IMG/VR virus record: IMGVR_UViG_3300033148_007258
Span: 3,997 to 67,996 of that record
From: a virus
DNA: 64,000 bases
Direction: 5' to 3' (one strand)
Part shown: in pieces, positions 1 to 64,000 of the stretch
Position numbering within the stretch: the first letter of the stretch is position 1
How the letters are laid out: every line of letters begins with the position of its first letter
The notes under the pieces: model-generated
What the model was told of the DNA's origin: nothing
Databases searched by the model: none
Seen by the model: only the letters and a program-made list of their open reading frames with translations
Made by a program: the position numbers and the translations under genes

Positions 1-2
1 TT

Positions 3-752
3 GTGTTGTTTGTGGTTGGCGATATTGCTGCGGGGAATTTTTACCCGAAGCAGCCCTGGGAACTGGACATGAACGAGATCGAGCAGATTTTTTTCGCAAT
101 TGAGGATTTGGGTTCGCGGCTGCGGGAGCTTCGCACTCATTTTACGCATATATCAGTATATTGGGTTCCGGGCAATCACCGGTGGAACAGCAAGAAGGAT
201 CAGGCGCACTGGACATGGTTGCCGGACTTTTTAATCGGGCGGTCTTTACAGATGCTTCTCAGGAATATTGAGGGGATTGAATTTTATATTTCCAACAGTC
301 CAAAGATGGTGGTTCAGCGCGGCAAGAAGCTGTTTTGTCTGGGGCACGGGCAGGATGCGCGTTCGTTTGTAGGTATTCCCTATTACGGCATAGACAGGGT
401 GTACCGGCGGCTGGCAAATTTAACAAAGGTGTTGATTGATTATTATCTGATTGGCCATTTTCACGAGGCGGCGAATTTGAGCGGCGGCGCAATATTCATT
501 AACGGCTGCGTTCCGGGCGGGTCGCAGTTGAGTATTAACCGCATGAACGTAACTTCTCTGCCGAGTCAGAAAATATGGATGTTTCACCCGCGCGAAGGCG
601 TAAACCGGGAATCTAACTTGTGGCTTGATAAGGCGCCTGAGCTTGAGGCTGACGAGCGGGGGATTTTAACGCCGTATAATGATTTCGGGGACCAGAAGGA
701 GCTACCGGTCGCTGATTGCGATACGCGGGGCGTTGACCGCCCGCGGCGATGA
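3..752 (+). CDS. Calcineurin-like metallophosphoesterase (5'-truncated by window edge)
   Basis: GD, PGNH, GHG and GHFH metal-binding motifs in the expected order. Confidence 0.8.
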   Translation: MLFVVGDIAAGNFYPKQPWELDMNEIEQIFFAIEDLGSRLRELRTHFTHISVYWVPGNHRWNSKKDQAHWTWLPDFLIGRSLQMLLRNIEGIEFYISNSPKMVVQRGKKLFCLGHGQDARSFVGIPYYGIDRVYRRLANLTKVLIDYYLIGHFHEAANLSGGAIFINGCVPGGSQLSINRMNVTSLPSQKIWMFHPREGVNRESNLWLDKAPELEADERGILTPYNDFGDQKELPVADCDTRGVDRPRR

Positions 753-1066
753 GGCTTATAATAAAGGGAGGGTATATGGAAAACAATATTAATCTTTATC
801 AGTTGACAACAAGTTCTGGAAGGTTTAGTGATATACGGGGTACTTTTTATGTGGTTGCGGGTGATCCTACTACGGCGCAGGACGTATTGATGGGGATGTT
901 AAAGGAAGCGGATTATGGGGCAGGGCAATATAAAAAGGTTATAGCCATTAATTTACTTGCAGAGGGAGTAAAAAAAGCAGCAGATGGAGCGCCCCGCTTC
1001 TGCCTTGATGATAACAGCGCTCTTTTTGATGATAATAAATTGATTATTGCGAGCGACCGGCAATAG
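749..1066 (+). CDS. Hypothetical protein (start may be ATG 776)
   Basis: ORF with GGAGG upstream of ATG 776. Confidence 0.6.
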   Translation: MRLIIKGGYMENNINLYQLTTSSGRFSDIRGTFYVVAGDPTTAQDVLMGMLKEADYGAGQYKKVIAINLLAEGVKKAADGAPRFCLDDNSALFDDNKLIIASDRQ

Positions 1067-1084
1067 GTCTTTGCGTTGGAGCGA

Positions 1085-1123
1085 GAAAAAGGGGGAGCCG
1101 TGTTGATTGCCGGTTCCCCCTTT
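1085..1123. terminator. Bidirectional intrinsic terminator
   Basis: AAAGGGGGAGCCG...CGGTTCCCCCTTT stem between convergent genes; T-tract on the minus strand. Confidence 0.7.
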
Positions 1124-1146
1124 GCGTTGTGCGCCCGCGCCGATTG

Positions 1147-1446
1147 TTATGAAAGCCTGAGCAACCCCTTTGCCGCGCGGATGGCATCGCGGTTTTTAGT
1201 TGCCCGCTCCGACCATATCTCGTCAGACATTGAGTGGCATTTTCCGCGCGTATCGATGGCTGCCTCATATGCCGCTTCTGTTGCGTCGCGGCATATAACT
1301 AACGACGCCACGTTTTCCCAGTTGCCATGATGCCATCGCAACACTGCCCGTTTTTCCCGGACAGCCTCCTCGATGGCTGACAAACCGATTAATTTGGGGC
1401 CTTCTTCTTCAGCCCCTGCGTAATAACAATACATTTCTTGTTCCAT
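1147..1446 (-). CDS. Small hypothetical protein
   Basis: GGAGGTG RBS; last gene of minus-strand cassette. Confidence 0.65.
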   Translation of the reverse strand: MEQEMYCYYAGAEEEGPKLIGLSAIEEAVREKRAVLRWHHGNWENVASLVICRDATEAAYEAAIDTRGKCHSMSDEIWSERATKNRDAIRAAKGLLRLS

Positions 1447-1494
1447 GTCGCACCTCCGTTTTTTACAGTAATTAACAGATTTCTGGCGGCTTTG

Positions 1495-1692
1495 TCAAGC
1501 GGTTTCTGTGCCGTATATTTCTTCAGCATCTTCAATATAGGACAGCAGATAAACCGCCACGTAGTGTTTCCCGCACTTTGGGCACTCAACGTGCCGGTCA
1601 ATGCCTTGAGCGTCCGAGAACGCTGTTTCCCATTCGTCTGGCGGCGTGCCGCATTCCGGGCACACTAATTCTTTTAATTTTAACTCGTTCAT
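1495..1692 (-). CDS. Small zinc-ribbon protein
   Basis: CPEC...CPKC; GGAGGTG RBS. Confidence 0.65.
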   Translation of the reverse strand: MNELKLKELVCPECGTPPDEWETAFSDAQGIDRHVECPKCGKHYVAVYLLSYIEDAEEIYGTETA

Positions 1693-1724
1693 CTTGCACC
1701 TCCGTTTTTAGCAGGGCGGGACTG

Positions 1725-1958
1725 TTAATGTTGTACTATCCGGAACCCGATCGCCGCCCGCACTTCTGACGGTAAATCGATAGGGTTGACTTTGCGCTCT
1801 TTTACCATAGGCTCCCGCAGGTCTGCTGTTTCGCAGCAATACTGATTGACGCCCTGCGGCGACAGTGCGTTTATCGACATACTGTATACACCCGTGCCGA
1901 TTATCACAGTATACCGGTCGAGGGTTGCCCCGCCGTTATCATAGATTGTTATTTTCAT
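1725..1958 (-). CDS. Small phage hypothetical protein (YDNGG..DRYTV type)
   Basis: GGAGGTGTGAAATG start context. Confidence 0.7.
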   Translation of the reverse strand: MKITIYDNGGATLDRYTVIIGTGVYSMSINALSPQGVNQYCCETADLREPMVKERKVNPIDLPSEVRAAIGFRIVQH

Positions 1959-2024
1959 TTCACACCTCCATTATTACGGCGGGGCGTTGTGCGCCCGCGC
2001 CGATTTGAGTTATATGTGAAGCTG

Positions 2025-2360
2025 TTATTTCACGAATCTAAAAATATTATCACTGATTGTCTCAAGCGGAAAGTCGTTATTGACTCCGCCGGTATAGTCT
2101 TGATAATTTTTTGCCGTACGGATTAGAAAATAATTCCACCAGCGGACATCGCCGACCTTGAAATAATATATTTTTCCGCTGTTTGTAGTGAGAAAGCCGT
2201 AAAGCTCGAAATGTCCCCGATGGTATGTAATGTTTTTCACGTACGGTTTTACGAGTGCGGTAAATTCTTGTTTGAATAGCTTGTAAAAAGCATTAAATTC
2301 AGGCGTTAAACCCGTTGAAGACTGAAAGCCAGCCTTAAATAATTGTGTTGATTCTTCCAT
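2025..2360 (-). CDS. Hypothetical protein
   Basis: GGAGGTGTGAAATG start context. Confidence 0.7.
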   Translation of the reverse strand: MEESTQLFKAGFQSSTGLTPEFNAFYKLFKQEFTALVKPYVKNITYHRGHFELYGFLTTNSGKIYYFKVGDVRWWNYFLIRTAKNYQDYTGGVNNDFPLETISDNIFRFVK

Positions 2361-2454
2361 TTCACACCTCCGCTGTTATATCTTTTTGTGTAGTGCCGGA
2401 TACTGCAATAACAAAAGCTCTTATTGCGGCTTTTAGCAGTATCGGGTAATTACT

Positions 2455-2622
2455 TCACGAAAGATCGGGGATCACAAGATGGCTTCTGCTTTCCACGCCA
2501 TCTCTTACAATTTTCATTGTGCAGGTTGCCTTGTACTTCCGATAATTCGTTTTTACGAACTCGTCTACTTCATCAATAGACTTAGTTCGTAATACTGCCT
2601 TGACGATGTAACTTTTTTTCAT
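2455..2622 (-). CDS. Small hypothetical protein
   Basis: GGAGGTCTGCT-ATG at 2622. Confidence 0.6.
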   Translation of the reverse strand: MKKSYIVKAVLRTKSIDEVDEFVKTNYRKYKATCTMKIVRDGVESRSHLVIPDLS

Positions 2623-2645
2623 AGCAGACCTCCGCAGTTGTTTCA

Positions 2646-2699
2646 AGCCTCGTCAGTGCCGGTATGTCCGGCAGACCGCCCGTAGGGGCGGTTTCGGCT
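2646..2699 (-). ncRNA. Hammerhead ribozyme, type II permutation
   Basis: Minus strand: AGCC-GAAA-CCGCCC(CUAC)GGGCGG-UC-UGCCGG(ACAUA)CCGGCA-CUGACGA-GGCU; complete catalytic core and three paired stems. Confidence 0.9.
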
Positions 2700-2898
2700 A
2701 CGAAAATAAAGGGCGCGCGCTCGTATACTCGGGCACAAGCCCCTCGTTCACGTCCCGCGCAAAAGCCCTCGCGGCTACGGGACGTGTAAACATAAACAAC
2801 TCAGTGTGCGGCAAGTGCATCACGTTATGTGTTGCACTGCCACTTTCACAGGCGGCACAAGCAAGCACAACCTCAACTATATATTCTTTTGCATTCAT
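2698..2898 (-). CDS. Small hypothetical protein
   Basis: GGAGGTGTGAAATG start context. Confidence 0.6.
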   Translation of the reverse strand: MNAKEYIVEVVLACAACESGSATHNVMHLPHTELFMFTRPVAARAFARDVNEGLVPEYTSARPLFS

Positions 2899-3152
2899 TT
2901 CACACCTCCATGAGACCGCAATTTCTCGACCGCGATCTCAGCCTTGCAATCATCGCACAAGGCTATGTTGTTTACCTCCGCCGATTTTGTCTCATTGCGA
3001 GACAACGGATTGTGACAACACCCGCAGCTATCTATAGTGATCGATCCGAGACCGAGCCCCTCCGGCTCAGCCGGTACAACATACGTTGGATAATTACCCG
3101 TACGAGCCAACCGTCGCACATTGTCTTGCACATTTTCTTGATACGTTCTCAT
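2895..3152 (-). CDS. Small Cys-containing hypothetical protein
   Basis: GGAGGTGTGAAATG start; CGCC and CDDC motifs. Confidence 0.6.
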   Translation of the reverse strand: MRTYQENVQDNVRRLARTGNYPTYVVPAEPEGLGLGSITIDSCGCCHNPLSRNETKSAEVNNIALCDDCKAEIAVEKLRSHGGVK

Positions 3153-3215
3153 TTCACACCTCCGATTATGTTGTTTATTGTTTTACAACTGTTAACTCAA
3201 AGTTTAAAAAAAGAG

Positions 3216-3368
3216 CTATTTGAATTTACCTTCAGCTTTTAACTGCTTAATATATTCTTTTAGCATTGTTTCAACTTGATTATTGAAACTGCGATTATTC
3301 ATTAATGCCTGCCTGTTAATATCTTTAATCAGGCTATCTTCAATTCTTATTCCCTTAAGGGTTCGCAT
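3216..3368 (-). CDS. Arc-like ribbon-helix-helix regulator (50 aa, below ORF-track cutoff)
   Basis: MRTLKGIRIEDSLIKDINRQALMNNRSFNNQVETMLKEY; RSxN motif; first gene after the promoter. Confidence 0.7.
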   Translation of the reverse strand: MRTLKGIRIEDSLIKDINRQALMNNRSFNNQVETMLKEYIKQLKAEGKFK

Positions 3369-3407
3369 GTTGCACCTGTTTTACTTCTGTTTTACTTTGT
3401 TGTACGC

Positions 3408-3436
3408 AATATAACATATATAGTTCCATTTGTCAA
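3408..3436 (-). promoter_or_regulatory. Sigma70-type promoter of the minus-strand cassette
   Basis: TTGACA-17 nt-TATATT with extended -10 TG. Confidence 0.75.
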
Positions 3437-3562
3437 GTACTTTTTTTCGAGTATTCCCCTGCGCGCGCCGTAACTTGTTGTAATTGCTGGCGGATACAAC
3501 GGTAAAAAAAGTTTCTAAGGGCATTACCCCGCAAAAGCCGCGCAGGGCTAAAAATAAAAAGT

Positions 3563-3783
3563 AACTTAGAAAAGAAGGCTATTTTTCCCTGTAACCCCTT
3601 GTTGGTACATACGTTACAGGATTCCCAAAAATGAGAAAAAGAAGGTGAAAAGAAGGCAAAAAAGAAGGTAAAAAAGAAGGCTATTTTCGCCCGTAACTTA
3701 TTGCCAGTAAATGCCTTACAGGATTCCTAAAAATAAGAAAAAGAAGGTAAAAAAGAAGGTAAAAAAGAATAATCTAACAATAC
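3563..3783. repeat. AAAAGAAGG iteron-like array inside an imperfect ~102-bp tandem duplication
   Basis: About 7 copies of AAAAGAAGG; blocks 3571-3646 and 3673-3748 align. Confidence 0.8.
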
Positions 3784-3796
3784 TACAAAGAAAATA

Positions 3797-3890
3797 ATAC
3801 TGTAGTAGTAGTAATAGTGTAGTATAGTAGTAGTAGTTATAGTGTAGTAGTATTAATAATCTGTAGTAGTTATAGTGTAGTATTATTTTC
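3797..3890. repeat. AT-rich GTA/TAG low-complexity tract
   Basis: Repeated gtagtagt and tatagtgtagt units. Confidence 0.75.
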
Positions 3891-4722
3891 TGTCATAAAT
3901 CCACTTTACTGCCATATTTCTGTTTTTACTACAACCACTCTATTACAAACCTTTACCACGCCACTCATTACACAACCTTACTACTTCACTGTCGCGATCC
4001 ATCGTTGCGCCCGGTCAGTGCCGCTCCTTGTGTCAGGAGGCTTAGACCAACCGCAAGCACCTTTGCGCTTAGCAGCGCTATCTGACTACCTTACTGACTA
4101 CTTTCGACCATTCTTTTAAGCACAATTCGTATTATTCTACGAGCACGTGGGGGATGCCGATTTTATTCCGGGCGGTCGCCCAGTAAAAACTGAGCACAAA
4201 TAACAATCGGGGCAATTCCCGGCTGTTAAGCACGATCCCGGCACGTCAATGGACTGGCAGTCCGTTGACCCATTGCTTGTATGTGCCGTAATATCAGCGT
4301 GTTACAGCGCACTGGCGGGAGCGCGGTATCAACACGGGTACTAACTTTTGAGGTAATTTGCGGCGGCGTGGGCGCTGTACCGGCGTTGATGGATTGTATC
4401 GCGGGTGTGTGCGCGCGACTCAATGACGCCGCCACCGCTCACGTGCGGGCGTATCCCATGTTGTATAGCAACGTCCTTGTGTGCGCAAAAAATTTTGAAA
4501 AAAATTTCTAACACTAAGGAAATACAAGGAGTTAGGATATGCGCGGATGGGTGGTGATATGGATTAAAGTAAGGGGGAGAGGCTACGGGAGATAGGGGGA
4601 CTGGGGAGTGTGGTGGGCGTGCACATTATTTTGATACCGAGAAAGCGGGGATACGGGCAAGAAATAACCCCGTCACGGTTTCGTGGTGACAACAGGTGAC
4701 GGGGGTCAGATTTAATAAAATC

Positions 4723-4786
4723 GGGGGAGCCTTTAGGAAAGGACACAGGGGTTAGCGCCCTGTGAGGCGGGTTCGACTCCTCCACT
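4723..4786 (+). pseudogene. Degenerate tRNA-like element
   Basis: D-like arm, CACAGGG/CCCTGTG hairpin, GGTTCGACTCC T-loop; acceptor stem poor. Confidence 0.3.
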
Positions 4787-4941
4787 ATATACACGATTAA
4801 AGGGCGGAGAAAGTTCCTTTTTTATTGATAATGAATTTTTTAAGGGGCATGGAGGGGGCGCGAAAAAAAGTTGAGAAATAGCTTTGAAAACAGTGATTGG
4901 GTTTTATATTAAGGTCGACGAGGTTGATAAAGGGAGTAGAA

Positions 4942-5322
4942 ATGAACAGGCGGAACGTATTAAAAGTTTTGGGCGTGGGGGCGTTGGCGCCGATGGCGTT
5001 TTTAAAAAACATATTTAAATTTGGCAACAAAAGGATCAGTGGCGATGTTGAATCGGGTCAAGTGCTGCAGATGTGCTGGGGTGTACATTTACATCCGGTT
5101 CACGGCAGATTGCCTGGTGTTCCACCTGGTGTTGATATAATTTCACCCAGGGGGTGCATACTCGCCGGGGAAATAAGGGACGTTGCTGTTGAACAACCAG
5201 ACCAGCGGTGTATGCTCACGGGGATAGACCTCCCTGATAAAATCTATAAATCTCGGCAACGTTTGTTGAATGATGGTTATAGGGTTGTATCTGGAGCAAG
5301 TGATGTTATTAGGGGTGTTTAA
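4942..5322 (+). CDS. Hypothetical protein with twin-arginine-like leader
   Basis: MNRRNVLKVLGVGALAP; GGAG RBS. Confidence 0.6.
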   Translation: MNRRNVLKVLGVGALAPMAFLKNIFKFGNKRISGDVESGQVLQMCWGVHLHPVHGRLPGVPPGVDIISPRGCILAGEIRDVAVEQPDQRCMLTGIDLPDKIYKSRQRLLNDGYRVVSGASDVIRGV

Positions 5323-5503
5323 GAGTGTATCTAAAACAAGTGATGTTATTAGGGGTGTTAAGGTTCCTAAGAGTGTTTATGAGGAGCAACTTGAAATTGA
5401 AAAGCCGTTTATTTGTCGCATGGTGTCTCCTGAAGATTTTACGTCTTGGAGAAGTATATTGGTATCTAATTTAGAGGCAAGGAGCAAAAATGGAAACGGG
5501 TAG
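5270..5503 (+). CDS. Probable C-terminal fragment of the upstream gene
   Basis: Repeats the SDVIRGV peptide via a 40-bp-period duplication. Confidence 0.4.
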   Translation: MMVIGLYLEQVMLLGVFKSVSKTSDVIRGVKVPKSVYEEQLEIEKPFICRMVSPEDFTSWRSILVSNLEARSKNGNG

Positions 5504-5684
5504 GATTCCTTGTGAAGAATGGCAGGGAATAAAAGGCGCTGTTGTTAAACAGTCAGACTTGCAGCGTGCGGGTGAAGCTCTGTGTGATGAGATTTTAGAG
5601 GATCAACAATATATACACTATATTGAGGGTAATAAATGGAAGCGCATAAGAAGAAAAGGTTGGAAGAGGATGGCTGGGCGGTAG
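5490..5684 (+). CDS. Hypothetical protein
   Basis: AGGAG RBS; overlaps neighbours. Confidence 0.5.
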   Translation: METGRIPCEEWQGIKGAVVKQSDLQRAGEALCDEILEDQQYIHYIEGNKWKRIRRKGWKRMAGR

Positions 5685-6115
5685 GCGACGCAGAGGAATT
5701 TTTGGGGATAGATAAACTTAATCAGCTACAAGGGGCTGAGGCGCATAAAAAGCATTATGTTGTTTATTATGGGGGCATGCGCGGGAAGATACATTCCATT
5801 TTTAAAAAAGCATTTAATCCATATATTAAGATACGCGATGTATTAACCGACAAACTGATTGTTTGTTATTATCCGAAGAAATCATACGGGGAAATAGTGC
5901 GGTTATTGGAAGAGCGAGATTCAACGGTGGCTGTTTTTGGTAGAATAATAGCGGATCGTACAGACCATTCGATTATTCAGATTTGGGCTGAGAAGTTTGA
6001 AGTTTTGCCGAAATATCAAGAGGGCGATAGGGAAAAATTTATTGGTTGTGCCCCAGATTTGACAGGGGGATTGTCTTCTGAAGAATACATCAGGAGGAAT
6101 CGTGGTGGCGAATAA
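5636..6115 (+). CDS. Hypothetical, apparently chimeric protein
   Basis: N-terminus KKRLEEDGWAVGDAEEFLG resembles leaders of XRE-type antitoxins. Confidence 0.55.
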   Translation: MEAHKKKRLEEDGWAVGDAEEFLGIDKLNQLQGAEAHKKHYVVYYGGMRGKIHSIFKKAFNPYIKIRDVLTDKLIVCYYPKKSYGEIVRLLEERDSTVAVFGRIIADRTDHSIIQIWAEKFEVLPKYQEGDREKFIGCAPDLTGGLSSEEYIRRNRGGE

Positions 6116-6136
6116 AAATTATAAAAAGGAATTAAA

Positions 6137-6715
6137 ATGAACAGGCGAAAGGCTTTAAACGTATTAGGCGTCGGGGCATTAATGCCGGTTGCTACGTTTG
6201 GTGGGTTGAGTAAGATTTTTGGGTTAGGGGAAAAAGCGGGCGAATATGGATTGTCCAAATGGGGTAAATCTTTTCTTGCGTGTTCTTTTTATAGTCCGCA
6301 CTATAATTTTTATCATCGTTCATATTATGGTTTTCCAGGGATTATTGTGAACGATATGAATATGTCTATGATGGAGAACGTTGTTCGGTCTCTTTTGTTG
6401 GAATGTCCTCAATATTGGGATTATGAGCATAGCTATCGTGATTTTGGTAAGGGGGAGGTTGTAGTCGAAAAGGAGATAGATGAACGCAACCGGCAAATGT
6501 TAAGGGCATATCAAAGGGCTGGTATTAAGAAACGGATTGCATGGGAGCCGAATTTGGGGCGGTTTAGTAATGAAAACAACTGGGGCTGGATGGATGATAG
6601 TGAGCGGAAAATCATTCTACTTGACAGGGGTATAATAAAAATAGCACAGGGCAACGCGAAAAATATTTTAAGACAACTGCCGTTGGATAAATTTTTGGGG
6701 ATAAGCAATGGGTAG
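6137..6715 (+). CDS. Hypothetical protein with twin-arginine-like leader
   Basis: MNRRKALNVLGVGALMP. Confidence 0.6.
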   Translation: MNRRKALNVLGVGALMPVATFGGLSKIFGLGEKAGEYGLSKWGKSFLACSFYSPHYNFYHRSYYGFPGIIVNDMNMSMMENVVRSLLLECPQYWDYEHSYRDFGKGEVVVEKEIDERNRQMLRAYQRAGIKKRIAWEPNLGRFSNENNWGWMDDSERKIILLDRGIIKIAQGNAKNILRQLPLDKFLGISNG

Positions 6716-8348
6716 GGTTATGGTTTTGGGGATTGATGGATGCCCGGAAGAAATGCTAATGAAGTGGATGCTCGATGGCGGCGGTTGGTTACCGAATTTC
6801 AAGCGGCTGTATGATAGCGGTGCGTTTTTGACGATGCGAAGCACAGTTCCTTATTGGACGGTTCCGGCGTGGTTGTCGATGCTGACAGGGAAAACGCCGA
6901 AGCGGCTGAATGTGTTCGGGTTTTATCACCGGAAAAAGGAGTCGTATGAGAACGAACTGGTGAGGATTGACTGGGAAAAGCATAATCCTCTATGGCGGAT
7001 ACTATCGGATGCCGGAAAGCGGTCGATTTTTGTGAACGTTCCCACCACAGAGCCGCCAACAAAGGGATTTAACGGCGCGATGGTCGGCGGCTCTATTATG
7101 AACCCCGATCCACATAGGATAGCCTATCCGGCGGGTCTTAACCGGTGGCTGCTTGAGCAAGGATATGTCGCGGACGATTATGCGTCTCTTGCCAACAACC
7201 CTATTAAGCACGCCCGGAAAATGATTCGGGCGGATATGAAACGTATAGAGATAGCGAAACAGTTAATGGCCGATGTGTGGGATTTATTTATGTTCGCTTT
7301 TTATTTCAGCGACCCGATTCTACACCGGTTCTGGAAGTATATTGACGAAAAACATAAGGATTATGAGGATAAGGGAGAGTGCCGCGAGGTTGTTTATGAG
7401 TATTTCAAGATGGTCGACGACTTTCTGGGATACTGCCTTGACCGGTTGCCTGCGGACGGGAACCTGTTTGTGGTGTCGGATCACGGTATGGGACAGCTTC
7501 GGTATTTCGTTGACTTGAACAAGTGGCTATTTGACAATGGGTATATGGCGCTGAAAAACAAGGGGCGCAAGCGGTTCAATATGTATCATTTTCAGTATAC
7601 GAGACTGTATGACTGGTTGCGGCGGGCGTATCTGCCGTTCAGGGGTATTGGATTGGCTAAGGGGGTGCGGGATCGGGTATTTGGCGCGCTGCCAAAATGG
7701 GAACGCACCAGCGCTGATGTTGACTGGGAGAGAACGAGGGCGTATAGCTTCGGGAAGGATTCCATATATTTTAATTTAAAAGGACGGGACCCGCAAGGGA
7801 TGTATTGGACAAAAAAGGGAACTTTGGGTTTGTATGGCAAAATATTAAAGAGTTTGCATTCTTTGCGCGATCCCGATACTGGCGAGTGTATTGTTTGGGA
7901 TACAAAACACAATTGGCTTGTTGATACGATGCAAGCAAGGCTGTTGCCCGATATGTTTATTGAGTTCGAGGGCGGGTCGTACTATATCAGCAATCAGGGC
8001 GAGGCGGCGCCAGGGGGAAAGCTGTTTTATGAACGGAAAGAGACCAGCGCCGCGCATAAGCGGAACACGATATTTGTCGGGTACGGGCATGATATTGAGA
8101 AGAAAACGGGCGGTACGGTTGATATTTGCGATATTGCGCCGACCATATTGCACATGCTGGGCGTTCCGATACCCGATGACGTCGATGGCGAGGTGTTATC
8201 CGGGCTTTTTAGGGAAAAATCGCCGTTAAGGGGGCAAAAAGAGGTCAGAAAGAGCCGAAAAGCGGTGGCGCGGGACACGGAAGCGGCGGTTTCGGGCGAA
8301 TCGGACGCTGTGGTAGAGAAGCGGCTACGGGAACTGGGGTATTTATGA
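6708..8348 (+). CDS. Alkaline-phosphatase superfamily protein (type I phosphodiesterase/nucleotide pyrophosphatase-like)
   Basis: GIDG, STVP..TVPAW.SMLTG, SDHG, DIAPTILHMLG and C-terminal RLRELGYL motifs. Confidence 0.85.
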   Translation: MGRVMVLGIDGCPEEMLMKWMLDGGGWLPNFKRLYDSGAFLTMRSTVPYWTVPAWLSMLTGKTPKRLNVFGFYHRKKESYENELVRIDWEKHNPLWRILSDAGKRSIFVNVPTTEPPTKGFNGAMVGGSIMNPDPHRIAYPAGLNRWLLEQGYVADDYASLANNPIKHARKMIRADMKRIEIAKQLMADVWDLFMFAFYFSDPILHRFWKYIDEKHKDYEDKGECREVVYEYFKMVDDFLGYCLDRLPADGNLFVVSDHGMGQLRYFVDLNKWLFDNGYMALKNKGRKRFNMYHFQYTRLYDWLRRAYLPFRGIGLAKGVRDRVFGALPKWERTSADVDWERTRAYSFGKDSIYFNLKGRDPQGMYWTKKGTLGLYGKILKSLHSLRDPDTGECIVWDTKHNWLVDTMQARLLPDMFIEFEGGSYYISNQGEAAPGGKLFYERKETSAAHKRNTIFVGYGHDIEKKTGGTVDICDIAPTILHMLGVPIPDDVDGEVLSGLFREKSPLRGQKEVRKSRKAVARDTEAAVSGESDAVVEKRLRELGYL

Positions 8349-8578
8349 ATGAGAGAACGCTAAAAGGGGATTATATGGAAAAACAAAAAGAAAAATCAAG
8401 CGGAAAAATTTTTGTGGGTTTAACATATAAGGGCGTTCCAATTATTCCCGATAGCCATGTGCCAGAAGATGAATTTTGGTATTATAGCGAAGGTAAATGG
8501 TATGTTTATAAAAATGGAAAATCCAGAGAAATGAATGACAAAGAACTGGAAACGATTTATAGAGGGTTGAAACCATGA
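8345..8578 (+). CDS. Small protein containing a capsid-like peptide motif
   Basis: GLTYKGVPIIPDSHVPEDEFWYY. Confidence 0.55.
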   Translation: MNERTLKGDYMEKQKEKSSGKIFVGLTYKGVPIIPDSHVPEDEFWYYSEGKWYVYKNGKSREMNDKELETIYRGLKP

Positions 8579-8904
8579 TACGATTTATTGATTTGTGGGG
8601 GCGGATATATGTAACCAAGGGAGGCGATGAGCGCCGCCGTACTCATTTTGCATTTTGCAACATACTAAACGATGAACTTGAAGAGTTTAACAAAATAATT
8701 ACATGGGAAAGCTGGAAATCTTTTGAGAAGGACTTTGGATACGAGATCAAGGCTAAATCTATTACCCCATTTGGAAGGGATGTTCAAAAAAGTAAACTGA
8801 AAACGAAAGAGATAGAACGCTATCACGGATTATGTCCAGCGTGGGTATTTAAGCCGTGTAGGTGTTATTTGTGTCAGGGAGAAACCGAAAAATCGGGTGG
8901 TTAA
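8575..8904 (+). CDS. Hypothetical protein
   Basis: ATGA-coupled ORF. Confidence 0.55.
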   Translation: MIRFIDLWGRIYVTKGGDERRRTHFAFCNILNDELEEFNKIITWESWKSFEKDFGYEIKAKSITPFGRDVQKSKLKTKEIERYHGLCPAWVFKPCRCYLCQGETEKSGG

Positions 8905-8910
8905 GGAATA

Positions 8911-9381
8911 ATGGTAAACGTTTTTGATGTAGCTGAATATATTTTAAGAAGAAACAAGGGCAAGTTAATGCCTGTTTGGAGGCTTCATAAATTGTTGTAT
9001 TATTGTCAAGCATGGTCGCTGGTTTGGGACGGGGTCTCTTTGTTTGATGAAGACATCCATGCAGGGGATAATAGCCCCATAATCGAAAAGCTATATCAAT
9101 ATCACAGGGGGAAGTTTCATATAAGGAAAATAAAACGCGGCAATCCAGAAAACCTTACTCAAGAACAAATCGAGACGATTAACAGCGTTTTAGATTTCTA
9201 TGGTGAAAAATCATCACAATTTTTGGGTGATTTAATTCGTTCAGAAACCCCGTGGCGAGAAGCTCAACTGATTTTCTCGGAAAGAAAAAAAAGTCAACGA
9301 ATTATTTCGCCAAAGTCAATGGCAAAGTATTATGGCGCATTGCCGTTGATAAAAATTCAGGTGGTTGAGGAATTATTTTGA
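8911..9381 (+). CDS. Panacea/SocA-like (DUF4065) antitoxin-domain protein
   Basis: DVAEYIL, LHKLLYYCQAWSL, LF.EDI.A, ETPW motifs. Confidence 0.85.
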   Translation: MVNVFDVAEYILRRNKGKLMPVWRLHKLLYYCQAWSLVWDGVSLFDEDIHAGDNSPIIEKLYQYHRGKFHIRKIKRGNPENLTQEQIETINSVLDFYGEKSSQFLGDLIRSETPWREAQLIFSERKKSQRIISPKSMAKYYGALPLIKIQVVEELF

Positions 9382-9644
9382 ATAAAATTAAGCACGGAAT
9401 GAAAATATTTTTATATTTTTTCAGAAATTATGGAACATTTTTTGTTTTCAGTTGTATTAACTATAGTGGCAAATTAGGTTCCGGCTATATATTCCTCCAT
9501 TTTACCCCCGTTGAAGGTCTCCCCTCGGTTCGGGTGACAACGAATGATTATCCCCTCGGTTCGGGAATTAATATATACACGAGTCCACTGTGGCGCTCCG
9601 GGAAGCCGGAAAGCAAGTGGAAACCTTTATCATTGGATTCCTAA
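9378..9644 (+). CDS. Hypothetical protein
   Basis: ORF only. Confidence 0.3.
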   Translation: MNKIKHGMKIFLYFFRNYGTFFVFSCINYSGKLGSGYIFLHFTPVEGLPSVRVTTNDYPLGSGINIYTSPLWRSGKPESKWKPLSLDS

Positions 9645-9781
9645 AACGGGTTGGCTGAATTTGTCCGGAACCAATTTTGCCGACTCAGTATCCGGGGGGA
9701 ATTTTTTAATAACCGCTATTCATTCCGCATAGACGGAGTTGACGGCGGTTTTTTTTGTGCTGAAGGAGAAAACGATGTGCC

Positions 9782-10153
9782 ATGTATGCCCGGCTATGCG
9801 TCGTCCTGTTTGTGTTTTTGTGTGGGTGTGCCGCTTCTCAGCGTGCGGATCGCGCTCATTACAGCGATACGGTTATTATAGAAGCGGAGATTCTGGCGTG
9901 CAGCGATGCGAGCACGGCGTATGACCTTATATGGCGGCTGAGACCGTCGCTGATGTTTCGGGCGACGCGGGGGGTTCGCCGGAATTATCCGGTGGTTGTG
10001 TATTTAAACAATATGAGGCTTGTCGGTGTTAAATCACTTGAGTTAATTAGCGCGCGGGGGCTTCGTGAGATCAGGTATCTTGATCCGGGTGCGGCGACCG
10101 TGCGATATGGGACAGGGCACGCGGCAGGCGTGTTTGTGATTACGTTTTATTAA
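9782..10153 (+). CDS. Lipoprotein resembling a stand-alone TonB-dependent receptor plug domain
   Basis: Hydrophobic leader with LCGC lipobox-like site; AYDLI.RLRP, EIRYL...AATVRYG.G...GV.VIT plug-like motifs. Confidence 0.7.
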   Translation: MYARLCVVLFVFLCGCAASQRADRAHYSDTVIIEAEILACSDASTAYDLIWRLRPSLMFRATRGVRRNYPVVVYLNNMRLVGVKSLELISARGLREIRYLDPGAATVRYGTGHAAGVFVITFY

Positions 10154-10226
10154 CTAATAGGGAATATAGCCCAGTGCCGTTTACCGGCTCGATAGGGTTA
10201 ATCCCGCTGGGCTTCAAATATAATAG

Positions 10227-10502
10227 GTGATGTTTGGGTATAACATGAAAACATTAAGGGGATTTGGCGATTTATTTAGAGAGTTGCGCATTAAAAACAG
10301 ATATACATTAAGGGCATATTGCAGAAAATTCAATTATGACCCTGTTTATATTAGCGAACTTGAAAAAGGGAGAATTTCCCCGCCGAAAAACAGGGATGCA
10401 ATCGAAAATCATGCCAGGTCGCTTAATTTAAGTGAAGGATCAAGGCAATGGGCGGAATTTTGCAATCTGGCTGTAGAGGGTAGGGGGAAAATGTCCGTAT
10501 AA
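10227..10502 (+). CDS. XRE-family HTH protein
   Basis: FGDLFRELR...YISELEKGRISPP. Confidence 0.75.
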   Translation: MMFGYNMKTLRGFGDLFRELRIKNRYTLRAYCRKFNYDPVYISELEKGRISPPKNRDAIENHARSLNLSEGSRQWAEFCNLAVEGRGKMSV

Positions 10503-10626
10503 TTATGTTGATTTATAAAGAGGTTGTTGACAGTATAATTTATTAATAGCCCCGCGGGCGGGGATGTGAGGACGGGTTGTGGTGTAAAGCCAAAGCGCGG
10601 GGTTTTTTTGTGCTTAAAGAGGAACA

Positions 10627-10989
10627 GTGAATGTATGTTTATATGGAGTGGAAGTGATATTACCAAAGAAGATTAAGTGTGGTGGACATATTTACAGGGT
10701 TTTGTTTCCTTACCAGTTTAAAGAGCGGTCGGACTTATGTGGTCAAGCGGATCATGATGTTGCACAGATTAGGATTAGAAACAGCGATCCCTGTGGTAAT
10801 ACAGTGGTTGATTCACGGGTGTTTGAAGTGTTTGTACACGAATTATTACATGTTGTTGATTTTGTTTACAATGGAAACGAGTTAGATGAAGAGATGAACG
10901 AACGATTAGGGCAAGGTGTGGCGCAGGTTTTACTTGATAACTTTGATTTATACTTGAAAAATGGTCAGAAAATTATTGTGAAGCGGTAA
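10627..10989 (+). CDS. Small HExxH metallopeptidase-like phage protein
   Basis: VFVHELLH plus downstream EE. Confidence 0.65.
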   Translation: MNVCLYGVEVILPKKIKCGGHIYRVLFPYQFKERSDLCGQADHDVAQIRIRNSDPCGNTVVDSRVFEVFVHELLHVVDFVYNGNELDEEMNERLGQGVAQVLLDNFDLYLKNGQKIIVKR

Positions 10990-11026
10990 TGCGGGAAAAG
11001 CATGAAAATCGCCATTGAAAAAGAGG

Positions 11027-11191
11027 ATGATAATGAAATGTCCGGCGTGTGGCTCTCGTAAGATTAAACGGGCATATATAATCAGGGAGCATGGTAAGAT
11101 TACTGCTGACAAACATCGTTGTCAAGAATGTAATTATATTTTTGATGTTTTACAGGAAGGAAAAAACAATAAAAGACCTGTAACTGCGTAA
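11027..11191 (+). CDS. Zinc-ribbon protein (54 aa), possible late regulator
   Basis: MIMKCPACGS...HRCQECNYIF; directly upstream of the morphogenesis genes. Confidence 0.55.
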   Translation: MIMKCPACGSRKIKRAYIIREHGKITADKHRCQECNYIFDVLQEGKNNKRPVTA

Positions 11192-11358
11192 CGGGGACGT
11201 GTGTGGATGGTGCGGCGGCGTCTGCATTACAGGTTATTAGCTGGTGATGGGTGGTGAGGCTGCACACCGCCAGATTGCTCGTGAGGTACGAGGCGCGACG
11301 AAGCGCAGACCATCGGCGCTTATGATGCGTCCGCGGGTGATTGGGAGGTGCTTTTTTT

Positions 11359-11799
11359 ATGAGTATCGAAAGTGTAGAGAACAGGTATCATGTCAACTAT
11401 CAGACGGCAAAGGGTCTGAATCGCACGCTGTACGGGCAGACGGACAACGCGTCCCGCGATGCACAGCTTGGCGACAAGCTGACGCATATTGCGGGTAATG
11501 CTTGTTTACATGGTTCTGACGCTTCCTCGAACCAGGGCGGGTATACGAATAACAGGTTCGTATTCACCGACATCGGGCTATATCCCCCGTATGCCGGGCA
11601 CACTCAGTTGCTTGTATTTCTGAATGGCAACATTCAGTTCTACAGCGCTACAGCCGGTGCGGGAGACTACAACACGTCGTTTGACGAGGGAGAAGATGCC
11701 AGTACCGCAACAAGGTCAGAGCCAACTAAGGCAGGCTCTTACATACAGTTCAATTCAAGCCTTAACGACGAAGACGAAGTTATTATAATCGTTTTATAA
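11359..11799 (+). CDS. Putative virion-associated protein
   Basis: GGAGG RBS; LLVFLNG..Q...GDY...IQFN motif seen in phage structural beta domains. Confidence 0.55.
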   Translation: MSIESVENRYHVNYQTAKGLNRTLYGQTDNASRDAQLGDKLTHIAGNACLHGSDASSNQGGYTNNRFVFTDIGLYPPYAGHTQLLVFLNGNIQFYSATAGAGDYNTSFDEGEDASTATRSEPTKAGSYIQFNSSLNDEDEVIIIVL

Positions 11800-11805
11800 A
11801 GGGAG

Positions 11806-12684
11806 GTGACGAGAATGAATAAGTGCAGATTTTTGGTAGCGTTAATCGCAATCATCTCCCTGTGTGTTTTTGTTGGAGATGCGCAGGCGCAGAAAGTTGA
11901 GCTTGTGGGGACGTCGCATATAGATTCTGCTGTTGTGGGCGCGCTTCAGATGTACAATATCAGCGGTGCGGCAATAGGCATCGGGGATAACGTGGCGCTT
12001 GACAGCCGGTTTATTCAGATTTACAGCGGCGACTCTTCGGTATTTTATCATCAGGTCATTAAGGGCGCTAATCTGGCTGTTGATATTGATTCGCTGGGTG
12101 TTGGGGGGACGTATCTGAATCTTCCCTGCCAAATCGGTATTTATCACGGCGGCGCGGCTGTTGCGACGGATACGGTATATATATATGGCGATGTGTTTCC
12201 GAGGGGCGGAGGCACGGCGACATCTTCCGTTATCGATACGGTTGTGCCGATTGCCAACGACTCAATGGATGTTTCGCAGTATCTCTGGAAAAACATTGAT
12301 TCGGTGGACGCACAGTTAAATACTTGTCAAAAAATGACCATATTGGCGGCGCCGTTATTTGCTATTCAGGGCGGAGTTGCGACCAGTTATACTATCGGAA
12401 CCGCCATGGAGGCGATAGCCGACAGCTCTTACGGATTGGTGCAGTTGTATGGACCGCTTACGATGGGTGTGGTTGATGGCGCGACGCCCGCTGATTCAAC
12501 GGCAACGACTACGGTGCGGCGCGGCAATCTTCTGGTTCCTGCCGCAGGCGGAGATTTCAGTTTGACAGCCATTGCGGCTGGCGACTCGGTCAAGGTAATG
12601 CTGAATCTGATTCGCGGCGGCGCGGTTGCGGCTGAACTCGTGTTTGACAACAACACGCGGGCACGGGTATTCAAGAAGAAATAA
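11806..12684 (+). CDS. Signal-peptide protein with capsid cement/decoration-like motifs
   Basis: Leader ending AQA-Q; N.SG.AI..GD.V and G.A.EAIA....G.VQ..G motifs; many D-S/T sequons. Confidence 0.6.
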   Translation: MTRMNKCRFLVALIAIISLCVFVGDAQAQKVELVGTSHIDSAVVGALQMYNISGAAIGIGDNVALDSRFIQIYSGDSSVFYHQVIKGANLAVDIDSLGVGGTYLNLPCQIGIYHGGAAVATDTVYIYGDVFPRGGGTATSSVIDTVVPIANDSMDVSQYLWKNIDSVDAQLNTCQKMTILAAPLFAIQGGVATSYTIGTAMEAIADSSYGLVQLYGPLTMGVVDGATPADSTATTTVRRGNLLVPAAGGDFSLTAIAAGDSVKVMLNLIRGGAVAAELVFDNNTRARVFKKK

Positions 12685-12738
12685 TGCGAAAATCGGGGCG
12701 GGTTAATCGCCCGTCCCGAAGTTTCGGGATGACGACCT

Positions 12739-12885
12739 ATGCCGAAAGATTTTGAGGATTGCGTGAAGCGGGGCGGTTATATCCGCACCAAGAAATTGCC
12801 GGGAGGCAAGTATATTCATATCTGTTTTGACGACCGAGGTTCACATGCGGGAGAGATTAAGGTCAAGAAAAAGAAGAAGAAGTAA
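12739..12885 (+). CDS. Small basic phage protein (48 aa)
   Basis: MPKDFEDCVKRGGYIRTKKLPGGKYIHIC...KKKKKK. Confidence 0.6.
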   Translation: MPKDFEDCVKRGGYIRTKKLPGGKYIHICFDDRGSHAGEIKVKKKKKK

Positions 12886-12887
12886 TT

Positions 12888-13526
12888 ATGCCGGATGAAC
12901 CATTTTTCACAAAGTATAAGCAAGTTCTCAGAACATATATGCAGAGGCGGGATATTTCCTATCGCGGGCTTGAAAAGCTATTAAGGAAGCGGTTTCCCGA
13001 CAGGGCAAGGCTTCCAGGGCAACAGCGGATACATGAAGTAATTGGCGGTTCAGGGTATGTTGCGGGCAAGACTTATCACCGTCATTTTTCAATGAATGAT
13101 TTTCTATTGGTTCTTGAGGCGCTTAAACTTGAGATGCGCATTGTCAACAAACGGAACAAGACCACCAAGAATGTTGACGAGGAGATGCCCGACCCCAGAA
13201 CCAGTTTTATTGACGGATTTAAGCCGGAGGATTTTGACGACCCTCAGAAACGTATTCAGTATTTTAAGGTGCTTGCCTGTGATGGAGAGACACCGGCTAA
13301 TGTTAGATTAAAAGCTGCAGAGCGGATTCAAGCACATTATGGGGATGTTACTAAACAACCGGTTATAAAAATTACTCAAGAGGACGTTGGAGACGGCGAA
13401 CAAGACGAACAATATGAGGATGACGAGTGCCCAGACCTGGTTGCAGGGTTATCTGAAATCACTGAAGAAGAAATATCCAGCGCTGGACCTGCAAAACCTT
13501 CATCCAAAACAGAAGGATTGGATTGA
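12888..13526 (+). CDS. Putative terminase small subunit
   Basis: Position before TerL; HTH-like N-terminus, RLKAAE helix, acidic tail. Confidence 0.5.
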   Translation: MPDEPFFTKYKQVLRTYMQRRDISYRGLEKLLRKRFPDRARLPGQQRIHEVIGGSGYVAGKTYHRHFSMNDFLLVLEALKLEMRIVNKRNKTTKNVDEEMPDPRTSFIDGFKPEDFDDPQKRIQYFKVLACDGETPANVRLKAAERIQAHYGDVTKQPVIKITQEDVGDGEQDEQYEDDECPDLVAGLSEITEEEISSAGPAKPSSKTEGLD

Positions 13527-15339
13527 GAAGGATATATGCGAACGCAATCTTTATTATTTCTGCGAACGCATTCTCGGCGGTTATTCGGTTCTTGATCCCG
13601 AGTACCACTGGGAAATCTGCCAGAAGATTCAATCGCCTAAGTGGTGTGACAACTGCTCGTTCTTTGACAAGAGTATTACCAGTGTAAAAACCGGCAGCAG
13701 ACGTAATTACTGCAAGTATCACAAGCGGCGCACCAGCCCCTTTGGGACGTGTCCCGAATATGGCGCGAGTCATATACAGCAGATGTATCTGGAGCCGCGC
13801 GACCATTTAAAGACGACGACAATTTCCATTGGTTCGACTCTCTGGATGCTGGCGCGGGACATCAATACGTCGCACTTGATATTCTGTGCGACCGACGCTC
13901 AAGGTATTAAAATAAAAAGTCCTATTGTCAATCATTGTACTCATAATGCCAAACTTCGCAGGTTGTGGCCACACCTGAAGATAGAGAATGCCATTTTGAA
14001 CAACGAGAACAATCTTCAATTTCTGCGACCGAATTTATCACTTAAAGAGCCGTCGGTTACGGTTATGGGTATTGATAAGGCGGTGGAGAGCGTTCATTAT
14101 ACCCGTGTTCTTTATGACGACCTTACGGGATTGAAAAACATGCTTACGCATTCCATGCGGGAAAAGACATTCAGGCAGTATGAGGCGACCGAAGAGCTTG
14201 TGCGTTCGGAATTTCCAATACGTATTATGGTGGGAACGCGGTGGCACAAAGAGGATGTTCCGGGGAAGTTGTTTATACATGAGATTTTTGACTGGGATGT
14301 GCGGACGTGCGAGTTGTTTTACCGGGTAAATGAACGGGGAGAGAAGGAGACTATTACCGATAACGATATAGTGGAAATACTGCAAAAGTATCAAGCGACG
14401 GGCGATGCAAGAAAGGCGCTTGGCAATATATACGTTCCCTATTCACGGGTTATGACGCCGGAAGTCATTATGCGGAAAGTGAAGAAAGCGCCGAAGAATT
14501 TTTATAAATATTTCTGTCAGCATCATAATAAGACAACCTCTTCCACGACGCAGGCGTTTAAGCCGGAATGGTTTTTACCGGCAGTCGTGAGTATTCAAGA
14601 GAAGGATATACCGTTTCCGCGTGATTTGATGTATTTTTACATTTGTTATGACCTTGCATCGGGCAGTCGTGACCGGAACGCCAGCAAGGTCGGGCGCGCC
14701 GTCTGGAGCGTGGACTGTAACAAGATGGTGTATTTGTGGGAGGTTTTTGAAGGATTTCTCCGGCAAGATGAAGTGGCAGAAATGATTTTTGAGGATGATT
14801 GGAACTACAAGCCGCAATATTTTACATCAGAGAGCGGCACATTGATAAACCAGCTTGAACAGTATCTTGAGCTGGCGCTCAAAGTAAAAAAGGAAGCGTT
14901 GTTAAAAAGCGAAAACGAGGTTGACAGGATGCGCGGTCAACAGATTAAGATGCCAAATTTTGACAAAATCACCAAAAACACCGCAGACCGTGCAAAGCTC
15001 CCGCGCATTATAGCGGGGCTTCAGGGTTTGTATCAGACGGGCAGGATCAAGCATGTCGGCGACCCGGAAAAGTTCAAGCCGCTTATAAATCAGTTGACGA
15101 ATATTGAGGAAATGGAGCGTCATATTGACCTTGCGGATGCGGCGGCGGATATATCGTTCTGTATGAATTATGCGCCGAACAGAGAGAGCGTCGAGAGTAC
15201 AATGGCGCGGCGTTCTTACAATGAACCGAACATTGACCCCGTCAGTAAGCAGGCGTGGGCTAATGTAAAAAAAATATTGAACGACAGCGCCCCCGTCGTG
15301 CAGGATGCTTGCGTTTTCATAGAGGAAGGAATGTGGTAA
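13387..15339 (+). CDS. terL: Terminase large subunit
   Basis: PRDHLKTT Walker A, YDDL Walker B, GTRWH, YDLA nuclease motif, C-terminal DLADA. Confidence 0.9.
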   Translation: METANKTNNMRMTSAQTWLQGYLKSLKKKYPALDLQNLHPKQKDWIEKDICERNLYYFCERILGGYSVLDPEYHWEICQKIQSPKWCDNCSFFDKSITSVKTGSRRNYCKYHKRRTSPFGTCPEYGASHIQQMYLEPRDHLKTTTISIGSTLWMLARDINTSHLIFCATDAQGIKIKSPIVNHCTHNAKLRRLWPHLKIENAILNNENNLQFLRPNLSLKEPSVTVMGIDKAVESVHYTRVLYDDLTGLKNMLTHSMREKTFRQYEATEELVRSEFPIRIMVGTRWHKEDVPGKLFIHEIFDWDVRTCELFYRVNERGEKETITDNDIVEILQKYQATGDARKALGNIYVPYSRVMTPEVIMRKVKKAPKNFYKYFCQHHNKTTSSTTQAFKPEWFLPAVVSIQEKDIPFPRDLMYFYICYDLASGSRDRNASKVGRAVWSVDCNKMVYLWEVFEGFLRQDEVAEMIFEDDWNYKPQYFTSESGTLINQLEQYLELALKVKKEALLKSENEVDRMRGQQIKMPNFDKITKNTADRAKLPRIIAGLQGLYQTGRIKHVGDPEKFKPLINQLTNIEEMERHIDLADAAADISFCMNYAPNRESVESTMARRSYNEPNIDPVSKQAWANVKKILNDSAPVVQDACVFIEEGMW

Positions 15340-15881
15340 TGGAATTATTATTTTTTGGACTGTTGGTCGTGTTGACCTGTTATCTCGCGTGGGAAAAATA
15401 TGTTAATGCCGTTCAGCGGGAGCGGGAACTCAACGCGTTTTTTGCCGATAATGAAAAATTGCGCACCGAACTGGCGGGGGAGCGTCAGGATTTTATGGGG
15501 CGCACCAGAGAGACGGTGTCGGAGATTCTGGACCGGCAGGACGGTCTTATTCGAGAGCTTTTGAAGAATTTAGAGGAAGACCGGAAACAGCATGAAATCT
15601 TTATGCGGTCGATGTATGGTGATTTTACCGACCGGTGGATGGCTTCGAGTCTGACGGAATATATGCAAAACCAAGTGCCGTCGCCGAACACGGGGGGTGT
15701 GCAGCCGCAAGAGGAGCCACCCGATTTGTCGCCGGATGAAGATGTGGTTGATTACACGGCTATGAAACCGGGGGAAAAGCGGCGTTTTATTAATGCCATA
15801 CCGCCTGATCTGGCGGGGTCTTCGCTGGTGTCGGGACTACCATTAACCATGAAAGAAGATGATAATGGAAAAGAAGCATAG
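15339..15881 (+). CDS. Membrane-anchored coiled-coil protein
   Basis: N-terminal TM MELLFFGLLVVLTCYLAW; TAATG coupling to terL. Confidence 0.6.
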   Translation: MELLFFGLLVVLTCYLAWEKYVNAVQRERELNAFFADNEKLRTELAGERQDFMGRTRETVSEILDRQDGLIRELLKNLEEDRKQHEIFMRSMYGDFTDRWMASSLTEYMQNQVPSPNTGGVQPQEEPPDLSPDEDVVDYTAMKPGEKRRFINAIPPDLAGSSLVSGLPLTMKEDDNGKEA

Positions 15882-16395
15882 CAATAGATTTGTTCACCGT
15901 GCGGCAAGCGAGAAGGATATAGGGCTTTTAGTTTACAAAGCAATAGAATCAGACAGATTACTACCCGTACTTGACGAGTTCGATATTATCAGTCCGCCGA
16001 CTATTGATAATTTCATACAGCCGCGTGTTCCGACGGGTATGGGGTTGCCGTATTTCAAAGGGGCGCTTCGGGCGGTTTCTTTATATCAGAAACCGATGGT
16101 TGTGGGGATATTCGGCGTGTATGGACGGCGGAAAAAGAGCCGGAAAGCCTCCATGTTCGCAACGCTTATTGACGAGACACAGAGTGAATATTATGACGAT
16201 GCTCTGGAATATTTTATTACGTGGGTGTTTAATGAGCTTGATGTGCGGAAACTGAGTATTCGCTTGTTTTCCGATGACAACATGATCAAGGCTCTTGAGA
16301 AGCTGGGTTTTGAAAAGCACTATGAGAAGAAGGATATAAAGCGCAACGGCGTTTACGTTGACGTTATAGTAATGAGTAAAATCAATTCATCTTGA
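15859..16395 (+). CDS. GNAT (RimJ/RimL-like) fold protein
   Basis: W.FNEL.VRKL...N....LEKLGF motif. Confidence 0.65.
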   Translation: MIMEKKHSNRFVHRAASEKDIGLLVYKAIESDRLLPVLDEFDIISPPTIDNFIQPRVPTGMGLPYFKGALRAVSLYQKPMVVGIFGVYGRRKKSRKASMFATLIDETQSEYYDDALEYFITWVFNELDVRKLSIRLFSDDNMIKALEKLGFEKHYEKKDIKRNGVYVDVIVMSKINSS

Positions 16396-16446
16396 GGTCA
16401 CAGTTTATGATTTCAAAACAGAGCGTAAAAATGAAAGGAATTTAAA

Positions 16447-16653
16447 ATGTCAGAAGAATTAAAAGACCCCTGGGCGCATCGTTCAGAAGGTATGAAATGC
16501 CATACCTGTATGTGGTATGTTCCGAAATTTGCAGAAAAGCAAGTAGGAACAGAATTGGGAAGATGCCGCAGACATGCTCCTACCATGAATGGGTATCCGG
16601 TAGTTTTTCATAAAGATTGGTGCGGAGACCATAAATTGGATGAGAATAAATAG
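16447..16653 (+). CDS. Small Cys-rich protein
   Basis: CHTC, GRCRRHAP, DWCG. Confidence 0.65.
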   Translation: MSEELKDPWAHRSEGMKCHTCMWYVPKFAEKQVGTELGRCRRHAPTMNGYPVVFHKDWCGDHKLDENK

Positions 16654-16701
16654 TAGGTCATCCAAGAACTTGGATAATGATTTCAAAACAGGAGTAGAAT
16701 T

Positions 16702-16965
16702 ATGGCAGACAGAGATACAAGCATACCGGGTTATTACCTAAAGGTTGCGCCGGTACTGGCGCGGCAAGTCAAGGAGGGCAGCGGCGTTCTTGAGGGCGGC
16801 GCGTCGTTTACGGAAGGGGATTACATCGTCAGCAATCCCAGCGGTCTTGAGTTTGTAATGTCGGGCATTGAGTTTGAGGCGTTGTATGAGTATGTGGGCA
16901 CGCATGATGAATATATCGCACAGCCGGATAAGCCGATTAAGAAAGTGGCAAAGAAAAAGAAATAA
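16702..16965 (+). CDS. Small phage protein (LEG..GDYI type)
   Basis: AGGAG RBS; LEG...GDYI...F...YE. Confidence 0.6.
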   Translation: MADRDTSIPGYYLKVAPVLARQVKEGSGVLEGGASFTEGDYIVSNPSGLEFVMSGIEFEALYEYVGTHDEYIAQPDKPIKKVAKKKK

Positions 16966-17106
16966 TGAAGACGTTCATATTCAAGCCCCGTCTTGAGCGG
17001 GGGTTTTACACGCGCATACACCGGGTGAAGCGTCAGGAAATCTTGGACAGAGAGCATAAAAAAGAAATACTTGAAGCAATTTTAGACAGGGATGCGGTGA
17101 CGGGAA

Positions 17107-19287
17107 GTGGTGAAAACCAAGAAAAAGAAAGAGCCGAAAGAGACTAATTCCGCAAAAGATAAAAGGCTTCACAAGGACATTCTTACCGAAATACAGGCGG
17201 ACGAAACAGCCAAAGAGTCTTTTGAGGCGACGTGGTGGGAGTGTTTTTATTTTTATATCGGGCAGCAGTGGCTTCGCTACATCCGTTCTTCTTCCAACAT
17301 CAACATGCCCGAACCTGTCAATATAAGCTCCAAAAGCATCCTTCCTGTAACGAATCATATACGTGAAATCTGTGAAGTTTTGCGGGGGAAGTTTCTCAAG
17401 CGACCGAGTATTCCCGGCGTTAGTTCTATCAACAGGTCGATTGAGAATCGTCGCGGCGCCGAGGGCGCCGACCACCTTGTGAAATACCGCTATCGCATCG
17501 ACAAAGACCAGTCGCGGCGTGTTGAAAGAGACACTATGCTGCAGATGTATGGTAATGCGTTCATCAAGCTGGTATGGAACAAGGATTTGGGCGAGGAATA
17601 CCCCGTGCCGACGGAATGGGAAGAGATTGACGATTTACAACAGCTAACGGTTATGGTTTGCCAGTACTGCGGGGAAATCGGCGAGGACAGTTATGACAAA
17701 TGCCCGATGTGCGGCGGCACTGACATTTACCCGCGCACTACGGAAAAGAAAAACAAGAAACGGATTCCCAGTAAATCCGAATGGAAAAAGCGTGGCGATA
17801 TTGAAATTGAGCTTAGGTCGCCCTTTAATATTATTCCCTACAGATATGCAAAAAACTGGGAAGGTCTTGTTCATCTTACCGACAGGTCGGTACGACACAC
17901 TTCATGGGTCAAGCAACATTTTCCCGACATAACAATCAGTGAGGACGAGCTTGAATCCGTTGATTCGATTGATGAAGATGCGGATGTCGCCATGCTGGGC
18001 GGAGACGTCAGCAACCCGCCTGCCGTAGCCGCGTCCGGGATGGTGAGAATATATGAGCATTATAAGCGCCCCTGCAAGGAATATCCTAACGGGCTGGTTG
18101 TTCTGCTCACGAAGGGACAGATACTTTATAAAAAAGAACGGATGCCGTATTTTGACAACCTGCCAAAGAAATACATGGATTATCCCTATATCCATTTCAA
18201 GTATTCTATTGTGCCGGGAATGTTTTGGGCGCAGGGCGCTGTTGAGCCGCTTATTCCGATACAGAAGCAGTTCAATCAGCTTGACCGCCACATTATTATC
18301 TGGACGAAAAAGAGCATCGGGTCAAAGATAATTGTGACGAATGACTGCGGTCTACTCCAGAAGGATATTAGCGGTTCTGAGGGTGAAATCTGGAATTTTG
18401 ATTATAAACCGAACCAACCGGCGCCACAGATAATACCGGGCGTTGATTTGCCGATAGGCGTGTGGAAGCGGCGGGAGGATTTGAAGCTCGACATGTATCG
18501 CGTGAGCGGCGCGGAGCAAATCATCAGGGGGGAAACCGGCGCCGGCGAAGAATCGGGTATTGCTATAGGAATCAAGCAGGAAAACGCTCAGGACAGACTC
18601 TTGCCGATACTTGAGGGCATTGACGAACAGGATATTCAATACCACAGGCGCAAGTTGATGTATTTGCAGCAGTTTGCAGATTACGATCAGCAGATTGACA
18701 TTATCGGCAAAGACGGCAAGCCGGAAGTTGTGAGTTTTAACAGCAAGGATATTGGCAATAATTTTAATGTATTCATGGACACGGGAACTGGGGGCGTCCG
18801 GTCGCACACTATTGATATGCAGTTTGCTCTTGACCTTATGGATCGTGAGGTCATTGACCGGGTTGACCCGAAGATGCGCACCGAAATCGTCAAAAAGGCG
18901 GGGCTGCCGCAGTTTACCCCTGATTATTCGGATGACGAGAAGAAGGCTGAGCGTATTATCGACCGCCTGAAGGGCGGGGATTATAATGTGTCGCGGTATG
19001 AACCGATTAACCAGTTTGACGATGATGAGACTGTTTACCGGGTGTTGAGGTCGTGGATTATCAGTCCTTCATTTGAAGAACTGGTGAAAGATAATCCCGA
19101 ACTACTCGAACACGCCAATCGGGTATGCGGCGAATATTATGAACAAGTACAAAATGCTTTAGCGAATAGAATGCAAATGGAACAGGGAGCGCCTCCGGGC
19201 GGGCAGGCGTCGCCACCGCCGCAGGTTGAGGCTATGCGGGGAGGTATGCCGTCGCCACAGAGCGCGCCCCCTGTGGTCAGTATATAA
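17107..19287 (+). CDS. Portal protein
   Basis: 726 aa; position; FY.G.QW, YGNAFIK, PG.FW..GAVE.L..IQ..FN motifs; Pro/Gln tail. Confidence 0.85.
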   Translation: MVKTKKKKEPKETNSAKDKRLHKDILTEIQADETAKESFEATWWECFYFYIGQQWLRYIRSSSNINMPEPVNISSKSILPVTNHIREICEVLRGKFLKRPSIPGVSSINRSIENRRGAEGADHLVKYRYRIDKDQSRRVERDTMLQMYGNAFIKLVWNKDLGEEYPVPTEWEEIDDLQQLTVMVCQYCGEIGEDSYDKCPMCGGTDIYPRTTEKKNKKRIPSKSEWKKRGDIEIELRSPFNIIPYRYAKNWEGLVHLTDRSVRHTSWVKQHFPDITISEDELESVDSIDEDADVAMLGGDVSNPPAVAASGMVRIYEHYKRPCKEYPNGLVVLLTKGQILYKKERMPYFDNLPKKYMDYPYIHFKYSIVPGMFWAQGAVEPLIPIQKQFNQLDRHIIIWTKKSIGSKIIVTNDCGLLQKDISGSEGEIWNFDYKPNQPAPQIIPGVDLPIGVWKRREDLKLDMYRVSGAEQIIRGETGAGEESGIAIGIKQENAQDRLLPILEGIDEQDIQYHRRKLMYLQQFADYDQQIDIIGKDGKPEVVSFNSKDIGNNFNVFMDTGTGGVRSHTIDMQFALDLMDREVIDRVDPKMRTEIVKKAGLPQFTPDYSDDEKKAERIIDRLKGGDYNVSRYEPINQFDDDETVYRVLRSWIISPSFEELVKDNPELLEHANRVCGEYYEQVQNALANRMQMEQGAPPGGQASPPPQVEAMRGGMPSPQSAPPVVSI

Positions 19288-19419
19288 GCATTAAGCTCTG
19301 ACGCCGGGATGCGTCTACGGTTGTCAGGGTGCGGGAAGTGAATGCGTTACAGCCACGAACGGCTGAACTCGCAGATATGCGTAAATATCAACGTTAAGAA
19401 AAAGTTGTGGAGGTTAGTT

Positions 19420-20370
19420 ATGTCAGAAGAAACACCTACACCGGAAGAGACTCCGGCGGCAACAACAAAGACGAATGAGGCTCCTCAGGAAAAAGCGGGG
19501 GAGACTCCTGTCGATTCGTCACCGGCAGACCAAAAGGGCACAGAGAACATGGTTCCTCAATCGCGCGTCAATGAGATAACGGCAGAGAAGAATAAGTACA
19601 AGGAACAACTTGAAGCGCAGGCTGATTACGAGGAACTGAAATCGTTATTGCCCTTTGCAAAAATAGGACAGGTAGTAAGCAAACAAGCTATGTCCAGTCC
19701 CGAAAAACAGGCGCTCCTTGATTCTCTTATAGGCAAGGGGCAGACAGCGACACCGAAAACGTCACAGCAGGTAGAGCAGACTCAGCAGGATTTGGCGACT
19801 AAGTATCAAGAGGATATAAATGCCCTTGCGTTACTTGATGAAACCGACCCTGCGCGCGCCGTGTTGGAGAAAAACATCCAGAATACTCAAGCGTTGTATC
19901 GAGACCTGAGCCAGCAGAAACAGGAATTTGAGCGGCGCGACCAGCAAGCGCGTGAACGCGACGCCCGGCTGGTGAATGATGTGCAGGATTTGCGATTTGA
20001 TATAATATTTGAGCGGAAGATGAACTCGCCTGAGTTCAAGGATGTCGACCCGGAAGACAAGGAACAGTATCGCGAATATTGCACCAAACGCATCTGGGCT
20101 GATTACGAAAAGGCGCAGCAGATGGGCGTTGCTCCCCCTGACTGGGAAAAGAACATCCCGAAGTATCTTGCCAAAAAGAAGGCTGAGATTGAGAAGGTTG
20201 AAATGCGCGGCGTTAAGAAATACCAAGAGGCTGAAGAAAGAAAACGGCAAGCCGAGAGCGTTCCCGGCGGCGCTTCTTCAGGCGTTGATGTCAAGACGCT
20301 GCCTGCTGACAAGATTAAGGAATTGAGTTATCAGGAAGCCGCTATTGAACTTGCGAAATTGAACGAATAG
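19420..20370 (+). CDS. Scaffolding protein
   Basis: Acidic coiled coil with VPQSRVNE motif, between portal and capsid; GGAGG RBS. Confidence 0.75.
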   Translation: MSEETPTPEETPAATTKTNEAPQEKAGETPVDSSPADQKGTENMVPQSRVNEITAEKNKYKEQLEAQADYEELKSLLPFAKIGQVVSKQAMSSPEKQALLDSLIGKGQTATPKTSQQVEQTQQDLATKYQEDINALALLDETDPARAVLEKNIQNTQALYRDLSQQKQEFERRDQQARERDARLVNDVQDLRFDIIFERKMNSPEFKDVDPEDKEQYREYCTKRIWADYEKAQQMGVAPPDWEKNIPKYLAKKKAEIEKVEMRGVKKYQEAEERKRQAESVPGGASSGVDVKTLPADKIKELSYQEAAIELAKLNE

Positions 20371-20423
20371 AGCATAGAGCAAGAAGGTCGGGGCTGGTTT
20401 AATATTGAAAGGAGTGGTTTTAA

Positions 20424-21650
20424 GTGGCTGTTTTAAGACCAACAGATGTTACTGAAGCACTAAAACGTCAACAGGCGGAAAAAGCAATAGAACTGATGAA
20501 CACGAGCGCACCAACATTCGGACGGATTCCGGTTGCTAAGGAAAAAATACGCGGTAACGGTATTTATTTATCGGTTAATACCACAGCACCCTGGGGTTCG
20601 ACCGGCGCTCGTAATGTGGATGAAACTCTGCCGATTGCACAGCGTTCGGCGTGGCAGAACCCCATTATCACGGCTAAATACCGGTATACGCGGGTTCATC
20701 TGGCAAATCAGTTGATTGCACTGGCACAGAACTATAAAGACGCTTATGTTGTTGCGAAAGCCAATGCGGAACTCGCCGCCATGAAGACTTTCTACAAGCT
20801 ACAGAATTGGCATGTTTTTCGAGATGCTAAGGGTACGCTCGCAGTGGGGTCTGAATGTCCGACTGCAACAACCATGACCATGGCTTCGCCCGATTATACG
20901 CGCGGGTTAAAGCCGGGTATGCTTGTCGATATAGCGGATGCGGGTACGGAAACAACGGCAAATGTTGAATCTATTACCATCAGCACCATTGATCGTCCAG
21001 CATACACAGTAACCTTCAGCGATACATGCAACACAAGTTTTGCTTCGGGAGATACCGTTGTGATGCAGGGCGACCGCGATACGACCGCCACGAAGAATAT
21101 TTGCGGGTTCAAATCCGGGATTATCTCTTCAGGCACGTATTTCGGCGTCAACGTTGGAACGTATGAAGAATGGGCAAGCAACGTCAAGACCTTTAGCGGT
21201 ACGCCAACGCCCTTGACGGAAATGAACATGTTTGAGGTTCTTAACCTTATTGAAGCGAATACAGGCAGTGGCGAGATGAACCTTGAGCTGCTTTGCAACC
21301 AGCCGGTCTATAACGAGTATTATTTGATGCACGTTCCTGCGGCGCGGTACGAACAGGGCAAGGCTATTAAGGGTGGACATACCGGGTTATACTTTCAGGG
21401 TCATGAACTTATCAAGGATACTGACTGTCCCGCGGATGATATGTTCTTCTATGAACCGACGACATGGAATAAGTATGAAGTTCAGCCCGATCAGTGGGGA
21501 GATTCAGGAGGCAAGTGGCAGAGTGAATCGTTGTCTGGCAATAAGGATAATGTTGGAAGTTACTTCAGGAGCTATATGGAAGTCGCATGTAAAGCGCCAA
21601 AGAAAAACGGTCGCTTAGGCGACATTTACACCAGCCAGACGGTGAAATAA
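20424..21650 (+). CDS. Major capsid protein (HK97 fold)
   Basis: 408 aa after scaffold; ETLP, GL.F.G..LI.D.DCP, AC..P.KNG motifs. Confidence 0.85.
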   Translation: MAVLRPTDVTEALKRQQAEKAIELMNTSAPTFGRIPVAKEKIRGNGIYLSVNTTAPWGSTGARNVDETLPIAQRSAWQNPIITAKYRYTRVHLANQLIALAQNYKDAYVVAKANAELAAMKTFYKLQNWHVFRDAKGTLAVGSECPTATTMTMASPDYTRGLKPGMLVDIADAGTETTANVESITISTIDRPAYTVTFSDTCNTSFASGDTVVMQGDRDTTATKNICGFKSGIISSGTYFGVNVGTYEEWASNVKTFSGTPTPLTEMNMFEVLNLIEANTGSGEMNLELLCNQPVYNEYYLMHVPAARYEQGKAIKGGHTGLYFQGHELIKDTDCPADDMFFYEPTTWNKYEVQPDQWGDSGGKWQSESLSGNKDNVGSYFRSYMEVACKAPKKNGRLGDIYTSQTVK

Positions 21651-21723
21651 ACAAGGTTATGGGCGGGGGCGTTCCGAAACTTCGGGATAAACCCGCCCGC
21701 CTTTAAATGGTTGTGAGGTTGGG

Positions 21724-22344
21724 ATGGGAATATTCAGGATACCGGAACACAAGTTGCGGAGACGATATAGAAACAAGCTATATGAGCCGGATGAGCGTAT
21801 TCTTGAAGCGATACAGGTTGTTGACCCGTTCATTGATATTCGATGGGATAGAATGACGGGAAATTTTGCGTTTCTACGTTATTCTCCGGCATTCACTTAT
21901 CATGTGTATGACCGCGTAAATGCAATGACGCGGAAAATACATGTGCAAGAGAGTGTTAAATGGCTTGATGCAGTTCCGGTAAGTCAGATGGGAATGTGGG
22001 TCGTGGACATCGTGCCGCGTTGCGAGATAGATATTAAAACGTGGCAGATAAGGAAAGACGCTGAAGATGAACGCAAACGGGAAATAGCGGCGCGGAAGGC
22101 TGATGAGGACTGGTTGAATATGTACAAAGACGATGCAGACCTTTATTACGAGCAGGCGCGTGATGAGCACAATCTTGGTAAGGGGTCATGGCGGCGTGAT
22201 TCAGGAAACCGGAGAACCGGCGGTAAGCCCTGGCTTGAGAAGATGAGTTCCGCAGAGGTTGCGGAAGAAAGAGAAATCGCCGCAACGATTAAAAACATTC
22301 CCGGCGCGGGAGTGTATGTTAATACTGAAAGCGACAACAAATAA
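21724..22344 (+). CDS. Hypothetical morphogenesis protein
   Basis: Position only. Confidence 0.6.
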   Translation: MGIFRIPEHKLRRRYRNKLYEPDERILEAIQVVDPFIDIRWDRMTGNFAFLRYSPAFTYHVYDRVNAMTRKIHVQESVKWLDAVPVSQMGMWVVDIVPRCEIDIKTWQIRKDAEDERKREIAARKADEDWLNMYKDDADLYYEQARDEHNLGKGSWRRDSGNRRTGGKPWLEKMSSAEVAEEREIAATIKNIPGAGVYVNTESDNK

Positions 22345-22355
22345 CAGGAGGCAGT

Positions 22356-23012
22356 ATGGCAGTATTAGGTTATTTACTTGAACCCGGCACAGACCCGTGG
22401 CTGGATGATTATCCCGACGAACACGGGGTTCCGCGGTTGTTATTGGACATCAGACAAATTCCGCTTGAGTTATATCCGGGAAAGTTTTATGACATCAACG
22501 ATTCGGATGCCCGGTTGCTTGAGAGAGAGTATGGCGCACGCGGGCTTGTGGCATTTGAAGATGCGAAATTCAGACTGAATGTGCAAGTCATTAATGCACC
22601 GGATCAAAAAGAGTTTGATGGTTTTAAAAACCAGTTAAAAGCCCTGATATTGGAAGGAAAGATAAGGGCTTATGAGCGGTGGCTGGTTCATGTCGACCAG
22701 ATGGAGAAAACGCGGAAACAGCGTTATTCTGAGCGCCAGCAGAAAGCGCAGCAGAAAGACCTTCAGGAGGAAGATAGACCTCCGAAACTTGAACAGGCTC
22801 GTACTTTCATTCGGGAGCAGAAGATCAAGAATAAAATAAAGCAGTGGCGTGAACAATTGGCAAAGAAAGATTATTCAGGTGTTGTGGTTGGTGAGATTGT
22901 TCCGACCAAGCTGGCACAGTATTATGATGTAATGCCTGCACCGGCGAACGATTTCGGCATCACACAGACTGGCGCGCCGTCAGGCGCAATCGTTGAGCAA
23001 ATACGCATCTGA
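22356..23012 (+). CDS. Hypothetical morphogenesis protein
   Basis: AGGAGG RBS; position. Confidence 0.6.
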   Translation: MAVLGYLLEPGTDPWLDDYPDEHGVPRLLLDIRQIPLELYPGKFYDINDSDARLLEREYGARGLVAFEDAKFRLNVQVINAPDQKEFDGFKNQLKALILEGKIRAYERWLVHVDQMEKTRKQRYSERQQKAQQKDLQEEDRPPKLEQARTFIREQKIKNKIKQWREQLAKKDYSGVVVGEIVPTKLAQYYDVMPAPANDFGITQTGAPSGAIVEQIRI

Positions 23013-23028
23013 GAGGTATTGGTGTAGT

Positions 23029-23652
23029 ATGGCAAACAAGACAATGCAGGATTACATTGACGAGTCCTGGCTTTTGTTCAACAAACCGGCGTCGAGCAAT
23101 TTTTATACGTCGGCGGAAATGGTAAAAACCGTTGAAAAAGCGCGAGGCGCACTCTGGAACAAGGTACTCGATGCGGGGCAGAACTATGGCTTGACTTATG
23201 AGCCATATACGTTTGCGAGCGGGGAATATGAGAAAGACCTGCCGGATGATTTCCGCATTGGTATTGCCGCGTACAATTATTCTGATGGAACACCTATTGA
23301 GCTTGAACTTGACTGGAGCGCCGATTCATTTCCAGAATCGCTATATAAACTCAATAATTTTCAGTGGACTATAGCGGATGACAAGTTCAAGGTAATGAAA
23401 ACCATAACGGGCACGGTCAGGTTTTATTATTATCGAGATATCGTTGCATTGGATAAACTGACCACAGAGGACACGCAGATACCGCGCGTTTTGCAGGATG
23501 ATATTCCCATATATGTTGTCTGGAAGATGTTTGCCACTGCACATTCTCCGTCTGCGGAAATATATAAGAAGGAATGGGAGAAAATATTAGCTTCAGCTTC
23601 GGGGCGTGTTATGAGGGTTAAGAAACCCCGACTTATACGGGACGCAGAATGA
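23029..23652 (+). CDS. Head-tail adaptor-like protein
   Basis: Size and position; EKDLPDDF, FYYYR, IP motifs. Confidence 0.65.
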   Translation: MANKTMQDYIDESWLLFNKPASSNFYTSAEMVKTVEKARGALWNKVLDAGQNYGLTYEPYTFASGEYEKDLPDDFRIGIAAYNYSDGTPIELELDWSADSFPESLYKLNNFQWTIADDKFKVMKTITGTVRFYYYRDIVALDKLTTEDTQIPRVLQDDIPIYVVWKMFATAHSPSAEIYKKEWEKILASASGRVMRVKKPRLIRDAE

Positions 23653-23653
23653 T

Positions 23654-23845
23654 ATGCCGAGACGAAACAGGAATGCAGGTCAGCGGGAAACAAATGTCAG
23701 TAGGTGGGATTGGATAAGCGTGCTCTGGGTCAAGAAAAAGGGGAATAGCTCATTGCCGTCAGGGTTTCATTTGCCAGACCATTATTCTAAGAAAGGTAAG
23801 CACGAGCACAATAAACCAAAAAGGCAGAGTGACCGCACATCATAA
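23654..23845 (+). CDS. Small basic hypothetical protein
   Basis: Fills the gap between adaptor and nozzle genes. Confidence 0.45.
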   Translation: MPRRNRNAGQRETNVSRWDWISVLWVKKKGNSSLPSGFHLPDHYSKKGKHEHNKPKRQSDRTS

Positions 23846-25458
23846 TAGAGCGCCTATATAATACCAGTCAGGGTGCGAATCCCGACGAATCGCCGGTCAG
23901 GTTAATGTCGGAATATGCCGTGATGATGAAGAACATGGTGTATGATGAGGGAAACAATATTGTGCGGCGTCGGGGAATGCAGCGTATTACCGAGACTCCG
24001 ATATTTGATACGGATGCTGTGACGGAACTGCCGATTGATGCGCTGTTTTATACACAGACAGAAGCGGGGGACGGTCACTGGGTTGCTTTTGCAGGCACAG
24101 GTGCGCACGTATTCAACGAGACGAAGGGCGACTGGGACACCTTTGTACAGACGGGATTAACGGCGGGCTTGCAATGGTGCGGCGTTACATTCAACGGGAC
24201 ATTCATTGCAACCAACGGCACGGACAAGATGCAGAAATGGGCGGGCACGGTTGATGATGAAGGCGTTCCGACCGGATGGACGACGGTAGATGATAACGGC
24301 GAGGGCGGCTTTTACAGCAACATTCCCTATCCGAAGTATATAGCGGTTCATAAAAACCAGCTTTTTGCGGCGGTATACCGTGATACGGCAGGCGGCGAAA
24401 TTCACTATAATCAAGTACGATATTCACCGATTACGCCGACGGTAACACCGTTTCAAGACTGGGATGCTAATGATATTTTCAACGTCAAACTCAACGAGCC
24501 GGTTTCAGGGATACTGTCAGACGCCCACAGTGATGTTCTTGTAATAACATCGGTAAACCAGACCGAGATACTTACCGGCAGTAGCAGTGCGAACTTTGGG
24601 CAGGTTCTTGTTTCTGGCGACACTGGCTGTCTTTCGCAAGCGACTATGGCTAATACCGATCTGGGCTTAGTATGGCTTTCCAAGCAGGGTGTGGTTGTAT
24701 TCGATGGCAGCGCCGTGCAGAAGTTTTCGACTAACGTAGATAGATATTTTCGGGGATTCAATACAGACAGGTTCGAGTATGCGTGTGCCGCTTATTATCA
24801 GGGATACAACCAACAGAAGAAATGGTATCTGCTGAGCGTCACGCTCAAGTATGAAGAGGAGACGCTGGATTACAACAATTTCATACTGGGGTTTGATTTC
24901 AACAGGGATGCCGCCGCTTTTACCATAACCGGCTGGGATGCGGACTGTTTTGCGGTCGGGGAAAGCGAAAACAGCGACATACTCTATTTCGGCGACCGGA
25001 ACGGGCTTGTGTGTCGTGCGGACTATGGGTTTGACGATGACGGCAATCCTATTGATTCACAGTTGATTCTTGGGCCGTTCACGGGCGGAGACATGGTTTA
25101 CGAGAAGGCTTATCATAATGCGCACATACTGCTGGCGAACGTCAGCCCGCTTACGCTGAAGTTTACCTATTCAACGGACTTAGAGAACCTTGAGGATTCG
25201 GACGGGAACACGGTGTTGCCGAAATCGCGGAGCATAGATTTTACCGGTCTTGAGACGCCGGATTTATTCAACAGCGTGAAGTTTGACCAAGAAAAGGTGT
25301 GGGAGAATTACGCATTCAAAGAACATACGATTGCGCTGCCGCGGTTGACGGGGAAGACGTTGTTTTTAGGAATTGGCAATTCAGGCATTGTGAAAGATTA
25401 CGCAATACATGGCGTGCGCGTAGATTCGTATGAACATGGAATGTCGAGGGCGGTTTAA
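23845..25458 (+). CDS. Tail nozzle/stabilisation protein (P22 gp10-like); first ATG at 23905, possible ATA start at 23845
   Basis: N.....G.I.RRRG, NG.D.MQ.W, GC.S..T, WLS..GV..FDG motifs. Confidence 0.7.
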   Translation: MERLYNTSQGANPDESPVRLMSEYAVMMKNMVYDEGNNIVRRRGMQRITETPIFDTDAVTELPIDALFYTQTEAGDGHWVAFAGTGAHVFNETKGDWDTFVQTGLTAGLQWCGVTFNGTFIATNGTDKMQKWAGTVDDEGVPTGWTTVDDNGEGGFYSNIPYPKYIAVHKNQLFAAVYRDTAGGEIHYNQVRYSPITPTVTPFQDWDANDIFNVKLNEPVSGILSDAHSDVLVITSVNQTEILTGSSSANFGQVLVSGDTGCLSQATMANTDLGLVWLSKQGVVVFDGSAVQKFSTNVDRYFRGFNTDRFEYACAAYYQGYNQQKKWYLLSVTLKYEEETLDYNNFILGFDFNRDAAAFTITGWDADCFAVGESENSDILYFGDRNGLVCRADYGFDDDGNPIDSQLILGPFTGGDMVYEKAYHNAHILLANVSPLTLKFTYSTDLENLEDSDGNTVLPKSRSIDFTGLETPDLFNSVKFDQEKVWENYAFKEHTIALPRLTGKTLFLGIGNSGIVKDYAIHGVRVDSYEHGMSRAV

Positions 25459-25775
25459 TGGGCATTTCGCCGTTACACAGGATACACACGGGGCGCGCAT
25501 GGATTGACAGGGCGCTGAGTACGGTAGTTGATAAAATCAACGAGATGCTGAATTATGAGGTGTTGACGTGTACGTTTAGTGAAGCGAATACGGATACGGC
25601 GTTTATGCATAATCTCGGCAAGATACCGAACAGGTTTCATGTAATTGCCATTGAGGGGGCGTATTCATACGGCATTATCACAAAGGGAACGACTGCCAAT
25701 ACGAACATACGGGCTTATTTTCAATGCACGATGGCGGGCGTGACCGCTTATATAAAGGTGTGGCGTGAAGACTAA
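25458..25775 (+). CDS. Small virion protein
   Basis: HNLG.IP motif; TAATG coupling. Confidence 0.55.
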   Translation: MGISPLHRIHTGRAWIDRALSTVVDKINEMLNYEVLTCTFSEANTDTAFMHNLGKIPNRFHVIAIEGAYSYGIITKGTTANTNIRAYFQCTMAGVTAYIKVWRED

Positions 25776-25776
25776 C

Positions 25777-26202
25777 ATGGAAACATTGACGGATTTAATA
25801 AAACGGCACGAGGGATTCAGGGAGACCGTTTATAAATGTCCGGCGGGCAAACTGACGGTCGGTTACGGGCATAACCTTGAAGATAATCCGATGTCGGAGC
25901 AGGTTGCGGAAATGTTGCTTGACGAAGACATAGATGAAGCGATTGAAAACTTGAAACAGGTTATTCCTGTGAACAAGCTGAAATATGAGAATGTGGTAAG
26001 GTTTAATGCGCTTGTTACTATGATGTATATATTTGGACTGGAGGGATTTAAGGGTTTTCGTAAGATGGTAGCCGCCTTAAAACGAGACCCTATAGATTGG
26101 TCGCTTGTAGCGGCGGAAGCGATGGACAGCCGGTGGTACAGGCGGTATCCGGTACGCGCTTCCGAGATAGTGCGGATGCTTCAATTTGGGGTGATGACTT
26201 AA
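25777..26202 (+). CDS. GH24 (T4-like) lysozyme
   Basis: HEG...YKCPAGKLTVGYGHN, DSRW motifs. Confidence 0.85.
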   Translation: METLTDLIKRHEGFRETVYKCPAGKLTVGYGHNLEDNPMSEQVAEMLLDEDIDEAIENLKQVIPVNKLKYENVVRFNALVTMMYIFGLEGFKGFRKMVAALKRDPIDWSLVAAEAMDSRWYRRYPVRASEIVRMLQFGVMT

Positions 26203-26203
26203 A

Positions 26204-29041
26204 ATGAATATGAAAACATTGTTATATATATGCTTGATTATGGCGGTGTCGGGCACGGCGTGGGGACAGACGGCGGTGCATGATACGAGCACCGCGTTCG
26301 ACGATGGATACATATACGCTTCTGATTCGCTTTACAGTGTAGCACGGGGGGCGACGACCGGCGATGGCGCTCAATCCACTTATCTTTGGTTCGGGCAATA
26401 CGATGATTTTGGCGGAGATAGTCTTATTGTTCGTGCGTTTCTCACCTTTGGTTTTGGCGATATTCCGGGAGGCGCAATCATTGATAGTGCAAAAATTATA
26501 TTTGATGGCAGGACCCCTAATTACGGTACTCATTTTTGGTATAATATTTATGTGGCGACATATTCTTCAATTGTTACATCAGAGTTTAATGCGTTCATTG
26601 GCTGGCAAAGCGGAATGCAGACATATACGGGAGATTCGTTGGCAATTTCACTTTATTCAGGGGATTATTCGGCAGACGACAACGTGATGTATATGAGGCA
26701 GTCAGGGCTTGATAGTATTACGGCTCACATCGGAGACAGCCTTAAATTGGTGATACTGAGCCGTGAAGATGTAACAGCAGACACCCCAACTAATGAAGAA
26801 AAAATACAATTTGAGGACAGCGCAAAAATAATTGTCTCATATCATACAGGGAGCGGTGATTCACCGCGTACTCTTACAAACTTTGATGTTTATGCGGCGG
26901 GACAGGATACGGCGCTTTATACCGTTCATGCCGATACCGGCGATTTTTCTATGTGGGATAGTATCATTGTGTATGACGCGACAGATACGGCGACAGTTTA
27001 CGGTGTATTCACGAGCGGGTCTCTGGCGGACACGGCGGGTACTCTAAGCAATTTGACGATCAATACTCTCGATACCCTGATTGCGGTGATGTACGCTCCG
27101 GTCGATACAATAGTTTATTCACTAACCGACACCATTACAACGCTTTCAGCGCCTTCCCAAAATTATCATTATGTACGCGCCGGAGCTACAGGTAATAATG
27201 ATGGTACAGACTGGACGAATGCGTGGACGGAATTACCTGCAACTTTAATACGCGGAGATACTTATTATATTGCAGATAGTACATATTCAGAATATACTTT
27301 TGACGATGCTGAAGATGACAGCACGTATATTTATATCAAGAAAGCAACCGAATCAGCGCACGGCACTGACACAGGATGGGACAGCTCATACGGTGATGGG
27401 CAGGCAATATTTACAGAGCAAATAAACTTTCTTAATGGATACTATATATGGGACGGTGTTACAGGCTCCGGAAGTGATACTACCTCATACGGGTTCAAGG
27501 TAACCTGGGATGGCGATACTACTGTTGAACATTACTTAGTAGGAATGCCAGGTATGGGTTACGGTACCTCACAGGTAGATCATATTACCTTTTCTCATAC
27601 GTCTCTGGCGTGTCCTGGTGAAGCTGCAAGTAACGGAGGAGCGCTGGCTAATATGAGTATTTATTCAGCTCCTCGCAATGCAGGTTATGCGGCAGAACAA
27701 ATAACTATATCAAATAATTATTTGGCATTCGGCTCTTCTAATATGCTTATTCGATTTTGGCGTAATTGTATTATAGAAGGCAATTATTTCGATGCTAATT
27801 GGAGTAGTTCACAAAATCATGGTCAGGCGATTTCTTCAGGGACAGATAGTACTGTAATATTAAGGAATAATACGTTTAAAGACCCATTGGTTTTTATATT
27901 AGGAGGGCATAATCAGGAGAACTATAATTGGAACATATATAATAATCTTGTTATTGGCGGGGATTTAACGGCAGGATTTGGTCTTGCGGAGTCATATCGA
28001 ACAGATGCTTTTAGAAACTGTGATATGTACCATAATACCTTTATCGGTGTTGACTTTGGGGGGCGAGGCGCATTGTTTGTGGGCACTTTGTCGGATACGA
28101 CAAACGCTACCAGCAGAGCTTACAATAATTTGTTTTATAATTGTATTCATCCACGTTTAGACAATGCTGATGCCACTGGAGACCCTGCAATCTATCACGA
28201 TTATAATATTTATTATAATTGTACCGGTAATTTTTATCCCGATTCAAATGATGTTGTTACAACAGGCGACCCGTTTATTGATTCGGCTAATGATGATTTC
28301 AGACTTAAGCAGGCGACTGCTGCCGGTGTTCCTCTTTCTTCTCCATATAATGTTGATATATTAGGTAATGTCAGAGGCGCCGATGGTTTTTGGGACAGGG
28401 GAGCTTATGAATATACCGCCGGAGGCTTTAATGTGTCCAATGTTACTGTAAGTGACACAACGTACCGGTCGGCAATTATTTCTTTCGATACGGCAGCAAC
28501 GACGGGGCTGGATTCGTTTGTTGTAATATCGGCGTCGGACAGCAGCGAGCTTGAGAATTTCTGGCATTCGACCAGCGGGATGCTGGACTCGGCAAAAACG
28601 CTGACGAAAGATTCTCTTTACAACTATCGGATTGTGGCGTACTATGACGGCGTTGACACTTTTTATACTGGTCCGCTCAGCTTTACGACGTTGGATGACC
28701 GATATGTCAACAATCTGCGGCTGACTGACATCGGGCTAACATCCTGTACGGCTGAATGGGACACGTCTTACGGCGCTGTTAAAACGGCATTTGATAGCAT
28801 GAGAGCAATTAACGATGCGGATTCAACACTCCTGAAAATGTTTGGAACGGATACGACCGGCGTTATAGATAATCTGACGCCGGAAACGACATACTGGATC
28901 AGGATCGTGGGATATGCCAGCGATACGTTGTACTATTCAAATAAAGGCAAAATAAGGACTCTTGGAAATGTTTTATACAGGGGGAAACCATCGGGCTGGA
29001 ACGGCAAGAAGCGGCATGGTTGGAACAGGGGCGGCGGTTAA
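26204..29041 (+). CDS. Large exported beta-rich protein (DNRLRE-like, beta-helix and FN3-like regions)
   Basis: Signal peptide ending TAWG-Q; YVRAGATG.NDG.DW.NAW start and DFRL...DRGAYEY end of beta-helix region. Confidence 0.7.
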   Translation: MNMKTLLYICLIMAVSGTAWGQTAVHDTSTAFDDGYIYASDSLYSVARGATTGDGAQSTYLWFGQYDDFGGDSLIVRAFLTFGFGDIPGGAIIDSAKIIFDGRTPNYGTHFWYNIYVATYSSIVTSEFNAFIGWQSGMQTYTGDSLAISLYSGDYSADDNVMYMRQSGLDSITAHIGDSLKLVILSREDVTADTPTNEEKIQFEDSAKIIVSYHTGSGDSPRTLTNFDVYAAGQDTALYTVHADTGDFSMWDSIIVYDATDTATVYGVFTSGSLADTAGTLSNLTINTLDTLIAVMYAPVDTIVYSLTDTITTLSAPSQNYHYVRAGATGNNDGTDWTNAWTELPATLIRGDTYYIADSTYSEYTFDDAEDDSTYIYIKKATESAHGTDTGWDSSYGDGQAIFTEQINFLNGYYIWDGVTGSGSDTTSYGFKVTWDGDTTVEHYLVGMPGMGYGTSQVDHITFSHTSLACPGEAASNGGALANMSIYSAPRNAGYAAEQITISNNYLAFGSSNMLIRFWRNCIIEGNYFDANWSSSQNHGQAISSGTDSTVILRNNTFKDPLVFILGGHNQENYNWNIYNNLVIGGDLTAGFGLAESYRTDAFRNCDMYHNTFIGVDFGGRGALFVGTLSDTTNATSRAYNNLFYNCIHPRLDNADATGDPAIYHDYNIYYNCTGNFYPDSNDVVTTGDPFIDSANDDFRLKQATAAGVPLSSPYNVDILGNVRGADGFWDRGAYEYTAGGFNVSNVTVSDTTYRSAIISFDTAATTGLDSFVVISASDSSELENFWHSTSGMLDSAKTLTKDSLYNYRIVAYYDGVDTFYTGPLSFTTLDDRYVNNLRLTDIGLTSCTAEWDTSYGAVKTAFDSMRAINDADSTLLKMFGTDTTGVIDNLTPETTYWIRIVGYASDTLYYSNKGKIRTLGNVLYRGKPSGWNGKKRHGWNRGGG

Positions 29042-29652
29042 TGAGACGGGCGCTGCGGTTCAAATACACGATAGGCGCCGCGATATTTTATATCGTTCTT
29101 TTTGCGGTGGTAATGACATTTTTTTGCGATGCGGCGGGAGCGCAGGTTAAGGATTTTGTGGGAAAGCCGGTTAAAGGCGCGTTTCTGCGGCTGACGGATG
29201 CGAACAAATGGTACGTACCGGGACTGGATTCATGGGTAGTGGCGCACAGTTTTTTTGACGGCGTAAAAGATGCAAAGGAACATTATCTTGGCACGAACAG
29301 ATACTTCAAAGGCAAAGAGGATTGGCATACGTATAAGGCGCTTCGGGATATTTCGCTCATTATGGCTTCGCTTAACATGGCGCGTTCGATTTTTATTGAT
29401 AAAATGTCTTACAAAGATTTTACGAAGAGCGCTTTGAGGGCGGCGCTGATACGGGCGTTGGTTTTCGGCGTCGTTTATAAGACGGCTAAGGCGGGGTTTC
29501 CGGCGTACAACGACCCGTTTTTCAACCGGCACAGCATATACTATCCGACCGTGCGGGGCGGGCGAATTGTGGACGGATACATCGGGACGGGGCGGTTTAC
29601 GACAATAAGCGTGGACTTACTAAAATTAGCGGGGATATGGAAGCTAAGATGA
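29041..29652 (+). CDS. Exported or membrane hypothetical protein
   Basis: Hydrophobic leader ending AAGA-Q. Confidence 0.55.
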   Translation: MRRALRFKYTIGAAIFYIVLFAVVMTFFCDAAGAQVKDFVGKPVKGAFLRLTDANKWYVPGLDSWVVAHSFFDGVKDAKEHYLGTNRYFKGKEDWHTYKALRDISLIMASLNMARSIFIDKMSYKDFTKSALRAALIRALVFGVVYKTAKAGFPAYNDPFFNRHSIYYPTVRGGRIVDGYIGTGRFTTISVDLLKLAGIWKLR

Positions 29653-31937
29653 TACAATACAAAAAGATAGCGGTAATCGGGGCGTGTCTGCTGGGACTGG
29701 CGTTATGGTGTGCGGCGGTTATATCGTTCGGTAGCACGGAAGGCGGGGACTTTGCAAATGTTACCAGTGGCAGTGTATCGGTTGCCAGGCTGACGGATAC
29801 ATCGGCGGTTGTTATTTATGAGAATAGTGGGACGCCCAAAAGGGGTGAAGCTCGATTCGGGCGGGTTTCAGGTGACAGTATTTTAATAGGAAGCGCATAC
29901 ACATTTCCTGCTGGTAATATCTCGAATTATGTGCCAGCGGTCTGCCGTTTGAACGATTCTCTGTTTGCTATTTCTTATGTGTCAGATATGACGGCAGATA
30001 AAATTTTTACTGTCGTCGGTATATATGAAGCGGACACGTTGAGATTTACTGATTCCACACTTGTTGATGGTTTGAACGTCAATGGTAATGGTGATGTTGT
30101 TCGCCTTAATGATACAACATATATACTTGTTTATGCTGCACATACCAACAATGGATTTACGCGTAGGGCAACCTATACTTCCGATGGCACGGTAACACTT
30201 GGAGATTCTACCGAGTATGCGGGTGGTGGAACTGTGGGGTATCAATCGGCCGTTGCTATAACGGATACCAGTTTTGTTTTTATAGATGTACAGGGGAGGG
30301 CATATATAGGATATTATTCTGCAACACATGGAGACACTATAACATATTCCCCCCGCTTTGATATTCAGCCCGCAAACATTAATTATGATGGTGATTTGTT
30401 ATTGTTGAACGACAGCACCCTTATTGCGGGTTATGTTGATTTATATGGTGCAATTGATACGGCAAAAGTGGCAGTCGGGCGTATTGTGAATAATGATTCG
30501 ATTTACTTTTATAAAGGTACTGCTTTTTATCATGGCGACCTTGTAACAAGTATGAGTCTTGCAAAAACAGGAGTTGATAATTTTGTTATTAATTATGAGG
30601 CTCCTGAAAATAATGGCAAAGCCGTTTCGGTAAATCTTGTAAACGATACGGCATTTATGTTCAGCGATACATCTACCTTCAGCATGACGGGTATGAACCG
30701 ATTTGCGGCGGATTATCTCACTACAAATAAGTATTTTTTTGGTTATGACTACAGTGGGACTGGTTATCTGACCATAGGCACAGTTACGGGGGGATTGTGG
30801 AATCCCTACGGTGAAACCATGACGCCTATCAGCAAGACGGCATTTCGGTTCAGCGCGAAAGATTCAAGCGGGACGCGGCTTGTGCTGTATCTCTACGGCA
30901 CGGCGGGCGCTATACTGGATTCCGTGCAGAGTGCGGGCGGAAGCGGCGCTTATACATGGACGGATACCAATACTGACGCGACGCGGGATTGGAACCAGTT
31001 ATGTACGCTGTATGTCGCCGTCAAGGAGAGTCTTGCATACGGCGGAGATACTTTGATGACGCGCATGATTCAGTATACTTATGAGGATAAACCGGCGACG
31101 TTCACGTACAAGGGGTGGGCGGCGGATTCGCTGAAGTTCACGGTCGCCGACGCCGACACGGACATTATGTTTGTGCTCTACGATACGACGCGGAGCGTTT
31201 ATTACGGTGAGGACGGGGATACTTCCAGCACAATGCTCATAGATACCGTCAAGAACTATGACGGCAGCGTTATCACGGGCAAGGTGGACACGGCGGGCAA
31301 GTATGTTCTGCGGCTCGGCGGCGTCAACCCTGACAGCGTTGTCAACTGGAAGGGATATTATACCGCACGTTCTTGCAGCCGGATCGACAGCTTTTTTATA
31401 GGCTACCGCGATTCTACCAGTTTGACGCTGTATGTTGCGGATACGACCGGCACGGGCATACAGTACCGCGTTACCAATGTTATGACCGGCGACATCGACA
31501 CTCTGGCGCGGACACAGGCGGACGGCGTGGTTGGTTCTTATACACTGGGCGGTCTTTCATACAATACGGTTTACCAGTTCAGTATCGTGCGAGACGATTC
31601 AGGGGCGACCATTCCGTCAAAGTTACAGGCGGATTCGCTTTTTACCGACCCGACCGAACCGACGCTGACGCTGACGCGGCTTAGCGCGGATACCGTGCAG
31701 GTAACGCTGGCGGGCAACGGCAATCCCGACAGCACCTATTATTATCTATTCGACCGCTATCAGCGGGACATGGTAGATACTACGGCTTATTATGTCGGAA
31801 AGACGGCATATCAGGCGAGTAAGTTCTGGGCTACGTTACAGTGGTGGAACGGGCGGAAGTTCGCTTACATGGATAATACGCTCCCGCGCATTATCAACGT
31901 GCGCTGGTCGTCAGGGATAACAAAACCAATCCATTAA
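29649..31937 (+). CDS. Large exported protein with about 7 propeller-like repeats and FN3-like C-terminal region
   Basis: Hydrophobic leader; repeats such as VARLTDTSAVVIY, VCRLNDSLFAISY, VVRLNDTTYILVY. Confidence 0.65.
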   Translation: MIQYKKIAVIGACLLGLALWCAAVISFGSTEGGDFANVTSGSVSVARLTDTSAVVIYENSGTPKRGEARFGRVSGDSILIGSAYTFPAGNISNYVPAVCRLNDSLFAISYVSDMTADKIFTVVGIYEADTLRFTDSTLVDGLNVNGNGDVVRLNDTTYILVYAAHTNNGFTRRATYTSDGTVTLGDSTEYAGGGTVGYQSAVAITDTSFVFIDVQGRAYIGYYSATHGDTITYSPRFDIQPANINYDGDLLLLNDSTLIAGYVDLYGAIDTAKVAVGRIVNNDSIYFYKGTAFYHGDLVTSMSLAKTGVDNFVINYEAPENNGKAVSVNLVNDTAFMFSDTSTFSMTGMNRFAADYLTTNKYFFGYDYSGTGYLTIGTVTGGLWNPYGETMTPISKTAFRFSAKDSSGTRLVLYLYGTAGAILDSVQSAGGSGAYTWTDTNTDATRDWNQLCTLYVAVKESLAYGGDTLMTRMIQYTYEDKPATFTYKGWAADSLKFTVADADTDIMFVLYDTTRSVYYGEDGDTSSTMLIDTVKNYDGSVITGKVDTAGKYVLRLGGVNPDSVVNWKGYYTARSCSRIDSFFIGYRDSTSLTLYVADTTGTGIQYRVTNVMTGDIDTLARTQADGVVGSYTLGGLSYNTVYQFSIVRDDSGATIPSKLQADSLFTDPTEPTLTLTRLSADTVQVTLAGNGNPDSTYYYLFDRYQRDMVDTTAYYVGKTAYQASKFWATLQWWNGRKFAYMDNTLPRIINVRWSSGITKPIH

Positions 31938-31951
31938 GGTGGTGGAAATAA

Positions 31952-32650
31952 ATGCCGAGAACACGCGAAGGCGGGACACAAGAAGAAACATTGATGACAC
32001 AGGCGGCATATCCTATTGTTGCTCGTCCCGTTGACTTTTATTATGACGGCGAGCGATATAACAACACAGGATATTTCAAGTGGAAACGGGATTCGTTGAC
32101 ATCGTATTATTATCTGGAGCGGTGTGCGACTTTTGACGGGACATTCGCACTGGTTACTGACGGCAAGATAACCACTCCGGCAAGCGGCACATGGGTGTCG
32201 TTCAGGGATGTTGATGTTGACCCGCGCTCGTTTTATTACCGCCTGCGGGCACAGGACGGCAACCTGAATTACAGCCGGTATGCTGGTCCAATCAAGCCGG
32301 GCGACACGTCCAGCGAATGTATCGTGAAGGTGTACGTCAAGAAATCCAACGGCGCTGTATATACCGGCGAGAATCGTCCGATAGTGAAGCTCGTGCCGGA
32401 AGATGCGGACAAGATATTTGAGTTTAATAGCGCTAAGATATATTCTACAGAAAAGAACGTGGGTGTACGCTGTGAGGAGAAATCGGGATATGCAGAGCTG
32501 ACCGTGCTTCGCAGTTCGGCAATCAGTAATTTAAAGTATAAACTGACAATAATAATCGGCGGTGAACCGATAACAGAGACGGGTATAACCATACCCGACC
32601 AAGCGGAAGTCTGGCTGAACGATTTAGTTACTTGGCTTCCGGCAGCATAA
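31952..32650 (+). CDS. Putative virion protein with FN3-like domain
   Basis: W....YYLER...FYYRLRA.D...NYS pattern; no signal peptide. Confidence 0.55.
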   Translation: MPRTREGGTQEETLMTQAAYPIVARPVDFYYDGERYNNTGYFKWKRDSLTSYYYLERCATFDGTFALVTDGKITTPASGTWVSFRDVDVDPRSFYYRLRAQDGNLNYSRYAGPIKPGDTSSECIVKVYVKKSNGAVYTGENRPIVKLVPEDADKIFEFNSAKIYSTEKNVGVRCEEKSGYAELTVLRSSAISNLKYKLTIIIGGEPITETGITIPDQAEVWLNDLVTWLPAA

Positions 32651-32667
32651 ATGAGAGGTGATTAAGG

Positions 32668-33582
32668 ATGTACGTTCCACCGTGGGTATGGGAAACGGGT
32701 GCGAAGTTAGGTTTGAGTTTTCTTGGAAATCTTTTGGGCGGCGGCGGGAAGGATACTGAGAATTACAGGGGGTACGTTGGCAGCCAGCGGCAGATGTCCG
32801 ATTATGAGATGCGGCGGCGTAAACTGCGTGACGCGCAGATGGATAAGCTACGGCTACCATATTTGAGTAAAATCGGACAGCTTCTTAACGAAACCACGCC
32901 GTTCAGCACCGCCAAGTACATGAACCGGCTTCAAGCAGATACGCGAAATCCATATCTTGGAACCGGCGAAGCGCCGCCCCCGCTGACGACTGCACCTTTT
33001 ACGTTCGGGTTCAATAAACCCGGAACGACTGAATATAATTATTTTAATTGGACACAGGAAGACATCGATGAGGCGGCGCGCGACCAATGGTTGGAATGGC
33101 AAGATAAAACCGGAGGCGACATAGGTTTCGAGGAGTGGAAAAAGAAGTATTTCGACCCTGAGTCTATTTTCAACATTCCCGGTACTGGCGACATAAATCC
33201 AAAGGTATCTGGCGGCGGAGGCGATGGTGGCGGCAGTGGTGACGGCGACGGCGGCGGCGGCGGTGGGAATACATATACGGGTCCTGGTTATTACGGGTAT
33301 CAGAATCCGGGACAGAAAGCTTCTTATACAACGCCGGGAGGCGAGTTCACGTGGCTACCGGAAACAAGCAAGAGCGCGCTGGGGTGGTTGAGTCAGCAGG
33401 CATACGGTAAGATGAATCGACCAACCGTGCCGTTCAAGCGTCCTCAGGGCACGGATATACAGAAGTTTTTCAACAAGGCATTAAACAATGCGCAGTTTCG
33501 CCGTCCGGTTCAGGGCGGGATACTGCCATTACCAAGCAGGGGATACCGGCGACCGCCCGGAGCGAAATATCCGCCTGTATAA
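32668..33582 (+). CDS. Putative ejection/internal virion protein
   Basis: Gly-rich amphipathic N-terminus; position. Confidence 0.5.
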   Translation: MYVPPWVWETGAKLGLSFLGNLLGGGGKDTENYRGYVGSQRQMSDYEMRRRKLRDAQMDKLRLPYLSKIGQLLNETTPFSTAKYMNRLQADTRNPYLGTGEAPPPLTTAPFTFGFNKPGTTEYNYFNWTQEDIDEAARDQWLEWQDKTGGDIGFEEWKKKYFDPESIFNIPGTGDINPKVSGGGGDGGGSGDGDGGGGGGNTYTGPGYYGYQNPGQKASYTTPGGEFTWLPETSKSALGWLSQQAYGKMNRPTVPFKRPQGTDIQKFFNKALNNAQFRRPVQGGILPLPSRGYRRPPGAKYPPV

Positions 33583-33608
33583 AAAAACATAAGGTGTCGT
33601 GATGGTCT

Positions 33609-35984
33609 ATGTTAAACTATTCAATACCGAATTACCAGAGTTATTCACGGCGTTATAAGACGGGTCAAACGCAGAATGCACGGCTGCCGTCTTTGACCAA
33701 CCAAGGCAGGATAGGCGGCATTGACGTACGTCCGCGTCCCGACCGGTTGTTGCCCCGTGTAGAACGCGGCGGGTTCAGGCAGCAGCGCGTTCCGGCGCAG
33801 AAGGGCGGTTCGTATTCAGGGCTGCCGATGTCGCGTCCGGGCAACGCTGGCACAAACTATGATTCGCCATTTTACAGGGGATTCGATTCGCCGTATTCGC
33901 GCGATGAACTGCATGAGCAATATGATGACAAGGGGCGGGTAATCCGGCGGACACGCAAGACGGCGCCTTTTTTCGGCGAACAAGGGAGCACGTTTCGACC
34001 GATTCCACCGGGCGCGCACCCGCCGTTGAACGAGCAGGGGAACGTGTTGTCCGATTTAAGTGGTAATAGATTTAACAGTGCCTATCAACAGAATCAGTTT
34101 ACGCCACCGCCACCTTCAGCCGGTGCAGCGCCACCGCCTCCAGAGGGGGCGCCTCCCGATAGAGGTACGTGGGAATCGTCAATGACTCCATTTAATGCGT
34201 GGAATACGCCAGCCACTACGATAGATGAATTGTTGGCACAACAAAAACAGTGGGAACAATATTACGAATTACGACAGCGAGAGCTTGATTTTGCGTTGCG
34301 CAATAAAGAAATCACACAAGATGAATACAACCAGTATTTAAACGATTTAAATGCCGAAGAAAATCAATGGGATGAGTACTATAGAACAACAGATGCGCAA
34401 CTTGGCGGTGGGGCTGGTACGGACGGCGCTCCGCCCCCAAAAGCAGTATGGGACGCTGGCGTACAGCCGCCGAATTATACAGAAAGCCCGGCGTATGATT
34501 TTGGCGGATTGCAAGAGCAAAAGGTCGCGTGGCAGAATTATAGGAATCAGTATTTTGCCTCACTCAACCAAGCGTTGGCGGACGGGCAAATTGACCGAGC
34601 TACAAAACAGTATTATACCGACCAGTTTCGGCAAGCCAATGAACAGTTCCAGAATTATTTTAAACCATTAAACGATTATTATACAGCCGTTCAGAAGTTC
34701 CAGAATCAATTGCAAGCGGGTACGATGGACCCCTTGCAATTGTTTGGGCTTTATCAGGATGCGGCACAGAAGTTTCAAGATAATTACGGACAGCCCGGTT
34801 TTGATTTACAGGCACAGGGGATGCTCGGCGATTTAAGAAAACAGTTGGAGGATTATTATAAAAACTATCAAGAACCGAACGCGTCAAACCAACCGCCCGG
34901 CACGACTACGTGGAAATCAACAATAACGCCGTTTGATTTTGAGGGAATGACGCCAGCCACTACAATGGACGATTTGTTGGCACAGCGGACACAGTGGAAT
35001 CAGTATTACGGCAGCCGAAAACAGGAACTCGATTGGGCGCTGAGTCAGGGTTCAATAACGCAGGATGAATATAACCAGTATTTGAGCGATTTAGATTATG
35101 AACAAAAGCAGTGGGATGATTATTACAACGATTTATATGGGCAACTGGGCGCTGACAATCCTCCGCCGCCGACTCCGCCAGAACCACCTGCACCGCCCAC
35201 TCCGCCCGGCGAAGGCGAAGACCTCTTAGGGCAGCAGTTGCTTGAATATGCAAAGAATTATTTGTCGGGTAAGGATTTGTTCCCGACTGAGGAGCAACTA
35301 CGCAACCGGTATTCGGGTCAACTTAAAGATATAGATATTAAGGGGGAACGTGACGCGCGGGCGATTGCACAGTGGATGAACGAACAGGGGTTCCTGCGGT
35401 CGGGCGAGACAGGGCGCAGGCTCATGGAAAACGCTATTAACTATCAAGATCAGGCACGGCGATTTATAACGGATGTTGCCTCGCAGGCTGAGCAGCAGGG
35501 GCGCTATGAGAAGGGACAGCGGTTTAGTCAAGTTAGCGATTATGCACAACAGTTGTTTGACCGGAACCTGCAACAACAGCAGATGGATTTAAGCAGACTA
35601 CTGGCAGGTGGACAGATTAGCGACATGGAGTTCCAGCAGGCGATGCAGGAAGCGGAGTTCAACAGAGCGACACAGCAGATGGACTTTGAGAACCTTCTGG
35701 CATATCTGACGGGTGAACGCGATTTCTTTAAGTGGGAGACCGAGTTCGGCGCGGGCGGCATCGGCGCGGAGAACAGCATTCTGGCAAAATACAAGAACCT
35801 TCTTGACCCCGATAATCCTTTCACCAATCCCTACGGCATTATGATGGGTCTTAGTGGATTAGCCGGTCAAAGTCAAGGGAATATGTCGGATTTAGCGCAA
35901 TGGCTGACGGAGAATATCGACTGGGATAAATTTGGAGATTGGATTAATAGTTGGGGCAACGATAACGGTGGTGATACAGCATGA
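33609..35984 (+). CDS. Putative ejection protein with internal repeats
   Basis: Gln/Tyr-rich helical repeats, Pro-rich linkers, GFLRSG motif. Confidence 0.55.
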   Translation: MLNYSIPNYQSYSRRYKTGQTQNARLPSLTNQGRIGGIDVRPRPDRLLPRVERGGFRQQRVPAQKGGSYSGLPMSRPGNAGTNYDSPFYRGFDSPYSRDELHEQYDDKGRVIRRTRKTAPFFGEQGSTFRPIPPGAHPPLNEQGNVLSDLSGNRFNSAYQQNQFTPPPPSAGAAPPPPEGAPPDRGTWESSMTPFNAWNTPATTIDELLAQQKQWEQYYELRQRELDFALRNKEITQDEYNQYLNDLNAEENQWDEYYRTTDAQLGGGAGTDGAPPPKAVWDAGVQPPNYTESPAYDFGGLQEQKVAWQNYRNQYFASLNQALADGQIDRATKQYYTDQFRQANEQFQNYFKPLNDYYTAVQKFQNQLQAGTMDPLQLFGLYQDAAQKFQDNYGQPGFDLQAQGMLGDLRKQLEDYYKNYQEPNASNQPPGTTTWKSTITPFDFEGMTPATTMDDLLAQRTQWNQYYGSRKQELDWALSQGSITQDEYNQYLSDLDYEQKQWDDYYNDLYGQLGADNPPPPTPPEPPAPPTPPGEGEDLLGQQLLEYAKNYLSGKDLFPTEEQLRNRYSGQLKDIDIKGERDARAIAQWMNEQGFLRSGETGRRLMENAINYQDQARRFITDVASQAEQQGRYEKGQRFSQVSDYAQQLFDRNLQQQQMDLSRLLAGGQISDMEFQQAMQEAEFNRATQQMDFENLLAYLTGERDFFKWETEFGAGGIGAENSILAKYKNLLDPDNPFTNPYGIMMGLSGLAGQSQGNMSDLAQWLTENIDWDKFGDWINSWGNDNGGDTA

Positions 35985-36994
35985 ACATGTTAGACATACT
36001 TGGACCGACAGCGCGTGGAATGACGCGCGGGCGGCAGGCGGTAGAGGAGCGGAAACGCAAGGCGGCGGAAGCTATGCTCACCAAGATGCTGCGGGAATTG
36101 CAGATTCAGAACGAGCAACAAAAATTGGATTTGAATAAGGGGCGACCGGAGCGCGAGGAATTTGCCCGCTGGCTCGATCTTGCGAAAGAAGGCGTTGATA
36201 TACCGGAATCGAAATATAGGGGGCTACAAAGTTTAAGTAAAAGAGTACAGCGGGAAAAAATGCTTGAGCGGCTTAAAACGGGAGACGAATCGGCTATTCG
36301 GGCGGCGTGGGAAGACGCTCTCAATCTGGGTGTTCCAGAGCGGACACTGAATTTAATGATAAGAAACGCACAGAAAAGAGCAAAGGAGTGGGGGCAGGGT
36401 TATAAAAAGGGAGAATTAGATATTCAAAAAAAGGAAAGGGATTTAGCTAAGGCGAATCAACCTCCAGAGCCAGAACCCGTTAAAGCTAATCTGGTGTCTA
36501 ATTTTTGGAAGGAAGTTAATAATATCGTAGACAGTTCTTGGCCGGAAGTAATATCGCCAGAAGAGGCATATAGCAAGGTTTTGAGTCGCTGGAAAAAGCG
36601 ATTTGGCAGATTACCGGAATACAAGCAAGCGATAGAGTATATTGAATCCTCTGTCAAAGACGAGTTTTCTTCGGAAGGGGTATTAGAAAATGTAGCGCCC
36701 CCTTTTCCCTATGCGACAGAAATACCAAAAGGTTCAGTTAATCTTTTTGGTGCACCTACGTCGGGCGGGGCTGGTCAATTAAGCGTGCCCACACCGGCTA
36801 CGGGAATACGGGCGGTAATTGGTATGTTGCGCAGCGCTGATCCCGCTGAAAAGGCACAGGGGAAAATCAAGCTCAGGGATATGCTGGTAAAGATTAATCC
36901 CGAATATGCGAACTATAAACCAGAAGATTTTACCGATGAAATAATAGAGATTATTATCAAAGGTCTTCAGCAGGGCACAATAGGTATTAAATAA
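35981..36994 (+). CDS. Putative ejection protein
   Basis: Helical; position. Confidence 0.5.
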   Translation: MNMLDILGPTARGMTRGRQAVEERKRKAAEAMLTKMLRELQIQNEQQKLDLNKGRPEREEFARWLDLAKEGVDIPESKYRGLQSLSKRVQREKMLERLKTGDESAIRAAWEDALNLGVPERTLNLMIRNAQKRAKEWGQGYKKGELDIQKKERDLAKANQPPEPEPVKANLVSNFWKEVNNIVDSSWPEVISPEEAYSKVLSRWKKRFGRLPEYKQAIEYIESSVKDEFSSEGVLENVAPPFPYATEIPKGSVNLFGAPTSGGAGQLSVPTPATGIRAVIGMLRSADPAEKAQGKIKLRDMLVKINPEYANYKPEDFTDEIIEIIIKGLQQGTIGIK

Positions 36995-36997
36995 ACA

Positions 36998-39900
36998 ATG
37001 AACGGACAGGATAAGAAAAAAGGTTTAATGTCATTAGTGCAGCGGACGTTTAGTGGCGCAGCGCCATCGTTGCCTCAAGCGGGGCAAACGGATAGGCAAA
37101 CGCAGCTAAAATCGCTGATTAGCAAAACGTTCGGGGGATTACCAGAACCTACTCAAAAGCCACCGTCTTTTGGAATGCCAGAGATTAAACCCGTTACCGC
37201 TCCGGCAAGCAGCGCGGCTGTTGCACCCTCTGCACTGCGGGCACAGCGGGCAAAGAGCGTCAAAAAGCGTGGTGGAATGACTGACGAAGAATGGTCGCGT
37301 GTATTAGGTATACCGATACCCGAACCGGAAAAACAGAGTCTTTACAAGGAGATTCAAAGCGTTTTGGCACGCGGCACATCGGCGGCGACGTTCGGGTTGA
37401 GTGATTTAATTCCCTTGCCGGGTGGAAAGGGTGCGCGTGATTTACAACCCAAATCAACGGCGGGATCGCTGGCGGGTGCGGGTGCAAGCGTTTTAGGTTT
37501 TATTAAAGGCGCTCCTGTCAAGACCGCCAGTAAATTATTGGAAAAAGCTGTACCGAAAACACTTGTTGGAGCAATGGGCAAGAGTGGCGCGACATTAGGG
37601 CTGGCGTCTGGATTGTCTGAAGTATTACCAGCCGCCACTACCAGCGATAAGCCCGTTGAGGATATTTTAAAGAGCACAGCTACCAGCGGTGTAATTGGCG
37701 CTCTATTCCCCGTGTCTGGAGCAATAACCAACAGGGTGTTAAGAATACCTGTCGCATTGGCTGTTTTTGACAAGATACGAGCGGGAACAGGACAATGGTT
37801 TACCGCCGACGACGTTCTTAGAGGACTCAAGGACGGCACAATAGATAGTAAGGAATTAGCAAATCACGCTTTCAATTATCTGTTGGAGTCTTATTTTGTG
37901 ACAAAACAACCGGCATTACGCAGGTCTTTGGTAGCTTTAAAAAAACAGGCGGAAACCACAAAAAAACCTATACCCAGGGATAAACTTGAATCACTGTTTA
38001 AGAAATATAAGGCGGAACCGGAGACTAAAGAGGCTCCTGTTGAGCCACCCGCAAAACCCGAAGCGCCGCTGGAAACGGGGAAACCCGTCCTTACTAAACC
38101 GTTCGCAGAAAAGCAAGTAGCCCTCGAAGCCAAAGGTGTGCCGTCGGAAGGGAAAGCGGATGTATCGACCATGGGAGCATCTATAGAACAAGCAAGGACG
38201 ATGTCAGAGAAGACTCAGAAAATGTTCGATAAACAGCGCGCCGATATTAAGCAGCTAAAGTCAGGCAGATACCAAAGATTAAAAAATAGCATTAAAAGAG
38301 CCACAGTGGATGTAAGTGGGAACGTAAAGAATGCGCTCTTGAAAAACGGCGGAGAAGAAGGACTGCGAGCGGTGCGGCGCTTCAACCTTCGCAAGGGTGC
38401 AACCAGTAAGGCTCAAGCGATTATCAACAGGTCTTTTGATCGGGTATTCAAAGGATTGTCAAAGAAAGATGAACGTCTTTTATATGATGTCATACAAGCG
38501 AAACGAACCATTGCCATAGATGAATATAAACCAGAAATGCGGCATCCGGGCGGTTTGGGTGGAGATGCCATGAAGCAATGGCTTAACGATCCCACGAAAG
38601 TTCCTACTGAGAAGCGGGCGATGCTTGAAGAAAGGGCAAATGAATATTTTAATGTCATGCGAGAGCAGCTTGGCGATTTATATAAAAACGGGCTATTAAC
38701 GCAAGAACAATATAATAACCTATTAGCCAAAGGCGACTATTCAAGCCGCAAGTTTATACAGCATATTGATCCCGAAAGAACTGGACTTGACAGACAGGGG
38801 CGTAGGATCAGTGTCCCCGACAGTGGCATTAGGGCATTAACATCGGGGAGTGAAAAATCGTTATCAAACAACGCCCGTGAACTTTTATCTGAAGTGGTGA
38901 CGAGGACACAATCGAGGATATTGCGTAACAACGCCAATAAGGCGCTTTATGAAGTAGCTAAAAAGAATCCCAATAATGGTGTTGTGTCGTTGGAGAAGGC
39001 TATTCGCACGACTAAAGCGGGAAAACCTGTTTATCAAAAGCCCACCGCTGATTTTGAAAAAATAAGTGTTATGATAGACGGGAAGCATAAAGAAATGTTG
39101 ATGCCGAGAGACATGGCGGCTGAGTGGACGATGAACGACCCATTAATTAACCAAACATTAGCTACTGTTATCGGCTGGCTTTCCGGTTCTAAAATCTTAA
39201 AACCTTTTGCAACCGGATTGAACCCCGGATTTGCAGTGCCGAATTTACCAAGGGATATTGCGCATATCTGGGTGGCATCAGAACAGTATTCTTCCACACT
39301 TCCAGTATATCTCGCACAAATGGCACGCGATTTACATACTGTTAAAAAAGATGCTTTTACACGTAAGGGGCGATGGGAAAAATATATAGACGAGGGTGGT
39401 GGCATGGAGTTCCTTACCCATCAGGGGCGACTAAAACCCAGCTCTCGTGGAGTATGGGGCGCCCTCCAAAGGTTTATGGGTTATGTTGGAGAAACATCGG
39501 AGATAGGGACGAGGCTTGCACTCCGTGAAAGGGGAATACGCAATGGGCTTTCCCCTGAAGAAGCAACGGCAGAAGCGCGGGATTATCTCGACTTTAGTCA
39601 AGGGGGGTCGTTTGTTAAGGCCCTTGATTCTGGCATACCCTATTTAAACGCTGGCGTTCAGGGGACACGGGGCATTGTCAGGGCGGCGCAACGCAATCCA
39701 GCTCGTTTTGCATATCAAATTGCACAACTTGGCACAATAGCATCCAGTTTATATTTAGCAAACCATCACGTCAACAAAGAATGCTGGGATGCGATTTCTG
39801 ATAGAGAAAAAATAAACAATTTCATTATCACAACACCCTTTTCCTATAAAGATAAAAACGGCAACACGCGATACATATATTTCAAAATAGCGAAAGACCA

Positions 39901-40774
39901 GGGACAGAGGGTTTTTGCTACCATATTCGAGAGCTTGATGGGCAAGTATTTAGGTGAAGATATTGATCTGAGTATGGCGGTAAAGGCGGCGGAAGATGCC
40001 ATACCCATAATTCCGACACAGTCAATTCCACCGTCAATAGATGCACTTTTGGGATATGCTTCCAATTACGATTTTTGGAAAGACGAGAATATATGGAAGG
40101 GCACAGAAGATATAAAACCGGAATTGGAATATAATAAATATACTAATCCAGCGTGGAAAAAAGCGGGAGAGATAACGGGGCTTTCGCCGGAACGTCTCAG
40201 TTTTGGGGCACAGCAGTTTTTTACTTACGGCAATATTTGGACGGCTATGGCAGGTGAGGGGTATAAACAGTTAAAGCAATTAACGCAGGGCGGTCCGGCA
40301 GGCGAAGATGAACGGAAGTTTGTTGAAAGGCTTATACACCTGCCTGTTGTACGCAGGTTTGTGAGTTCCACGTCTCCGTATCAGGAAATTAGAGATGAGA
40401 TTAAAGGGCTGAAGGTTGAGGAAAATTCCAGAAGAACATTGCAGAATCGCGAATTTGACAAACTTTTAGATAAGAAGTCGAACGACAGCACATTAAGGGC
40501 ATATCTTGTAAAACAATCACCAGAAGACAGAACACGGCTCCTACAAAGAATGAAAAGATACAGACGGCTTGAGGATGTTCCCGAAAGGTCTTGGTGGTTA
40601 CAGATTGCCGATTTAGCGCCAGAGCAAAGGGCGCAGGTTTTTTATAAGAAATATTCTCAAGCTGATGAATCCCAAAAAAGGGTGTTGTTGAAATATGCAA
40701 AGACGGTTCCCGGTATTACATCAGAAAGATTTCGGAAAAAATTTATAGAACTCTCAAAAATAAACAAGAGGTGA
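36998..40774 (+). CDS. Large internal virion protein (LPD38-like C-terminal region)
   Basis: TG.NP.F...N..RD, LDFSQGG, IPYLNA.VQG, N.DFW motifs. Confidence 0.7.
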   Translation: MNGQDKKKGLMSLVQRTFSGAAPSLPQAGQTDRQTQLKSLISKTFGGLPEPTQKPPSFGMPEIKPVTAPASSAAVAPSALRAQRAKSVKKRGGMTDEEWSRVLGIPIPEPEKQSLYKEIQSVLARGTSAATFGLSDLIPLPGGKGARDLQPKSTAGSLAGAGASVLGFIKGAPVKTASKLLEKAVPKTLVGAMGKSGATLGLASGLSEVLPAATTSDKPVEDILKSTATSGVIGALFPVSGAITNRVLRIPVALAVFDKIRAGTGQWFTADDVLRGLKDGTIDSKELANHAFNYLLESYFVTKQPALRRSLVALKKQAETTKKPIPRDKLESLFKKYKAEPETKEAPVEPPAKPEAPLETGKPVLTKPFAEKQVALEAKGVPSEGKADVSTMGASIEQARTMSEKTQKMFDKQRADIKQLKSGRYQRLKNSIKRATVDVSGNVKNALLKNGGEEGLRAVRRFNLRKGATSKAQAIINRSFDRVFKGLSKKDERLLYDVIQAKRTIAIDEYKPEMRHPGGLGGDAMKQWLNDPTKVPTEKRAMLEERANEYFNVMREQLGDLYKNGLLTQEQYNNLLAKGDYSSRKFIQHIDPERTGLDRQGRRISVPDSGIRALTSGSEKSLSNNARELLSEVVTRTQSRILRNNANKALYEVAKKNPNNGVVSLEKAIRTTKAGKPVYQKPTADFEKISVMIDGKHKEMLMPRDMAAEWTMNDPLINQTLATVIGWLSGSKILKPFATGLNPGFAVPNLPRDIAHIWVASEQYSSTLPVYLAQMARDLHTVKKDAFTRKGRWEKYIDEGGGMEFLTHQGRLKPSSRGVWGALQRFMGYVGETSEIGTRLALRERGIRNGLSPEEATAEARDYLDFSQGGSFVKALDSGIPYLNAGVQGTRGIVRAAQRNPARFAYQIAQLGTIASSLYLANHHVNKECWDAISDREKINNFIITTPFSYKDKNGNTRYIYFKIAKDQGQRVFATIFESLMGKYLGEDIDLSMAVKAAEDAIPIIPTQSIPPSIDALLGYASNYDFWKDENIWKGTEDIKPELEYNKYTNPAWKKAGEITGLSPERLSFGAQQFFTYGNIWTAMAGEGYKQLKQLTQGGPAGEDERKFVERLIHLPVVRRFVSSTSPYQEIRDEIKGLKVEENSRRTLQNREFDKLLDKKSNDSTLRAYLVKQSPEDRTRLLQRMKRYRRLEDVPERSWWLQIADLAPEQRAQVFYKKYSQADESQKRVLLKYAKTVPGITSERFRKKFIELSKINKR

Positions 40775-41346
40775 TGGGCATGAGTAAAATCAAAGACTCG
40801 AAAATGATTATTGTGGCGGCGCTGGTTGTCCTGCTTAGCGCGGCAGGGGTTACTGTCGGCGCGAAAAACAGAGCCAGCCCGGCGGCGGAGTACGGGTTCG
40901 ACCGCACTAATGTTTCTTATATCGTGTACAGTGAAACGGATTCGCTGGAGGGCACGGCTGATACATTATATAGCAATGTCTACGCGATTCCGCGGGCTGA
41001 GTATTTCTCATTGTCGGTAGTTCTGGACACGAATACTACGGCGAACAGCGGCGGCGTTCTGCCGAAAGTGGGGTTACAGTATGCCATATTGAGCACAAAC
41101 CGGCGGTTTCTCTTACAGGACGACAGCACGTCTATATGGTGTACGTTGACGGACAGCATTCGGAGTTTCGCGGATTTTACCAATACACACGCGAATTTCG
41201 ACAGCGACTTGAGCGGCAATGAATACGGCGAGATTCACACCGTTGCACCGGCGCCGTGTATTTATATTCTTTTTAGAATTTACACAGCGACAGGGCACGC
41301 GGCGGGCAGTGTTTATCGGTATGTCATGGAGTTTTTCCCACAATAA
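40771..41346 (+). CDS. Exported beta-rich protein with D-S/T sequons
   Basis: Leader IIVAALVVLLSAAGVTVGA. Confidence 0.55.
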   Translation: MMGMSKIKDSKMIIVAALVVLLSAAGVTVGAKNRASPAAEYGFDRTNVSYIVYSETDSLEGTADTLYSNVYAIPRAEYFSLSVVLDTNTTANSGGVLPKVGLQYAILSTNRRFLLQDDSTSIWCTLTDSIRSFADFTNTHANFDSDLSGNEYGEIHTVAPAPCIYILFRIYTATGHAAGSVYRYVMEFFPQ

Positions 41347-41368
41347 TGGTAGGGGGTGTGAGGGTGGA

Positions 41369-41629
41369 ATGGCAGAAAATGGCGGCAACAACAAAGTAAC
41401 CCTTATTGAAATCAAGGCGACTCTGTCACAGATTCAGGGTAAGCAGGAGGAAGCCCATCACGACATCAGGGAAATCAAGGAGGCTCTTTTTGAGCCGGAC
41501 AGGGGATTGTTTGCCCGTGTGAAAACGAATACGCAATTCCGCAAATCAGCCAGTAAGGTTTTGTGGGCATTTTTTATTGCCATAACAGGCGGAATTGCCG
41601 TTGTGCTACGAGAATTTATTCTTAAATAA
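41369..41629 (+). CDS. Small membrane protein, holin/XhlA-like
   Basis: Coiled coil plus C-terminal TM. Confidence 0.5.
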   Translation: MAENGGNNKVTLIEIKATLSQIQGKQEEAHHDIREIKEALFEPDRGLFARVKTNTQFRKSASKVLWAFFIAITGGIAVVLREFILK

Positions 41630-41657
41630 TCATCATCATTTAACATCGGGAGGCATC

Positions 41658-41921
41658 ATGGACAGTATTTTAGGATTTATCACAGATAACGTGCTGGCGT
41701 CGATTCTGTCGGCATTAGCAATCATTGGCGGTTACTTCTTCAAGAAGGGTTCAAAGAAAATCTTTACCGTTCTCTGGGAAGTGACCGAAGTAATCAAGGC
41801 GATATTGGACGCATTTCAGCTGGACGCCGATGGGAAGGTCGTTGTCACGAAGGAAGAAGTGCAGAAAATCAAGAAAGAGATTTCGGACGTACGTGCGCTG
41901 TTCGCAAAGCCGACTCCATAA
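41658..41921 (+). CDS. Small membrane protein, holin-like
   Basis: GGAGG RBS; N-terminal TM. Confidence 0.5.
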   Translation: MDSILGFITDNVLASILSALAIIGGYFFKKGSKKIFTVLWEVTEVIKAILDAFQLDADGKVVVTKEEVQKIKKEISDVRALFAKPTP

Positions 41922-42124
41922 TGAACAGGTTCAGGAAATACTGGCGGCTATTGAATCTTTTTAGGGTCATCCGGGATTTGACAAAACACCCTGAAAAGAT
42001 TAAGCAGAAGAAAGCGCTCATCACGCTTACACTTGGAATATGCGCGGCGCTGACGTACATTCTCGACCCTGATATTGTGCGGCAGATACAGGATTTTCTG
42101 CTCAGCATCATCAACGGGATGTAA
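41921..42124 (+). CDS. Small membrane protein
   Basis: One TM; TAATG coupling. Confidence 0.5.
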   Translation: MNRFRKYWRLLNLFRVIRDLTKHPEKIKQKKALITLTLGICAALTYILDPDIVRQIQDFLLSIINGM

Positions 42125-42220
42125 CCACTTTATCCCTATATTGTTGTATATTAGTATATCTCATCCACCGTGCGTGGAAGGAGTTCCGGTGCCGTCACTA
42201 AACACGTGGCGTCATCTGCC

Positions 42221-42248
42221 AAGAAGCCTCCGGTTAGGGGGCTTTTTG
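42221..42248. terminator. Intrinsic terminator between convergent units
   Basis: AAGCCTCC-ggtta-GGGGGCTT-TTT. Confidence 0.7.
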
Positions 42249-42249
42249 T

Positions 42250-42960
42250 TTAAAACGAGATACCTAAGCTAAGGGGAATGTACTGCGTATTGTCATCGTC
42301 GGTAAAAATAATGCAATATCTGGCTTCGAGAAAGAGGTCTACATCGGGACTTATCGGAAAGAATAAACCCGCACCAATGTTCAGAATTGGCTTTGTTTCA
42401 CTGTCACCATCAAGTGAAAAGGAATCGCCTCTGTAATAAAAAGATATGTCATCTATTGAAAAATAGTTTATTCCCATTCCCCCCAAAAGATAAAACTTGG
42501 TTGAACTTTCTTTTGGTGATAATATTGTTTTCAGGCTTAATGTAGCAGATAAGGCAGAGGCGTTGGCACCACTAATTGTCAAGCCGGAAACATTTCTAAT
42601 ATTCACACCGGACTCATCGCTTACCCAATCAAGAAAACCATCTTCATCAAATCCAAACATAATATAATGGCTATTTATATTTAAATAGAGGGTTTTCGTT
42701 AGCGGTATATTTGTGCTACCCAAAAACCCAAACCCATTGTTCCAACAATCGCCGAATTCATCAGGTGCGGAAGGAAATGAATATATAAAACCGAACCCCC
42801 CTTTAGTTTTAACCCCTTCTTTGTTTTGAGTTTCTTGCTCATTGGTTGTTTGTATTATCTGCGGCGGCGGCGCAATAGCCTCAACTTTGGTTAGAGAAGT
42901 ATATCCGCATTGCACAAAACTTGCGGACACGAATAAAGCAACGATTAAAAAACGCTTCAC
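42250..42960 (-). CDS. Outer-membrane beta-barrel protein
   Basis: Signal peptide; alternating beta-strands; C-terminal LSLGISF. Confidence 0.75.
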   Translation of the reverse strand: MKRFLIVALFVSASFVQCGYTSLTKVEAIAPPPQIIQTTNEQETQNKEGVKTKGGFGFIYSFPSAPDEFGDCWNNGFGFLGSTNIPLTKTLYLNINSHYIMFGFDEDGFLDWVSDESGVNIRNVSGLTISGANASALSATLSLKTILSPKESSTKFYLLGGMGINYFSIDDISFYYRGDSFSLDGDSETKPILNIGAGLFFPISPDVDLFLEARYCIIFTDDDNTQYIPLSLGISF

Positions 42961-42983
42961 AATAAACCCTCCTTGTTTTTAAG

Positions 42984-43418
42984 TTATTCTTCCTCACTAC
43001 TGCTGCGGTATATAAACAGCATGTCGATATAATCCTGCTTTGTGGGTTTTTGATTGGCGCGGAAACAGATAGACTTCAACCACTGAACTTCGGCTTCATT
43101 GATAAACATCATACGCATAGTCTTTTCATCTTCGAGAAGTTCCCGCAGTCCGTCAGTGATACCGGTATATTCGGGGGCGGGTTCGTGGACGGCTGGTGGA
43201 TCGGGTTCGGTGTTCTCTCTAAACAAGTCTTCCCATTTAATATTAAGCGCCCTTGCAAGTCCTTTAATGGTACTTACATGAAAATATGGTCTGTTGCCGT
43301 TTTCTAATTCAGATATAGTAGAGCGATCAATGCCAGAAATTTCTGCAAGTTTTTGTTGAGTCAACCTCTTGCCTTTCCTGAAAAAACGTATATTATCACC
43401 AATTTTTTTTGCGTCCAT
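42984..43418 (-). CDS. XRE-family phage repressor (CI-like, no S24 peptidase domain)
   Basis: IGDNIR..R....LTQ..LA..SGI.RSTISELENG; divergent from early operon. Confidence 0.85.
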   Translation of the reverse strand: MDAKKIGDNIRFFRKGKRLTQQKLAEISGIDRSTISELENGNRPYFHVSTIKGLARALNIKWEDLFRENTEPDPPAVHEPAPEYTGITDGLRELLEDEKTMRMMFINEAEVQWLKSICFRANQKPTKQDYIDMLFIYRSSSEEE

Positions 43419-43486
43419 AATTCGATAATAATTAGTATATTATGTTGCGTATACAATTAATATATGATGTAAATACAAAATTTCTC

Positions 43487-43515
43487 TTGACAAATTGTTG
43501 TGATTGTTGTATATT
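43487..43515 (+). promoter_or_regulatory. Sigma70-type early promoter
   Basis: TTGACA-17 nt-TATATT. Confidence 0.75.
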
Positions 43516-43564
43516 CCTTACAGACTAAATGCGTACAACAACAATCAATCATAAGGAGGTTCTT

Positions 43565-43723
43565 ATGTGTTCAGAGAACAATCACAATTTCGGCTCGCCG
43601 AATTCTGCGCCGGGAAATTATATTAATTTTGCAATCTGTACAAAATGTGGCGCTGTTCTTGAAATCCGTTATGACGTCGAGAGCAGAAAACTTTACACCA
43701 GATTGATTGACCTGAAAAAATAA
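43565..43723 (+). CDS. Small Cys/His protein
   Basis: AAGGAGG RBS; CTKCG. Confidence 0.55.
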   Translation: MCSENNHNFGSPNSAPGNYINFAICTKCGAVLEIRYDVESRKLYTRLIDLKK

Positions 43724-43729
43724 TGTTTT

Positions 43730-43891
43730 TTATCTATGTCCGGTTGGCGGGTTTAACCCGCTCAGCGTATTGTATAGATATGTAATAAAATCTAATATTG
43801 CTTTTTGTTTATCTGGTTCAATAAAACACGTTATTTTCTCATTGTTCATGGCTGTTTTTACGATTTCGACTGTTGCTTCGAGGTTATCCAT
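43730..43891 (-). CDS. Small antisense-oriented hypothetical protein (53 aa)
   Basis: MDNLEATVEIVKTAM...; fills the intergenic gap. Confidence 0.35.
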   Translation of the reverse strand: MDNLEATVEIVKTAMNNEKITCFIEPDKQKAILDFITYLYNTLSGLNPPTGHR

Positions 43892-43925
43892 GATGACTTC
43901 CGTTAATGGTTAAAGGAGTCCAGTT

Positions 43926-44111
43926 TTGAGTAATAATGGTAAAGACGAAAACAAGAGCGTTATGATTCGTATTCGGCGCAAGAACCGTGACCAGTTGCGC
44001 AAGCTATGTGAACTCGATAAACGCATGAATCTCATTGATGAACTCGACTTCATTATTGAAAACGAATTAAGGTTAAGGCTAATGGAGACAGAAAAGAAGC
44101 CTTATCGGTAA
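43926..44111 (+). CDS. Ribbon-helix-helix-like regulator
   Basis: SVMIRI...RDQLRKLC; AAGGAG RBS. Confidence 0.55.
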   Translation: MSNNGKDENKSVMIRIRRKNRDQLRKLCELDKRMNLIDELDFIIENELRLRLMETEKKPYR

Positions 44112-44188
44112 TATATTTTTTTCTTGTCTCTGAAGCAAGGGAAATCTTATCGAATTTATTTTCAATGTTTTACGAGGAGTATATTTAA

Positions 44189-44533
44189 GTGGCAACAAAA
44201 GAAACTGTTTTCAAGAATGAAAAAGGTGAAATTTGGCATTATTATAGAAACGACTATATGTTTTATGTGGCCGACAAGAAGATAGGGCAAATGGTAAAAA
44301 AGTGGCAGAATGCATCTTATTTTGCCACTTATTGGTATCCCGATGGTCGGATTTGCCATCAATATATTATACCCTATAAGCTAAAAAGGCGTGCAATCTC
44401 TGCCCTCAAGGGAACGTACCCGAAAAACAACAACAGTGATTCAAAACATACATCCCATTTTGTGCACACCAACTCTAAAATAAGCCATTCTAAGGGCAAA
44501 ACAAAGACGGGTGTATGTTCAGGGTCGGTATAA
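44189..44533 (+). CDS. Hypothetical protein
   Basis: GAGGAG RBS. Confidence 0.55.
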   Translation: MATKETVFKNEKGEIWHYYRNDYMFYVADKKIGQMVKKWQNASYFATYWYPDGRICHQYIIPYKLKRRAISALKGTYPKNNNSDSKHTSHFVHTNSKISHSKGKTKTGVCSGSV

Positions 44534-44575
44534 TGTCTTAAAACGCAAAATTCAACACTTGATAAGGCTAAAAGC

Positions 44576-44794
44576 ATGAACCTCATCAGATGTAGAGAAC
44601 CCCGCCGAAAACTAAAGATTATCAAGGAGGAGAAAAGCAGGGTCATGCCCTGGGTTAAGCGCCGATATTATGCCGCCGATAACGGCGATGTGTTTTTGTG
44701 CTGGTCGGGACTCAGGGTTAAATATGATGAATCGGGTCAGCCGATTAAATATAAAGTGAATCACTGGCGAAAGGTAGAGGGTTATGAACGATAA
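44576..44794 (+). CDS. Hypothetical protein
   Basis: ORF in operon. Confidence 0.45.
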   Translation: MNLIRCREPRRKLKIIKEEKSRVMPWVKRRYYAADNGDVFLCWSGLRVKYDESGQPIKYKVNHWRKVEGYER

Positions 44795-45251
44795 CAACGG
44801 AGCGGGCAAGTGGTTCCGCTACAGACAACAGACCATATTTCACAAGGCAGAAACCATGAACTATAACATTCAACAGGAAGTTCACCGGTTTCTGTGGCAG
44901 TTCAAGCCGCAGAGCCGGATTGCCCGCCTGATGGGCATTGCCAACACTACGCTGGACGGTTGGTTCCGTCGGGAGACTTTCCCCCTGTGGGCGGTCGTGC
45001 TACACCCGAACTATGACGAGATCATCGAATATATCGGTGAAGTTCATCGGGCACTCAAAACCCGACAGGAACAGCATGCCGTGAACTCGCTCGACATAGA
45101 CCGTCGGCTGATTGACACCAAAACCGCCGCCGCATCAAGGGACTATAATTTGTTTATGCGGTGCAAGGCGGCGCTCATAAAGACAGTTAAGGACTGGCGT
45201 GGCGATTTTTGCGCCAGTGGAACGCAGTTTGATTTGGGATTTGAACATTAA
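44784..45251 (+). CDS. HTH regulator, CII-like position
   Basis: QSRIARLMGIANTTLDGW. Confidence 0.55.
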   Translation: MNDNNGAGKWFRYRQQTIFHKAETMNYNIQQEVHRFLWQFKPQSRIARLMGIANTTLDGWFRRETFPLWAVVLHPNYDEIIEYIGEVHRALKTRQEQHAVNSLDIDRRLIDTKTAAASRDYNLFMRCKAALIKTVKDWRGDFCASGTQFDLGFEH

Positions 45252-45267
45252 ACAAAAGGAGCAGTAA

Positions 45268-45606
45268 ATGGCTAAAATCATTTTTGAGGGCAAAGTGCCC
45301 GAATGGGCAGAATCGTGGATTTGTGTGGAATCCAGAGAAATAGATGAATTTCTTGGGTTTTCACCATTCAAATCTATTGAGGACTTACACACCTCTCCGG
45401 TGGATTTTGATTTAATCCCCGTTCGCTGTCGTTGTAATGCAAGGTTCACCGAGTTTGTCATCATGGGCAACGGCAACGGCGGGCAGAGTCAGGATTTCAA
45501 GACGCCGTACACGTGTGATGAAGAAGAGCCGGAATGTCCCATAGGCTATAAAGCAGTTTGCCACGAGAATGACAATCATTGGTGGTGTGAATACGATCCA
45601 GATTGA
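45268..45606 (+). CDS. Acidic Cys-rich hypothetical protein
   Basis: AAGGAG RBS. Confidence 0.55.
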   Translation: MAKIIFEGKVPEWAESWICVESREIDEFLGFSPFKSIEDLHTSPVDFDLIPVRCRCNARFTEFVIMGNGNGGQSQDFKTPYTCDEEEPECPIGYKAVCHENDNHWWCEYDPD

Positions 45607-45617
45607 GGGCATAAACA

Positions 45618-46187
45618 GTGTTATCATTTAATCTAAACTTAATTTATCAGATTATAGCAATTCTATTTGTTGTGGGGATAATAATTGATATACGGAAGCT
45701 ATGGGTAGCTACTCCCCTGTTCTTCGTTTTTATTTTATCAATACTTTACGGAAAGGGATCATGGTATTGCTTAATCACCATTGGACTATATTTGTTGCTC
45801 ATAACCACAAAAAGGCAAAACTGTATTTTGCTTGGTTTTCCGTTATTGGTCGCGCTATCAATTCAGCTTTCATTTTTCATTCACCAATGGGACTACTTTT
45901 CAATGTATAAAGACGCATTAACTCTATCGTGTATAAGCACAGCCGCGTTCCTGCTTGTCTCGCGGAACTTGCGGGATATTCCGCTTGCGTTGATGTTTCT
46001 TTCCTTCGCGGTGTTCTGGCATCAATTCTGGATTATTGAGGCTAATCTTGTGCTGGCGGCTTATATCTTGTGGCAGATTTGTGTCAGCATTCCCGGATCG
46101 TGGTTGTGGGGAATCGGCATCAAGATATGGGAAGGTGCATCGGGGCTGATGCACCACTACAGCAATCATGCACAGTATTCATGGTAG
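45618..46187 (+). CDS. Multi-pass membrane protein
   Basis: Continuous hydrophobic segments. Confidence 0.6.
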   Translation: MLSFNLNLIYQIIAILFVVGIIIDIRKLWVATPLFFVFILSILYGKGSWYCLITIGLYLLLITTKRQNCILLGFPLLVALSIQLSFFIHQWDYFSMYKDALTLSCISTAAFLLVSRNLRDIPLALMFLSFAVFWHQFWIIEANLVLAAYILWQICVSIPGSWLWGIGIKIWEGASGLMHHYSNHAQYSW

Positions 46188-46362
46188 GTGGGGGTAATTA
46201 ATCTGATGGGCTTGCAACAGATAAAGGGCGAACCAAAACATGGAGGGAACTGCCTATGGGCTGATAAGGCAACTGTTGGTTTCATGGCAAGAGTATACGT
46301 TGGACTGAAAATCAGTAAATGAACAATCTGCCGCCCCCTGGGCGGTTCCGCGGGGCGGCATA

Positions 46363-46418
46363 CTGGCGGAGCTGGTGTTCCTACAGGGACGTCGGGGTTC
46401 GATTCCCTGACCGCCAGC
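46363..46418 (+). ncRNA. Minimal tRNA-like RNA (acceptor stem plus T-arm, one short hairpin)
   Basis: CTGGCGG/CCGCCAG 7-bp stem; GGTTCGATTCC T-loop. Confidence 0.5.
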
Positions 46419-46470
46419 TAAGGCAATATTTAAATCACCACTATATTAATTAATAACGAGGAGCATTGAC

Positions 46471-46677
46471 GTGGACACCAAAACTGGAAATGTTTTAAAA
46501 TTTTCTAACAAGGAAAAACTCATCAAAGCACAAAAAAGACGGATAGCATTAGGCGAGCCCTTATTGGAAGAATTGAAATGTATGCCTGATCCTAATTGCC
46601 GATATTGCTACGGCAGAGGGTATACCGGTAAAGACACAATTACGGATTTATATGTTCCTTGTAAATGTGTTAAATAA
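46471..46677 (+). CDS. Small protein with CxxCxGxG motif
   Basis: CRYCYGRG...CKC. Confidence 0.6.
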   Translation: MDTKTGNVLKFSNKEKLIKAQKRRIALGEPLLEELKCMPDPNCRYCYGRGYTGKDTITDLYVPCKCVK

Positions 46678-46685
46678 TAACGGTT

Positions 46686-46925
46686 GAGCGAGTGGCGAAA
46701 TTGGCAGACGCTATATCAATCCAGTAAATCTTGGTAAGGTCTACGAATTTTAGTGAAAAAAGGTTTGTTTGTGTACCTCTGAGTAGCTGATAACTGTGGA
46801 TTGTGCAAGTATGGGGAGATGAAAATTAGAAGGAAAAGGGCAACTCCTATGCGGGTAGAAAATTAGACTAAATCACAAACCTACCCAAAGAAAGCCTACT
46901 GCGGGTTCGAGTCCCGCCTCGCTCT
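46686..46925 (+). ncRNA. tRNA(Leu)-like RNA with ~190-nt insert in place of anticodon/variable arms
   Basis: GAGCGAG/CTCGCTC acceptor stem, TGGCGAAATTGGCAGACGC D-arm, GCGGG-TTCGAGT-CCCGC T-arm. Confidence 0.7.
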
Positions 46926-47019
46926 CTAATCGGGGTTACTTATAGTAATCCTCCTCGTACCGGGCGCCGGGTTTACAAGTGGCTCGGCGTTCGGGTTAAT
47001 TTTAGGCGGGAGACGCGAA

Positions 47020-47280
47020 ATGGGAATGTATGATTGTGTAAATTTTGAAATGAGGTGTCCTGAATGCAATATGTTGATTAACGATTTTCAAACAAAGGAT
47101 ACTTCTGGCGATAGAGTTTTGCAGTTAAATTCAGTTGATATAAGGGAGGTGTTCAATTTTTATACTTTTTGTGATAATTGTAAAACGTGGATTGAGTTTA
47201 ACAGAAAACCACAAAATATAACCATTGATGATTTTGAAATGACAATCGACACGAGTAAGAAGGTGGATAAACATGGCTAA
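47020..47280 (+). CDS. Small zinc-binding phage protein
   Basis: MGMYD, CPEC, FQTK, CDNC. Confidence 0.6.
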   Translation: MGMYDCVNFEMRCPECNMLINDFQTKDTSGDRVLQLNSVDIREVFNFYTFCDNCKTWIEFNRKPQNITIDDFEMTIDTSKKVDKHG

Positions 47281-47429
47281 AGTCTACATTTATCGCTGCC
47301 CGCGGTGCGGTAAAGAGTATCCGTTAAGAGCGCGCGGGATTATCTTTGTCTCCTGCCGGTGCGGCGTGGAGATGCAGTTCGTGAGAACAGAGACCGAAGC
47401 CAAGAGTAAAAAGCCAGAGGAAAAAGCAA

Positions 47430-47615
47430 ATGTCGAATAACCAACGCATCACCCGCGAGCAAGCCGCTCACCGTCTTGGTGTGTCGGTGAAGCATGTTGA
47501 CCGGCTTATAGCGGGCGGGTGGATTAAGGCAATTAATGTTTCTACGAGCGGGCGCAGATGTGTCCGCATTTCTACATCCAGCATCGACCAGTATGAACAA
47601 AAGGCGGCGATATGA
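47430..47615 (+). CDS. Excisionase-like HTH protein
   Basis: T..QAA.RLGVS...V.RLI..G.I.A...R..RI; upstream of integrase. Confidence 0.75.
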   Translation: MSNNQRITREQAAHRLGVSVKHVDRLIAGGWIKAINVSTSGRRCVRISTSSIDQYEQKAAI

Positions 47616-47896
47616 CAACCAGCGAAGAATATTTCACCGATTCCCCGATACATCCAGGGGAATATCTGCGAGACTTTATTAAGGAAATAAAAATCACGTC
47701 AAAACAATTGGCTCAACAACTGGAAATAGATGAGCAAACCTTAAGGGCGATACTGGATGGTAAGTCGCCTATTACTTCGCCAATAGCTGAACGTTTGGGG
47801 GATATATCGGAAATTCCTGCATGGTTTTGGAATAGGTTGCAAATCCATTATGATACAAACCGCGAATATAATTTATGGCGGCGGCGACATGAATAG
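47612..47896 (+). CDS. HigA-like antitoxin (orphan)
   Basis: PIHPGEYL...LA..L...I..GK..IT...A.RL...FW..LQ..YD. Confidence 0.8.
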   Translation: MTTSEEYFTDSPIHPGEYLRDFIKEIKITSKQLAQQLEIDEQTLRAILDGKSPITSPIAERLGDISEIPAWFWNRLQIHYDTNREYNLWRRRHE

Positions 47897-49016
47897 TATC
47901 GCTTTACAAAACGGTTCAATATACCTGAAGAGCCGCCAGGGGCAACAAGAGCCGTACTGGTATTATCGGCGGCGAATTGGAAAAAAGTATGTGCTACGGG
48001 CACTGAAAACACACGACCCTGAGGAGGCTAAGCGTCGCGCAGGACGATACTGGGACTGGATGACAAACGCCGAATTGATTTCCAATAAAAATATTCGAGC
48101 ACCGCAGAAAAAGCTGCGGACATTTAAGGACGTTTACGGTCAGTATATTGCCGAAGTACGTGACGGGGCATTTGATAATCGACGCACCACCGTTTTGTCG
48201 AAAGAATGCATCTATCGGGTTTTGTTCAAGCACACAGAAATCGGCAACATGCTGATTGACCAGATTACCGTTGCCGACATCGGTCTTGCTCTTAATACAA
48301 TCAAGCGCGAACGAGGCATGTCGGGCGCACGTAGAAACCGATATCGTTCTGAGCTTCGGCGATTCTTCAACTATGCCATTACTCTCGGTGTTGTTGAACA
48401 CAATCCCGTAATTAAAACAACGCACCTCCCGGAAAACAAGCAGCGTAAAAATTTCCACCTGTTTACGCCGGAAGAAATCCGCAAGCTATTTGAGGCGGCG
48501 AGGCAATATCCGAAAGGCGACACAAAGCTCCCCCTGCTGGCACTGGCATATTATACCGGAATGCGTATCAGTGAAATCCTGAGTCTGCAACTGGACAGTA
48601 TTAATCTTGAAACAGGGGAAATGGCTTATTATTCGTCTAAAACACGCAAGGAAATGTATGTGTTTATAGCCGATAAGCTACGGGATATATTGCGGGAGTA
48701 CATAGCTACTTTACCAGAAGATTCGGTTTGGCTGTTTCCGGCAGACCGCAGCGCGGGACATCTTGTCTATGCGCGGTCGCAATGGCGACGCCTTATCAAA
48801 GATGCGGGGATCAAACATATACCGGACAGGGCTTGGCATACGTTCCGGCACGGGTTCATAACGCGGATGCTGGAAATGGGCGTTCCTCCCTCCGTGATTG
48901 CACAGTTTACGGGACAAACGGTTGCAATCATCGAGAGGGTTTATAACTGGATCGGGGAAAACAAAGACCTCTTGCGGGGGGTAATGAAAAAATATGAGGA
49001 ATCAGATAACACATAA
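47889..49016 (+). CDS. int: Tyrosine integrase
   Basis: TGMRISE, K, HTFRH and terminal Y catalytic motifs; adjacent attP. Confidence 0.9.
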   Translation: MNSIALQNGSIYLKSRQGQQEPYWYYRRRIGKKYVLRALKTHDPEEAKRRAGRYWDWMTNAELISNKNIRAPQKKLRTFKDVYGQYIAEVRDGAFDNRRTTVLSKECIYRVLFKHTEIGNMLIDQITVADIGLALNTIKRERGMSGARRNRYRSELRRFFNYAITLGVVEHNPVIKTTHLPENKQRKNFHLFTPEEIRKLFEAARQYPKGDTKLPLLALAYYTGMRISEILSLQLDSINLETGEMAYYSSKTRKEMYVFIADKLRDILREYIATLPEDSVWLFPADRSAGHLVYARSQWRRLIKDAGIKHIPDRAWHTFRHGFITRMLEMGVPPSVIAQFTGQTVAIIERVYNWIGENKDLLRGVMKKYEESDNT

Positions 49017-49023
49017 ATCATGT

Positions 49024-49384
49024 GGACTGGAACGGACTGGAACGGACTGGAGCGGACTGGAAGATACCACTGTTTTTGTTTGTACTGTAGTTTGTACTCA
49101 CTCCGCCGAAACGAGGGATAAGGCGGGAAACAGTTCGTGCTTAATCCGTGCTTGTACGCCAGGAAGGACTCGAACCTTCAACCTACGGCTTAGAAGTCCT
49201 TTGTTGTATTACCCGCAACTGAACACTCCCGAACAAGCTAAATCGTTACACACATTGAAGTTACACGGTATTGCACCACCGGATTTTGGGCGCATTCGGC
49301 GAAAAGGCAATGTTCTTTTCCAGTCCGTTCCAGTCCATATCAAGCACGCACAAAAAATAAAGTTTGTACCCGTGTTTGTACTCA
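49024..49384. mobile_element. attP region with arm-type repeats
   Basis: GGACTGGA(AC) x4 at 49024-49062 and inverted x2 at 49318-49336; paired GTTTGTAC at 49078-49100 and 49362-49384. Confidence 0.75.
49154..49196 (-). other. attP core: 3' half of tRNA-Arg(UCU)
   Basis: CT-TCT-AA GCCGT AGGTT GAAGG-TTCGAGT-CCTTC CTGGCGT A; 5' half absent. Confidence 0.85.
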
Positions 49385-49423
49385 TCACGGAAAACAATAT
49401 AATGAATTTGCGGGAAAGATGCA

Positions 49424-50032
49424 ATGGAGAAAAGTGTAATGGCTAATGTTAGAGTGTATTTGGGCGGGACGGGCAACAAGAGCGCGTGGCGGGCACGGTT
49501 GATTAATATGCTGAACGCGGATGTGATTGATTATTTCAACCCGCTCGTTAATGAGTGGAACATAATGACGGCTGTCAAAGAAGAAGCATCGCAGAAGGCG
49601 ATTTGTGACTATCTGCTCTGTGTTATCACCCCGAAACAGATTGATGTATACGCCATAGCTGAGGCGGTGAATAATAGTCATGCGTGTCCCGATAGGACGT
49701 TATTTTGTTACCTGAGACATGATGACGGCGAAATGTATGGGGACAATCAAGAGTGCTGGTTGTTTATGACGGCGTCGCTAATCGGGTTTAATGGCGGGCA
49801 CTGTTTTGAATCGCTGGAAGAGGTGGCAGATTTCCTTAACCGGCGAGCTCAAAAACGCAGAAATCACTGGATACTGCGGGCTGAGGACAGCGATTTAACG
49901 GACGGGAGTTTATTAATCCGGCGGATACTTCTGCGGCTTGGCTTATCCAACAATGAACTTGTCGAGAATTTTTATAAACTTGATAAAATCGATATGGATG
50001 TTCTGGAACGATTATACGAGGAAATGAAATGA
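49424..50032 (+). CDS. Nucleoside 2-deoxyribosyltransferase-like protein
   Basis: VYLGGT...WR..LI...YFNP.V..W; IAE motif. Confidence 0.7.
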   Translation: MEKSVMANVRVYLGGTGNKSAWRARLINMLNADVIDYFNPLVNEWNIMTAVKEEASQKAICDYLLCVITPKQIDVYAIAEAVNNSHACPDRTLFCYLRHDDGEMYGDNQECWLFMTASLIGFNGGHCFESLEEVADFLNRRAQKRRNHWILRAEDSDLTDGSLLIRRILLRLGLSNNELVENFYKLDKIDMDVLERLYEEMK

Positions 50033-50355
50033 CATTAAAGGATGTTTATACATTAGAGGATGCTATGGAGTATATCGGCAACTCCAAGTCATGGAAAAAA
50101 GCGTGGGCAGTAAGCAGGCGTAAGTGGGAACTGATTCAATGTGGCACAAGAAGTTATCAAAGATGTTATTATTGTGGATTCTGCCTTGTTCTACAAAATC
50201 AGAACGGTTTTTTATCATGCGAGGGTGTTTGCCCAGTTGAAGTATATTGTGGTGGTTTGCAATATAAACGAGATAATGCCACTAAGGTTATACAATATCT
50301 TGATGCTAATAAAGAGCGCATTTTCGCAATGGATAAAAAGAAGGAAAAACTATGA
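50029..50355 (+). CDS. Cys-rich paralogue family A, copy 1
   Basis: SW.KAW, CGFC, CP, YLDANK.RI. Confidence 0.65.
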   Translation: MTLKDVYTLEDAMEYIGNSKSWKKAWAVSRRKWELIQCGTRSYQRCYYCGFCLVLQNQNGFLSCEGVCPVEVYCGGLQYKRDNATKVIQYLDANKERIFAMDKKKEKL

Positions 50356-51083
50356 GCACTAAAATCGAGTGGGCGCAAAACCCAGACGGCACACGGGGCG
50401 AGACTTGGAACTTGTGGCATGGATGCGGAAAAATCAGTCCGGGCTGTAAATACTGCTATGCGGAACGGTTCGCAAAGCGGCTTGGAACGTGTGATAAATA
50501 TGATGGTACGATTAAGTATTTCTTTGAGCGCATAGATCAACCACTACATTGGAAAAAGCCAAGAATGATATTCGTCAACAGTATGAGCGATTTATTTCAT
50601 GAGAACGTATCTTTTGAAGCAACCGCAACTATTATATCTACAATGAGCGCAACCCCTCAACATATTTATCAGATTTTAACAAAGAGACCAGAACTGGCAT
50701 TGCGATATACTTTTCCGTCAAACGTTTGGCTCGGCGTGTCGGTGGAATCCCCTGAATATCTGCATCGGATCGAGACACTGCTGAAAATTCCGGCGGCGGT
50801 GCGGTTTGTGAGTTTTGAACCGTTACTTGAAGATGTTGGAAATTTAGATAAATATTTACTTGACAATTACGGGAATAGAGAGTTGCTCTCGTGGATAATT
50901 TGCGGTTGTGAATCGGGTCCAAGGCGGCGACCGTGCAAGCTGGAGTGGGTACGGAATATCGTTGAGCAGTGCCAGAATGCAGGCGTGCCCGTATTCGTAA
51001 AGCAGCTTAACCTTGACGGCAAAGTGGAACATGATATTGAGAAGTTCCCGCCGGATTTTCGGATTCGGGAATTTCCGAAATAG
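50352..51083 (+). CDS. Gp37/Gp68 (DUF5131) family protein
   Basis: TKIEW, GC.KISPGCKYCYA, FVNSMSDLFH, LTKRP, SFEPLL, GCESG. Confidence 0.9.
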   Translation: MSTKIEWAQNPDGTRGETWNLWHGCGKISPGCKYCYAERFAKRLGTCDKYDGTIKYFFERIDQPLHWKKPRMIFVNSMSDLFHENVSFEATATIISTMSATPQHIYQILTKRPELALRYTFPSNVWLGVSVESPEYLHRIETLLKIPAAVRFVSFEPLLEDVGNLDKYLLDNYGNRELLSWIICGCESGPRRRPCKLEWVRNIVEQCQNAGVPVFVKQLNLDGKVEHDIEKFPPDFRIREFPK

Positions 51084-51093
51084 GGGTCTTAAT

Positions 51094-51261
51094 ATGGTAT
51101 ATCTAATGATTGGATTTATCGTTTTCGGCGCGTATTTGGGAATATGGTCTGCCGTGATGTTCGCCCTTTGGTGGTACAACCGCAAGCATAGCTGGATTTT
51201 GCAGGTGCGGCATTGTATCGATGACCAATTTCGATATTTCGAGGAGATGCAATCAAAATAA
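51094..51261 (+). CDS. Small membrane protein
   Basis: Single TM. Confidence 0.45.
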   Translation: MVYLMIGFIVFGAYLGIWSAVMFALWWYNRKHSWILQVRHCIDDQFRYFEEMQSK

Positions 51262-51275
51262 GGAGCAGAAATCCG

Positions 51276-51563
51276 ATGCAGAAACTTACTAAAGACGAGT
51301 ACAGAAAAAACTGTAAGCGCATACCGATACTTATTAACCCACAAACCATCGTACTACTAAGGACGTTTGATAAGATTTACTGTCACGAAATATCAGATTT
51401 GTATGATGATTTTTTCGACTCGGAATATGTAGCTGAACACCCTGACGAAATTGCTCAAGAGGCTGCTGAAGAATTTGTAAATCAATTAAACGATTTGTGG
51501 ACGCCCAGATTCATGCAGTGTCTTAGAAGTGAGATTGACAAAAGGTTGAAAGAGGCGGAATAG
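51276..51563 (+). CDS. Hypothetical protein
   Basis: AAGGAG RBS. Confidence 0.55.
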   Translation: MQKLTKDEYRKNCKRIPILINPQTIVLLRTFDKIYCHEISDLYDDFFDSEYVAEHPDEIAQEAAEEFVNQLNDLWTPRFMQCLRSEIDKRLKEAE

Positions 51564-51575
51564 GGGGGAAATCCG

Positions 51576-52016
51576 ATGTGTCTTTATAAGTGCGGAAAAA
51601 TAATCACACTGAAAAAAGATTTGAAGGTGTGGGCAAAACGATTAACCAACCTTGATGAGACAGACGAGTTTTCATTAATTTTTGACGATGGTAAAATGAA
51701 TTATACAACAAAAAGGCTATGGCATAAAGAAGAAAATGAAAGCGATGTTGATGAAAGTGAAACAGGTCAGCAATATCAAGCACATTGGCACTTCTTTTTA
51801 AAAAAGAAAGATGCCAAGAGGTTTGTGAAACATCACGTTCTTGAATTTGAGGTTTTGGTAAAAGAGTTCAATTACATAATCCCCGCTGGCACGACCGTGC
51901 AATACGGCGATTATCGGTTTTTCAATCCAACGCGGTTCGCCCCTGCGGTTGTCAGTGGGACGTTCATTAATCCACGAGTAAGGGAAGAAGGGCAGAAACC
52001 CGATGTGTCTTTATAA
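51576..52016 (+). CDS. Paralogue family B, copy 1
   Basis: LKKDLKVW, WHFF, YIIPAGT.VQYG, FINPRV. Confidence 0.65.
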   Translation: MCLYKCGKIITLKKDLKVWAKRLTNLDETDEFSLIFDDGKMNYTTKRLWHKEENESDVDESETGQQYQAHWHFFLKKKDAKRFVKHHVLEFEVLVKEFNYIIPAGTTVQYGDYRFFNPTRFAPAVVSGTFINPRVREEGQKPDVSL

Positions 52017-52485
52017 GTGCGGGAAAACAGTAACGCTGAAAAAGGATTTGAAGGTGTGGGCGGCGCGGATATTTAGATATGGACATGAGGATGATGAAAT
52101 TTCTCCATTTCACAGGCGTCTTATTAACCCAGATAATTATAACACAAAAAGATATTGGAGTAAGGCGGACGAAAAGTCTTTTATTGAGAAAAGCGAATGC
52201 GGAAAGTCCTATAAAGCGGATTGGCATTTCTTTAGGCGTAAAAAGGCAGCAGAAGTGTTCAAGTGCTATGTAATGAATTATTTGACAAGAGGCTCTCGCC
52301 GTGTAGATAAAACTATCTTTGAAGGTGTAACTGTATATGACTATATCATTCCCGCAGATACAAGAGTGCAATACGGTTATCAGGAAGCGATATTATACAT
52401 GAATCAAGTAATCGCTTTACCAGTAGTGGTAAGCTCGATATTCATTAATCCACGAGTTAAGGAAAAGGAGGTACAGGAGAAATGA
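52003..52485 (+). CDS. Paralogue family B, copy 2
   Basis: Same motifs; tandem with copy 1. Confidence 0.65.
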   Translation: MCLYKCGKTVTLKKDLKVWAARIFRYGHEDDEISPFHRRLINPDNYNTKRYWSKADEKSFIEKSECGKSYKADWHFFRRKKAAEVFKCYVMNYLTRGSRRVDKTIFEGVTVYDYIIPADTRVQYGYQEAILYMNQVIALPVVVSSIFINPRVKEKEVQEK

Positions 52486-52724
52486 TAATTGAGGCTTATG
52501 CGTGTGATAATTGCAAGAAAAGAATACAAAAAGCAAAAGACGTGAATGACGATAGTTGGATTAGAGTTGCTCCAGTTATGATGTGTTTTCCTGTACGCAT
52601 TGAGGTTAGGCGGGGCAGCTCCCAAGTTGTTAATGAATTTAAGATGCCTGTTCATTTTTGCAATTGCAAATGTTTTGTAGAATATATCACGAAAGAACAT
52701 AAGTATACAAGACCAAAGGAGTAA
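52482..52724 (+). CDS. Small zinc-finger protein
   Basis: CDNC...HFCNCKC; similar to 56140. Confidence 0.6.
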   Translation: MIIEAYACDNCKKRIQKAKDVNDDSWIRVAPVMMCFPVRIEVRRGSSQVVNEFKMPVHFCNCKCFVEYITKEHKYTRPKE

Positions 52725-52728
52725 TAAC

Positions 52729-53010
52729 ATGGGAAAAATAACATTTGTTCCCCCTGGACTCACCTATCAGGAATGGCTGATTTATTGCTGGCAGTATCAC
52801 AAGCGTTGCGGTTGGATGCTTGGCGATTTTTGGAGTCGTCAAATGGAGGCTATGGCTTATGCGGATGACGAAAACCTTGAACTGCTTGCGCGGGCGTTTC
52901 CCGAAGAGGTGGGCGGTTTAAGGCGGTTCCGGTCTGAAAGCGGCTGGTGGGATGAAGTTGAACGCAAGGGGGATGAGTTTATGAAAAGACAGGAGGCGCA
53001 ATATGTCTGA
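52729..53010 (+). CDS. Hypothetical protein
   Basis: ADDENL..L..AFP motif; RBS. Confidence 0.6.
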   Translation: MGKITFVPPGLTYQEWLIYCWQYHKRCGWMLGDFWSRQMEAMAYADDENLELLARAFPEEVGGLRRFRSESGWWDEVERKGDEFMKRQEAQYV

Positions 53011-53908
53011 ATCGAAAAACGATAACATGAAATTATGGAAAGCTGTTGAAAAAACGGATGAGGCGTTTACGCGAAAGGTTTCTTATATAAGCAAGCGTGG
53101 TGGTAAGCGGGAGTTTACAGCGATTAATGCAATATATGAAATTAAACGCGCAACAGAACAGTGGGGGGCGCTTGGTCAAAAGTGGCGTTTTGAACATCAA
53201 ATTGTTCACTTCAACGACACTGAACTGGTTTTGTTGGTAAGGTTGTGGGCGCCGGGCGCAGAGTACCCAGTTGAGCAGTATGGCTGTGCAGATTGTGGTG
53301 AATCTGGTAGACACGCTAAGAACGAAAGCCATAAAAAGGCACTGACTGATGGCATGACGAAATGTCTTTCTTTGCTCGGTTTTTCGGCAGATATTTTCAC
53401 CGGATCGTGGGATGACAACAAATATATTGAACCCGAAAAATCGGCAAGGTCAACTAAATCTACACCGAAACCTGCAAGCACAAAGGGTGCGGTGGGCAAT
53501 GAGGAAACCCGCAAGTGCCCGAAATGCGGCGGCACAATGAAGGTTCATACCTTTGCGAATAGCGGAAAAACGGTATGGTCGTGTCGCGGGAAGAAGGAAG
53601 ACGGCAACTGGTGTAACTATAAGATTGATTATGGAAAAGGCGAGGATGCGGGAACCTCTGGGACGCTGCCGTTGGACAAGGGCGAGCTGGAGGATGTATA
53701 TGTGGAAATCAAAAGGATTCGTGGATTGCTTGGCTGGTCAAAGGCGGATTTACAGGCAAAGGCTGACGAATGGGGCGGCGACCTAACAACGCTTGTCGGC
53801 GCAAAGCTGGTGCTTGATAAACTTGAACGTGAAGGTATGGTGCAGCGCATCCAGCAAGCCAATCAGAAAAAAGAAGAGGTTCCGGCGGAAGATGGATTTC
53901 CGTTTTAA
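53003..53908 (+). CDS. Rad52/Sak-like single-strand annealing protein with zinc ribbon
   Basis: ATE.WG..G..W, KKA.TDG..K.LS.LGF.ADI; CPKCGG; acidic DGFPF tail. Confidence 0.75.
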   Translation: MSESKNDNMKLWKAVEKTDEAFTRKVSYISKRGGKREFTAINAIYEIKRATEQWGALGQKWRFEHQIVHFNDTELVLLVRLWAPGAEYPVEQYGCADCGESGRHAKNESHKKALTDGMTKCLSLLGFSADIFTGSWDDNKYIEPEKSARSTKSTPKPASTKGAVGNEETRKCPKCGGTMKVHTFANSGKTVWSCRGKKEDGNWCNYKIDYGKGEDAGTSGTLPLDKGELEDVYVEIKRIRGLLGWSKADLQAKADEWGGDLTTLVGAKLVLDKLEREGMVQRIQQANQKKEEVPAEDGFPF

Positions 53909-53914
53909 AGAGGT

Positions 53915-54109
53915 GTGATAATGGCTAAACAACCAGATAAGAGCGTAAGGCTCGAATGCTCCTGTATCGACTGGCGGGAGAACAATCCGATATTCGTTAA
54001 TATGTTTATGTACATGATGATTCACGGACAGGGCGGATACAAGGGAAAACTATACAATTATTGCCCCTGGTGCGGCAAGGAGTTAGAGAAGATCGAGGTT
54101 AATAAATAA
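53915..54109 (+). CDS. Small zinc-binding protein
   Basis: NYCPWCGKEL. Confidence 0.6.
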   Translation: MIMAKQPDKSVRLECSCIDWRENNPIFVNMFMYMMIHGQGGYKGKLYNYCPWCGKELEKIEVNK

Positions 54110-54172
54110 TTTTTTTGTGCCGTCCGCCGTCGCGTAAAAACGGCGGAAAATTTACGAGGTAAATTAGGCGGA

Positions 54173-55243
54173 ATGGAAACGAATGTGATACATACCGGTC
54201 ATGTGCTGGATGTTCTGCGGGAAAAGATACCCGATGAAAGCATAGATTGCTGCGTAACTTCTCCGCCTTACTACGGACTCCGCGCCTACGGCACTGAACC
54301 GCAGATTTGGGACGGCAATGCGGATTGTGAGCACGAGTGGGGGGAAGACATACCTGAATTTCACAAGGGGCAAGTTGAACAAATAAAGTGGAAAAATGCT
54401 AAGGGCGCTGGTTTCGGTCAGACAGCGAAAATGGGTAATTTCTGCATTCACTGCGGCGCGTGGTGCGGGGAACTTGGTTTAGAGCCGCATCCGTCTGATT
54501 TTATTCGCCACCTTGTACAGATATTCCGGGAAATCAAACGAGCGCTGAAGAAAAGCGGGTCGCTCTGGATTGTGCTTGGAGATACGTACTGGGGTTCAGG
54601 TGCGGGCACACAATATGAACCGAAAGGCGATTGTAAAGAATCTTATATCATGCCTTATATTTCCAAAAAATCGCAACAAAGAGTGAAAAAATCAAATTGG
54701 CTACAGCCGAAGCAGTCACTTCTCATTCCGCACCGTGTGGCTATTGCGATGCAAGAGGACGGCTGGTGTCTCCGCAACACCGTGATTTGGCACAAACCGA
54801 ATGCAATGCCCGCGTCCATCAAAGACCGTCTGAATAATGTCCACGAGTATATGTTTCATTTCGTCAAGAGCCGCCGCTATTACTATGATTTGGATTCAAT
54901 TCGTGTAGAATCTCAACATATTAGTGGCGGTAAATTTGGCGCGTTGGCTTTACGTCAAAACGAAAAAATTGAGCAACGAGAACATCCACTTGGAAAAAAT
55001 CCCGGTGATTTGTGGAGTATTAACACTCAGCCGTGCCCGGAAGCGCATTACGCCGTGTTTCCCGAAGAACTGGTTGTAAAGCCGATTAAGGCAAGCTGTC
55101 CGCTTAGAGGCGTGGTATTGGACCCGTTTTGCGGCATCGGGACTACACTCAAAGTGGCGCATAAACTCGGCAGAAAATATATCGGTGTGGATTTAAACAC
55201 AGCCATAGCCGAGCGGATCATGTCGCAGGAGATACCGTTTTGA
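54173..55243 (+). CDS. Amino-DNA methyltransferase (beta class, probably N4-cytosine)
   Basis: TSPPY precedes DPFCGIGTT. Confidence 0.85.
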   Translation: METNVIHTGHVLDVLREKIPDESIDCCVTSPPYYGLRAYGTEPQIWDGNADCEHEWGEDIPEFHKGQVEQIKWKNAKGAGFGQTAKMGNFCIHCGAWCGELGLEPHPSDFIRHLVQIFREIKRALKKSGSLWIVLGDTYWGSGAGTQYEPKGDCKESYIMPYISKKSQQRVKKSNWLQPKQSLLIPHRVAIAMQEDGWCLRNTVIWHKPNAMPASIKDRLNNVHEYMFHFVKSRRYYYDLDSIRVESQHISGGKFGALALRQNEKIEQREHPLGKNPGDLWSINTQPCPEAHYAVFPEELVVKPIKASCPLRGVVLDPFCGIGTTLKVAHKLGRKYIGVDLNTAIAERIMSQEIPF

Positions 55244-55851
55244 ACGAGAACGGCAGTAAGATAATATTGGATTTATGCGGGGGAACCGGTGCATGGTCGA
55301 GACCTTATGCTGAAGCCGGTTATGATGTGCGGAATATTACATTACCAGAATATGATGTCCGTACATTTAAACCGCCTGAAAATGTTTACGGGATATTGGC
55401 TGCGCCGCCGTGTACGATGTTTAGCATAGCCAGGACTACTGCAAAAAAACCAAGAGATTTAAAGGGTGGAATGGAGATTGTTGTTGCATGTCTGAATATT
55501 ATTTGGAATTGCAGATATAAAAACAGACTAAAATTTTGGGCATTAGAAAATCCAATGGGCATATTGAGACAATTTCTTGGCGTTCCAAGATTTACATTTG
55601 ATCCTTATGAATATGGAAATCCCTTTACTAAAAAAACAGATATTTGGGAATATTTTAATATTCCTAAAAAGAAACCATTAAATCCGTATCAATATGATAT
55701 TATTAGTGCGGGCTTGAAAGGAAGAAAATATAAAACAAGATTATTTGCTATACCTTGTTGGGGTGAGGATATTACTACAGGTAATCAAAAGATTAAAAGA
55801 GCAATTACGCCCTCCGGATTTGCGCAAGCGTTTTTCAGGGCGAATCAATGA
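55240..55851 (+). CDS. Short C5-cytosine methyltransferase-like protein
   Basis: LDLCGGTG, APPC..FS, ENP motifs. Confidence 0.75.
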   Translation: MNENGSKIILDLCGGTGAWSRPYAEAGYDVRNITLPEYDVRTFKPPENVYGILAAPPCTMFSIARTTAKKPRDLKGGMEIVVACLNIIWNCRYKNRLKFWALENPMGILRQFLGVPRFTFDPYEYGNPFTKKTDIWEYFNIPKKKPLNPYQYDIISAGLKGRKYKTRLFAIPCWGEDITTGNQKIKRAITPSGFAQAFFRANQ

Positions 55852-55867
55852 ACGAAAGGACAGAACC

Positions 55868-56143
55868 ATGAATAAGCGTGAAGCAGAAATACTCGAAGAA
55901 TGCAAGCGTCTGCTCGTTGAGGCGTTCGAGAAGGGGATTGAAAAGGGGAAAAAGCAGGGACGGACTGGATGGGAGAAGATGAGTTCTGAAGACTTTGGGT
56001 GGAGAGCGTCTGATCACTTAATGGAATTAACAGACAAACCCATTAGATTATGCACCACCGAAAAATCATTAGAATTACTTACAGACGGCATCACCTACGC
56101 CGCATTCGCCTATTATCGGCTAAAACAAGGAGAAGGGAAATGA
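55868..56143 (+). CDS. Hypothetical protein
   Basis: AAGGA RBS. Confidence 0.55.
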   Translation: MNKREAEILEECKRLLVEAFEKGIEKGKKQGRTGWEKMSSEDFGWRASDHLMELTDKPIRLCTTEKSLELLTDGITYAAFAYYRLKQGEGK

Positions 56144-56349
56144 AACGAGAAATCTATGAATGTAATACTTGCGGAGAACACGCTTTTAGTTTTGCTGGAA
56201 GAAATACGTGGATTACTATTTCACCTTCAGGCAAGATGGAAATCGTCACATCAGGTGAAGATGGAATGGAAATTAACAACCGGACTAATGAAGATATGCA
56301 TTTCTGTAGCGATAGTTGCTTGATCCAATTTATCAGAAAACAGTATTGA
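56140..56349 (+). CDS. Small zinc-finger protein
   Basis: CNTC...HFCSDSC. Confidence 0.55.
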   Translation: MKREIYECNTCGEHAFSFAGRNTWITISPSGKMEIVTSGEDGMEINNRTNEDMHFCSDSCLIQFIRKQY

Positions 56350-56585
56350 TGGCACGAACGATAATATTGAAAGAGAAGCGTACATTCAGGGAACAACGAG
56401 CGGCTCAAAAAGACCACGATCGACGCATATTACAGGCAGACGATGAAAAACGAACCTCCAAAGAGTGGCTTGTGCGAAAAATACTTCAAAAACTGGATTT
56501 GAATGACAAGGATTATGTTAAGGCGCATTACCGGTTTATGCTCGTTAACAAGAATGTGTTACAACAAATAGCAGATTTGTTATAA
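56349..56585 (+). CDS. Hypothetical protein
   Basis: TGATG coupling. Confidence 0.5.
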   Translation: MARTIILKEKRTFREQRAAQKDHDRRILQADDEKRTSKEWLVRKILQKLDLNDKDYVKAHYRFMLVNKNVLQQIADLL

Positions 56586-56599
56586 CGGAGATTTGGAGA

Positions 56600-57367
56600 T
56601 TGTACGGCGGCGGGTTTATAGCGATACACAGAAAGATACGGGAAAGCTGGTTGTGGCGGTCGGGGGTATACAATTATTTCCAAGCGTGGACGGACTTGAT
56701 TATGGAAGTATGTTATATGCCGCAGAAAAGGGTCTATAAAGGCGAGCTTTACGAACTCAAGCGGGGCGAAATGCTTTACAGCTTGCAATATTTGGGGGAA
56801 CGCTGGGGCTGGAGCACAACAAAGGTGGAGAAGTTTTTGTCAATTCTCGAAACAGACAAAGCTATAAAAAGGGTAAAGAAAAAAGGAAACTCAATTAGCA
56901 GGCTAACTATATGTCAATACGACATTTACAATCCGCCTCAAGACGCTCCACAAAACTTAGAAAAAACTTCCAAAAAACTTAGAAAAGAAGAATCTAACAA
57001 TACCAACAAGACAAACAAAAAAGAAGTTTATACTCGTGTTTTTGATTTTTGGAATAAGCAGAACGTTATCAAACACCGTAAGCTCCACGAAAAAGACATT
57101 GCAAGAATCAACGGCGCCCTTACTGAATTTACCGAACAAGAAATTCTCGAAGGCATTAGAAATTATGCCAACATTCTCTGTAGCGACAGATACTATTTCA
57201 ATTATAAATGGACATTGCGGGATTTTTTAATGCGGGGGTTAAGAAAGTTTGTTTCGGCGGCACAACCATTTGGGAATTATGCAAAAGATAGAAACCAAGA
57301 GCCAGAGCCTCTTGATTCTGGCGTTAGTCGTGTTGTTTACAAGCGTGGACGTACCGTTAATGAGTGA
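56600..57367 (+). CDS. Replication initiator (replisome organiser, lambda O-like position)
   Basis: GFIAIHRKI..W.W N-terminus; internal A-rich iteron linker; precedes helicase. Confidence 0.8.
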   Translation: MYGGGFIAIHRKIRESWLWRSGVYNYFQAWTDLIMEVCYMPQKRVYKGELYELKRGEMLYSLQYLGERWGWSTTKVEKFLSILETDKAIKRVKKKGNSISRLTICQYDIYNPPQDAPQNLEKTSKKLRKEESNNTNKTNKKEVYTRVFDFWNKQNVIKHRKLHEKDIARINGALTEFTEQEILEGIRNYANILCSDRYYFNYKWTLRDFLMRGLRKFVSAAQPFGNYAKDRNQEPEPLDSGVSRVVYKRGRTVNE

Positions 57368-58778
57368 TCGTATTCCACCGCAGGCGGTTGACATAGAGAT
57401 GGCGGTTATAGGCGCCATGATGCACTATGAAGGGGCTACGGATGTGGTAGTCGGTGTATTCACGAAGCCGGAAGTATTCTACAAGGCGGCTCACAGCATC
57501 ATATTCAAGGCGATACTACAGCTCTACAACAAGAATGTCAATGTTGACCTTGTTACTGTTAAAGACCGATTAGAGAAGTCGCACCTACTTAAACCTGCGG
57601 GCGGCGCGTATTATCTGACCGAGTGTCTCAATCAAGTTACAGCGGCAAGTAATGTCGGCTATCATGCAAAGATTGTTTATGAAAAATACATCTTACGGCA
57701 AATCATCGAGACGGGTCGGGAAATCATTGAACGGGGATACGACGCCTCTGACGGGGCAATGGAAATACTGGACGGTGTTGAGAACAAGATACTCGGCATC
57801 AGGGAATCCGGCGCTGAAGACAAGACAGAGTCTATCGGCAAGATTGTTCCACGCGCAATGGATGAGGTTGAGTTCCTTCAGTCGAATAAGACAGGGATCA
57901 TCGGCGTTCCCTGCGGACTGTCGTCATTTGACAACAAGACCGGAGGGTTCTTTAACGGCGACCTTATTATTATTGCGGCGAACCCCGGTGTCGGGAAAAC
58001 GGCTTTCGCGGTGTATTACGCTTATGCGGCGGCAACGAAACACAAGCAGTCTGTTGGCTTTATCAGTCTTGAAATGACGAAAGAGCAGATATTTTATCGG
58101 ATATTGAGCATCAAGAGTTTTGTGCCTTATGAGGACATTCGGCGCGGCAGAGCGACCGCGGAGCAGCAACAAAAGCTGGTTCAATCAATGGCTTATCTGG
58201 AAGACAAACCAATTTACATTAACGACCGGGGCGGCATCAACCGGCTGGAGCTACGGTCGCAAGCGCGGCGGCTCAAGAAACGGTACAAAATCGACATCCT
58301 GTTTGTGGATTATTTACAGCTTATGAGCGGCGTGAACGAATCCAGCAGGCGGCTTGAAATCGAGGCTATAACGCGGTCGTTAAAGGCGTTGGCTAAGGAG
58401 CTGCGTATCCCTGTCGTGGTGCTGTCGCAATTGAGCCGTGAGTCTGCCAAACAGAACCGGCTTCCCCGACTGGATGATTTGCGGGAATCGGGGTCAATCG
58501 AGCAGGACGCCGACACGGTGATCATGTTACACCGCAAAAATATGGATGGCGACGGCAGCGCCACTTATAACATAGAGGGCGAAAGCGTTATGTCGCCGGA
58601 TGACGAGGGGTTGATTATCACGGAGTTTTTATTCCGCAAACAGCGCAGCGGGTCGACGGGTAAAATATACTTAAAAACGTCTCTGCCGAACAACCATTAC
58701 TACTGCTTGGAAACAAGATATGGAGCTGAGGATACCGAGCGACACGACCCGAAAAAGCTGGCGGCGGGGGATTATTAA
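57360..58778 (+). CDS. dnaB: Replicative DNA helicase
   Basis: PPQ...E, PGVGKT, SLEM, DYLQL, SQLSR, LRESGSIEQDAD, KQRSG. Confidence 0.95.
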   Translation: MSDRIPPQAVDIEMAVIGAMMHYEGATDVVVGVFTKPEVFYKAAHSIIFKAILQLYNKNVNVDLVTVKDRLEKSHLLKPAGGAYYLTECLNQVTAASNVGYHAKIVYEKYILRQIIETGREIIERGYDASDGAMEILDGVENKILGIRESGAEDKTESIGKIVPRAMDEVEFLQSNKTGIIGVPCGLSSFDNKTGGFFNGDLIIIAANPGVGKTAFAVYYAYAAATKHKQSVGFISLEMTKEQIFYRILSIKSFVPYEDIRRGRATAEQQQKLVQSMAYLEDKPIYINDRGGINRLELRSQARRLKKRYKIDILFVDYLQLMSGVNESSRRLEIEAITRSLKALAKELRIPVVVLSQLSRESAKQNRLPRLDDLRESGSIEQDADTVIMLHRKNMDGDGSATYNIEGESVMSPDDEGLIITEFLFRKQRSGSTGKIYLKTSLPNNHYYCLETRYGAEDTERHDPKKLAAGDY

Positions 58779-58794
58779 CAAAAAGGAGTAAACT

Positions 58795-58992
58795 ATGAAT
58801 GCTTCAGAAGAAAAGAGACACCGGGAACAAGTCGAGTGTCTGAAGGCGATAGCCGACCGGCTGGCGGACATTGAGCGGGCGTTGCAATATATGGTGAAGC
58901 ACTATAAGCCCCTGGTTTTAAATGAGCGCATTGGAAAAACACGCCTAAGAACACTCATGAAGGGACAATGGAAAAATGAAAAAAACAGCTAA
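58795..58992 (+). CDS. Hypothetical protein
   Basis: AAGGAG RBS. Confidence 0.5.
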   Translation: MNASEEKRHREQVECLKAIADRLADIERALQYMVKHYKPLVLNERIGKTRLRTLMKGQWKNEKNS

Positions 58993-59554
58993 ACAGAAGG
59001 GGATTGTTGAGTTTCGGCTGGAGGGGCTTGCCAAAGAGCGGGGGCTATCGGTTAAGGCGTTTCTACAGCAGCGATATGAAACGGACGGGTCGATGCGCAG
59101 GCTTGCCGAAGAAATGTGGTGTTCAGCGTATCCTCTATATATGGCGATGAGGCGTCGTGGAATCAAGTGTGTGGGGCGCACCAAGCATGGGCAAAAGGCT
59201 GGAACCGGTAAGGTTCAACGTCGCGTTGCGGATTACGGCGGGGCAAGCTGGCTTCGAGAAAGAATACAACAGGGCTGGCGGCAAGCCGATATTGCACGGT
59301 TTCTCCAATGTACCACAGGGAGCATGTACGGGCTGTTGAATCATTTTGGCGTGAACTATGCAAGGGTTAAAAACACCGCCGAAGACAATGGTCGCCATGC
59401 CGTTAAAAAGAGAAACGGTAAAGCCAAAAAGTGGCAAGCGCCCTGCAAGGTTCTGACGGGCGATGAACTTCCGTCGAAAGAATATTACCTGCAACAAATT
59501 GAAAGAGCGCGGCAGAACGAGCACGGCTGGTTTTATCTTGAGGGGCAGGGGTGA
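58976..59554 (+). CDS. Basic protein with two HTH-like segments
   Basis: SMRRLAEEM and QADIARFL. Confidence 0.55.
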   Translation: MKKTAKQKGIVEFRLEGLAKERGLSVKAFLQQRYETDGSMRRLAEEMWCSAYPLYMAMRRRGIKCVGRTKHGQKAGTGKVQRRVADYGGASWLRERIQQGWRQADIARFLQCTTGSMYGLLNHFGVNYARVKNTAEDNGRHAVKKRNGKAKKWQAPCKVLTGDELPSKEYYLQQIERARQNEHGWFYLEGQG

Positions 59555-59557
59555 GTT

Positions 59558-59935
59558 ATGAAGGTGAGTGATATTTATACAGCAAGAGATGCCAAGGAGT
59601 ATATCGGCAATTCTAAGTCATGGCGGAAGGCATGGCTGGCAAGCAGGCGCAAGTGGGAACTTATTCGGGCTGGAAAAAGACGATATAAACGAAAAAACAA
59701 TTGTGGTTTTTGTTTTGTGATAGCACATAGTGGGGGATATGTTGGCTGTTTATTGTGTCCTGTGTTGGATTATTGTAACCGTATAGAAGCCGGGCGAGGC
59801 AACGCCACTGAGGTTTTGCAATATCTCGACGCCAACAAAAAGCGCATTTTTGCATTAGATGAGAAACGGGTGGAAAATATGTGGATTAAAATATTTAGGA
59901 AATTGATTATAGATAATAACACGAAAGAAGAATGA
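59558..59935 (+). CDS. Cys-rich paralogue family A, copy 2
   Basis: YIGNSKSWRKAW, CGFC, YLDANKKRI. Confidence 0.65.
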   Translation: MKVSDIYTARDAKEYIGNSKSWRKAWLASRRKWELIRAGKRRYKRKNNCGFCFVIAHSGGYVGCLLCPVLDYCNRIEAGRGNATEVLQYLDANKKRIFALDEKRVENMWIKIFRKLIIDNNTKEE

Positions 59936-59936
59936 G

Positions 59937-60578
59937 GTGTTAACATTGGAAAAATTTACGCAAGGACTGATTGCATACGGGGAAGCTCTGAAGCGAATAC
60001 GGGGAGAACAAATCCATAGAATGATAGAAATAAAGTGCCGTAAAAAAACCCAAAAGAGGGCGCTCAAGAAAGACAAGAAGGTCTGGGGATTGCGCATTTG
60101 TGTGGGCGGCAACGAATATTCCTGTTGCTTTGATGAAACTTTTGCCGGGTCTTATAGCGCCAAGAGGTCGTGGGGGGGCAACGGGGCAAACACGCCTAAT
60201 ATATTTTATCAAAACGGTCGAGACCATCGAATGTATTGGCACTTCTTCAGAAAAAAACGAGATGCGGTTGCGTGTGGCGAACGGCTAATTAAACTCGGGA
60301 TTTATGAAAATATTGTTTCTAAAAGTTGTGCCATCTTGGGTCAATATAGTATAGGCGATTACTCAATAAAAGCCCTTGAATACATTATTCCTGCCGGTAC
60401 ATGGGTACAATATGGCTATGACCATCAACCTCAGTATCCTATGTGGGGTGTTGACAAGCTAAAGCAATTTAATCACAGTGAGCCGCCGCCATCATTAGAG
60501 CCGATAATTGTCTGTTCCAAATTCATCAATCCAAGAGTGGGGAAAAATACTTATGAAGTGGGCGTATTTTCGCATTAG
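59937..60578 (+). CDS. Paralogue family B, copy 3
   Basis: LKKD.KVW, WHFF, YIIPAGT.VQYG, FINPRV. Confidence 0.65.
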   Translation: MLTLEKFTQGLIAYGEALKRIRGEQIHRMIEIKCRKKTQKRALKKDKKVWGLRICVGGNEYSCCFDETFAGSYSAKRSWGGNGANTPNIFYQNGRDHRMYWHFFRKKRDAVACGERLIKLGIYENIVSKSCAILGQYSIGDYSIKALEYIIPAGTWVQYGYDHQPQYPMWGVDKLKQFNHSEPPPSLEPIIVCSKFINPRVGKNTYEVGVFSH

Positions 60579-60602
60579 ATAACACGAAAGGGGAGGTATC
60601 AA

Positions 60603-61109
60603 ATGAATGAAAAGAAAAAACAAACAATCTTTGATCTTTTAAACCGGATCAAGGAGCAAGTTAAGGGTTGTCCGGTACTTTATGTTGAGTGTATCAAAAG
60701 AGATATAAACGGCATGAAATATGATTTAAACAATATCAAAAAAATGGAAGATGCTCAACGATTTGTTGAACATTTAAGAAGGATGTTTAAATGTGAAATT
60801 AATGTTCGGGCTTATAGGTCAAATATGATAACGATCTATGTATATGTCAACAACGAGACATTAATCAAAGCTGTTTATGAAGAGTTTAAAGCATTTTATC
60901 CCCATAATGGTGAAGTAAAATATCGTTTAGGCTGTGGCTGTGTTGAGCTATCTAATAATGATTTAATAATTGAAATTGGCTTACTTGATAGTTCATGCCA
61001 AGTGGAAACTATCAAACCACCCCAGAAAGCAGAATATAAGATATTCTGCGATAAAGGCATGGAGATTGATTTGGAAGAATTGTTTCAAGACAACACGAAA
61101 GGGGAATGA
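60603..61109 (+). CDS. Hypothetical protein
   Basis: GGAGG RBS. Confidence 0.6.
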   Translation: MNEKKKQTIFDLLNRIKEQVKGCPVLYVECIKRDINGMKYDLNNIKKMEDAQRFVEHLRRMFKCEINVRAYRSNMITIYVYVNNETLIKAVYEEFKAFYPHNGEVKYRLGCGCVELSNNDLIIEIGLLDSSCQVETIKPPQKAEYKIFCDKGMEIDLEELFQDNTKGE

Positions 61110-61112
61110 GGT

Positions 61113-61571
61113 ATGATTAACAAAAAACCTATTTACATCGGATTTCATTACAACAGCGGGTTTACGCCGCCGTCGATTAACCGCAAGTATGTGGAGCGGC
61201 TGGTGCGGTATCTGCAAGATAAGTATCCCGAAGAGCGGTTCTGGGCGTCACACCTGAAAATCAATCCCGAAACGCCGGAAGACGAGGCAATCTGTATGTG
61301 TCTTGACAAGATTCCCCAGTGCAAGGCGCTGTGGATGTACCGCATCACAATGGGCGGGCAGGAGATGTTTCCAATGAGCGATAATATGATTGTGGAAATC
61401 AGCCTTGCCGACAGCGAAGGGATACCGATTGAAATACACGACACGTTTCCGCAGACCATTCAGAGCGATATTGAATTGTTATGCGCAAGCAATGTTGAGA
61501 TCGCGGACATGGCGAAGCTGCGGAAGGCGGAACGGGAAGCGGTGGCGGATAATTATTCACAGCGTGAATAA
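61113..61571 (+). CDS. Deoxyribosyltransferase-like Rossmann-fold phage protein
   Basis: C.ALW...S..M..EI..A...GIPI. Confidence 0.5.
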   Translation: MINKKPIYIGFHYNSGFTPPSINRKYVERLVRYLQDKYPEERFWASHLKINPETPEDEAICMCLDKIPQCKALWMYRITMGGQEMFPMSDNMIVEISLADSEGIPIEIHDTFPQTIQSDIELLCASNVEIADMAKLRKAEREAVADNYSQRE

Positions 61572-61586
61572 TATACAGGGGATATA

Positions 61587-61916
61587 ATGAAACTCAGCGA
61601 ACTACGCAATGTCGAAGATGTTCGGCGATATGTCGGCAGGTCATGGCGGAAAGCATGGCTGGCAACCTTTGAGAAATTAAAACGAAGCCTTGACAAAGAT
61701 CGTAGTTTATTCGGAGCAGACTGTGGCTTCTGTTTTGTAGCCAAAAGAACAAGTGGTTGTTCAACAAGAACCAAGGGCTTTTGTCAAACCTATTGTCCTA
61801 TTTCAGGTGCATGTAATTCAATGTCTCCTCTGGCAACAAATCAAAAACTTGATTATTTGTTAGCCAACAAGAAGCGCATTTACGCGATGGATAAAAAGGA
61901 GAAAACAAAACAATGA
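61587..61916 (+). CDS. Cys-rich paralogue family A, copy 3
   Basis: SWRKAW, CGFC, YL.ANKKRI.AMD. Confidence 0.65.
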   Translation: MKLSELRNVEDVRRYVGRSWRKAWLATFEKLKRSLDKDRSLFGADCGFCFVAKRTSGCSTRTKGFCQTYCPISGACNSMSPLATNQKLDYLLANKKRIYAMDKKEKTKQ

Positions 61917-62716
61917 ATCCGTTGATTATCGGTATCGGGCACAAGGCACGGCAGGGCAAGGATTTGGTTGCCGAGCGCCTGCAAAAACGGTATGGCATAA
62001 AACATTATAAACCCATAAAGGCGGCATCTGTCCGGCTATTACGTTTTATACAAAGGCGGCGCATGTATCATATACACATCATTCGGTTTGCGGATGCGCT
62101 GAAGGAAGAATGCCGACACATGTACATTTCTCCAAGTTTCGGCTTTTTTAGAGCAGATATACGTATTTCTCCTCCAGGCGAACCACCAGAATCTTATTTA
62201 GCTCTTATGATACCAGAAGAGGTGTTGTCAACAATCAAACAAAAGCATTACTCAATAGGGGCAAGGAGAGAAGGGGAGAGACTACCCCGCAAATTAGGTA
62301 GCCCCTATTATGACGGTCAAGAACACAAACAAGGGCGTTTCCCGGAATTGTGGCAATTTTGGGGGTCGTTTCGCAGGGAGCAAGACGAGTATTACTGGAT
62401 TAACAAGGTGACGGAACAAATAAATAAAATTGAATCAAATAAAGACAAACCGACTATTGTCTTAATTCCTGATACGCGGTACAAAAATGAGGCAGAATAT
62501 ATTAAGGGGCGGGGCGGCGTGGTGTGGGACATTCAACGCATCAAGAACGGCGAACAGCTTATAGCGGGCGACCGCGACCCGGATCATGCAAGCGAAACGG
62601 ATTTGGACGACTGGGAGTTTGATGCGGTTCTTTCGGCGCCGGACGGGGATAAGGCTACCTTGTTGAAACGGGCAGACAGAGTATTTGAGGAGACAATTAA
62701 AAATGCTGGTATATGA
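61913..62716 (+). CDS. Deoxynucleoside monophosphate kinase
   Basis: GHKARQGKD, FADALK, Q.WG...R, DTRY.NE, HASE. Confidence 0.8.
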   Translation: MNPLIIGIGHKARQGKDLVAERLQKRYGIKHYKPIKAASVRLLRFIQRRRMYHIHIIRFADALKEECRHMYISPSFGFFRADIRISPPGEPPESYLALMIPEEVLSTIKQKHYSIGARREGERLPRKLGSPYYDGQEHKQGRFPELWQFWGSFRREQDEYYWINKVTEQINKIESNKDKPTIVLIPDTRYKNEAEYIKGRGGVVWDIQRIKNGEQLIAGDRDPDHASETDLDDWEFDAVLSAPDGDKATLLKRADRVFEETIKNAGI

Positions 62717-62912
62717 ATATGAATGTATCGTCTGCGGGCACACGGTGAATGTGGAGCAGTCTATGGAAGACGTGGAGCGGAACGTGTATTGTCAAGCGTG
62801 CAAAGAGGTGGGGGTTGAAGCGTTGATGCGCCGGAAGATAACGGGCGGTAGCGGGTTTATCCTGCGTGGCGGCGGCTGGGCAAGGGACGGATACGGGGGT
62901 AAAAACAAATAA
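62703..62912 (+). CDS. FmdB-family zinc-ribbon protein
   Basis: YEYEC..CG...C..C...F.L.G.GW..DGY. Confidence 0.75.
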   Translation: MLVYEYECIVCGHTVNVEQSMEDVERNVYCQACKEVGVEALMRRKITGGSGFILRGGGWARDGYGGKNK

Positions 62913-62929
62913 AAAAGGGAGTTATTATC

Positions 62930-63172
62930 ATGGCAAGTTCTACATCATCAGCATCAAGCGGCGGTATCAGCTTTACCGGTCTTTTAACAATAGTGTTTAT
63001 TATCCTTAAATTCACTGGACATTTTCCCCATTCGTGGTGGTGGGTGTTTTCACCATTTTGGATTGGTTTTCTTGCAATATTGCTGATTGGCGGTCTTTTC
63101 CTTCTCATTGCTTTTATCTTGATGAGATGGGAAAATTTAAAGAAAAAAAGAAGGAAAGGAAGCGCAAAATGA
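62930..63172 (+). CDS. Small phage membrane protein
   Basis: GGISF.GLL.IVFI.LK...WWWV.SP.W. Confidence 0.7.
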   Translation: MASSTSSASSGGISFTGLLTIVFIILKFTGHFPHSWWWVFSPFWIGFLAILLIGGLFLLIAFILMRWENLKKKRRKGSAK

Positions 63173-63447
63173 GAAAAAACAGTGATGCACCAAAGGAAGC
63201 CAAAGAACCAATGGCGGACAATCCCTTTTTCATGCTACATGAATCCAATATGATTTATAATGAAACTTGGCGGGCATTTACAAACAGCGCATTTTTTCAT
63301 GCGCTAATTGATGTTGAAAATTTTAAAACAAAAGTTATGGTTGATGAATTATCTAAAAAGATAGACCGTCTGACGTTTATGCTTGAAAATAAACTTGACA
63401 GATTGGCAGAGGCTTTAGAAGGTGCAAATATGAGGCGCGGCAAATAG
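63169..63447 (+). CDS. Hypothetical protein
   Basis: ATGA coupling. Confidence 0.5.
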   Translation: MRKNSDAPKEAKEPMADNPFFMLHESNMIYNETWRAFTNSAFFHALIDVENFKTKVMVDELSKKIDRLTFMLENKLDRLAEALEGANMRRGK

Positions 63448-63458
63448 AGGGCGGGATC

Positions 63459-63668
63459 GTGAGTGTTGAGCAGGTTAGATTTATGTTTATCATTTTAGCG
63501 ATGGTGTATTTCGGGCTTGCGGAAGCGGGCGGTATTCGCAACTGGGGGCTGCATTTTGTACAATATCTGCCGACATGGGTCGGTGTCGTGCTGGCTCTTG
63601 TGGCGGTATTTGTTATTGTGTTTTATCCGATGAAAACCAATAAAGGAGATAAAGATGGGAAACTATGA
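63459..63668 (+). CDS. Small two-TM membrane protein
   Basis: Two hydrophobic segments. Confidence 0.5.
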   Translation: MSVEQVRFMFIILAMVYFGLAEAGGIRNWGLHFVQYLPTWVGVVLALVAVFVIVFYPMKTNKGDKDGKL

Positions 63669-63966
63669 TACGGTCGGCGCGCGGGATTTGCAGATTAAGT
63701 GTGTTTATCATCCGACGCCTACAATGGAGCATTTTAACATAGGGGATAAAATTCCGCTGGCGGATGGAGTATATATTTGCTATGAAGGGTGGTTTGTTGT
63801 GCAGGACGGTATTGTTTTCGCCGAAGGGGAGAAGGTGTTTGATAAATATGGCGGCGAGGTTGAGACTGAGGCTCTCGTCGACAGGGAAAACCCTGTGGCG
63901 TTTGAGGTTAAGACGTGGGAAAACAAACAAAAAATAAACCAAAGGAGAAAACAATGGAATTCATAA
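63655..63966 (+). CDS. Hypothetical phage protein
   Basis: MG.YD.V...Q.K start shared with 47020; AAGGAG RBS. Confidence 0.55.
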   Translation: MGNYDTVGARDLQIKCVYHPTPTMEHFNIGDKIPLADGVYICYEGWFVVQDGIVFAEGEKVFDKYGGEVETEALVDRENPVAFEVKTWENKQKINQRRKQWNS

Positions 63967-64000
63967 TAACGGAGCAGCGGCGAGTTGATGGTAGGTGGGT

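Follow-up and report, generated by a model that had tools for sequence, protein, structure and literature searches.

The surface proteins of mycobacteriophage virions are sugar-coated by the phages' own cytoplasmic glycosyltransferases, and to our knowledge virion glycosylation is known only from these phages. All tailed-phage assembly of which we know a description takes place in the cytoplasm, and we know of no capsids that are built outside it. For the phage protein analyzed here we propose another route than that of the mycobacteriophages, in which export and a host periplasmic system would take the place of cytoplasmic phage enzymes.

The motif D-S/T-(A/L/V/I/M/T) is described as a Bacteroidota-specific O-glycosylation site that acts only on non-cytoplasmic proteins, and engineered motifs become glycosylated, according to PMC12871550. 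A second signature, the Q-rule, is the exposure of Gln at position +1 by signal peptidase I (SPI), and the Q-values given in PMC5837995 exceed 48% in 332 of 334 Bacteroidetes species, with 77% in Ignavibacterium album and 55–67% in three outliers labeled Chlorobi. The Q-rule has already been described for phage proteins, as P. gingivalis phages carry such proteins, which are read as envelope modifiers in the account of PMC10367356. Leaders of this kind also occur on virion proteins, since gp085–gp087 of Cellulophaga phage phi18:3 (NC_021794), whose annotation as virion proteins is based on MS/MS, have leaders ending in GYS-Q, VSA-Q and LNA-Q. Phage phi18:3, a podovirus, infects a member of the Bacteroidota and has a genome of ~70 kb, and the three genes lie upstream of its terminase. 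The three proteins are much larger than the protein described here, however, and are not enriched for Asp followed by Ser or Thr (D[ST]; 5/41, 7/49 and 3/41 Asp, as against 11/20), and tblastn found no similarity between phi18:3 and the structural proteins of our phage.

Our phage is represented by a virus record of 67,996 bases with direct terminal repeats (IMG/VR record IMGVR_UViG_3300033148_007258), of which positions 3,997 to 67,996 make up the 64,000-nt stretch analyzed here (the window), and all coordinates below refer to it. Its virion genes encode a P22-type portal and, at 20424–21650, a capsid protein (phrog_14242), and they include a weak match to an SU10-type adaptor. It also encodes a phage lysozyme, a large LPD38 protein, an integrase, DnaB, DNA methylases, and a CI-like repressor that is divergently transcribed beside a gene for an outer membrane protein (OMP) beta-barrel. 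Because of this portal, capsid, integrase and repressor gene content, we take the phage to be temperate and podovirus-like, without a close cultured relative. Its capsid protein is 21–25% identical to capsid proteins of actinobacterial phages (11 records), and no relatives of its terminase were found in a collection of viral contigs. The gene of interest and the parts of its product are as follows.

11815..12684, plus strand: gene for the 289-aa sequon-rich protein, predicted to be exported (stop included; based on the ORF list, residue counts and the eight-member family)
11802..11806, plus strand: Shine-Dalgarno (SD) sequence GGAGG, 8 nt 5′ of the ATG at 11815
11815..11892, plus strand: predicted Sec/SPI signal peptide, residues 1–26, predicted cut AQA-Q (heuristic inspection and family alignment)
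11953..12003, plus strand: conserved N-terminal strand motif, residues 47–63, with N48 and V60 invariant in the family
12124..12372, plus strand: middle beta-rich domain, residues 104–186, with conserved sequons D119, D141, D149 and D162
12328..12681, plus strand: putative C-terminal cement-like domain, residues 172–289 (ESM Atlas, the Pfam match of relative P0004 and weak hhalign scores)

The maximal open reading frame spans 11806–12684, and the likely start is the ATG at 11815 and not the GTG at 11806. An upstream ORF (146/152 aa) stops 15 nt before the gene, and ~200 nt 3′ of it begins a 212-aa ORF that overlaps the large terminase (phrog_38, E 4e-38). The gene is not part of the head module. 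The capsid gene follows ~7.7 kb downstream of it, its neighbors are accessory genes (Panacea antitoxin, lipoprotein, HTH and zinc ribbon), and it shares its strand and orientation with the late genes. A sigma-70-like site (11762–11789) and a GC hairpin (12695–12717, by eye) flank it; promoter-like sites were not commoner than in shuffled sequence (3 vs 3.0).

The leader, which we judged together with its cleavage site by heuristic inspection, has MNKCR as its n-region, followed by a run of 16 hydrophobic residues and by a c-region that ends in DAQA-Q. By the same inspection the protein follows the Q-rule, as its leader has the n-h-c order, the residues at both −3 and −1 are small, and Gln stands at +1. 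A hydrophobic N-terminal leader aligned in all eight family members, and seven of the eight, with the query counted, showed the small-x-small pattern followed by Gln at +1. Since the leader is conserved across all eight members, it is not an artefact of start choice. The AQA-Q leader that the preliminary description had reported is in this way borne out, and a real start beyond the hydrophobic leader, for which that description had allowed, is ruled out; the next in-frame Met, M46, lies C-terminal to the invariant D37. We rejected a lipoprotein (SPII) assignment, as there is no lipobox: Cys17 follows a Leu and is not a conserved residue of the family. Cargo of type IX secretion was also rejected, as no Pfam or NCBIfam family was matched at E ≤ 0.1 and hence no sorting domain was found, in libraries that presumably contain models of these domains. 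Three SPI-type leaders that expose Gln occur in the window, namely AQA-Q in the 289-aa protein, AWG-Q in orf945, and AGA-Q in a 210-aa ORF between orf945 and orf766.

A search of two protein collections, of which one comprises 1.84 billion representatives, yielded only seven relatives of the protein. Five of them (274–292 aa, 27–40% identity) came from a full HMMER scan of the 1.84 billion representatives, and P0007 and P0008 were added by cluster look-up and alignment search. All seven are unnamed metagenomic proteins, each present on 1–2 contigs, the longest of which is 26 kb. Other searches recovered few or no relatives: with alignment A1, P0006 and P0008 were the sole matches other than the query, a word-index homologue search recovered the query alone, and shorter forms of the protein gave no match at E ≤ 10. 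The viral contig collection contained no relatives of the protein or of P0002, the metagenome contigs none of P0002, and a tblastn search of 50,697 phage records gave no match to the protein at E ≤ 10. The protein had no match in Pfam, PHROGs or NCBIfam, and a sequence search of the PDB returned nothing relevant for family alignment A2 or for the C-terminal part. A role as an anti-phage defence protein was rejected on the basis of 0 matches at E ≤ 0.01 among 5027 PADLOC models.

D[ST] pairs account for 10–14 of the 19–26 Asp residues in each of the eight members. The sequon columns D119 and D162 are kept in 8/8 members, and the D[ST] columns D203 and D257 also in 8/8, D85 in 7/8, and D63, D141 and D149 in 6/8, although the sequences are only 26–38% identical. 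To judge from these alignments, selection would have preserved the leader, the +1 Gln and the sequon positions throughout this rare family of phage proteins, and for the leader and the motifs this seems clear.

In the query itself, the 20 Asp include 11 in D[ST] pairs, eight of these in D-[ST]-[AILVMT] sequons, which reproduced an earlier hand count exactly, and counts as high as 11 D[ST] or 8 sequons occurred in none of 20,000 residue shuffles. Related residue pairs were not enriched, with no E[ST] (0.4 expected), two N[ST] (1.7 expected) and one [ST]D. We considered whether a GANTC motif at the DNA level could be the cause of the D-S enrichment and rejected this, as GANTC is formed by 7/11 of the D[ST] codon pairs in this gene and 11/41 in orf945; since only part of the pairs form it, the enrichment signal would seem to lie at the protein level. 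The preliminary description had further placed a sequon-rich insert of ~120 aa between two motifs. Both motifs are present, as YNISGAAIGIGDNV (residues 47–60) and IGTAMEAIADSSYGLVQLYG (residues 194–213), and eight of the 11 D[ST] fall between them, six being canonical sequons, but the intervening stretch is 133 residues long. The third position was A, I, L, V, M or T in 8/11 D[ST] of this protein against a background of 0.48, which alone is not significant, and in 66/93 over the four enriched proteins of the phage, for which the backgrounds were 0.39–0.48.

These four proteins emerged from a survey of 93 plus-strand ORFs of at least 60 aa. D[ST] enrichment was limited to 4/93, all four with N-terminal hydrophobic leaders, while the remaining 89 ORFs had D[ST] at 81 of 972 Asp, and the capsid, portal, terminase and large internal proteins were at or under expectation. 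Besides the 289-aa protein, the enriched proteins were the following.

26204..29041, plus strand: orf945, leader AWG-Q; D[ST] at 41/87 Asp; 29 sequons; weak FN3 match
29637..31937, plus strand: orf766, hydrophobic N-terminal leader or anchor; D[ST] at 34/63 Asp; 25 sequons; FN3-like at residues 584–702
40771..41346, plus strand: orf191, N-terminal membrane anchor; D[ST] at 7/11 Asp; 4 sequons

Among them are the only beta-helix- or fibre-like proteins of the virion module. The middle of orf945 appeared beta-helix-like by eye, and the protein reads like a tailspike or depolymerase. A blade motif, LND[ST], is repeated in orf766. Neither orf945 nor orf766 had a match at E ≤ 0.001 in the tblastn search of the 50,697 phage records.

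With eight D-(S/T)-(A/I/L/V/M/T) motifs in a protein predicted to be non-cytoplasmic, the 289-aa protein resembles the O-glycosylation substrates of the Bacteroidota, which likewise combine a secretion signal with the three-residue motif. It differs from these substrates in being phage-encoded, in the unusually high density of its motifs and in the conservation of their positions. The proteins of the P. gingivalis phages share with it a predicted SPI cut that exposes Gln, and the descriptions of them considered here from PMC10367356 mention neither sequon enrichment nor cement likeness. Because leaders, +1 Gln and D[ST] are conserved and the enrichment is confined to leader-bearing proteins, we regard export together with host O-glycosylation of the Bacteroidota type as well supported by the sequences and likely, and the protein very probably works outside the cytoplasm.

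The preliminary description had also seen in the two motifs a resemblance to capsid cement proteins, and here the evidence was mixed. The 289-aa protein had no match to PF09956 (Phage_cement_2, formerly DUF2190) at E ≤ 10, and it is not a member of that family by the family's own gathering cut-off of 24 bits; a six-frame search of the genome likewise found no PF09956 match at E ≤ 10 and so no other cement candidate. PF09956, the family that the preliminary description had already named, was nevertheless the top Pfam match, below threshold, in 2/8 family members, namely P0004 (15.0 bits, E 0.033; residues 174–249 against positions 3–71) and P0002 (12.1 bits, E 0.26; residues 42–65 against positions 46–69). 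For profile comparison we took as reference eight Bacteroidota prophage proteins from a PF09956 scan (10/401 genomes). Using hhalign, alignment A2 matched sets of 8, 22 and 43 cement sequences at E 0.011–0.23 with probability ≤ 4%, and the eight cement proteins alone at E 0.02–0.23. With the 43-sequence profile, the scores of the mature protein (19.1) and of the N part (16.0) each beat 60/60 column shuffles and that of the C part (16.6) beat 58/60, all at a probability of ~1%. An HMM of the eight cement proteins did not discriminate, as residue-shuffled family members scored as high as real ones.

Structure prediction gave models of low confidence. The AF2 pLDDT was 35.4 for the protein alone and 48.0 with the eight-row alignment, and with the alignment it rose to 60–69 for residues 104–186 only. 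A Foldseek comparison with cement proteins, which the preliminary description had suggested, returned no match at E ≤ 0.001 when these models (pLDDT 35–48) were searched against BFVD and the PDB. In the ESM Atlas, which used its own model (pLDDT 0.42), the structural neighbors included cement clusters at TM 0.6–0.8, and a 118-aa cement cluster aligned over residues 37–286 (TM by row 0.82). For residues 172–289, TM by query was ~0.6 with a feature score of 0.92, and 6/30 matches were PF09956. VIA-align placed the low-confidence model at Z 4.4–4.8 to capsid accessory chains of FCWL1, Pam3 and Sf11, spanning model residues 43–247 and skipping the insert, and at Z 3.9 to the KHP40 cement protein; its jelly-roll/CBM-like matches to the middle domain (Z 4–5.5) were not significant, and all VIA-align values were ≤ 5.5, and values of this size are common.

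The sub-threshold PF09956 matches and the hhalign scores above shuffles thus speak for the resemblance, and the missed cut-off, the poor models and the shuffle-blind HMM speak against it. We regard the cement likeness as suggestive and lean slightly toward a cement-type fold. Like the PF09956 proteins, the 289-aa protein has a Gly/Asp-rich strand near its N-terminus and an IG.A...G.V.V-type core, which is a weak pattern. The PF09956 proteins are, however, ~110 aa long, as against 289 aa with an insert of ~130 aa. Of 43 PF09956 members sampled, 42 were leaderless, as opposed to the predicted cleavable leader here, and 42/43 canonical members lacked D[ST] enrichment; in the eight Bacteroidota prophage members D[ST] occurs at 8/61 Asp, compared with 11/20. 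Set against the PF09956 cement proteins, the gene also differs in not lying beside the capsid gene.

Taken as a whole, the explanation that we prefer, to which we give a little less than an even chance, is as follows. The protein would be synthesized with a Sec signal peptide, which signal peptidase I would cleave off at AQA-Q, leaving a new N-terminal Gln that fits the Bacteroidetes Q-rule, and the mature protein would be released into the periplasm in soluble form. There, the host's general O-glycosylation system would modify up to 8–11 of the D-S/T sites. In its layout the protein would derive from a capsid cement protein, with an N-terminal strand and a C-terminal domain of ~115 aa flanking a beta-rich insert of ~130 aa that would display the glycans, and it would serve as an outer virion accessory. 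It would mature in the periplasm alongside the leader-bearing fibre- and tailspike-like proteins and would meet the cytoplasmically built capsid only after the inner membrane is breached at lysis. For this protein the analysis shows the sequence features, how they are conserved and that they are confined to leader-bearing proteins, and from these we infer export, cleavage, glycosylation, fold and capsid binding alike. Its identification as a cement-derived outer virion accessory is accordingly tentative, a serious candidate that falls short of being probable, and the wider proposal, that cement-type and fibre- or tailspike-type proteins are both Sec-exported, glycosylated by the host and docked onto particles at lysis, seems possible but more doubtful. 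The virion reading is supported by the location of other sequon-rich, leader-bearing proteins within the virion module and by the lack of a second cement candidate in the genome, and because virion proteins of phi18:3 bear leaders, decoration of a capsid outside the cytoplasm may, by analogy, be less implausible than it would otherwise appear.

If these proteins are on particles, tailed-phage assembly would gain an extracytoplasmic last step, and virions of Bacteroidota phages would carry host-type glycans, with consequences for how stable and adhesive the phages are, how the immune system recognizes them and which hosts they infect in the communities of gut and sediment. If they are not, the phage would remodel the host envelope with heavily glycosylated proteins. 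In the main texts of the literature searched, we came across neither a cement-like phage protein that is dense in sequons and bears a leader nor export-dependent virion glycosylation, and phages that remodel the host envelope with heavily glycosylated proteins were likewise not described in the literature searched.

The envelope is the setting of the alternative that survives best, in which the product is an exported, O-glycosylated moron-type protein whose site of action is the host envelope and which does not become part of the particle at any stage. It might serve in superinfection exclusion, receptor masking or surface remodeling, and a beta fold like that of cement proteins would then have been put to a new use or be a coincidence. 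Given the position among accessory genes, upstream of the packaging genes, and a temperate phage, such a protein is about as likely; we consider it quite possible, without expecting it, and the virion-accessory and envelope-acting readings stand nearly level. It agrees with the cytoplasmic character of all described tailed-phage assembly, which is established knowledge, and with the lack of significance of the cement likeness. Further points in its favor are the OMP beta-barrel gene that the phage carries next to its repressor and the sigma-70-like site and hairpin on either side of the gene, with the reservation that such sites are as common in shuffles. The Q-rule proteins of the P. gingivalis phages, as characterized in PMC10367356, also fit an envelope role. 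Against it, the protein matched none of the 5027 defence models and no Pfam, PHROG or NCBIfam family, and the strong SD sequence and the strand shared with the late genes fit late expression. The several weak but independent pointers to cement proteins, and the other predicted exported, sequon-rich proteins inside the virion module, also weigh on the side of the virion accessory.

A less likely alternative, which we consider improbable but not negligible, accepts export and takes the D-S/T pairs as turn or cap motifs of a beta-rich fold that remain unglycosylated, as would hold, for example, if the host lacked the Bacteroidota D-S/T system. The host signals of the phage lend this some weight. 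SD-like motifs precede 30/66 first ORF starts (12–14% background) and strong SD motifs 15/66 (3–5% background), and Bacteroidia ribosomes are described as not recognizing the SD sequence, so that these motifs speak against a host in the Bacteroidia. TAnnTTTG, the −7 promoter motif of the Bacteroidetes, was not enriched (44 vs 53 expected), and 401 sampled Bacteroidota genomes held no prophage relatives, as judged by the sequon-rich family and the capsid protein; a lone 20-bit match to A2 in these genomes contains an internal stop, and we treat it as spurious. A structural role would also suit orf766, where D[ST] falls within the repeated blade motif, and the third-position count of the 289-aa protein, which on its own did not reach significance. 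The pooled third positions over the four proteins, which are hydrophobic or Thr well above background, argue the other way, as do those virion proteins of the phage that are cytoplasmic and rich in beta structure, which show no enrichment, and the Bacteroidetes signature of a +1 Gln in seven of the eight members and in three leaders of the phage. That the protein is not exported at all, its hydrophobic N-terminus being a membrane anchor on the cytoplasmic face or a leader for assembly that a phage protease cuts off, is very unlikely in view of the classic n-h-c architecture, the small-x-small pattern followed by Gln in nearly all members, a sequon enrichment that makes sense only outside the cytoplasm, and a very low Glu content (3/289).

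Returning to the exported and glycosylated protein that we favor, the signals concerning its host point in two directions. The +1 Gln and the sequons suggest a host in the Bacteroidota, and the strong SD use suggests that this host is not of the class Bacteroidia, for which such SD use is atypical. Since the Q-rule extends to Ignavibacterium album, the host could possibly belong to a non-Bacteroidia lineage of the wider Bacteroidota group, which would reconcile the SD use with both signatures. A methylase query against the genome contig collection gave no match. No RNA run was listed among the sequencing runs that contain the phage. In one DNA run, labeled as a sediment metagenome (share 0.08), which may be the source sample and gives at most a hint of the habitat, we observed scattered, low-depth pieces of the phage of 151–225 bases, mostly near-identical to it and some down to ~93%.

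The gene for the sequon-rich, leader-bearing protein (11815-12684, plus strand) is immediately flanked by the following features:

11341-11799, leaderless ORF of about 146 aa, ending 15 nt upstream of the gene
12695-12717, GC-rich hairpin of 8 pairs, 11 nt past the stop codon

The ORF and the sequon-rich gene probably share a transcript. No family match was found for the ORF, part of which may bear a likeness to the N-terminal attachment domains of podovirus fibres. The hairpin, which was picked out by eye and has no clear T-run, was not called in the terminator scan. Further upstream, the stretch 8911-11191 holds accessory genes:

8911-9381, SocA/Panacea antitoxin-type protein
9782-10153, lipobox protein
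10227-10502, HTH protein
10627-10989, 120-aa protein with an HExxH motif
11015-11191, zinc-ribbon protein

Among the genes at 4897-5322, 6137-6715 and 6708-8348 are two paralogous small proteins with twin-arginine-like leaders (MNRR..L..LGVGAL). The gene next to them matches the type I phosphodiesterase/nucleotide pyrophosphatase family (PF01663) at E 8e-32.

Two of the phage's other D[ST]-enriched, leader-bearing proteins are large and lie on either side of a smaller ORF:

26204-29041, orf945, leader ending AWG before a +1 Gln, 29 O-glycosylation-type sequons
29020-29652, 210-aa ORF, leader ending AGA before a +1 Gln
29637-31937, orf766, hydrophobic segment at the N-terminus (leader or anchor), 25 sequons

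Judged by eye, the middle part of orf945 reads like a right-handed beta-helix of the tailspike or depolymerase type, and residues 837-904 gave a weak FN3 match; no Pfam or PHROG family was assigned, and tblastn against 50,697 phage records returned no match (E<=0.001). In orf766, a blade-like LND[ST]x[FY] motif recurs and residues 584-702 are FN3-like (PDB phmmer, E 3e-4). The 210-aa ORF shows no sequon enrichment despite its leader. Leaders of this kind also occur in the cultured Cellulophaga phage phi18:3, in which all three of gp085-087 (NC_021794, 2892-8584), annotated as virion proteins detected by MS/MS, carry signal-peptide-like leaders ending before Gln; in these proteins, however, D[ST] is depleted rather than enriched.

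Both the preference for Gln at +1 and the way the sequons are distributed point to a Bacteroidota host. Across the whole window, Shine-Dalgarno motifs precede 30 of 66 starts against a background of 12-14%, a strong enrichment that conflicts with a host of the class Bacteroidia.

The remaining D[ST]-enriched protein, orf191, and the only two minus-strand genes of the window (within 42250-43418) lie close together:

within 40771-42124, orf191, N-terminal anchor, 4 sequons
41595-41921 and 41921-42124, small membrane-type ORFs downstream of orf191
42250-42960, minus strand, OMP beta-barrel gene (PF13505, E 6e-6, just under the cut-off)
42984-43418, minus strand, CI-like HTH repressor

Together, orf191 and the small membrane-type ORFs (40771-42124) may form a spanin/holin-like lysis block. 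The beta-barrel gene beside the CI-like repressor looks like an outer-membrane moron expressed in lysogeny.

Follow-up and report, generated by a model that had tools for sequence, protein, structure and literature searches.

Tailspikes of tailed phages are assembled in the cytoplasm, lack a signal peptide and carry an N-terminal particle-binding domain; a classical case of late, spontaneous tailspike addition to completed heads is P22. In mycobacteriophages, cytoplasmic glycosyltransferases of the phage are reported to modify capsid and tail-tube proteins of the virion. Exported morons within tail regions are known, for example lambda lom, and the lambda proteins Lom and Bor are exported and alter the surface of the lysogen.

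The general O-glycosylation system of Bacteroidota requires export of its substrates, modifies engineered motifs and functions across species. As described in PMC12871550, it acts on any exported D-S/T-(L/I/V/T/A/S/M) site, with D obligatory and E not tolerated. The S-layer proteins TfsA and TfsB of T. forsythia reach the periplasm by Sec and are glycosylated there (PMC12871550, PMC8550257). Signal peptides following the Q-rule leave Gln exposed; the mean Q-value is 71% in Bacteroidetes, 77% in Ignavibacterium and below 9% in most Chlorobi. In prophages of P. gingivalis such signal peptides have been read as an adaptation to the Bacteroidetes export machinery (PMC10367356).

Here we analyse a window of 64,000 nucleotides of viral DNA (positions 3,997 to 67,996 of IMG/VR record IMGVR_UViG_3300033148_007258). 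Two of its large proteins, p945 and p766, look Sec-exported and are packed with the sequon D-(S/T)-(A/I/L/V/M/T). No published description of exported, sequon-packed phage proteins was found in the literature. According to the explanation we favour, which we give about an even chance, these are late proteins that pass through Sec, are heavily O-glycosylated in the host periplasm, are freed at lysis and bind or degrade glycans without being part of the virion.

Gene layout and export signals

The genes p945 (26204..29041, 945 aa), p210 (29020..29652, 210 aa) and p766 (29637..31937, 766 aa), whose limits had been given correctly in the original prediction, lie on the plus strand downstream of a plus-strand gene for a phage lysozyme of the endolysin type (25765..26202, 145 aa), which has no signal peptide. 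The lysozyme stop is 1 nt from the p945 start, and all neighbours abut or overlap (stop/start at 26202/26204, 29041/29020, 29652/29637 and 31937/31952). Gaps in the late operon around p945 and p766 do not exceed 26 nt. Further upstream lies p517 (23905..25458, plus strand, 517 aa), initially taken for the nozzle. It has weak PHROG matches to virion structural or internal virion proteins (E 4e-7 to 2e-5), no homologue in the PDB or the sequence databases and no relatives in IMG/VR or a word-based protein search. A 105-aa ORF before the lysozyme gene was ruled out as a holin, having no TM segment. Neither homologues nor family matches were found for p210, and no tRNA genes were found in the phage sequence.

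Two smaller plus-strand genes for sequon-rich proteins with predicted signal peptides, p292 (11806..12684, 292 aa) and p191 (40771..41346, 191 aa), are situated elsewhere. The first, which has no family match, lies directly upstream of the terminase genes; the start of the second overlaps the stop of the gene for the 1258-aa protein. Two of the four sequon-rich genes are thus outside the tail-appendage slot.

Signal peptides were called heuristically from their n-, h- and c-regions, using hydrophobicity and the -3/-1 rule. Cleavage is predicted at ...GTAWG|QTAV in p945 (signal peptide aa 1-21, 26204-26266), at ...DAAGA|QVKD in p210 (N-terminal signal or anchor), at KK-IAVIGACLLGLALWCAAVISFG|STEGG in p766 (signal or signal-anchor within aa 1-33), at ...GDAQA|QKVE in p292 and at ...VTVGA|KNR in p191. 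Since the h-region of p766 comprises 20 residues, it may be an uncleaved anchor. With this proviso the heuristic prediction supports the Sec-type signal peptides first noticed on p945, p210 and p766. Gln occupies +1 in three of the five predicted sites, which fits the Bacteroidetes Q-rule. In P0002, the closest p945 homologue, the signal peptide differs but the mature protein begins identically, with QTAVHDTSTAFD. Neither p945 nor p766 has a lipobox, and no T9SS C-terminal sorting domain (Por_Secre_tail, PF18962) was found in them with Pfam at E <= 0.01; PF18962 is carried by two homologues that are not sequon-rich, P0004 and P0007. As p945 and p766 have neither feature, they would be retained until lysis, in the periplasm or, for p766, possibly in the inner membrane.

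The phage is temperate, since it has a tyrosine integrase (47850..49016, plus strand; phrog_1, E 1.7e-54). On the minus strand, the lysogeny-side genes (42250..43418) encode a repressor (42984-43418) and a lipoprotein-like ORF of 236 aa (MKRFLIVALFVSASFVQC..., 42250-42960). With integrase and repressor present, the exported proteins could serve lysogenic conversion or superinfection exclusion by changing the surface of the lysogen on which they are displayed, and prophage proteins of P. gingivalis with Q-rule signal peptides have been read as such surface modifiers (PMC10367356). The layout argues against this explanation: the starts abut or overlap the adjoining late genes, leaving no room for a promoter or terminator of their own, and the four genes are spread over the late operon. 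Moreover, the exported 236-aa protein of the lysogeny module has 0 sequons, and 5.7 kb of enzyme-like multidomain proteins would be large for a moron. We consider conversion or exclusion quite unlikely.

Sequon excess and its specificity

Expected sequon numbers were derived from 2000 composition shuffles for each of the 61 plus-strand ORFs. p945 contains 29 sequons where 6.69 are expected (z 9.4) and p766 25 where 5.29 are expected (z 9.3). These counts were reached in none of the 2000 shuffles, hence D/S/T composition alone fails to explain them. For p292 (8 vs 1.3 expected, z 5.9) and p191 (4 vs 0.9, z 3.4) an excess was found as well, and enrichment across the four proteins is four- to six-fold. 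The capsid (2 sequons), the portal (2), p517 (1) and the 1258-aa protein (1) are at or under expectation; the earlier hand counts for these proteins and for p945 and p766 were reproduced exactly. The sequon excess is real, stronger than first noted and not a composition effect.

Among the 98 non-overlapping ORFs of this genome, all those with a sequon z of at least 3 carry an N-terminal signal-like segment, so strong enrichment is restricted to proteins with signal peptides. ORFs with a crude signal peptide call together have 71 sequons vs 17.2 expected (4.1x), the remaining ORFs 18 vs 25.9. None of the cytoplasmic phage proteins shares the pattern. Three predicted exported ORFs, p210, the 236-aa lipoprotein-like ORF and p190, have 0 sequons.

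The excess is specific for the motif. In p945 the reversed motif [AILVMT][ST]D (8 vs 6.8 expected), E[ST]h (2 vs 1.6), N[ST]h (1 vs 4.5) and D[ST][non-AILVMT] (12 vs 10.7) gave no comparable numbers; the control motifs are equally flat in p766, and a G-first motif is likewise flat. When the four enriched proteins are taken together, position 1 is enriched in D alone (66 vs 16.0; E 4 vs 3.9), enrichment at position 2 is limited to S and T, and L, T, A, S, I, V and M, with no others, exceed expectation at position 3. These enriched residues are those of the motif given in PMC12871550, so that the proposed match to the Bacteroidota O-glycosylation motif holds residue by residue at all three positions.

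Of the sequon-centred 9-mers, 28 of 29 in p945 and 22 of 25 in p766 are distinct, and nine S/T codons are used; the signal therefore lies at the protein level and does not stem from a DNA repeat. The L001 copy of p945 (81-86% identical) retains 20 of 23 sequons, about 12 being expected if substitutions were free. In the AF2 models, DSSP strings place 16 of the 18 sequons in confidently modelled parts at turns, loops or strand edges.

Could such a pattern arise without glycosylation? The excess could be a habit of beta-folds, with Asp in the turn and Ser/Thr opening the strand, or the host could be unlike Bacteroidota. Ten of the 11 propeller sequons of p766 are indeed found at the turn just ahead of a strand, and some members of the propeller family contain a blade motif L-D-S-T-x-F-V-V. 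Homologous folds are nevertheless unenriched: propeller homologues without signal peptide are flat (median z -0.25 among the 150 matches listed), and the same is true of the cellular beta-helix homologues (43 of 43, from many phyla; z -1.6 to 0.4), except two from Spirochaetota (3.2, 1.9). The other beta-rich proteins of the phage show no sequon enrichment either, and the excess peaks in the non-repetitive N- and C-terminal parts. A fold habit would also have to account for the flat reversed, E-, N- and G-first motifs and for a third-position preference that reproduces the glycoproteomic one.

The second version of this explanation is favoured by the expression signals. SD-like motifs precede 26 of 60 starts (43%) vs a background of 12.6%; for comparison, three cultured Bacteroidota phages have 5-20%, and a sample of 20 Bacteroidota genomes has 14% (290 starts). 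Nor is there an excess of the Bacteroidetes -7 promoter motif (44 vs 53 expected). SD use and promoter signals are thus atypical of classical Bacteroidia. TerL matched none of 401 sampled Bacteroidota genomes, an empty answer that weighs little with this sample, and P0147, a homologue of p766, gave only weak DNRLRE-domain matches in 4 of 301 Bacteroidota genomes. Among 50,697 GenBank phages, no match was obtained for the region, TerL or p945 (blastn, tblastn), and the portal matched only actinophage portals (22-26% identity). We infer a host from a Bacteroidota-type phylum, and an origin of the excess without glycosylation appears very unlikely. Taken with the export signals, the sequon excess suggests glycosylation by the host in the periplasm.

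Architecture, relatives and possible roles of p945 and p766

p945 consists of a CBM96-like N-module (aa 22-320, 26267-27163, 14 sequons), a right-handed beta-helix (aa 320-740, 27161-28423, 7 sequons) and two FN3-like repeats with a basic Gly-rich tail (aa 741-945, 28424-29038, 8 sequons); p766 comprises a 7-bladed beta-propeller (aa 28-384, 29718-30788, 11 sequons) and a beta-rich C-terminal part (aa 385-766, 30789-31934, 14 sequons). Neither protein has a Pfam or NCBIfam hit. The beta-helix was modelled by AF2 with pLDDT >90, and Foldseek matched it to GH136, Pel9A and PL6 (E 1e-7 to 1e-4) and also to the phage depolymerases Kp32gp38 and CBA120 TSP2; profile matches were obtained to GH120 and GH110 chains (E 5e-7 to 1e-4). 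The N-module did not fold in the AF2 model (pLDDT <50). Its assignment is based on Atlas features shared with CBM96 clusters (0.93, 0.92 and 0.92; 187-193 shared), which are language-model features only; PF24517 and NF033679 (Pfam, NCBIfam) were not matched, and hhalign against DNRLRE segments gave a probability of 7%. The beta-helix family is one of cellular secreted proteins, with a signal peptide immediately ahead of the domain throughout. From the models, p945 is predicted to have the architecture of a secreted glycan-degrading enzyme.

The propeller of p766 (pLDDT ~90) matched generic propellers in Foldseek. By blastp of pieces, the C-terminal part is common to the sequon-rich proteins P0116, P0120 and P0147, and its relatives carry DNRLRE or Disaggr_repeat domains; three of its homologues have z >5, each with a signal peptide. 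No relatives of p766 were found in IMG/VR or in a word-based protein search, and neither a viral profile scan with the C-terminal family nor a metagenome scan with P0147 gave a match. Judged by its modelled fold, p766 is most likely a glycan- or surface-binding protein.

Sequon-enriched homologues are a minority (9 of 112 for p945, 3 of 149 for p766), and all those with a readable context are on viral contigs; none of 80 metagenome loci holds a sequon-rich ORF. Six short contigs 99-100% identical to 26563-28234 are present in one sediment-metagenome DNA run; no RNA run is listed as holding the sequence. An endolysin gene adjoining a gene for a signal peptide and beta-helix recurs in L096 and L109; no endolysin was found beside the p945-type gene in L001 or L098, which gives adjacency in 3 of 5 sequon-rich contexts. 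In cultured Bacteroides phages a small membrane-anchored ORF after the endolysin is sequon-rich (z 5.0, 4.2). Sequon-rich ORFs without signal peptide occur elsewhere, a 332-aa ORF in L082 (z 4.8) and a 510-aa ORF in L113 (z 4.2).

The original prediction placed p945 and p766 on the virion, as tail spikes or adhesins that are exported, glycosylated and then dock on spike-less particles via holin holes or at lysis. As host-glycosylated receptor-binding appendages they would meet the particles when lesions or lysis merge periplasm and cytoplasm, and the docking of glycosylated spikes would result in a virion with a host-made glycan coat. The late operon has these genes packed between those for a putative tail protein and for large internal-type proteins, and PHROGs and Pfam revealed no other receptor-binding candidate; p292 and p191, on the other hand, bear the same signature outside this slot. 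Beta-helix and propeller are typical appendage folds, and the beta-helix matches Kp32gp38 and CBA120 TSP2, yet the signal-like N-termini are unlike those of cytoplasmic tailspikes, and no tailed phage that routes virion parts through Sec was found in the literature. The flanks of the p945 gene are conserved and its central beta-helix is swapped, a mosaic of the kind seen when tailspikes evolve, and the Atlas look-alikes of the N-module and the propeller are mostly Uroviricota proteins. Against this stands that no particle-binding domain and no tail-fibre or tailspike match was detected in p945 or p766 (PHROG, Pfam), the N-module being CBM96-like by Atlas.

The genome contexts also point away from receptor binding. 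An unrelated 160-kb phage has the N-module at 81% identity, in a gene that lies among those for DNA polymerase, RNR and methylase. A sequon-rich p945 homologue is found among DNA-metabolism genes in L001, and in the siphovirus L096 the homologue separates the head genes from the head-tail adaptor, next to the endolysin, instead of coming after the tape measure. In three cultured Bacteroidota phages, neither a signal peptide nor a sequon excess is present in the annotated tail fibres, and those of B40-8 and B124-14 are without a signal-like N-terminus. So extreme a density of sequons points to a long life outside the cell, and heavy shielding would suit a virion part too. Attachment to virions is possible, but we regard docking appendages, in either form of the proposal, as unlikely.

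Of the original prediction, probable export and the specificity of the sequons have stood; attachment to virions after export is not supported, given the cellular secreted family, the CBM96-like N-module and the non-receptor-binding contexts. Its alternative, late-expressed exported proteins that are not part of the virion, is closer to the explanation we favour. Accordingly worded, p945, p766, p292 and p191 would be made late, from one tight operon that also holds the virion genes, would pass through the host Sec pathway and would be heavily glycosylated at their D-S/T sites in the periplasm by a general O-glycosylation system of the Bacteroidota type. Once lysis has freed them, they would be long-lived soluble factors, shielded by glycans, that act extracellularly and are absent from virions. 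Envelope or matrix polysaccharide is a candidate target, and candidate roles are depolymerisation, receptor destruction on debris and loosening of the outer layer at lysis.

If this is true, phages of Bacteroidota-like hosts go beyond exploiting host export and tune exported proteins for hyper-glycosylation by the host, to a density above that of host S-layer proteins. Phage biology would thereby gain a post-translational layer that depends on the host. This could bear on protease resistance, on how long released enzymes or particles persist and perhaps on mimicry of the host surface. The signature of signal peptide plus sequon excess could help to assign uncultured phages to Bacteroidota-type hosts and offers a route to phage proteins acting outside the cytoplasm. 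Foreign proteins bearing the motif are glycosylated by the system (PMC12871550), and heterologous expression therefore offers a direct test of the core claim.

Comparison with known systems

Tailspike depolymerases such as P22 gp9, CBA120 TSP2 and Kp32gp38 share with p945 the beta-helix, the exchange of the central domain and the location in a late operon; unlike them, p945 has a signal peptide, a CBM-like N-module and cellular secreted relatives. The proposed route also differs from that of glycosylated mycobacteriophages, as no glycosyltransferase is involved and the host periplasmic system would be exploited via sequons and export. Should the proteins be spikes after all, they would be a bacterial counterpart of the glycan shield that enveloped eukaryotic viruses acquire in the secretory pathway.

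Secreted proteins combining CBM96/DNRLRE domains with a beta-helix, including disaggregatase-related ones, likewise have a signal peptide, jelly-roll, beta-helix and FN3/Ig repeats. For the p945 N-module this likeness comes from Atlas features only (0.93), Pfam, NCBIfam and hhalign giving no confirmation. The Q-rule genes of P. gingivalis prophages (Matrishin et al. 2023, PMC10367356) likewise encode Sec signal peptides that leave Gln exposed. They are of unknown function, and the main text makes no mention of glycosylation; sequon packing, size and enzyme-like folds set p945 and p766 apart from them.

In sequon content p945 and p766 resemble the S-layer proteins TfsA and TfsB of T. forsythia, which are likewise exported and carry many D-S/T-(A/I/L/V/M/T) sites (PMC12871550, PMC8550257). 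Unlike these, p945 and p766 are phage-encoded, and no T9SS C-terminal domain was found in them. TfsB, described as the most heavily glycosylated T. forsythia protein, has 20 predicted sites, whereas the shorter p945 and p766 have 29 and 25. Their sequon densities of 3.07 and 3.26 per 100 aa exceed the maximum of 2.05 per 100 aa among 247 ORFs of at least 200 aa in 20 sampled Bacteroidota genome regions.

Sequon excess and export signals

Occurrences of the Bacteroidota general O-glycosylation motif, D-(S/T)-(A/I/L/V/M/T), here called the sequon, were counted in 61 plus-strand ORFs and compared with 2000 composition shuffles of each. The original prediction had proposed that the 945-aa protein p945 (26204–29041, +) and the protein p766 (29637–31937, +) are packed with sequons, and against the shuffled sequences this excess proved real: 29 sequons were observed and 6.69 expected in p945 (z 9.4), and 25 were observed and 5.29 expected in p766 (z 9.3). 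The capsid protein, the portal, p517 (23905–25458, +) and the 1258-aa protein contain 2, 2, 1 and 1 sequons, exactly as counted by hand before, and none of them is above expectation. The signature is also present in two further signal-peptide proteins that had not been listed, p292 (11806–12684, +; 8 sequons, 1.3 expected, z 5.9) and p191 (40771–41346, +; 4 sequons, 0.9 expected, z 3.4).

In the enriched proteins the reversed motif, motifs starting with E, N or G, D-[AGNQ]-h and D-[ST]-non-hydrophobic were all at expectation, so the excess is not an effect of the D/S/T composition. When the four enriched proteins were pooled, D alone was enriched at position 1 (66 vs 16.0 expected; E 4 vs 3.9), S and T alone at position 2, and L, T, A, S, I, V and M were above expectation at position 3. 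The same positional pattern was seen in 12 sequon-rich homologues. Glu is described as no substitute for Asp in the motif of B. fragilis (PMC12871550). A DNA repeat underlying the sequons is ruled out, because 28 of 29 and 22 of 25 sequon-encoding 9-mers are distinct in p945 and p766, respectively.

As a baseline we used 20 regions, none longer than 20 kb, taken from a sample of genomes of the phylum Bacteroidota. ORFs with a crudely called signal peptide contained 120 sequons in this sample (76.6 expected, 1.57-fold) and the other ORFs 179 (178.6 expected, 1.00-fold); for the phage the crude call yielded 71 sequons with 17.2 expected (4.1-fold). The density per 100 aa is 3.07 in p945 and 3.26 in p766, compared with a sample maximum of 2.05 (247 ORFs of at least 200 aa). 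The two densest ORFs of the sample, at 6892 and 18577 of a single genome (L209; 2.05 and 1.9 per 100 aa), both start with a signal peptide, which leads into an H-Y-V-S...G-S...S-W motif that resembles the N-terminal cap in the beta-helix family of p945.

Signal peptides were called by hydrophobicity and the -3/-1 rule. The N-termini of p945 (...GTAWG/Q, slash marking cleavage), p292 (...DAQA/Q), p191 (...TVGA/K) and p210 (29020–29652, +; ...AAGA/Q) look like cleavable Sec signal peptides. Of the three Sec-type signal peptides originally proposed, those of p945 and p210 thus look cleavable by this rule, and the hydrophobic stretch of 20 residues in p766 may be cleaved (SFG/S) or may be an anchor. 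The start of p945 in the database gene call is Met13. In the closest homologue of p945, P0002 in the viral contig L001, the signal peptide differs but the mature start, QTAVHDTSTAFD, is identical. Signal peptides evolve in this way, the sequence changing while the mature start stays. Out of 98 non-overlapping ORFs in the genome, all those with a z of at least 3 have a signal-like N-terminus; p210, the ORF p190 and a lipoprotein-like ORF of 236 aa next to the repressor have a signal-like N-terminus and no sequon. Three sequons (0.7 expected, z 2.6) and a hydrophobic N-terminal segment were noted in a 523-aa ORF upstream of the window (genome 570–2141), and a 123-aa ORF (9782–10153) has a lipoprotein-like start (MYARLCVVLFVFLCGC...) and one sequon.

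The late operon and the host

The window covers bases 3997–67996 of one virus record of 67,996 bp. Family searches identified the large terminase TerL (13387–15339), the portal (17107–19287), the major head protein (20424–21650) and a phage lysozyme (25765–26202). A tyrosine integrase (47850–49016, +; E 1.7e-54) and a divergent repressor (42984–43418, -) are both encoded, which marks the phage by its gene content as temperate. The 236-aa lipoprotein-like ORF (MKRFLIVALFVSASFVQC...; 42250–42960, -) adjoins the repressor and is a candidate surface protein expressed in lysogeny. For p517, labelled a nozzle in the original prediction, there are weak PHROG matches to virion proteins, and neither the protein database nor the PDB holds a homologue. 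In the 1258-aa protein (36998–40774) an LPD38 domain (large polyvalent protein associated domain 38) was recognised with E 6e-10, and the protein also matches the middle portions of very large phage proteins.

From 19342 or earlier through to 41346 the plus-strand genes touch or overlap one another, which makes p945, p210, p766 and p191 part of the late operon and leaves no space for signals of their own. The AT skew is negative (-0.02 to -0.04) solely over the p945–p766 stretch of this operon (26001–32000), and the GC content falls to 0.44 at 26–28 kb; foreign origin or a codon content rich in D/S/T/Y could account for the shift. No close tailed-phage relative was found: among GenBank phages nothing matched the region, TerL or p945, and the portal gave matches at just 22–26% identity.

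Two features are indirect indications of a Bacteroidota-type host: the motif specificity and, in agreement with the Q-rule, a Gln at +1 in three of five predicted cleavage sites. The D-S/T motif system is described as the sole motif-driven bacterial O-glycosylation, its motif being enriched mainly in GTDB Bacteroidota (PMC12871550); the Q-rule is reported also from Ignavibacterium and not from most Chlorobi (PMC5837995). In front of 26 of 60 plus-strand starts (43%; background 12.6%) there is an AGGA, GGAG or GAGG no more than 17 nt upstream. Such Shine–Dalgarno-like starts amount to 14% in the Bacteroidota sample (single regions 0–36%) and to 5–20% in three cultured Bacteroidota phages. The promoter motif TAnnTTTG was not in excess, and 401 sampled genomes contained no relative of TerL. 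These three results speak against a host from the classical Bacteroidia or Flavobacteriia. Conjecturally, a deeper or little-studied lineage of the phylum would reconcile the host signals.

Folds and homologues of p945 and p766

An AF2 model built on a 58-sequence alignment shows p945 residues 320–740 as a right-handed beta-helix (pLDDT above 90; ends unmodelled). Foldseek matched it to GH136 lacto-N-biosidases, pectate lyase Pel9A, PL6 lyases and phage depolymerases, and the family profile matched GH120 and GH110 chains weakly. The N-terminal module (aa 22–320) matched CBM96 clusters in the ESM Atlas (0.93, 0.92 and 0.92), an identity unconfirmed by Pfam, NCBIfam and hhalign, so that a CBM96-like module is a lead only. 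The C-terminus looks like a pair of FN3-like repeats followed by a basic, Gly-rich tail. Residues 28–384 of p766 form a 7-bladed beta-propeller (pLDDT about 90); the remainder is beta-rich, with the proteins P0116, P0120 and P0147 as sole relatives. The original prediction had asked whether the sequons lie in exposed turns; in the confidently modelled parts of both proteins 16 of 18 fall, by DSSP strings, in turns, loops or strand edges.

The p945 beta-helix family (113 database hits, 80 genome loci, many phyla) consists of widespread secreted proteins in which the signal peptide is immediately followed by A-N-H-Y-V-R-x-G-A. At the 33 IMG/VR loci that encode a family member, inspection by eye showed an N-terminal signal peptide in 26 ORFs and none in 6. 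Few members of this family show the sequon excess: a z of at least 3 was found in 9 of 112 non-self database hits, and none of 43 cellular homologues is above 0.4 save two from Spirochaetota (3.2 and 1.9). The sole Cytophagales homologue has no sequon, and none of 80 metagenome loci contains a sequon-rich ORF. Sequon-rich family copies occur in the viral contigs L001, L096 and L109. In L098 three small signal-peptide ORFs (7065–9914; 266, 223 and 231 aa; 6–8 sequons each, z 4.4–5.3) lie downstream of a 2333-aa ORF and upstream of a signal-peptide beta-helix gene; a similar 2309-aa ORF precedes the beta-helix copy of L109.

The propeller homologues of p766 mostly lack a signal peptide and are flat in sequon content (median z -0.25 among the 150 matches listed). 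The three with z above 5 among these matches are P0116, P0120 and P0147 (18, 41 and 28 sequons); all three have a signal or anchor N-terminus, two with Gln at +1. Exceptions are a 332-aa ORF in L082 and one of 510 aa in L113, both of which are rich in sequons and lack a signal peptide.

The p945 gene and its copy in L001, a 160-kb viral contig, share 81% nucleotide identity at nt 61–1108 (26264–27311; L001 10001–11048) and 89% at nt 2172–2733 (28375–28936; L001 12033–12594), and the central beta-helix is unrelated. Judged from these alignments, a cassette was exchanged between phages that are otherwise unrelated. In the common parts 20 of 23 sequons are kept. Near 12031–12037 the reading frame of the L001 copy changes, possibly through a frameshift or through misassembly.

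Possible role of the exported proteins

Bacteroidota O-glycosylation requires export and also modifies engineered motifs and foreign proteins (PMC12871550, PMC8550257); therefore, in a host of this type, a phage protein whose signal peptide works and which carries these sequons would receive glycans at most of them. At roughly 1.7 kDa per glycan (PMC8550257), p945 is predicted by arithmetic to carry about 49 kDa of sugar. Since p945 and p766 contain neither a lipobox nor a T9SS C-terminal domain, they would wait in the periplasm and be released at lysis. Selection for this many sites points to a protein that has to last outside the cell; the exported gene of the lysogeny module contains no sequon.

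The lysozyme gene ends 1 nt ahead of p945. In the siphovirus L096 an endolysin (9317–9811) directly precedes the signal-peptide beta-helix gene (9917–13813), the pair lying between the head genes and the head–tail adaptor, far from the tape measure; in L109 (9932–13880) the endolysin follows. A sequon-rich signal-peptide beta-helix gene beside an endolysin is thus seen in the window and in two unrelated viral contigs. No such neighbour was found in L001 or L098, and the genes around the p945 homologue in L001 encode DNA polymerase, RNR and methylase.

The original prediction had p945 and p766 attached to the particle as spikes or adhesins. Their operon position, a modular exchange resembling that of tailspikes and the fact that no other receptor-binding protein was recognised agree with this, and some phage spikes are able to attach last. 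We nevertheless regard it as unlikely, as p945 is built like a secreted enzyme, the contexts of the phage-borne homologues do not suit it and the fibres of cultured Bacteroidota phages are normal. For these same reasons a soluble, non-virion role is ranked first, with about an even chance of being correct.

In the main text of open-access articles we found no report of tailed-phage proteins glycosylated via a host periplasmic general system. A 2025 review of Bacteroidota O-glycosylation does not contain the word phage (PMC12871550), and the main text of a P. gingivalis phage paper with Q-rule signal peptides does not mention glycosylation (PMC10367356). In T. forsythia 145 glycoproteins with 312 sites were found, the most heavily glycosylated, TfsB, having 20 predicted sites (PMC8550257). 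Among cultured phages, Flavobacterium phage 11b has nothing comparable to a sequon-rich 201-aa ORF that follows the endolysin in Bacteroides phages B40-8 (L218 15801–16406) and B124-14 (L219 6768–7373). This ORF contains 5 and 4 sequons, respectively, vs 0.8 expected (z 5.0 and 4.2); it has an N-terminal membrane segment and is spanin-like by position. The tail fibres of the same two phages (ORFs of 1937 and 2015 aa) have no signal peptide and contain 8 sequons vs 6.3–6.5 expected. Hence in Bacteroides phages periplasmic proteins can be sequon-rich, whereas the annotated fibres are not.
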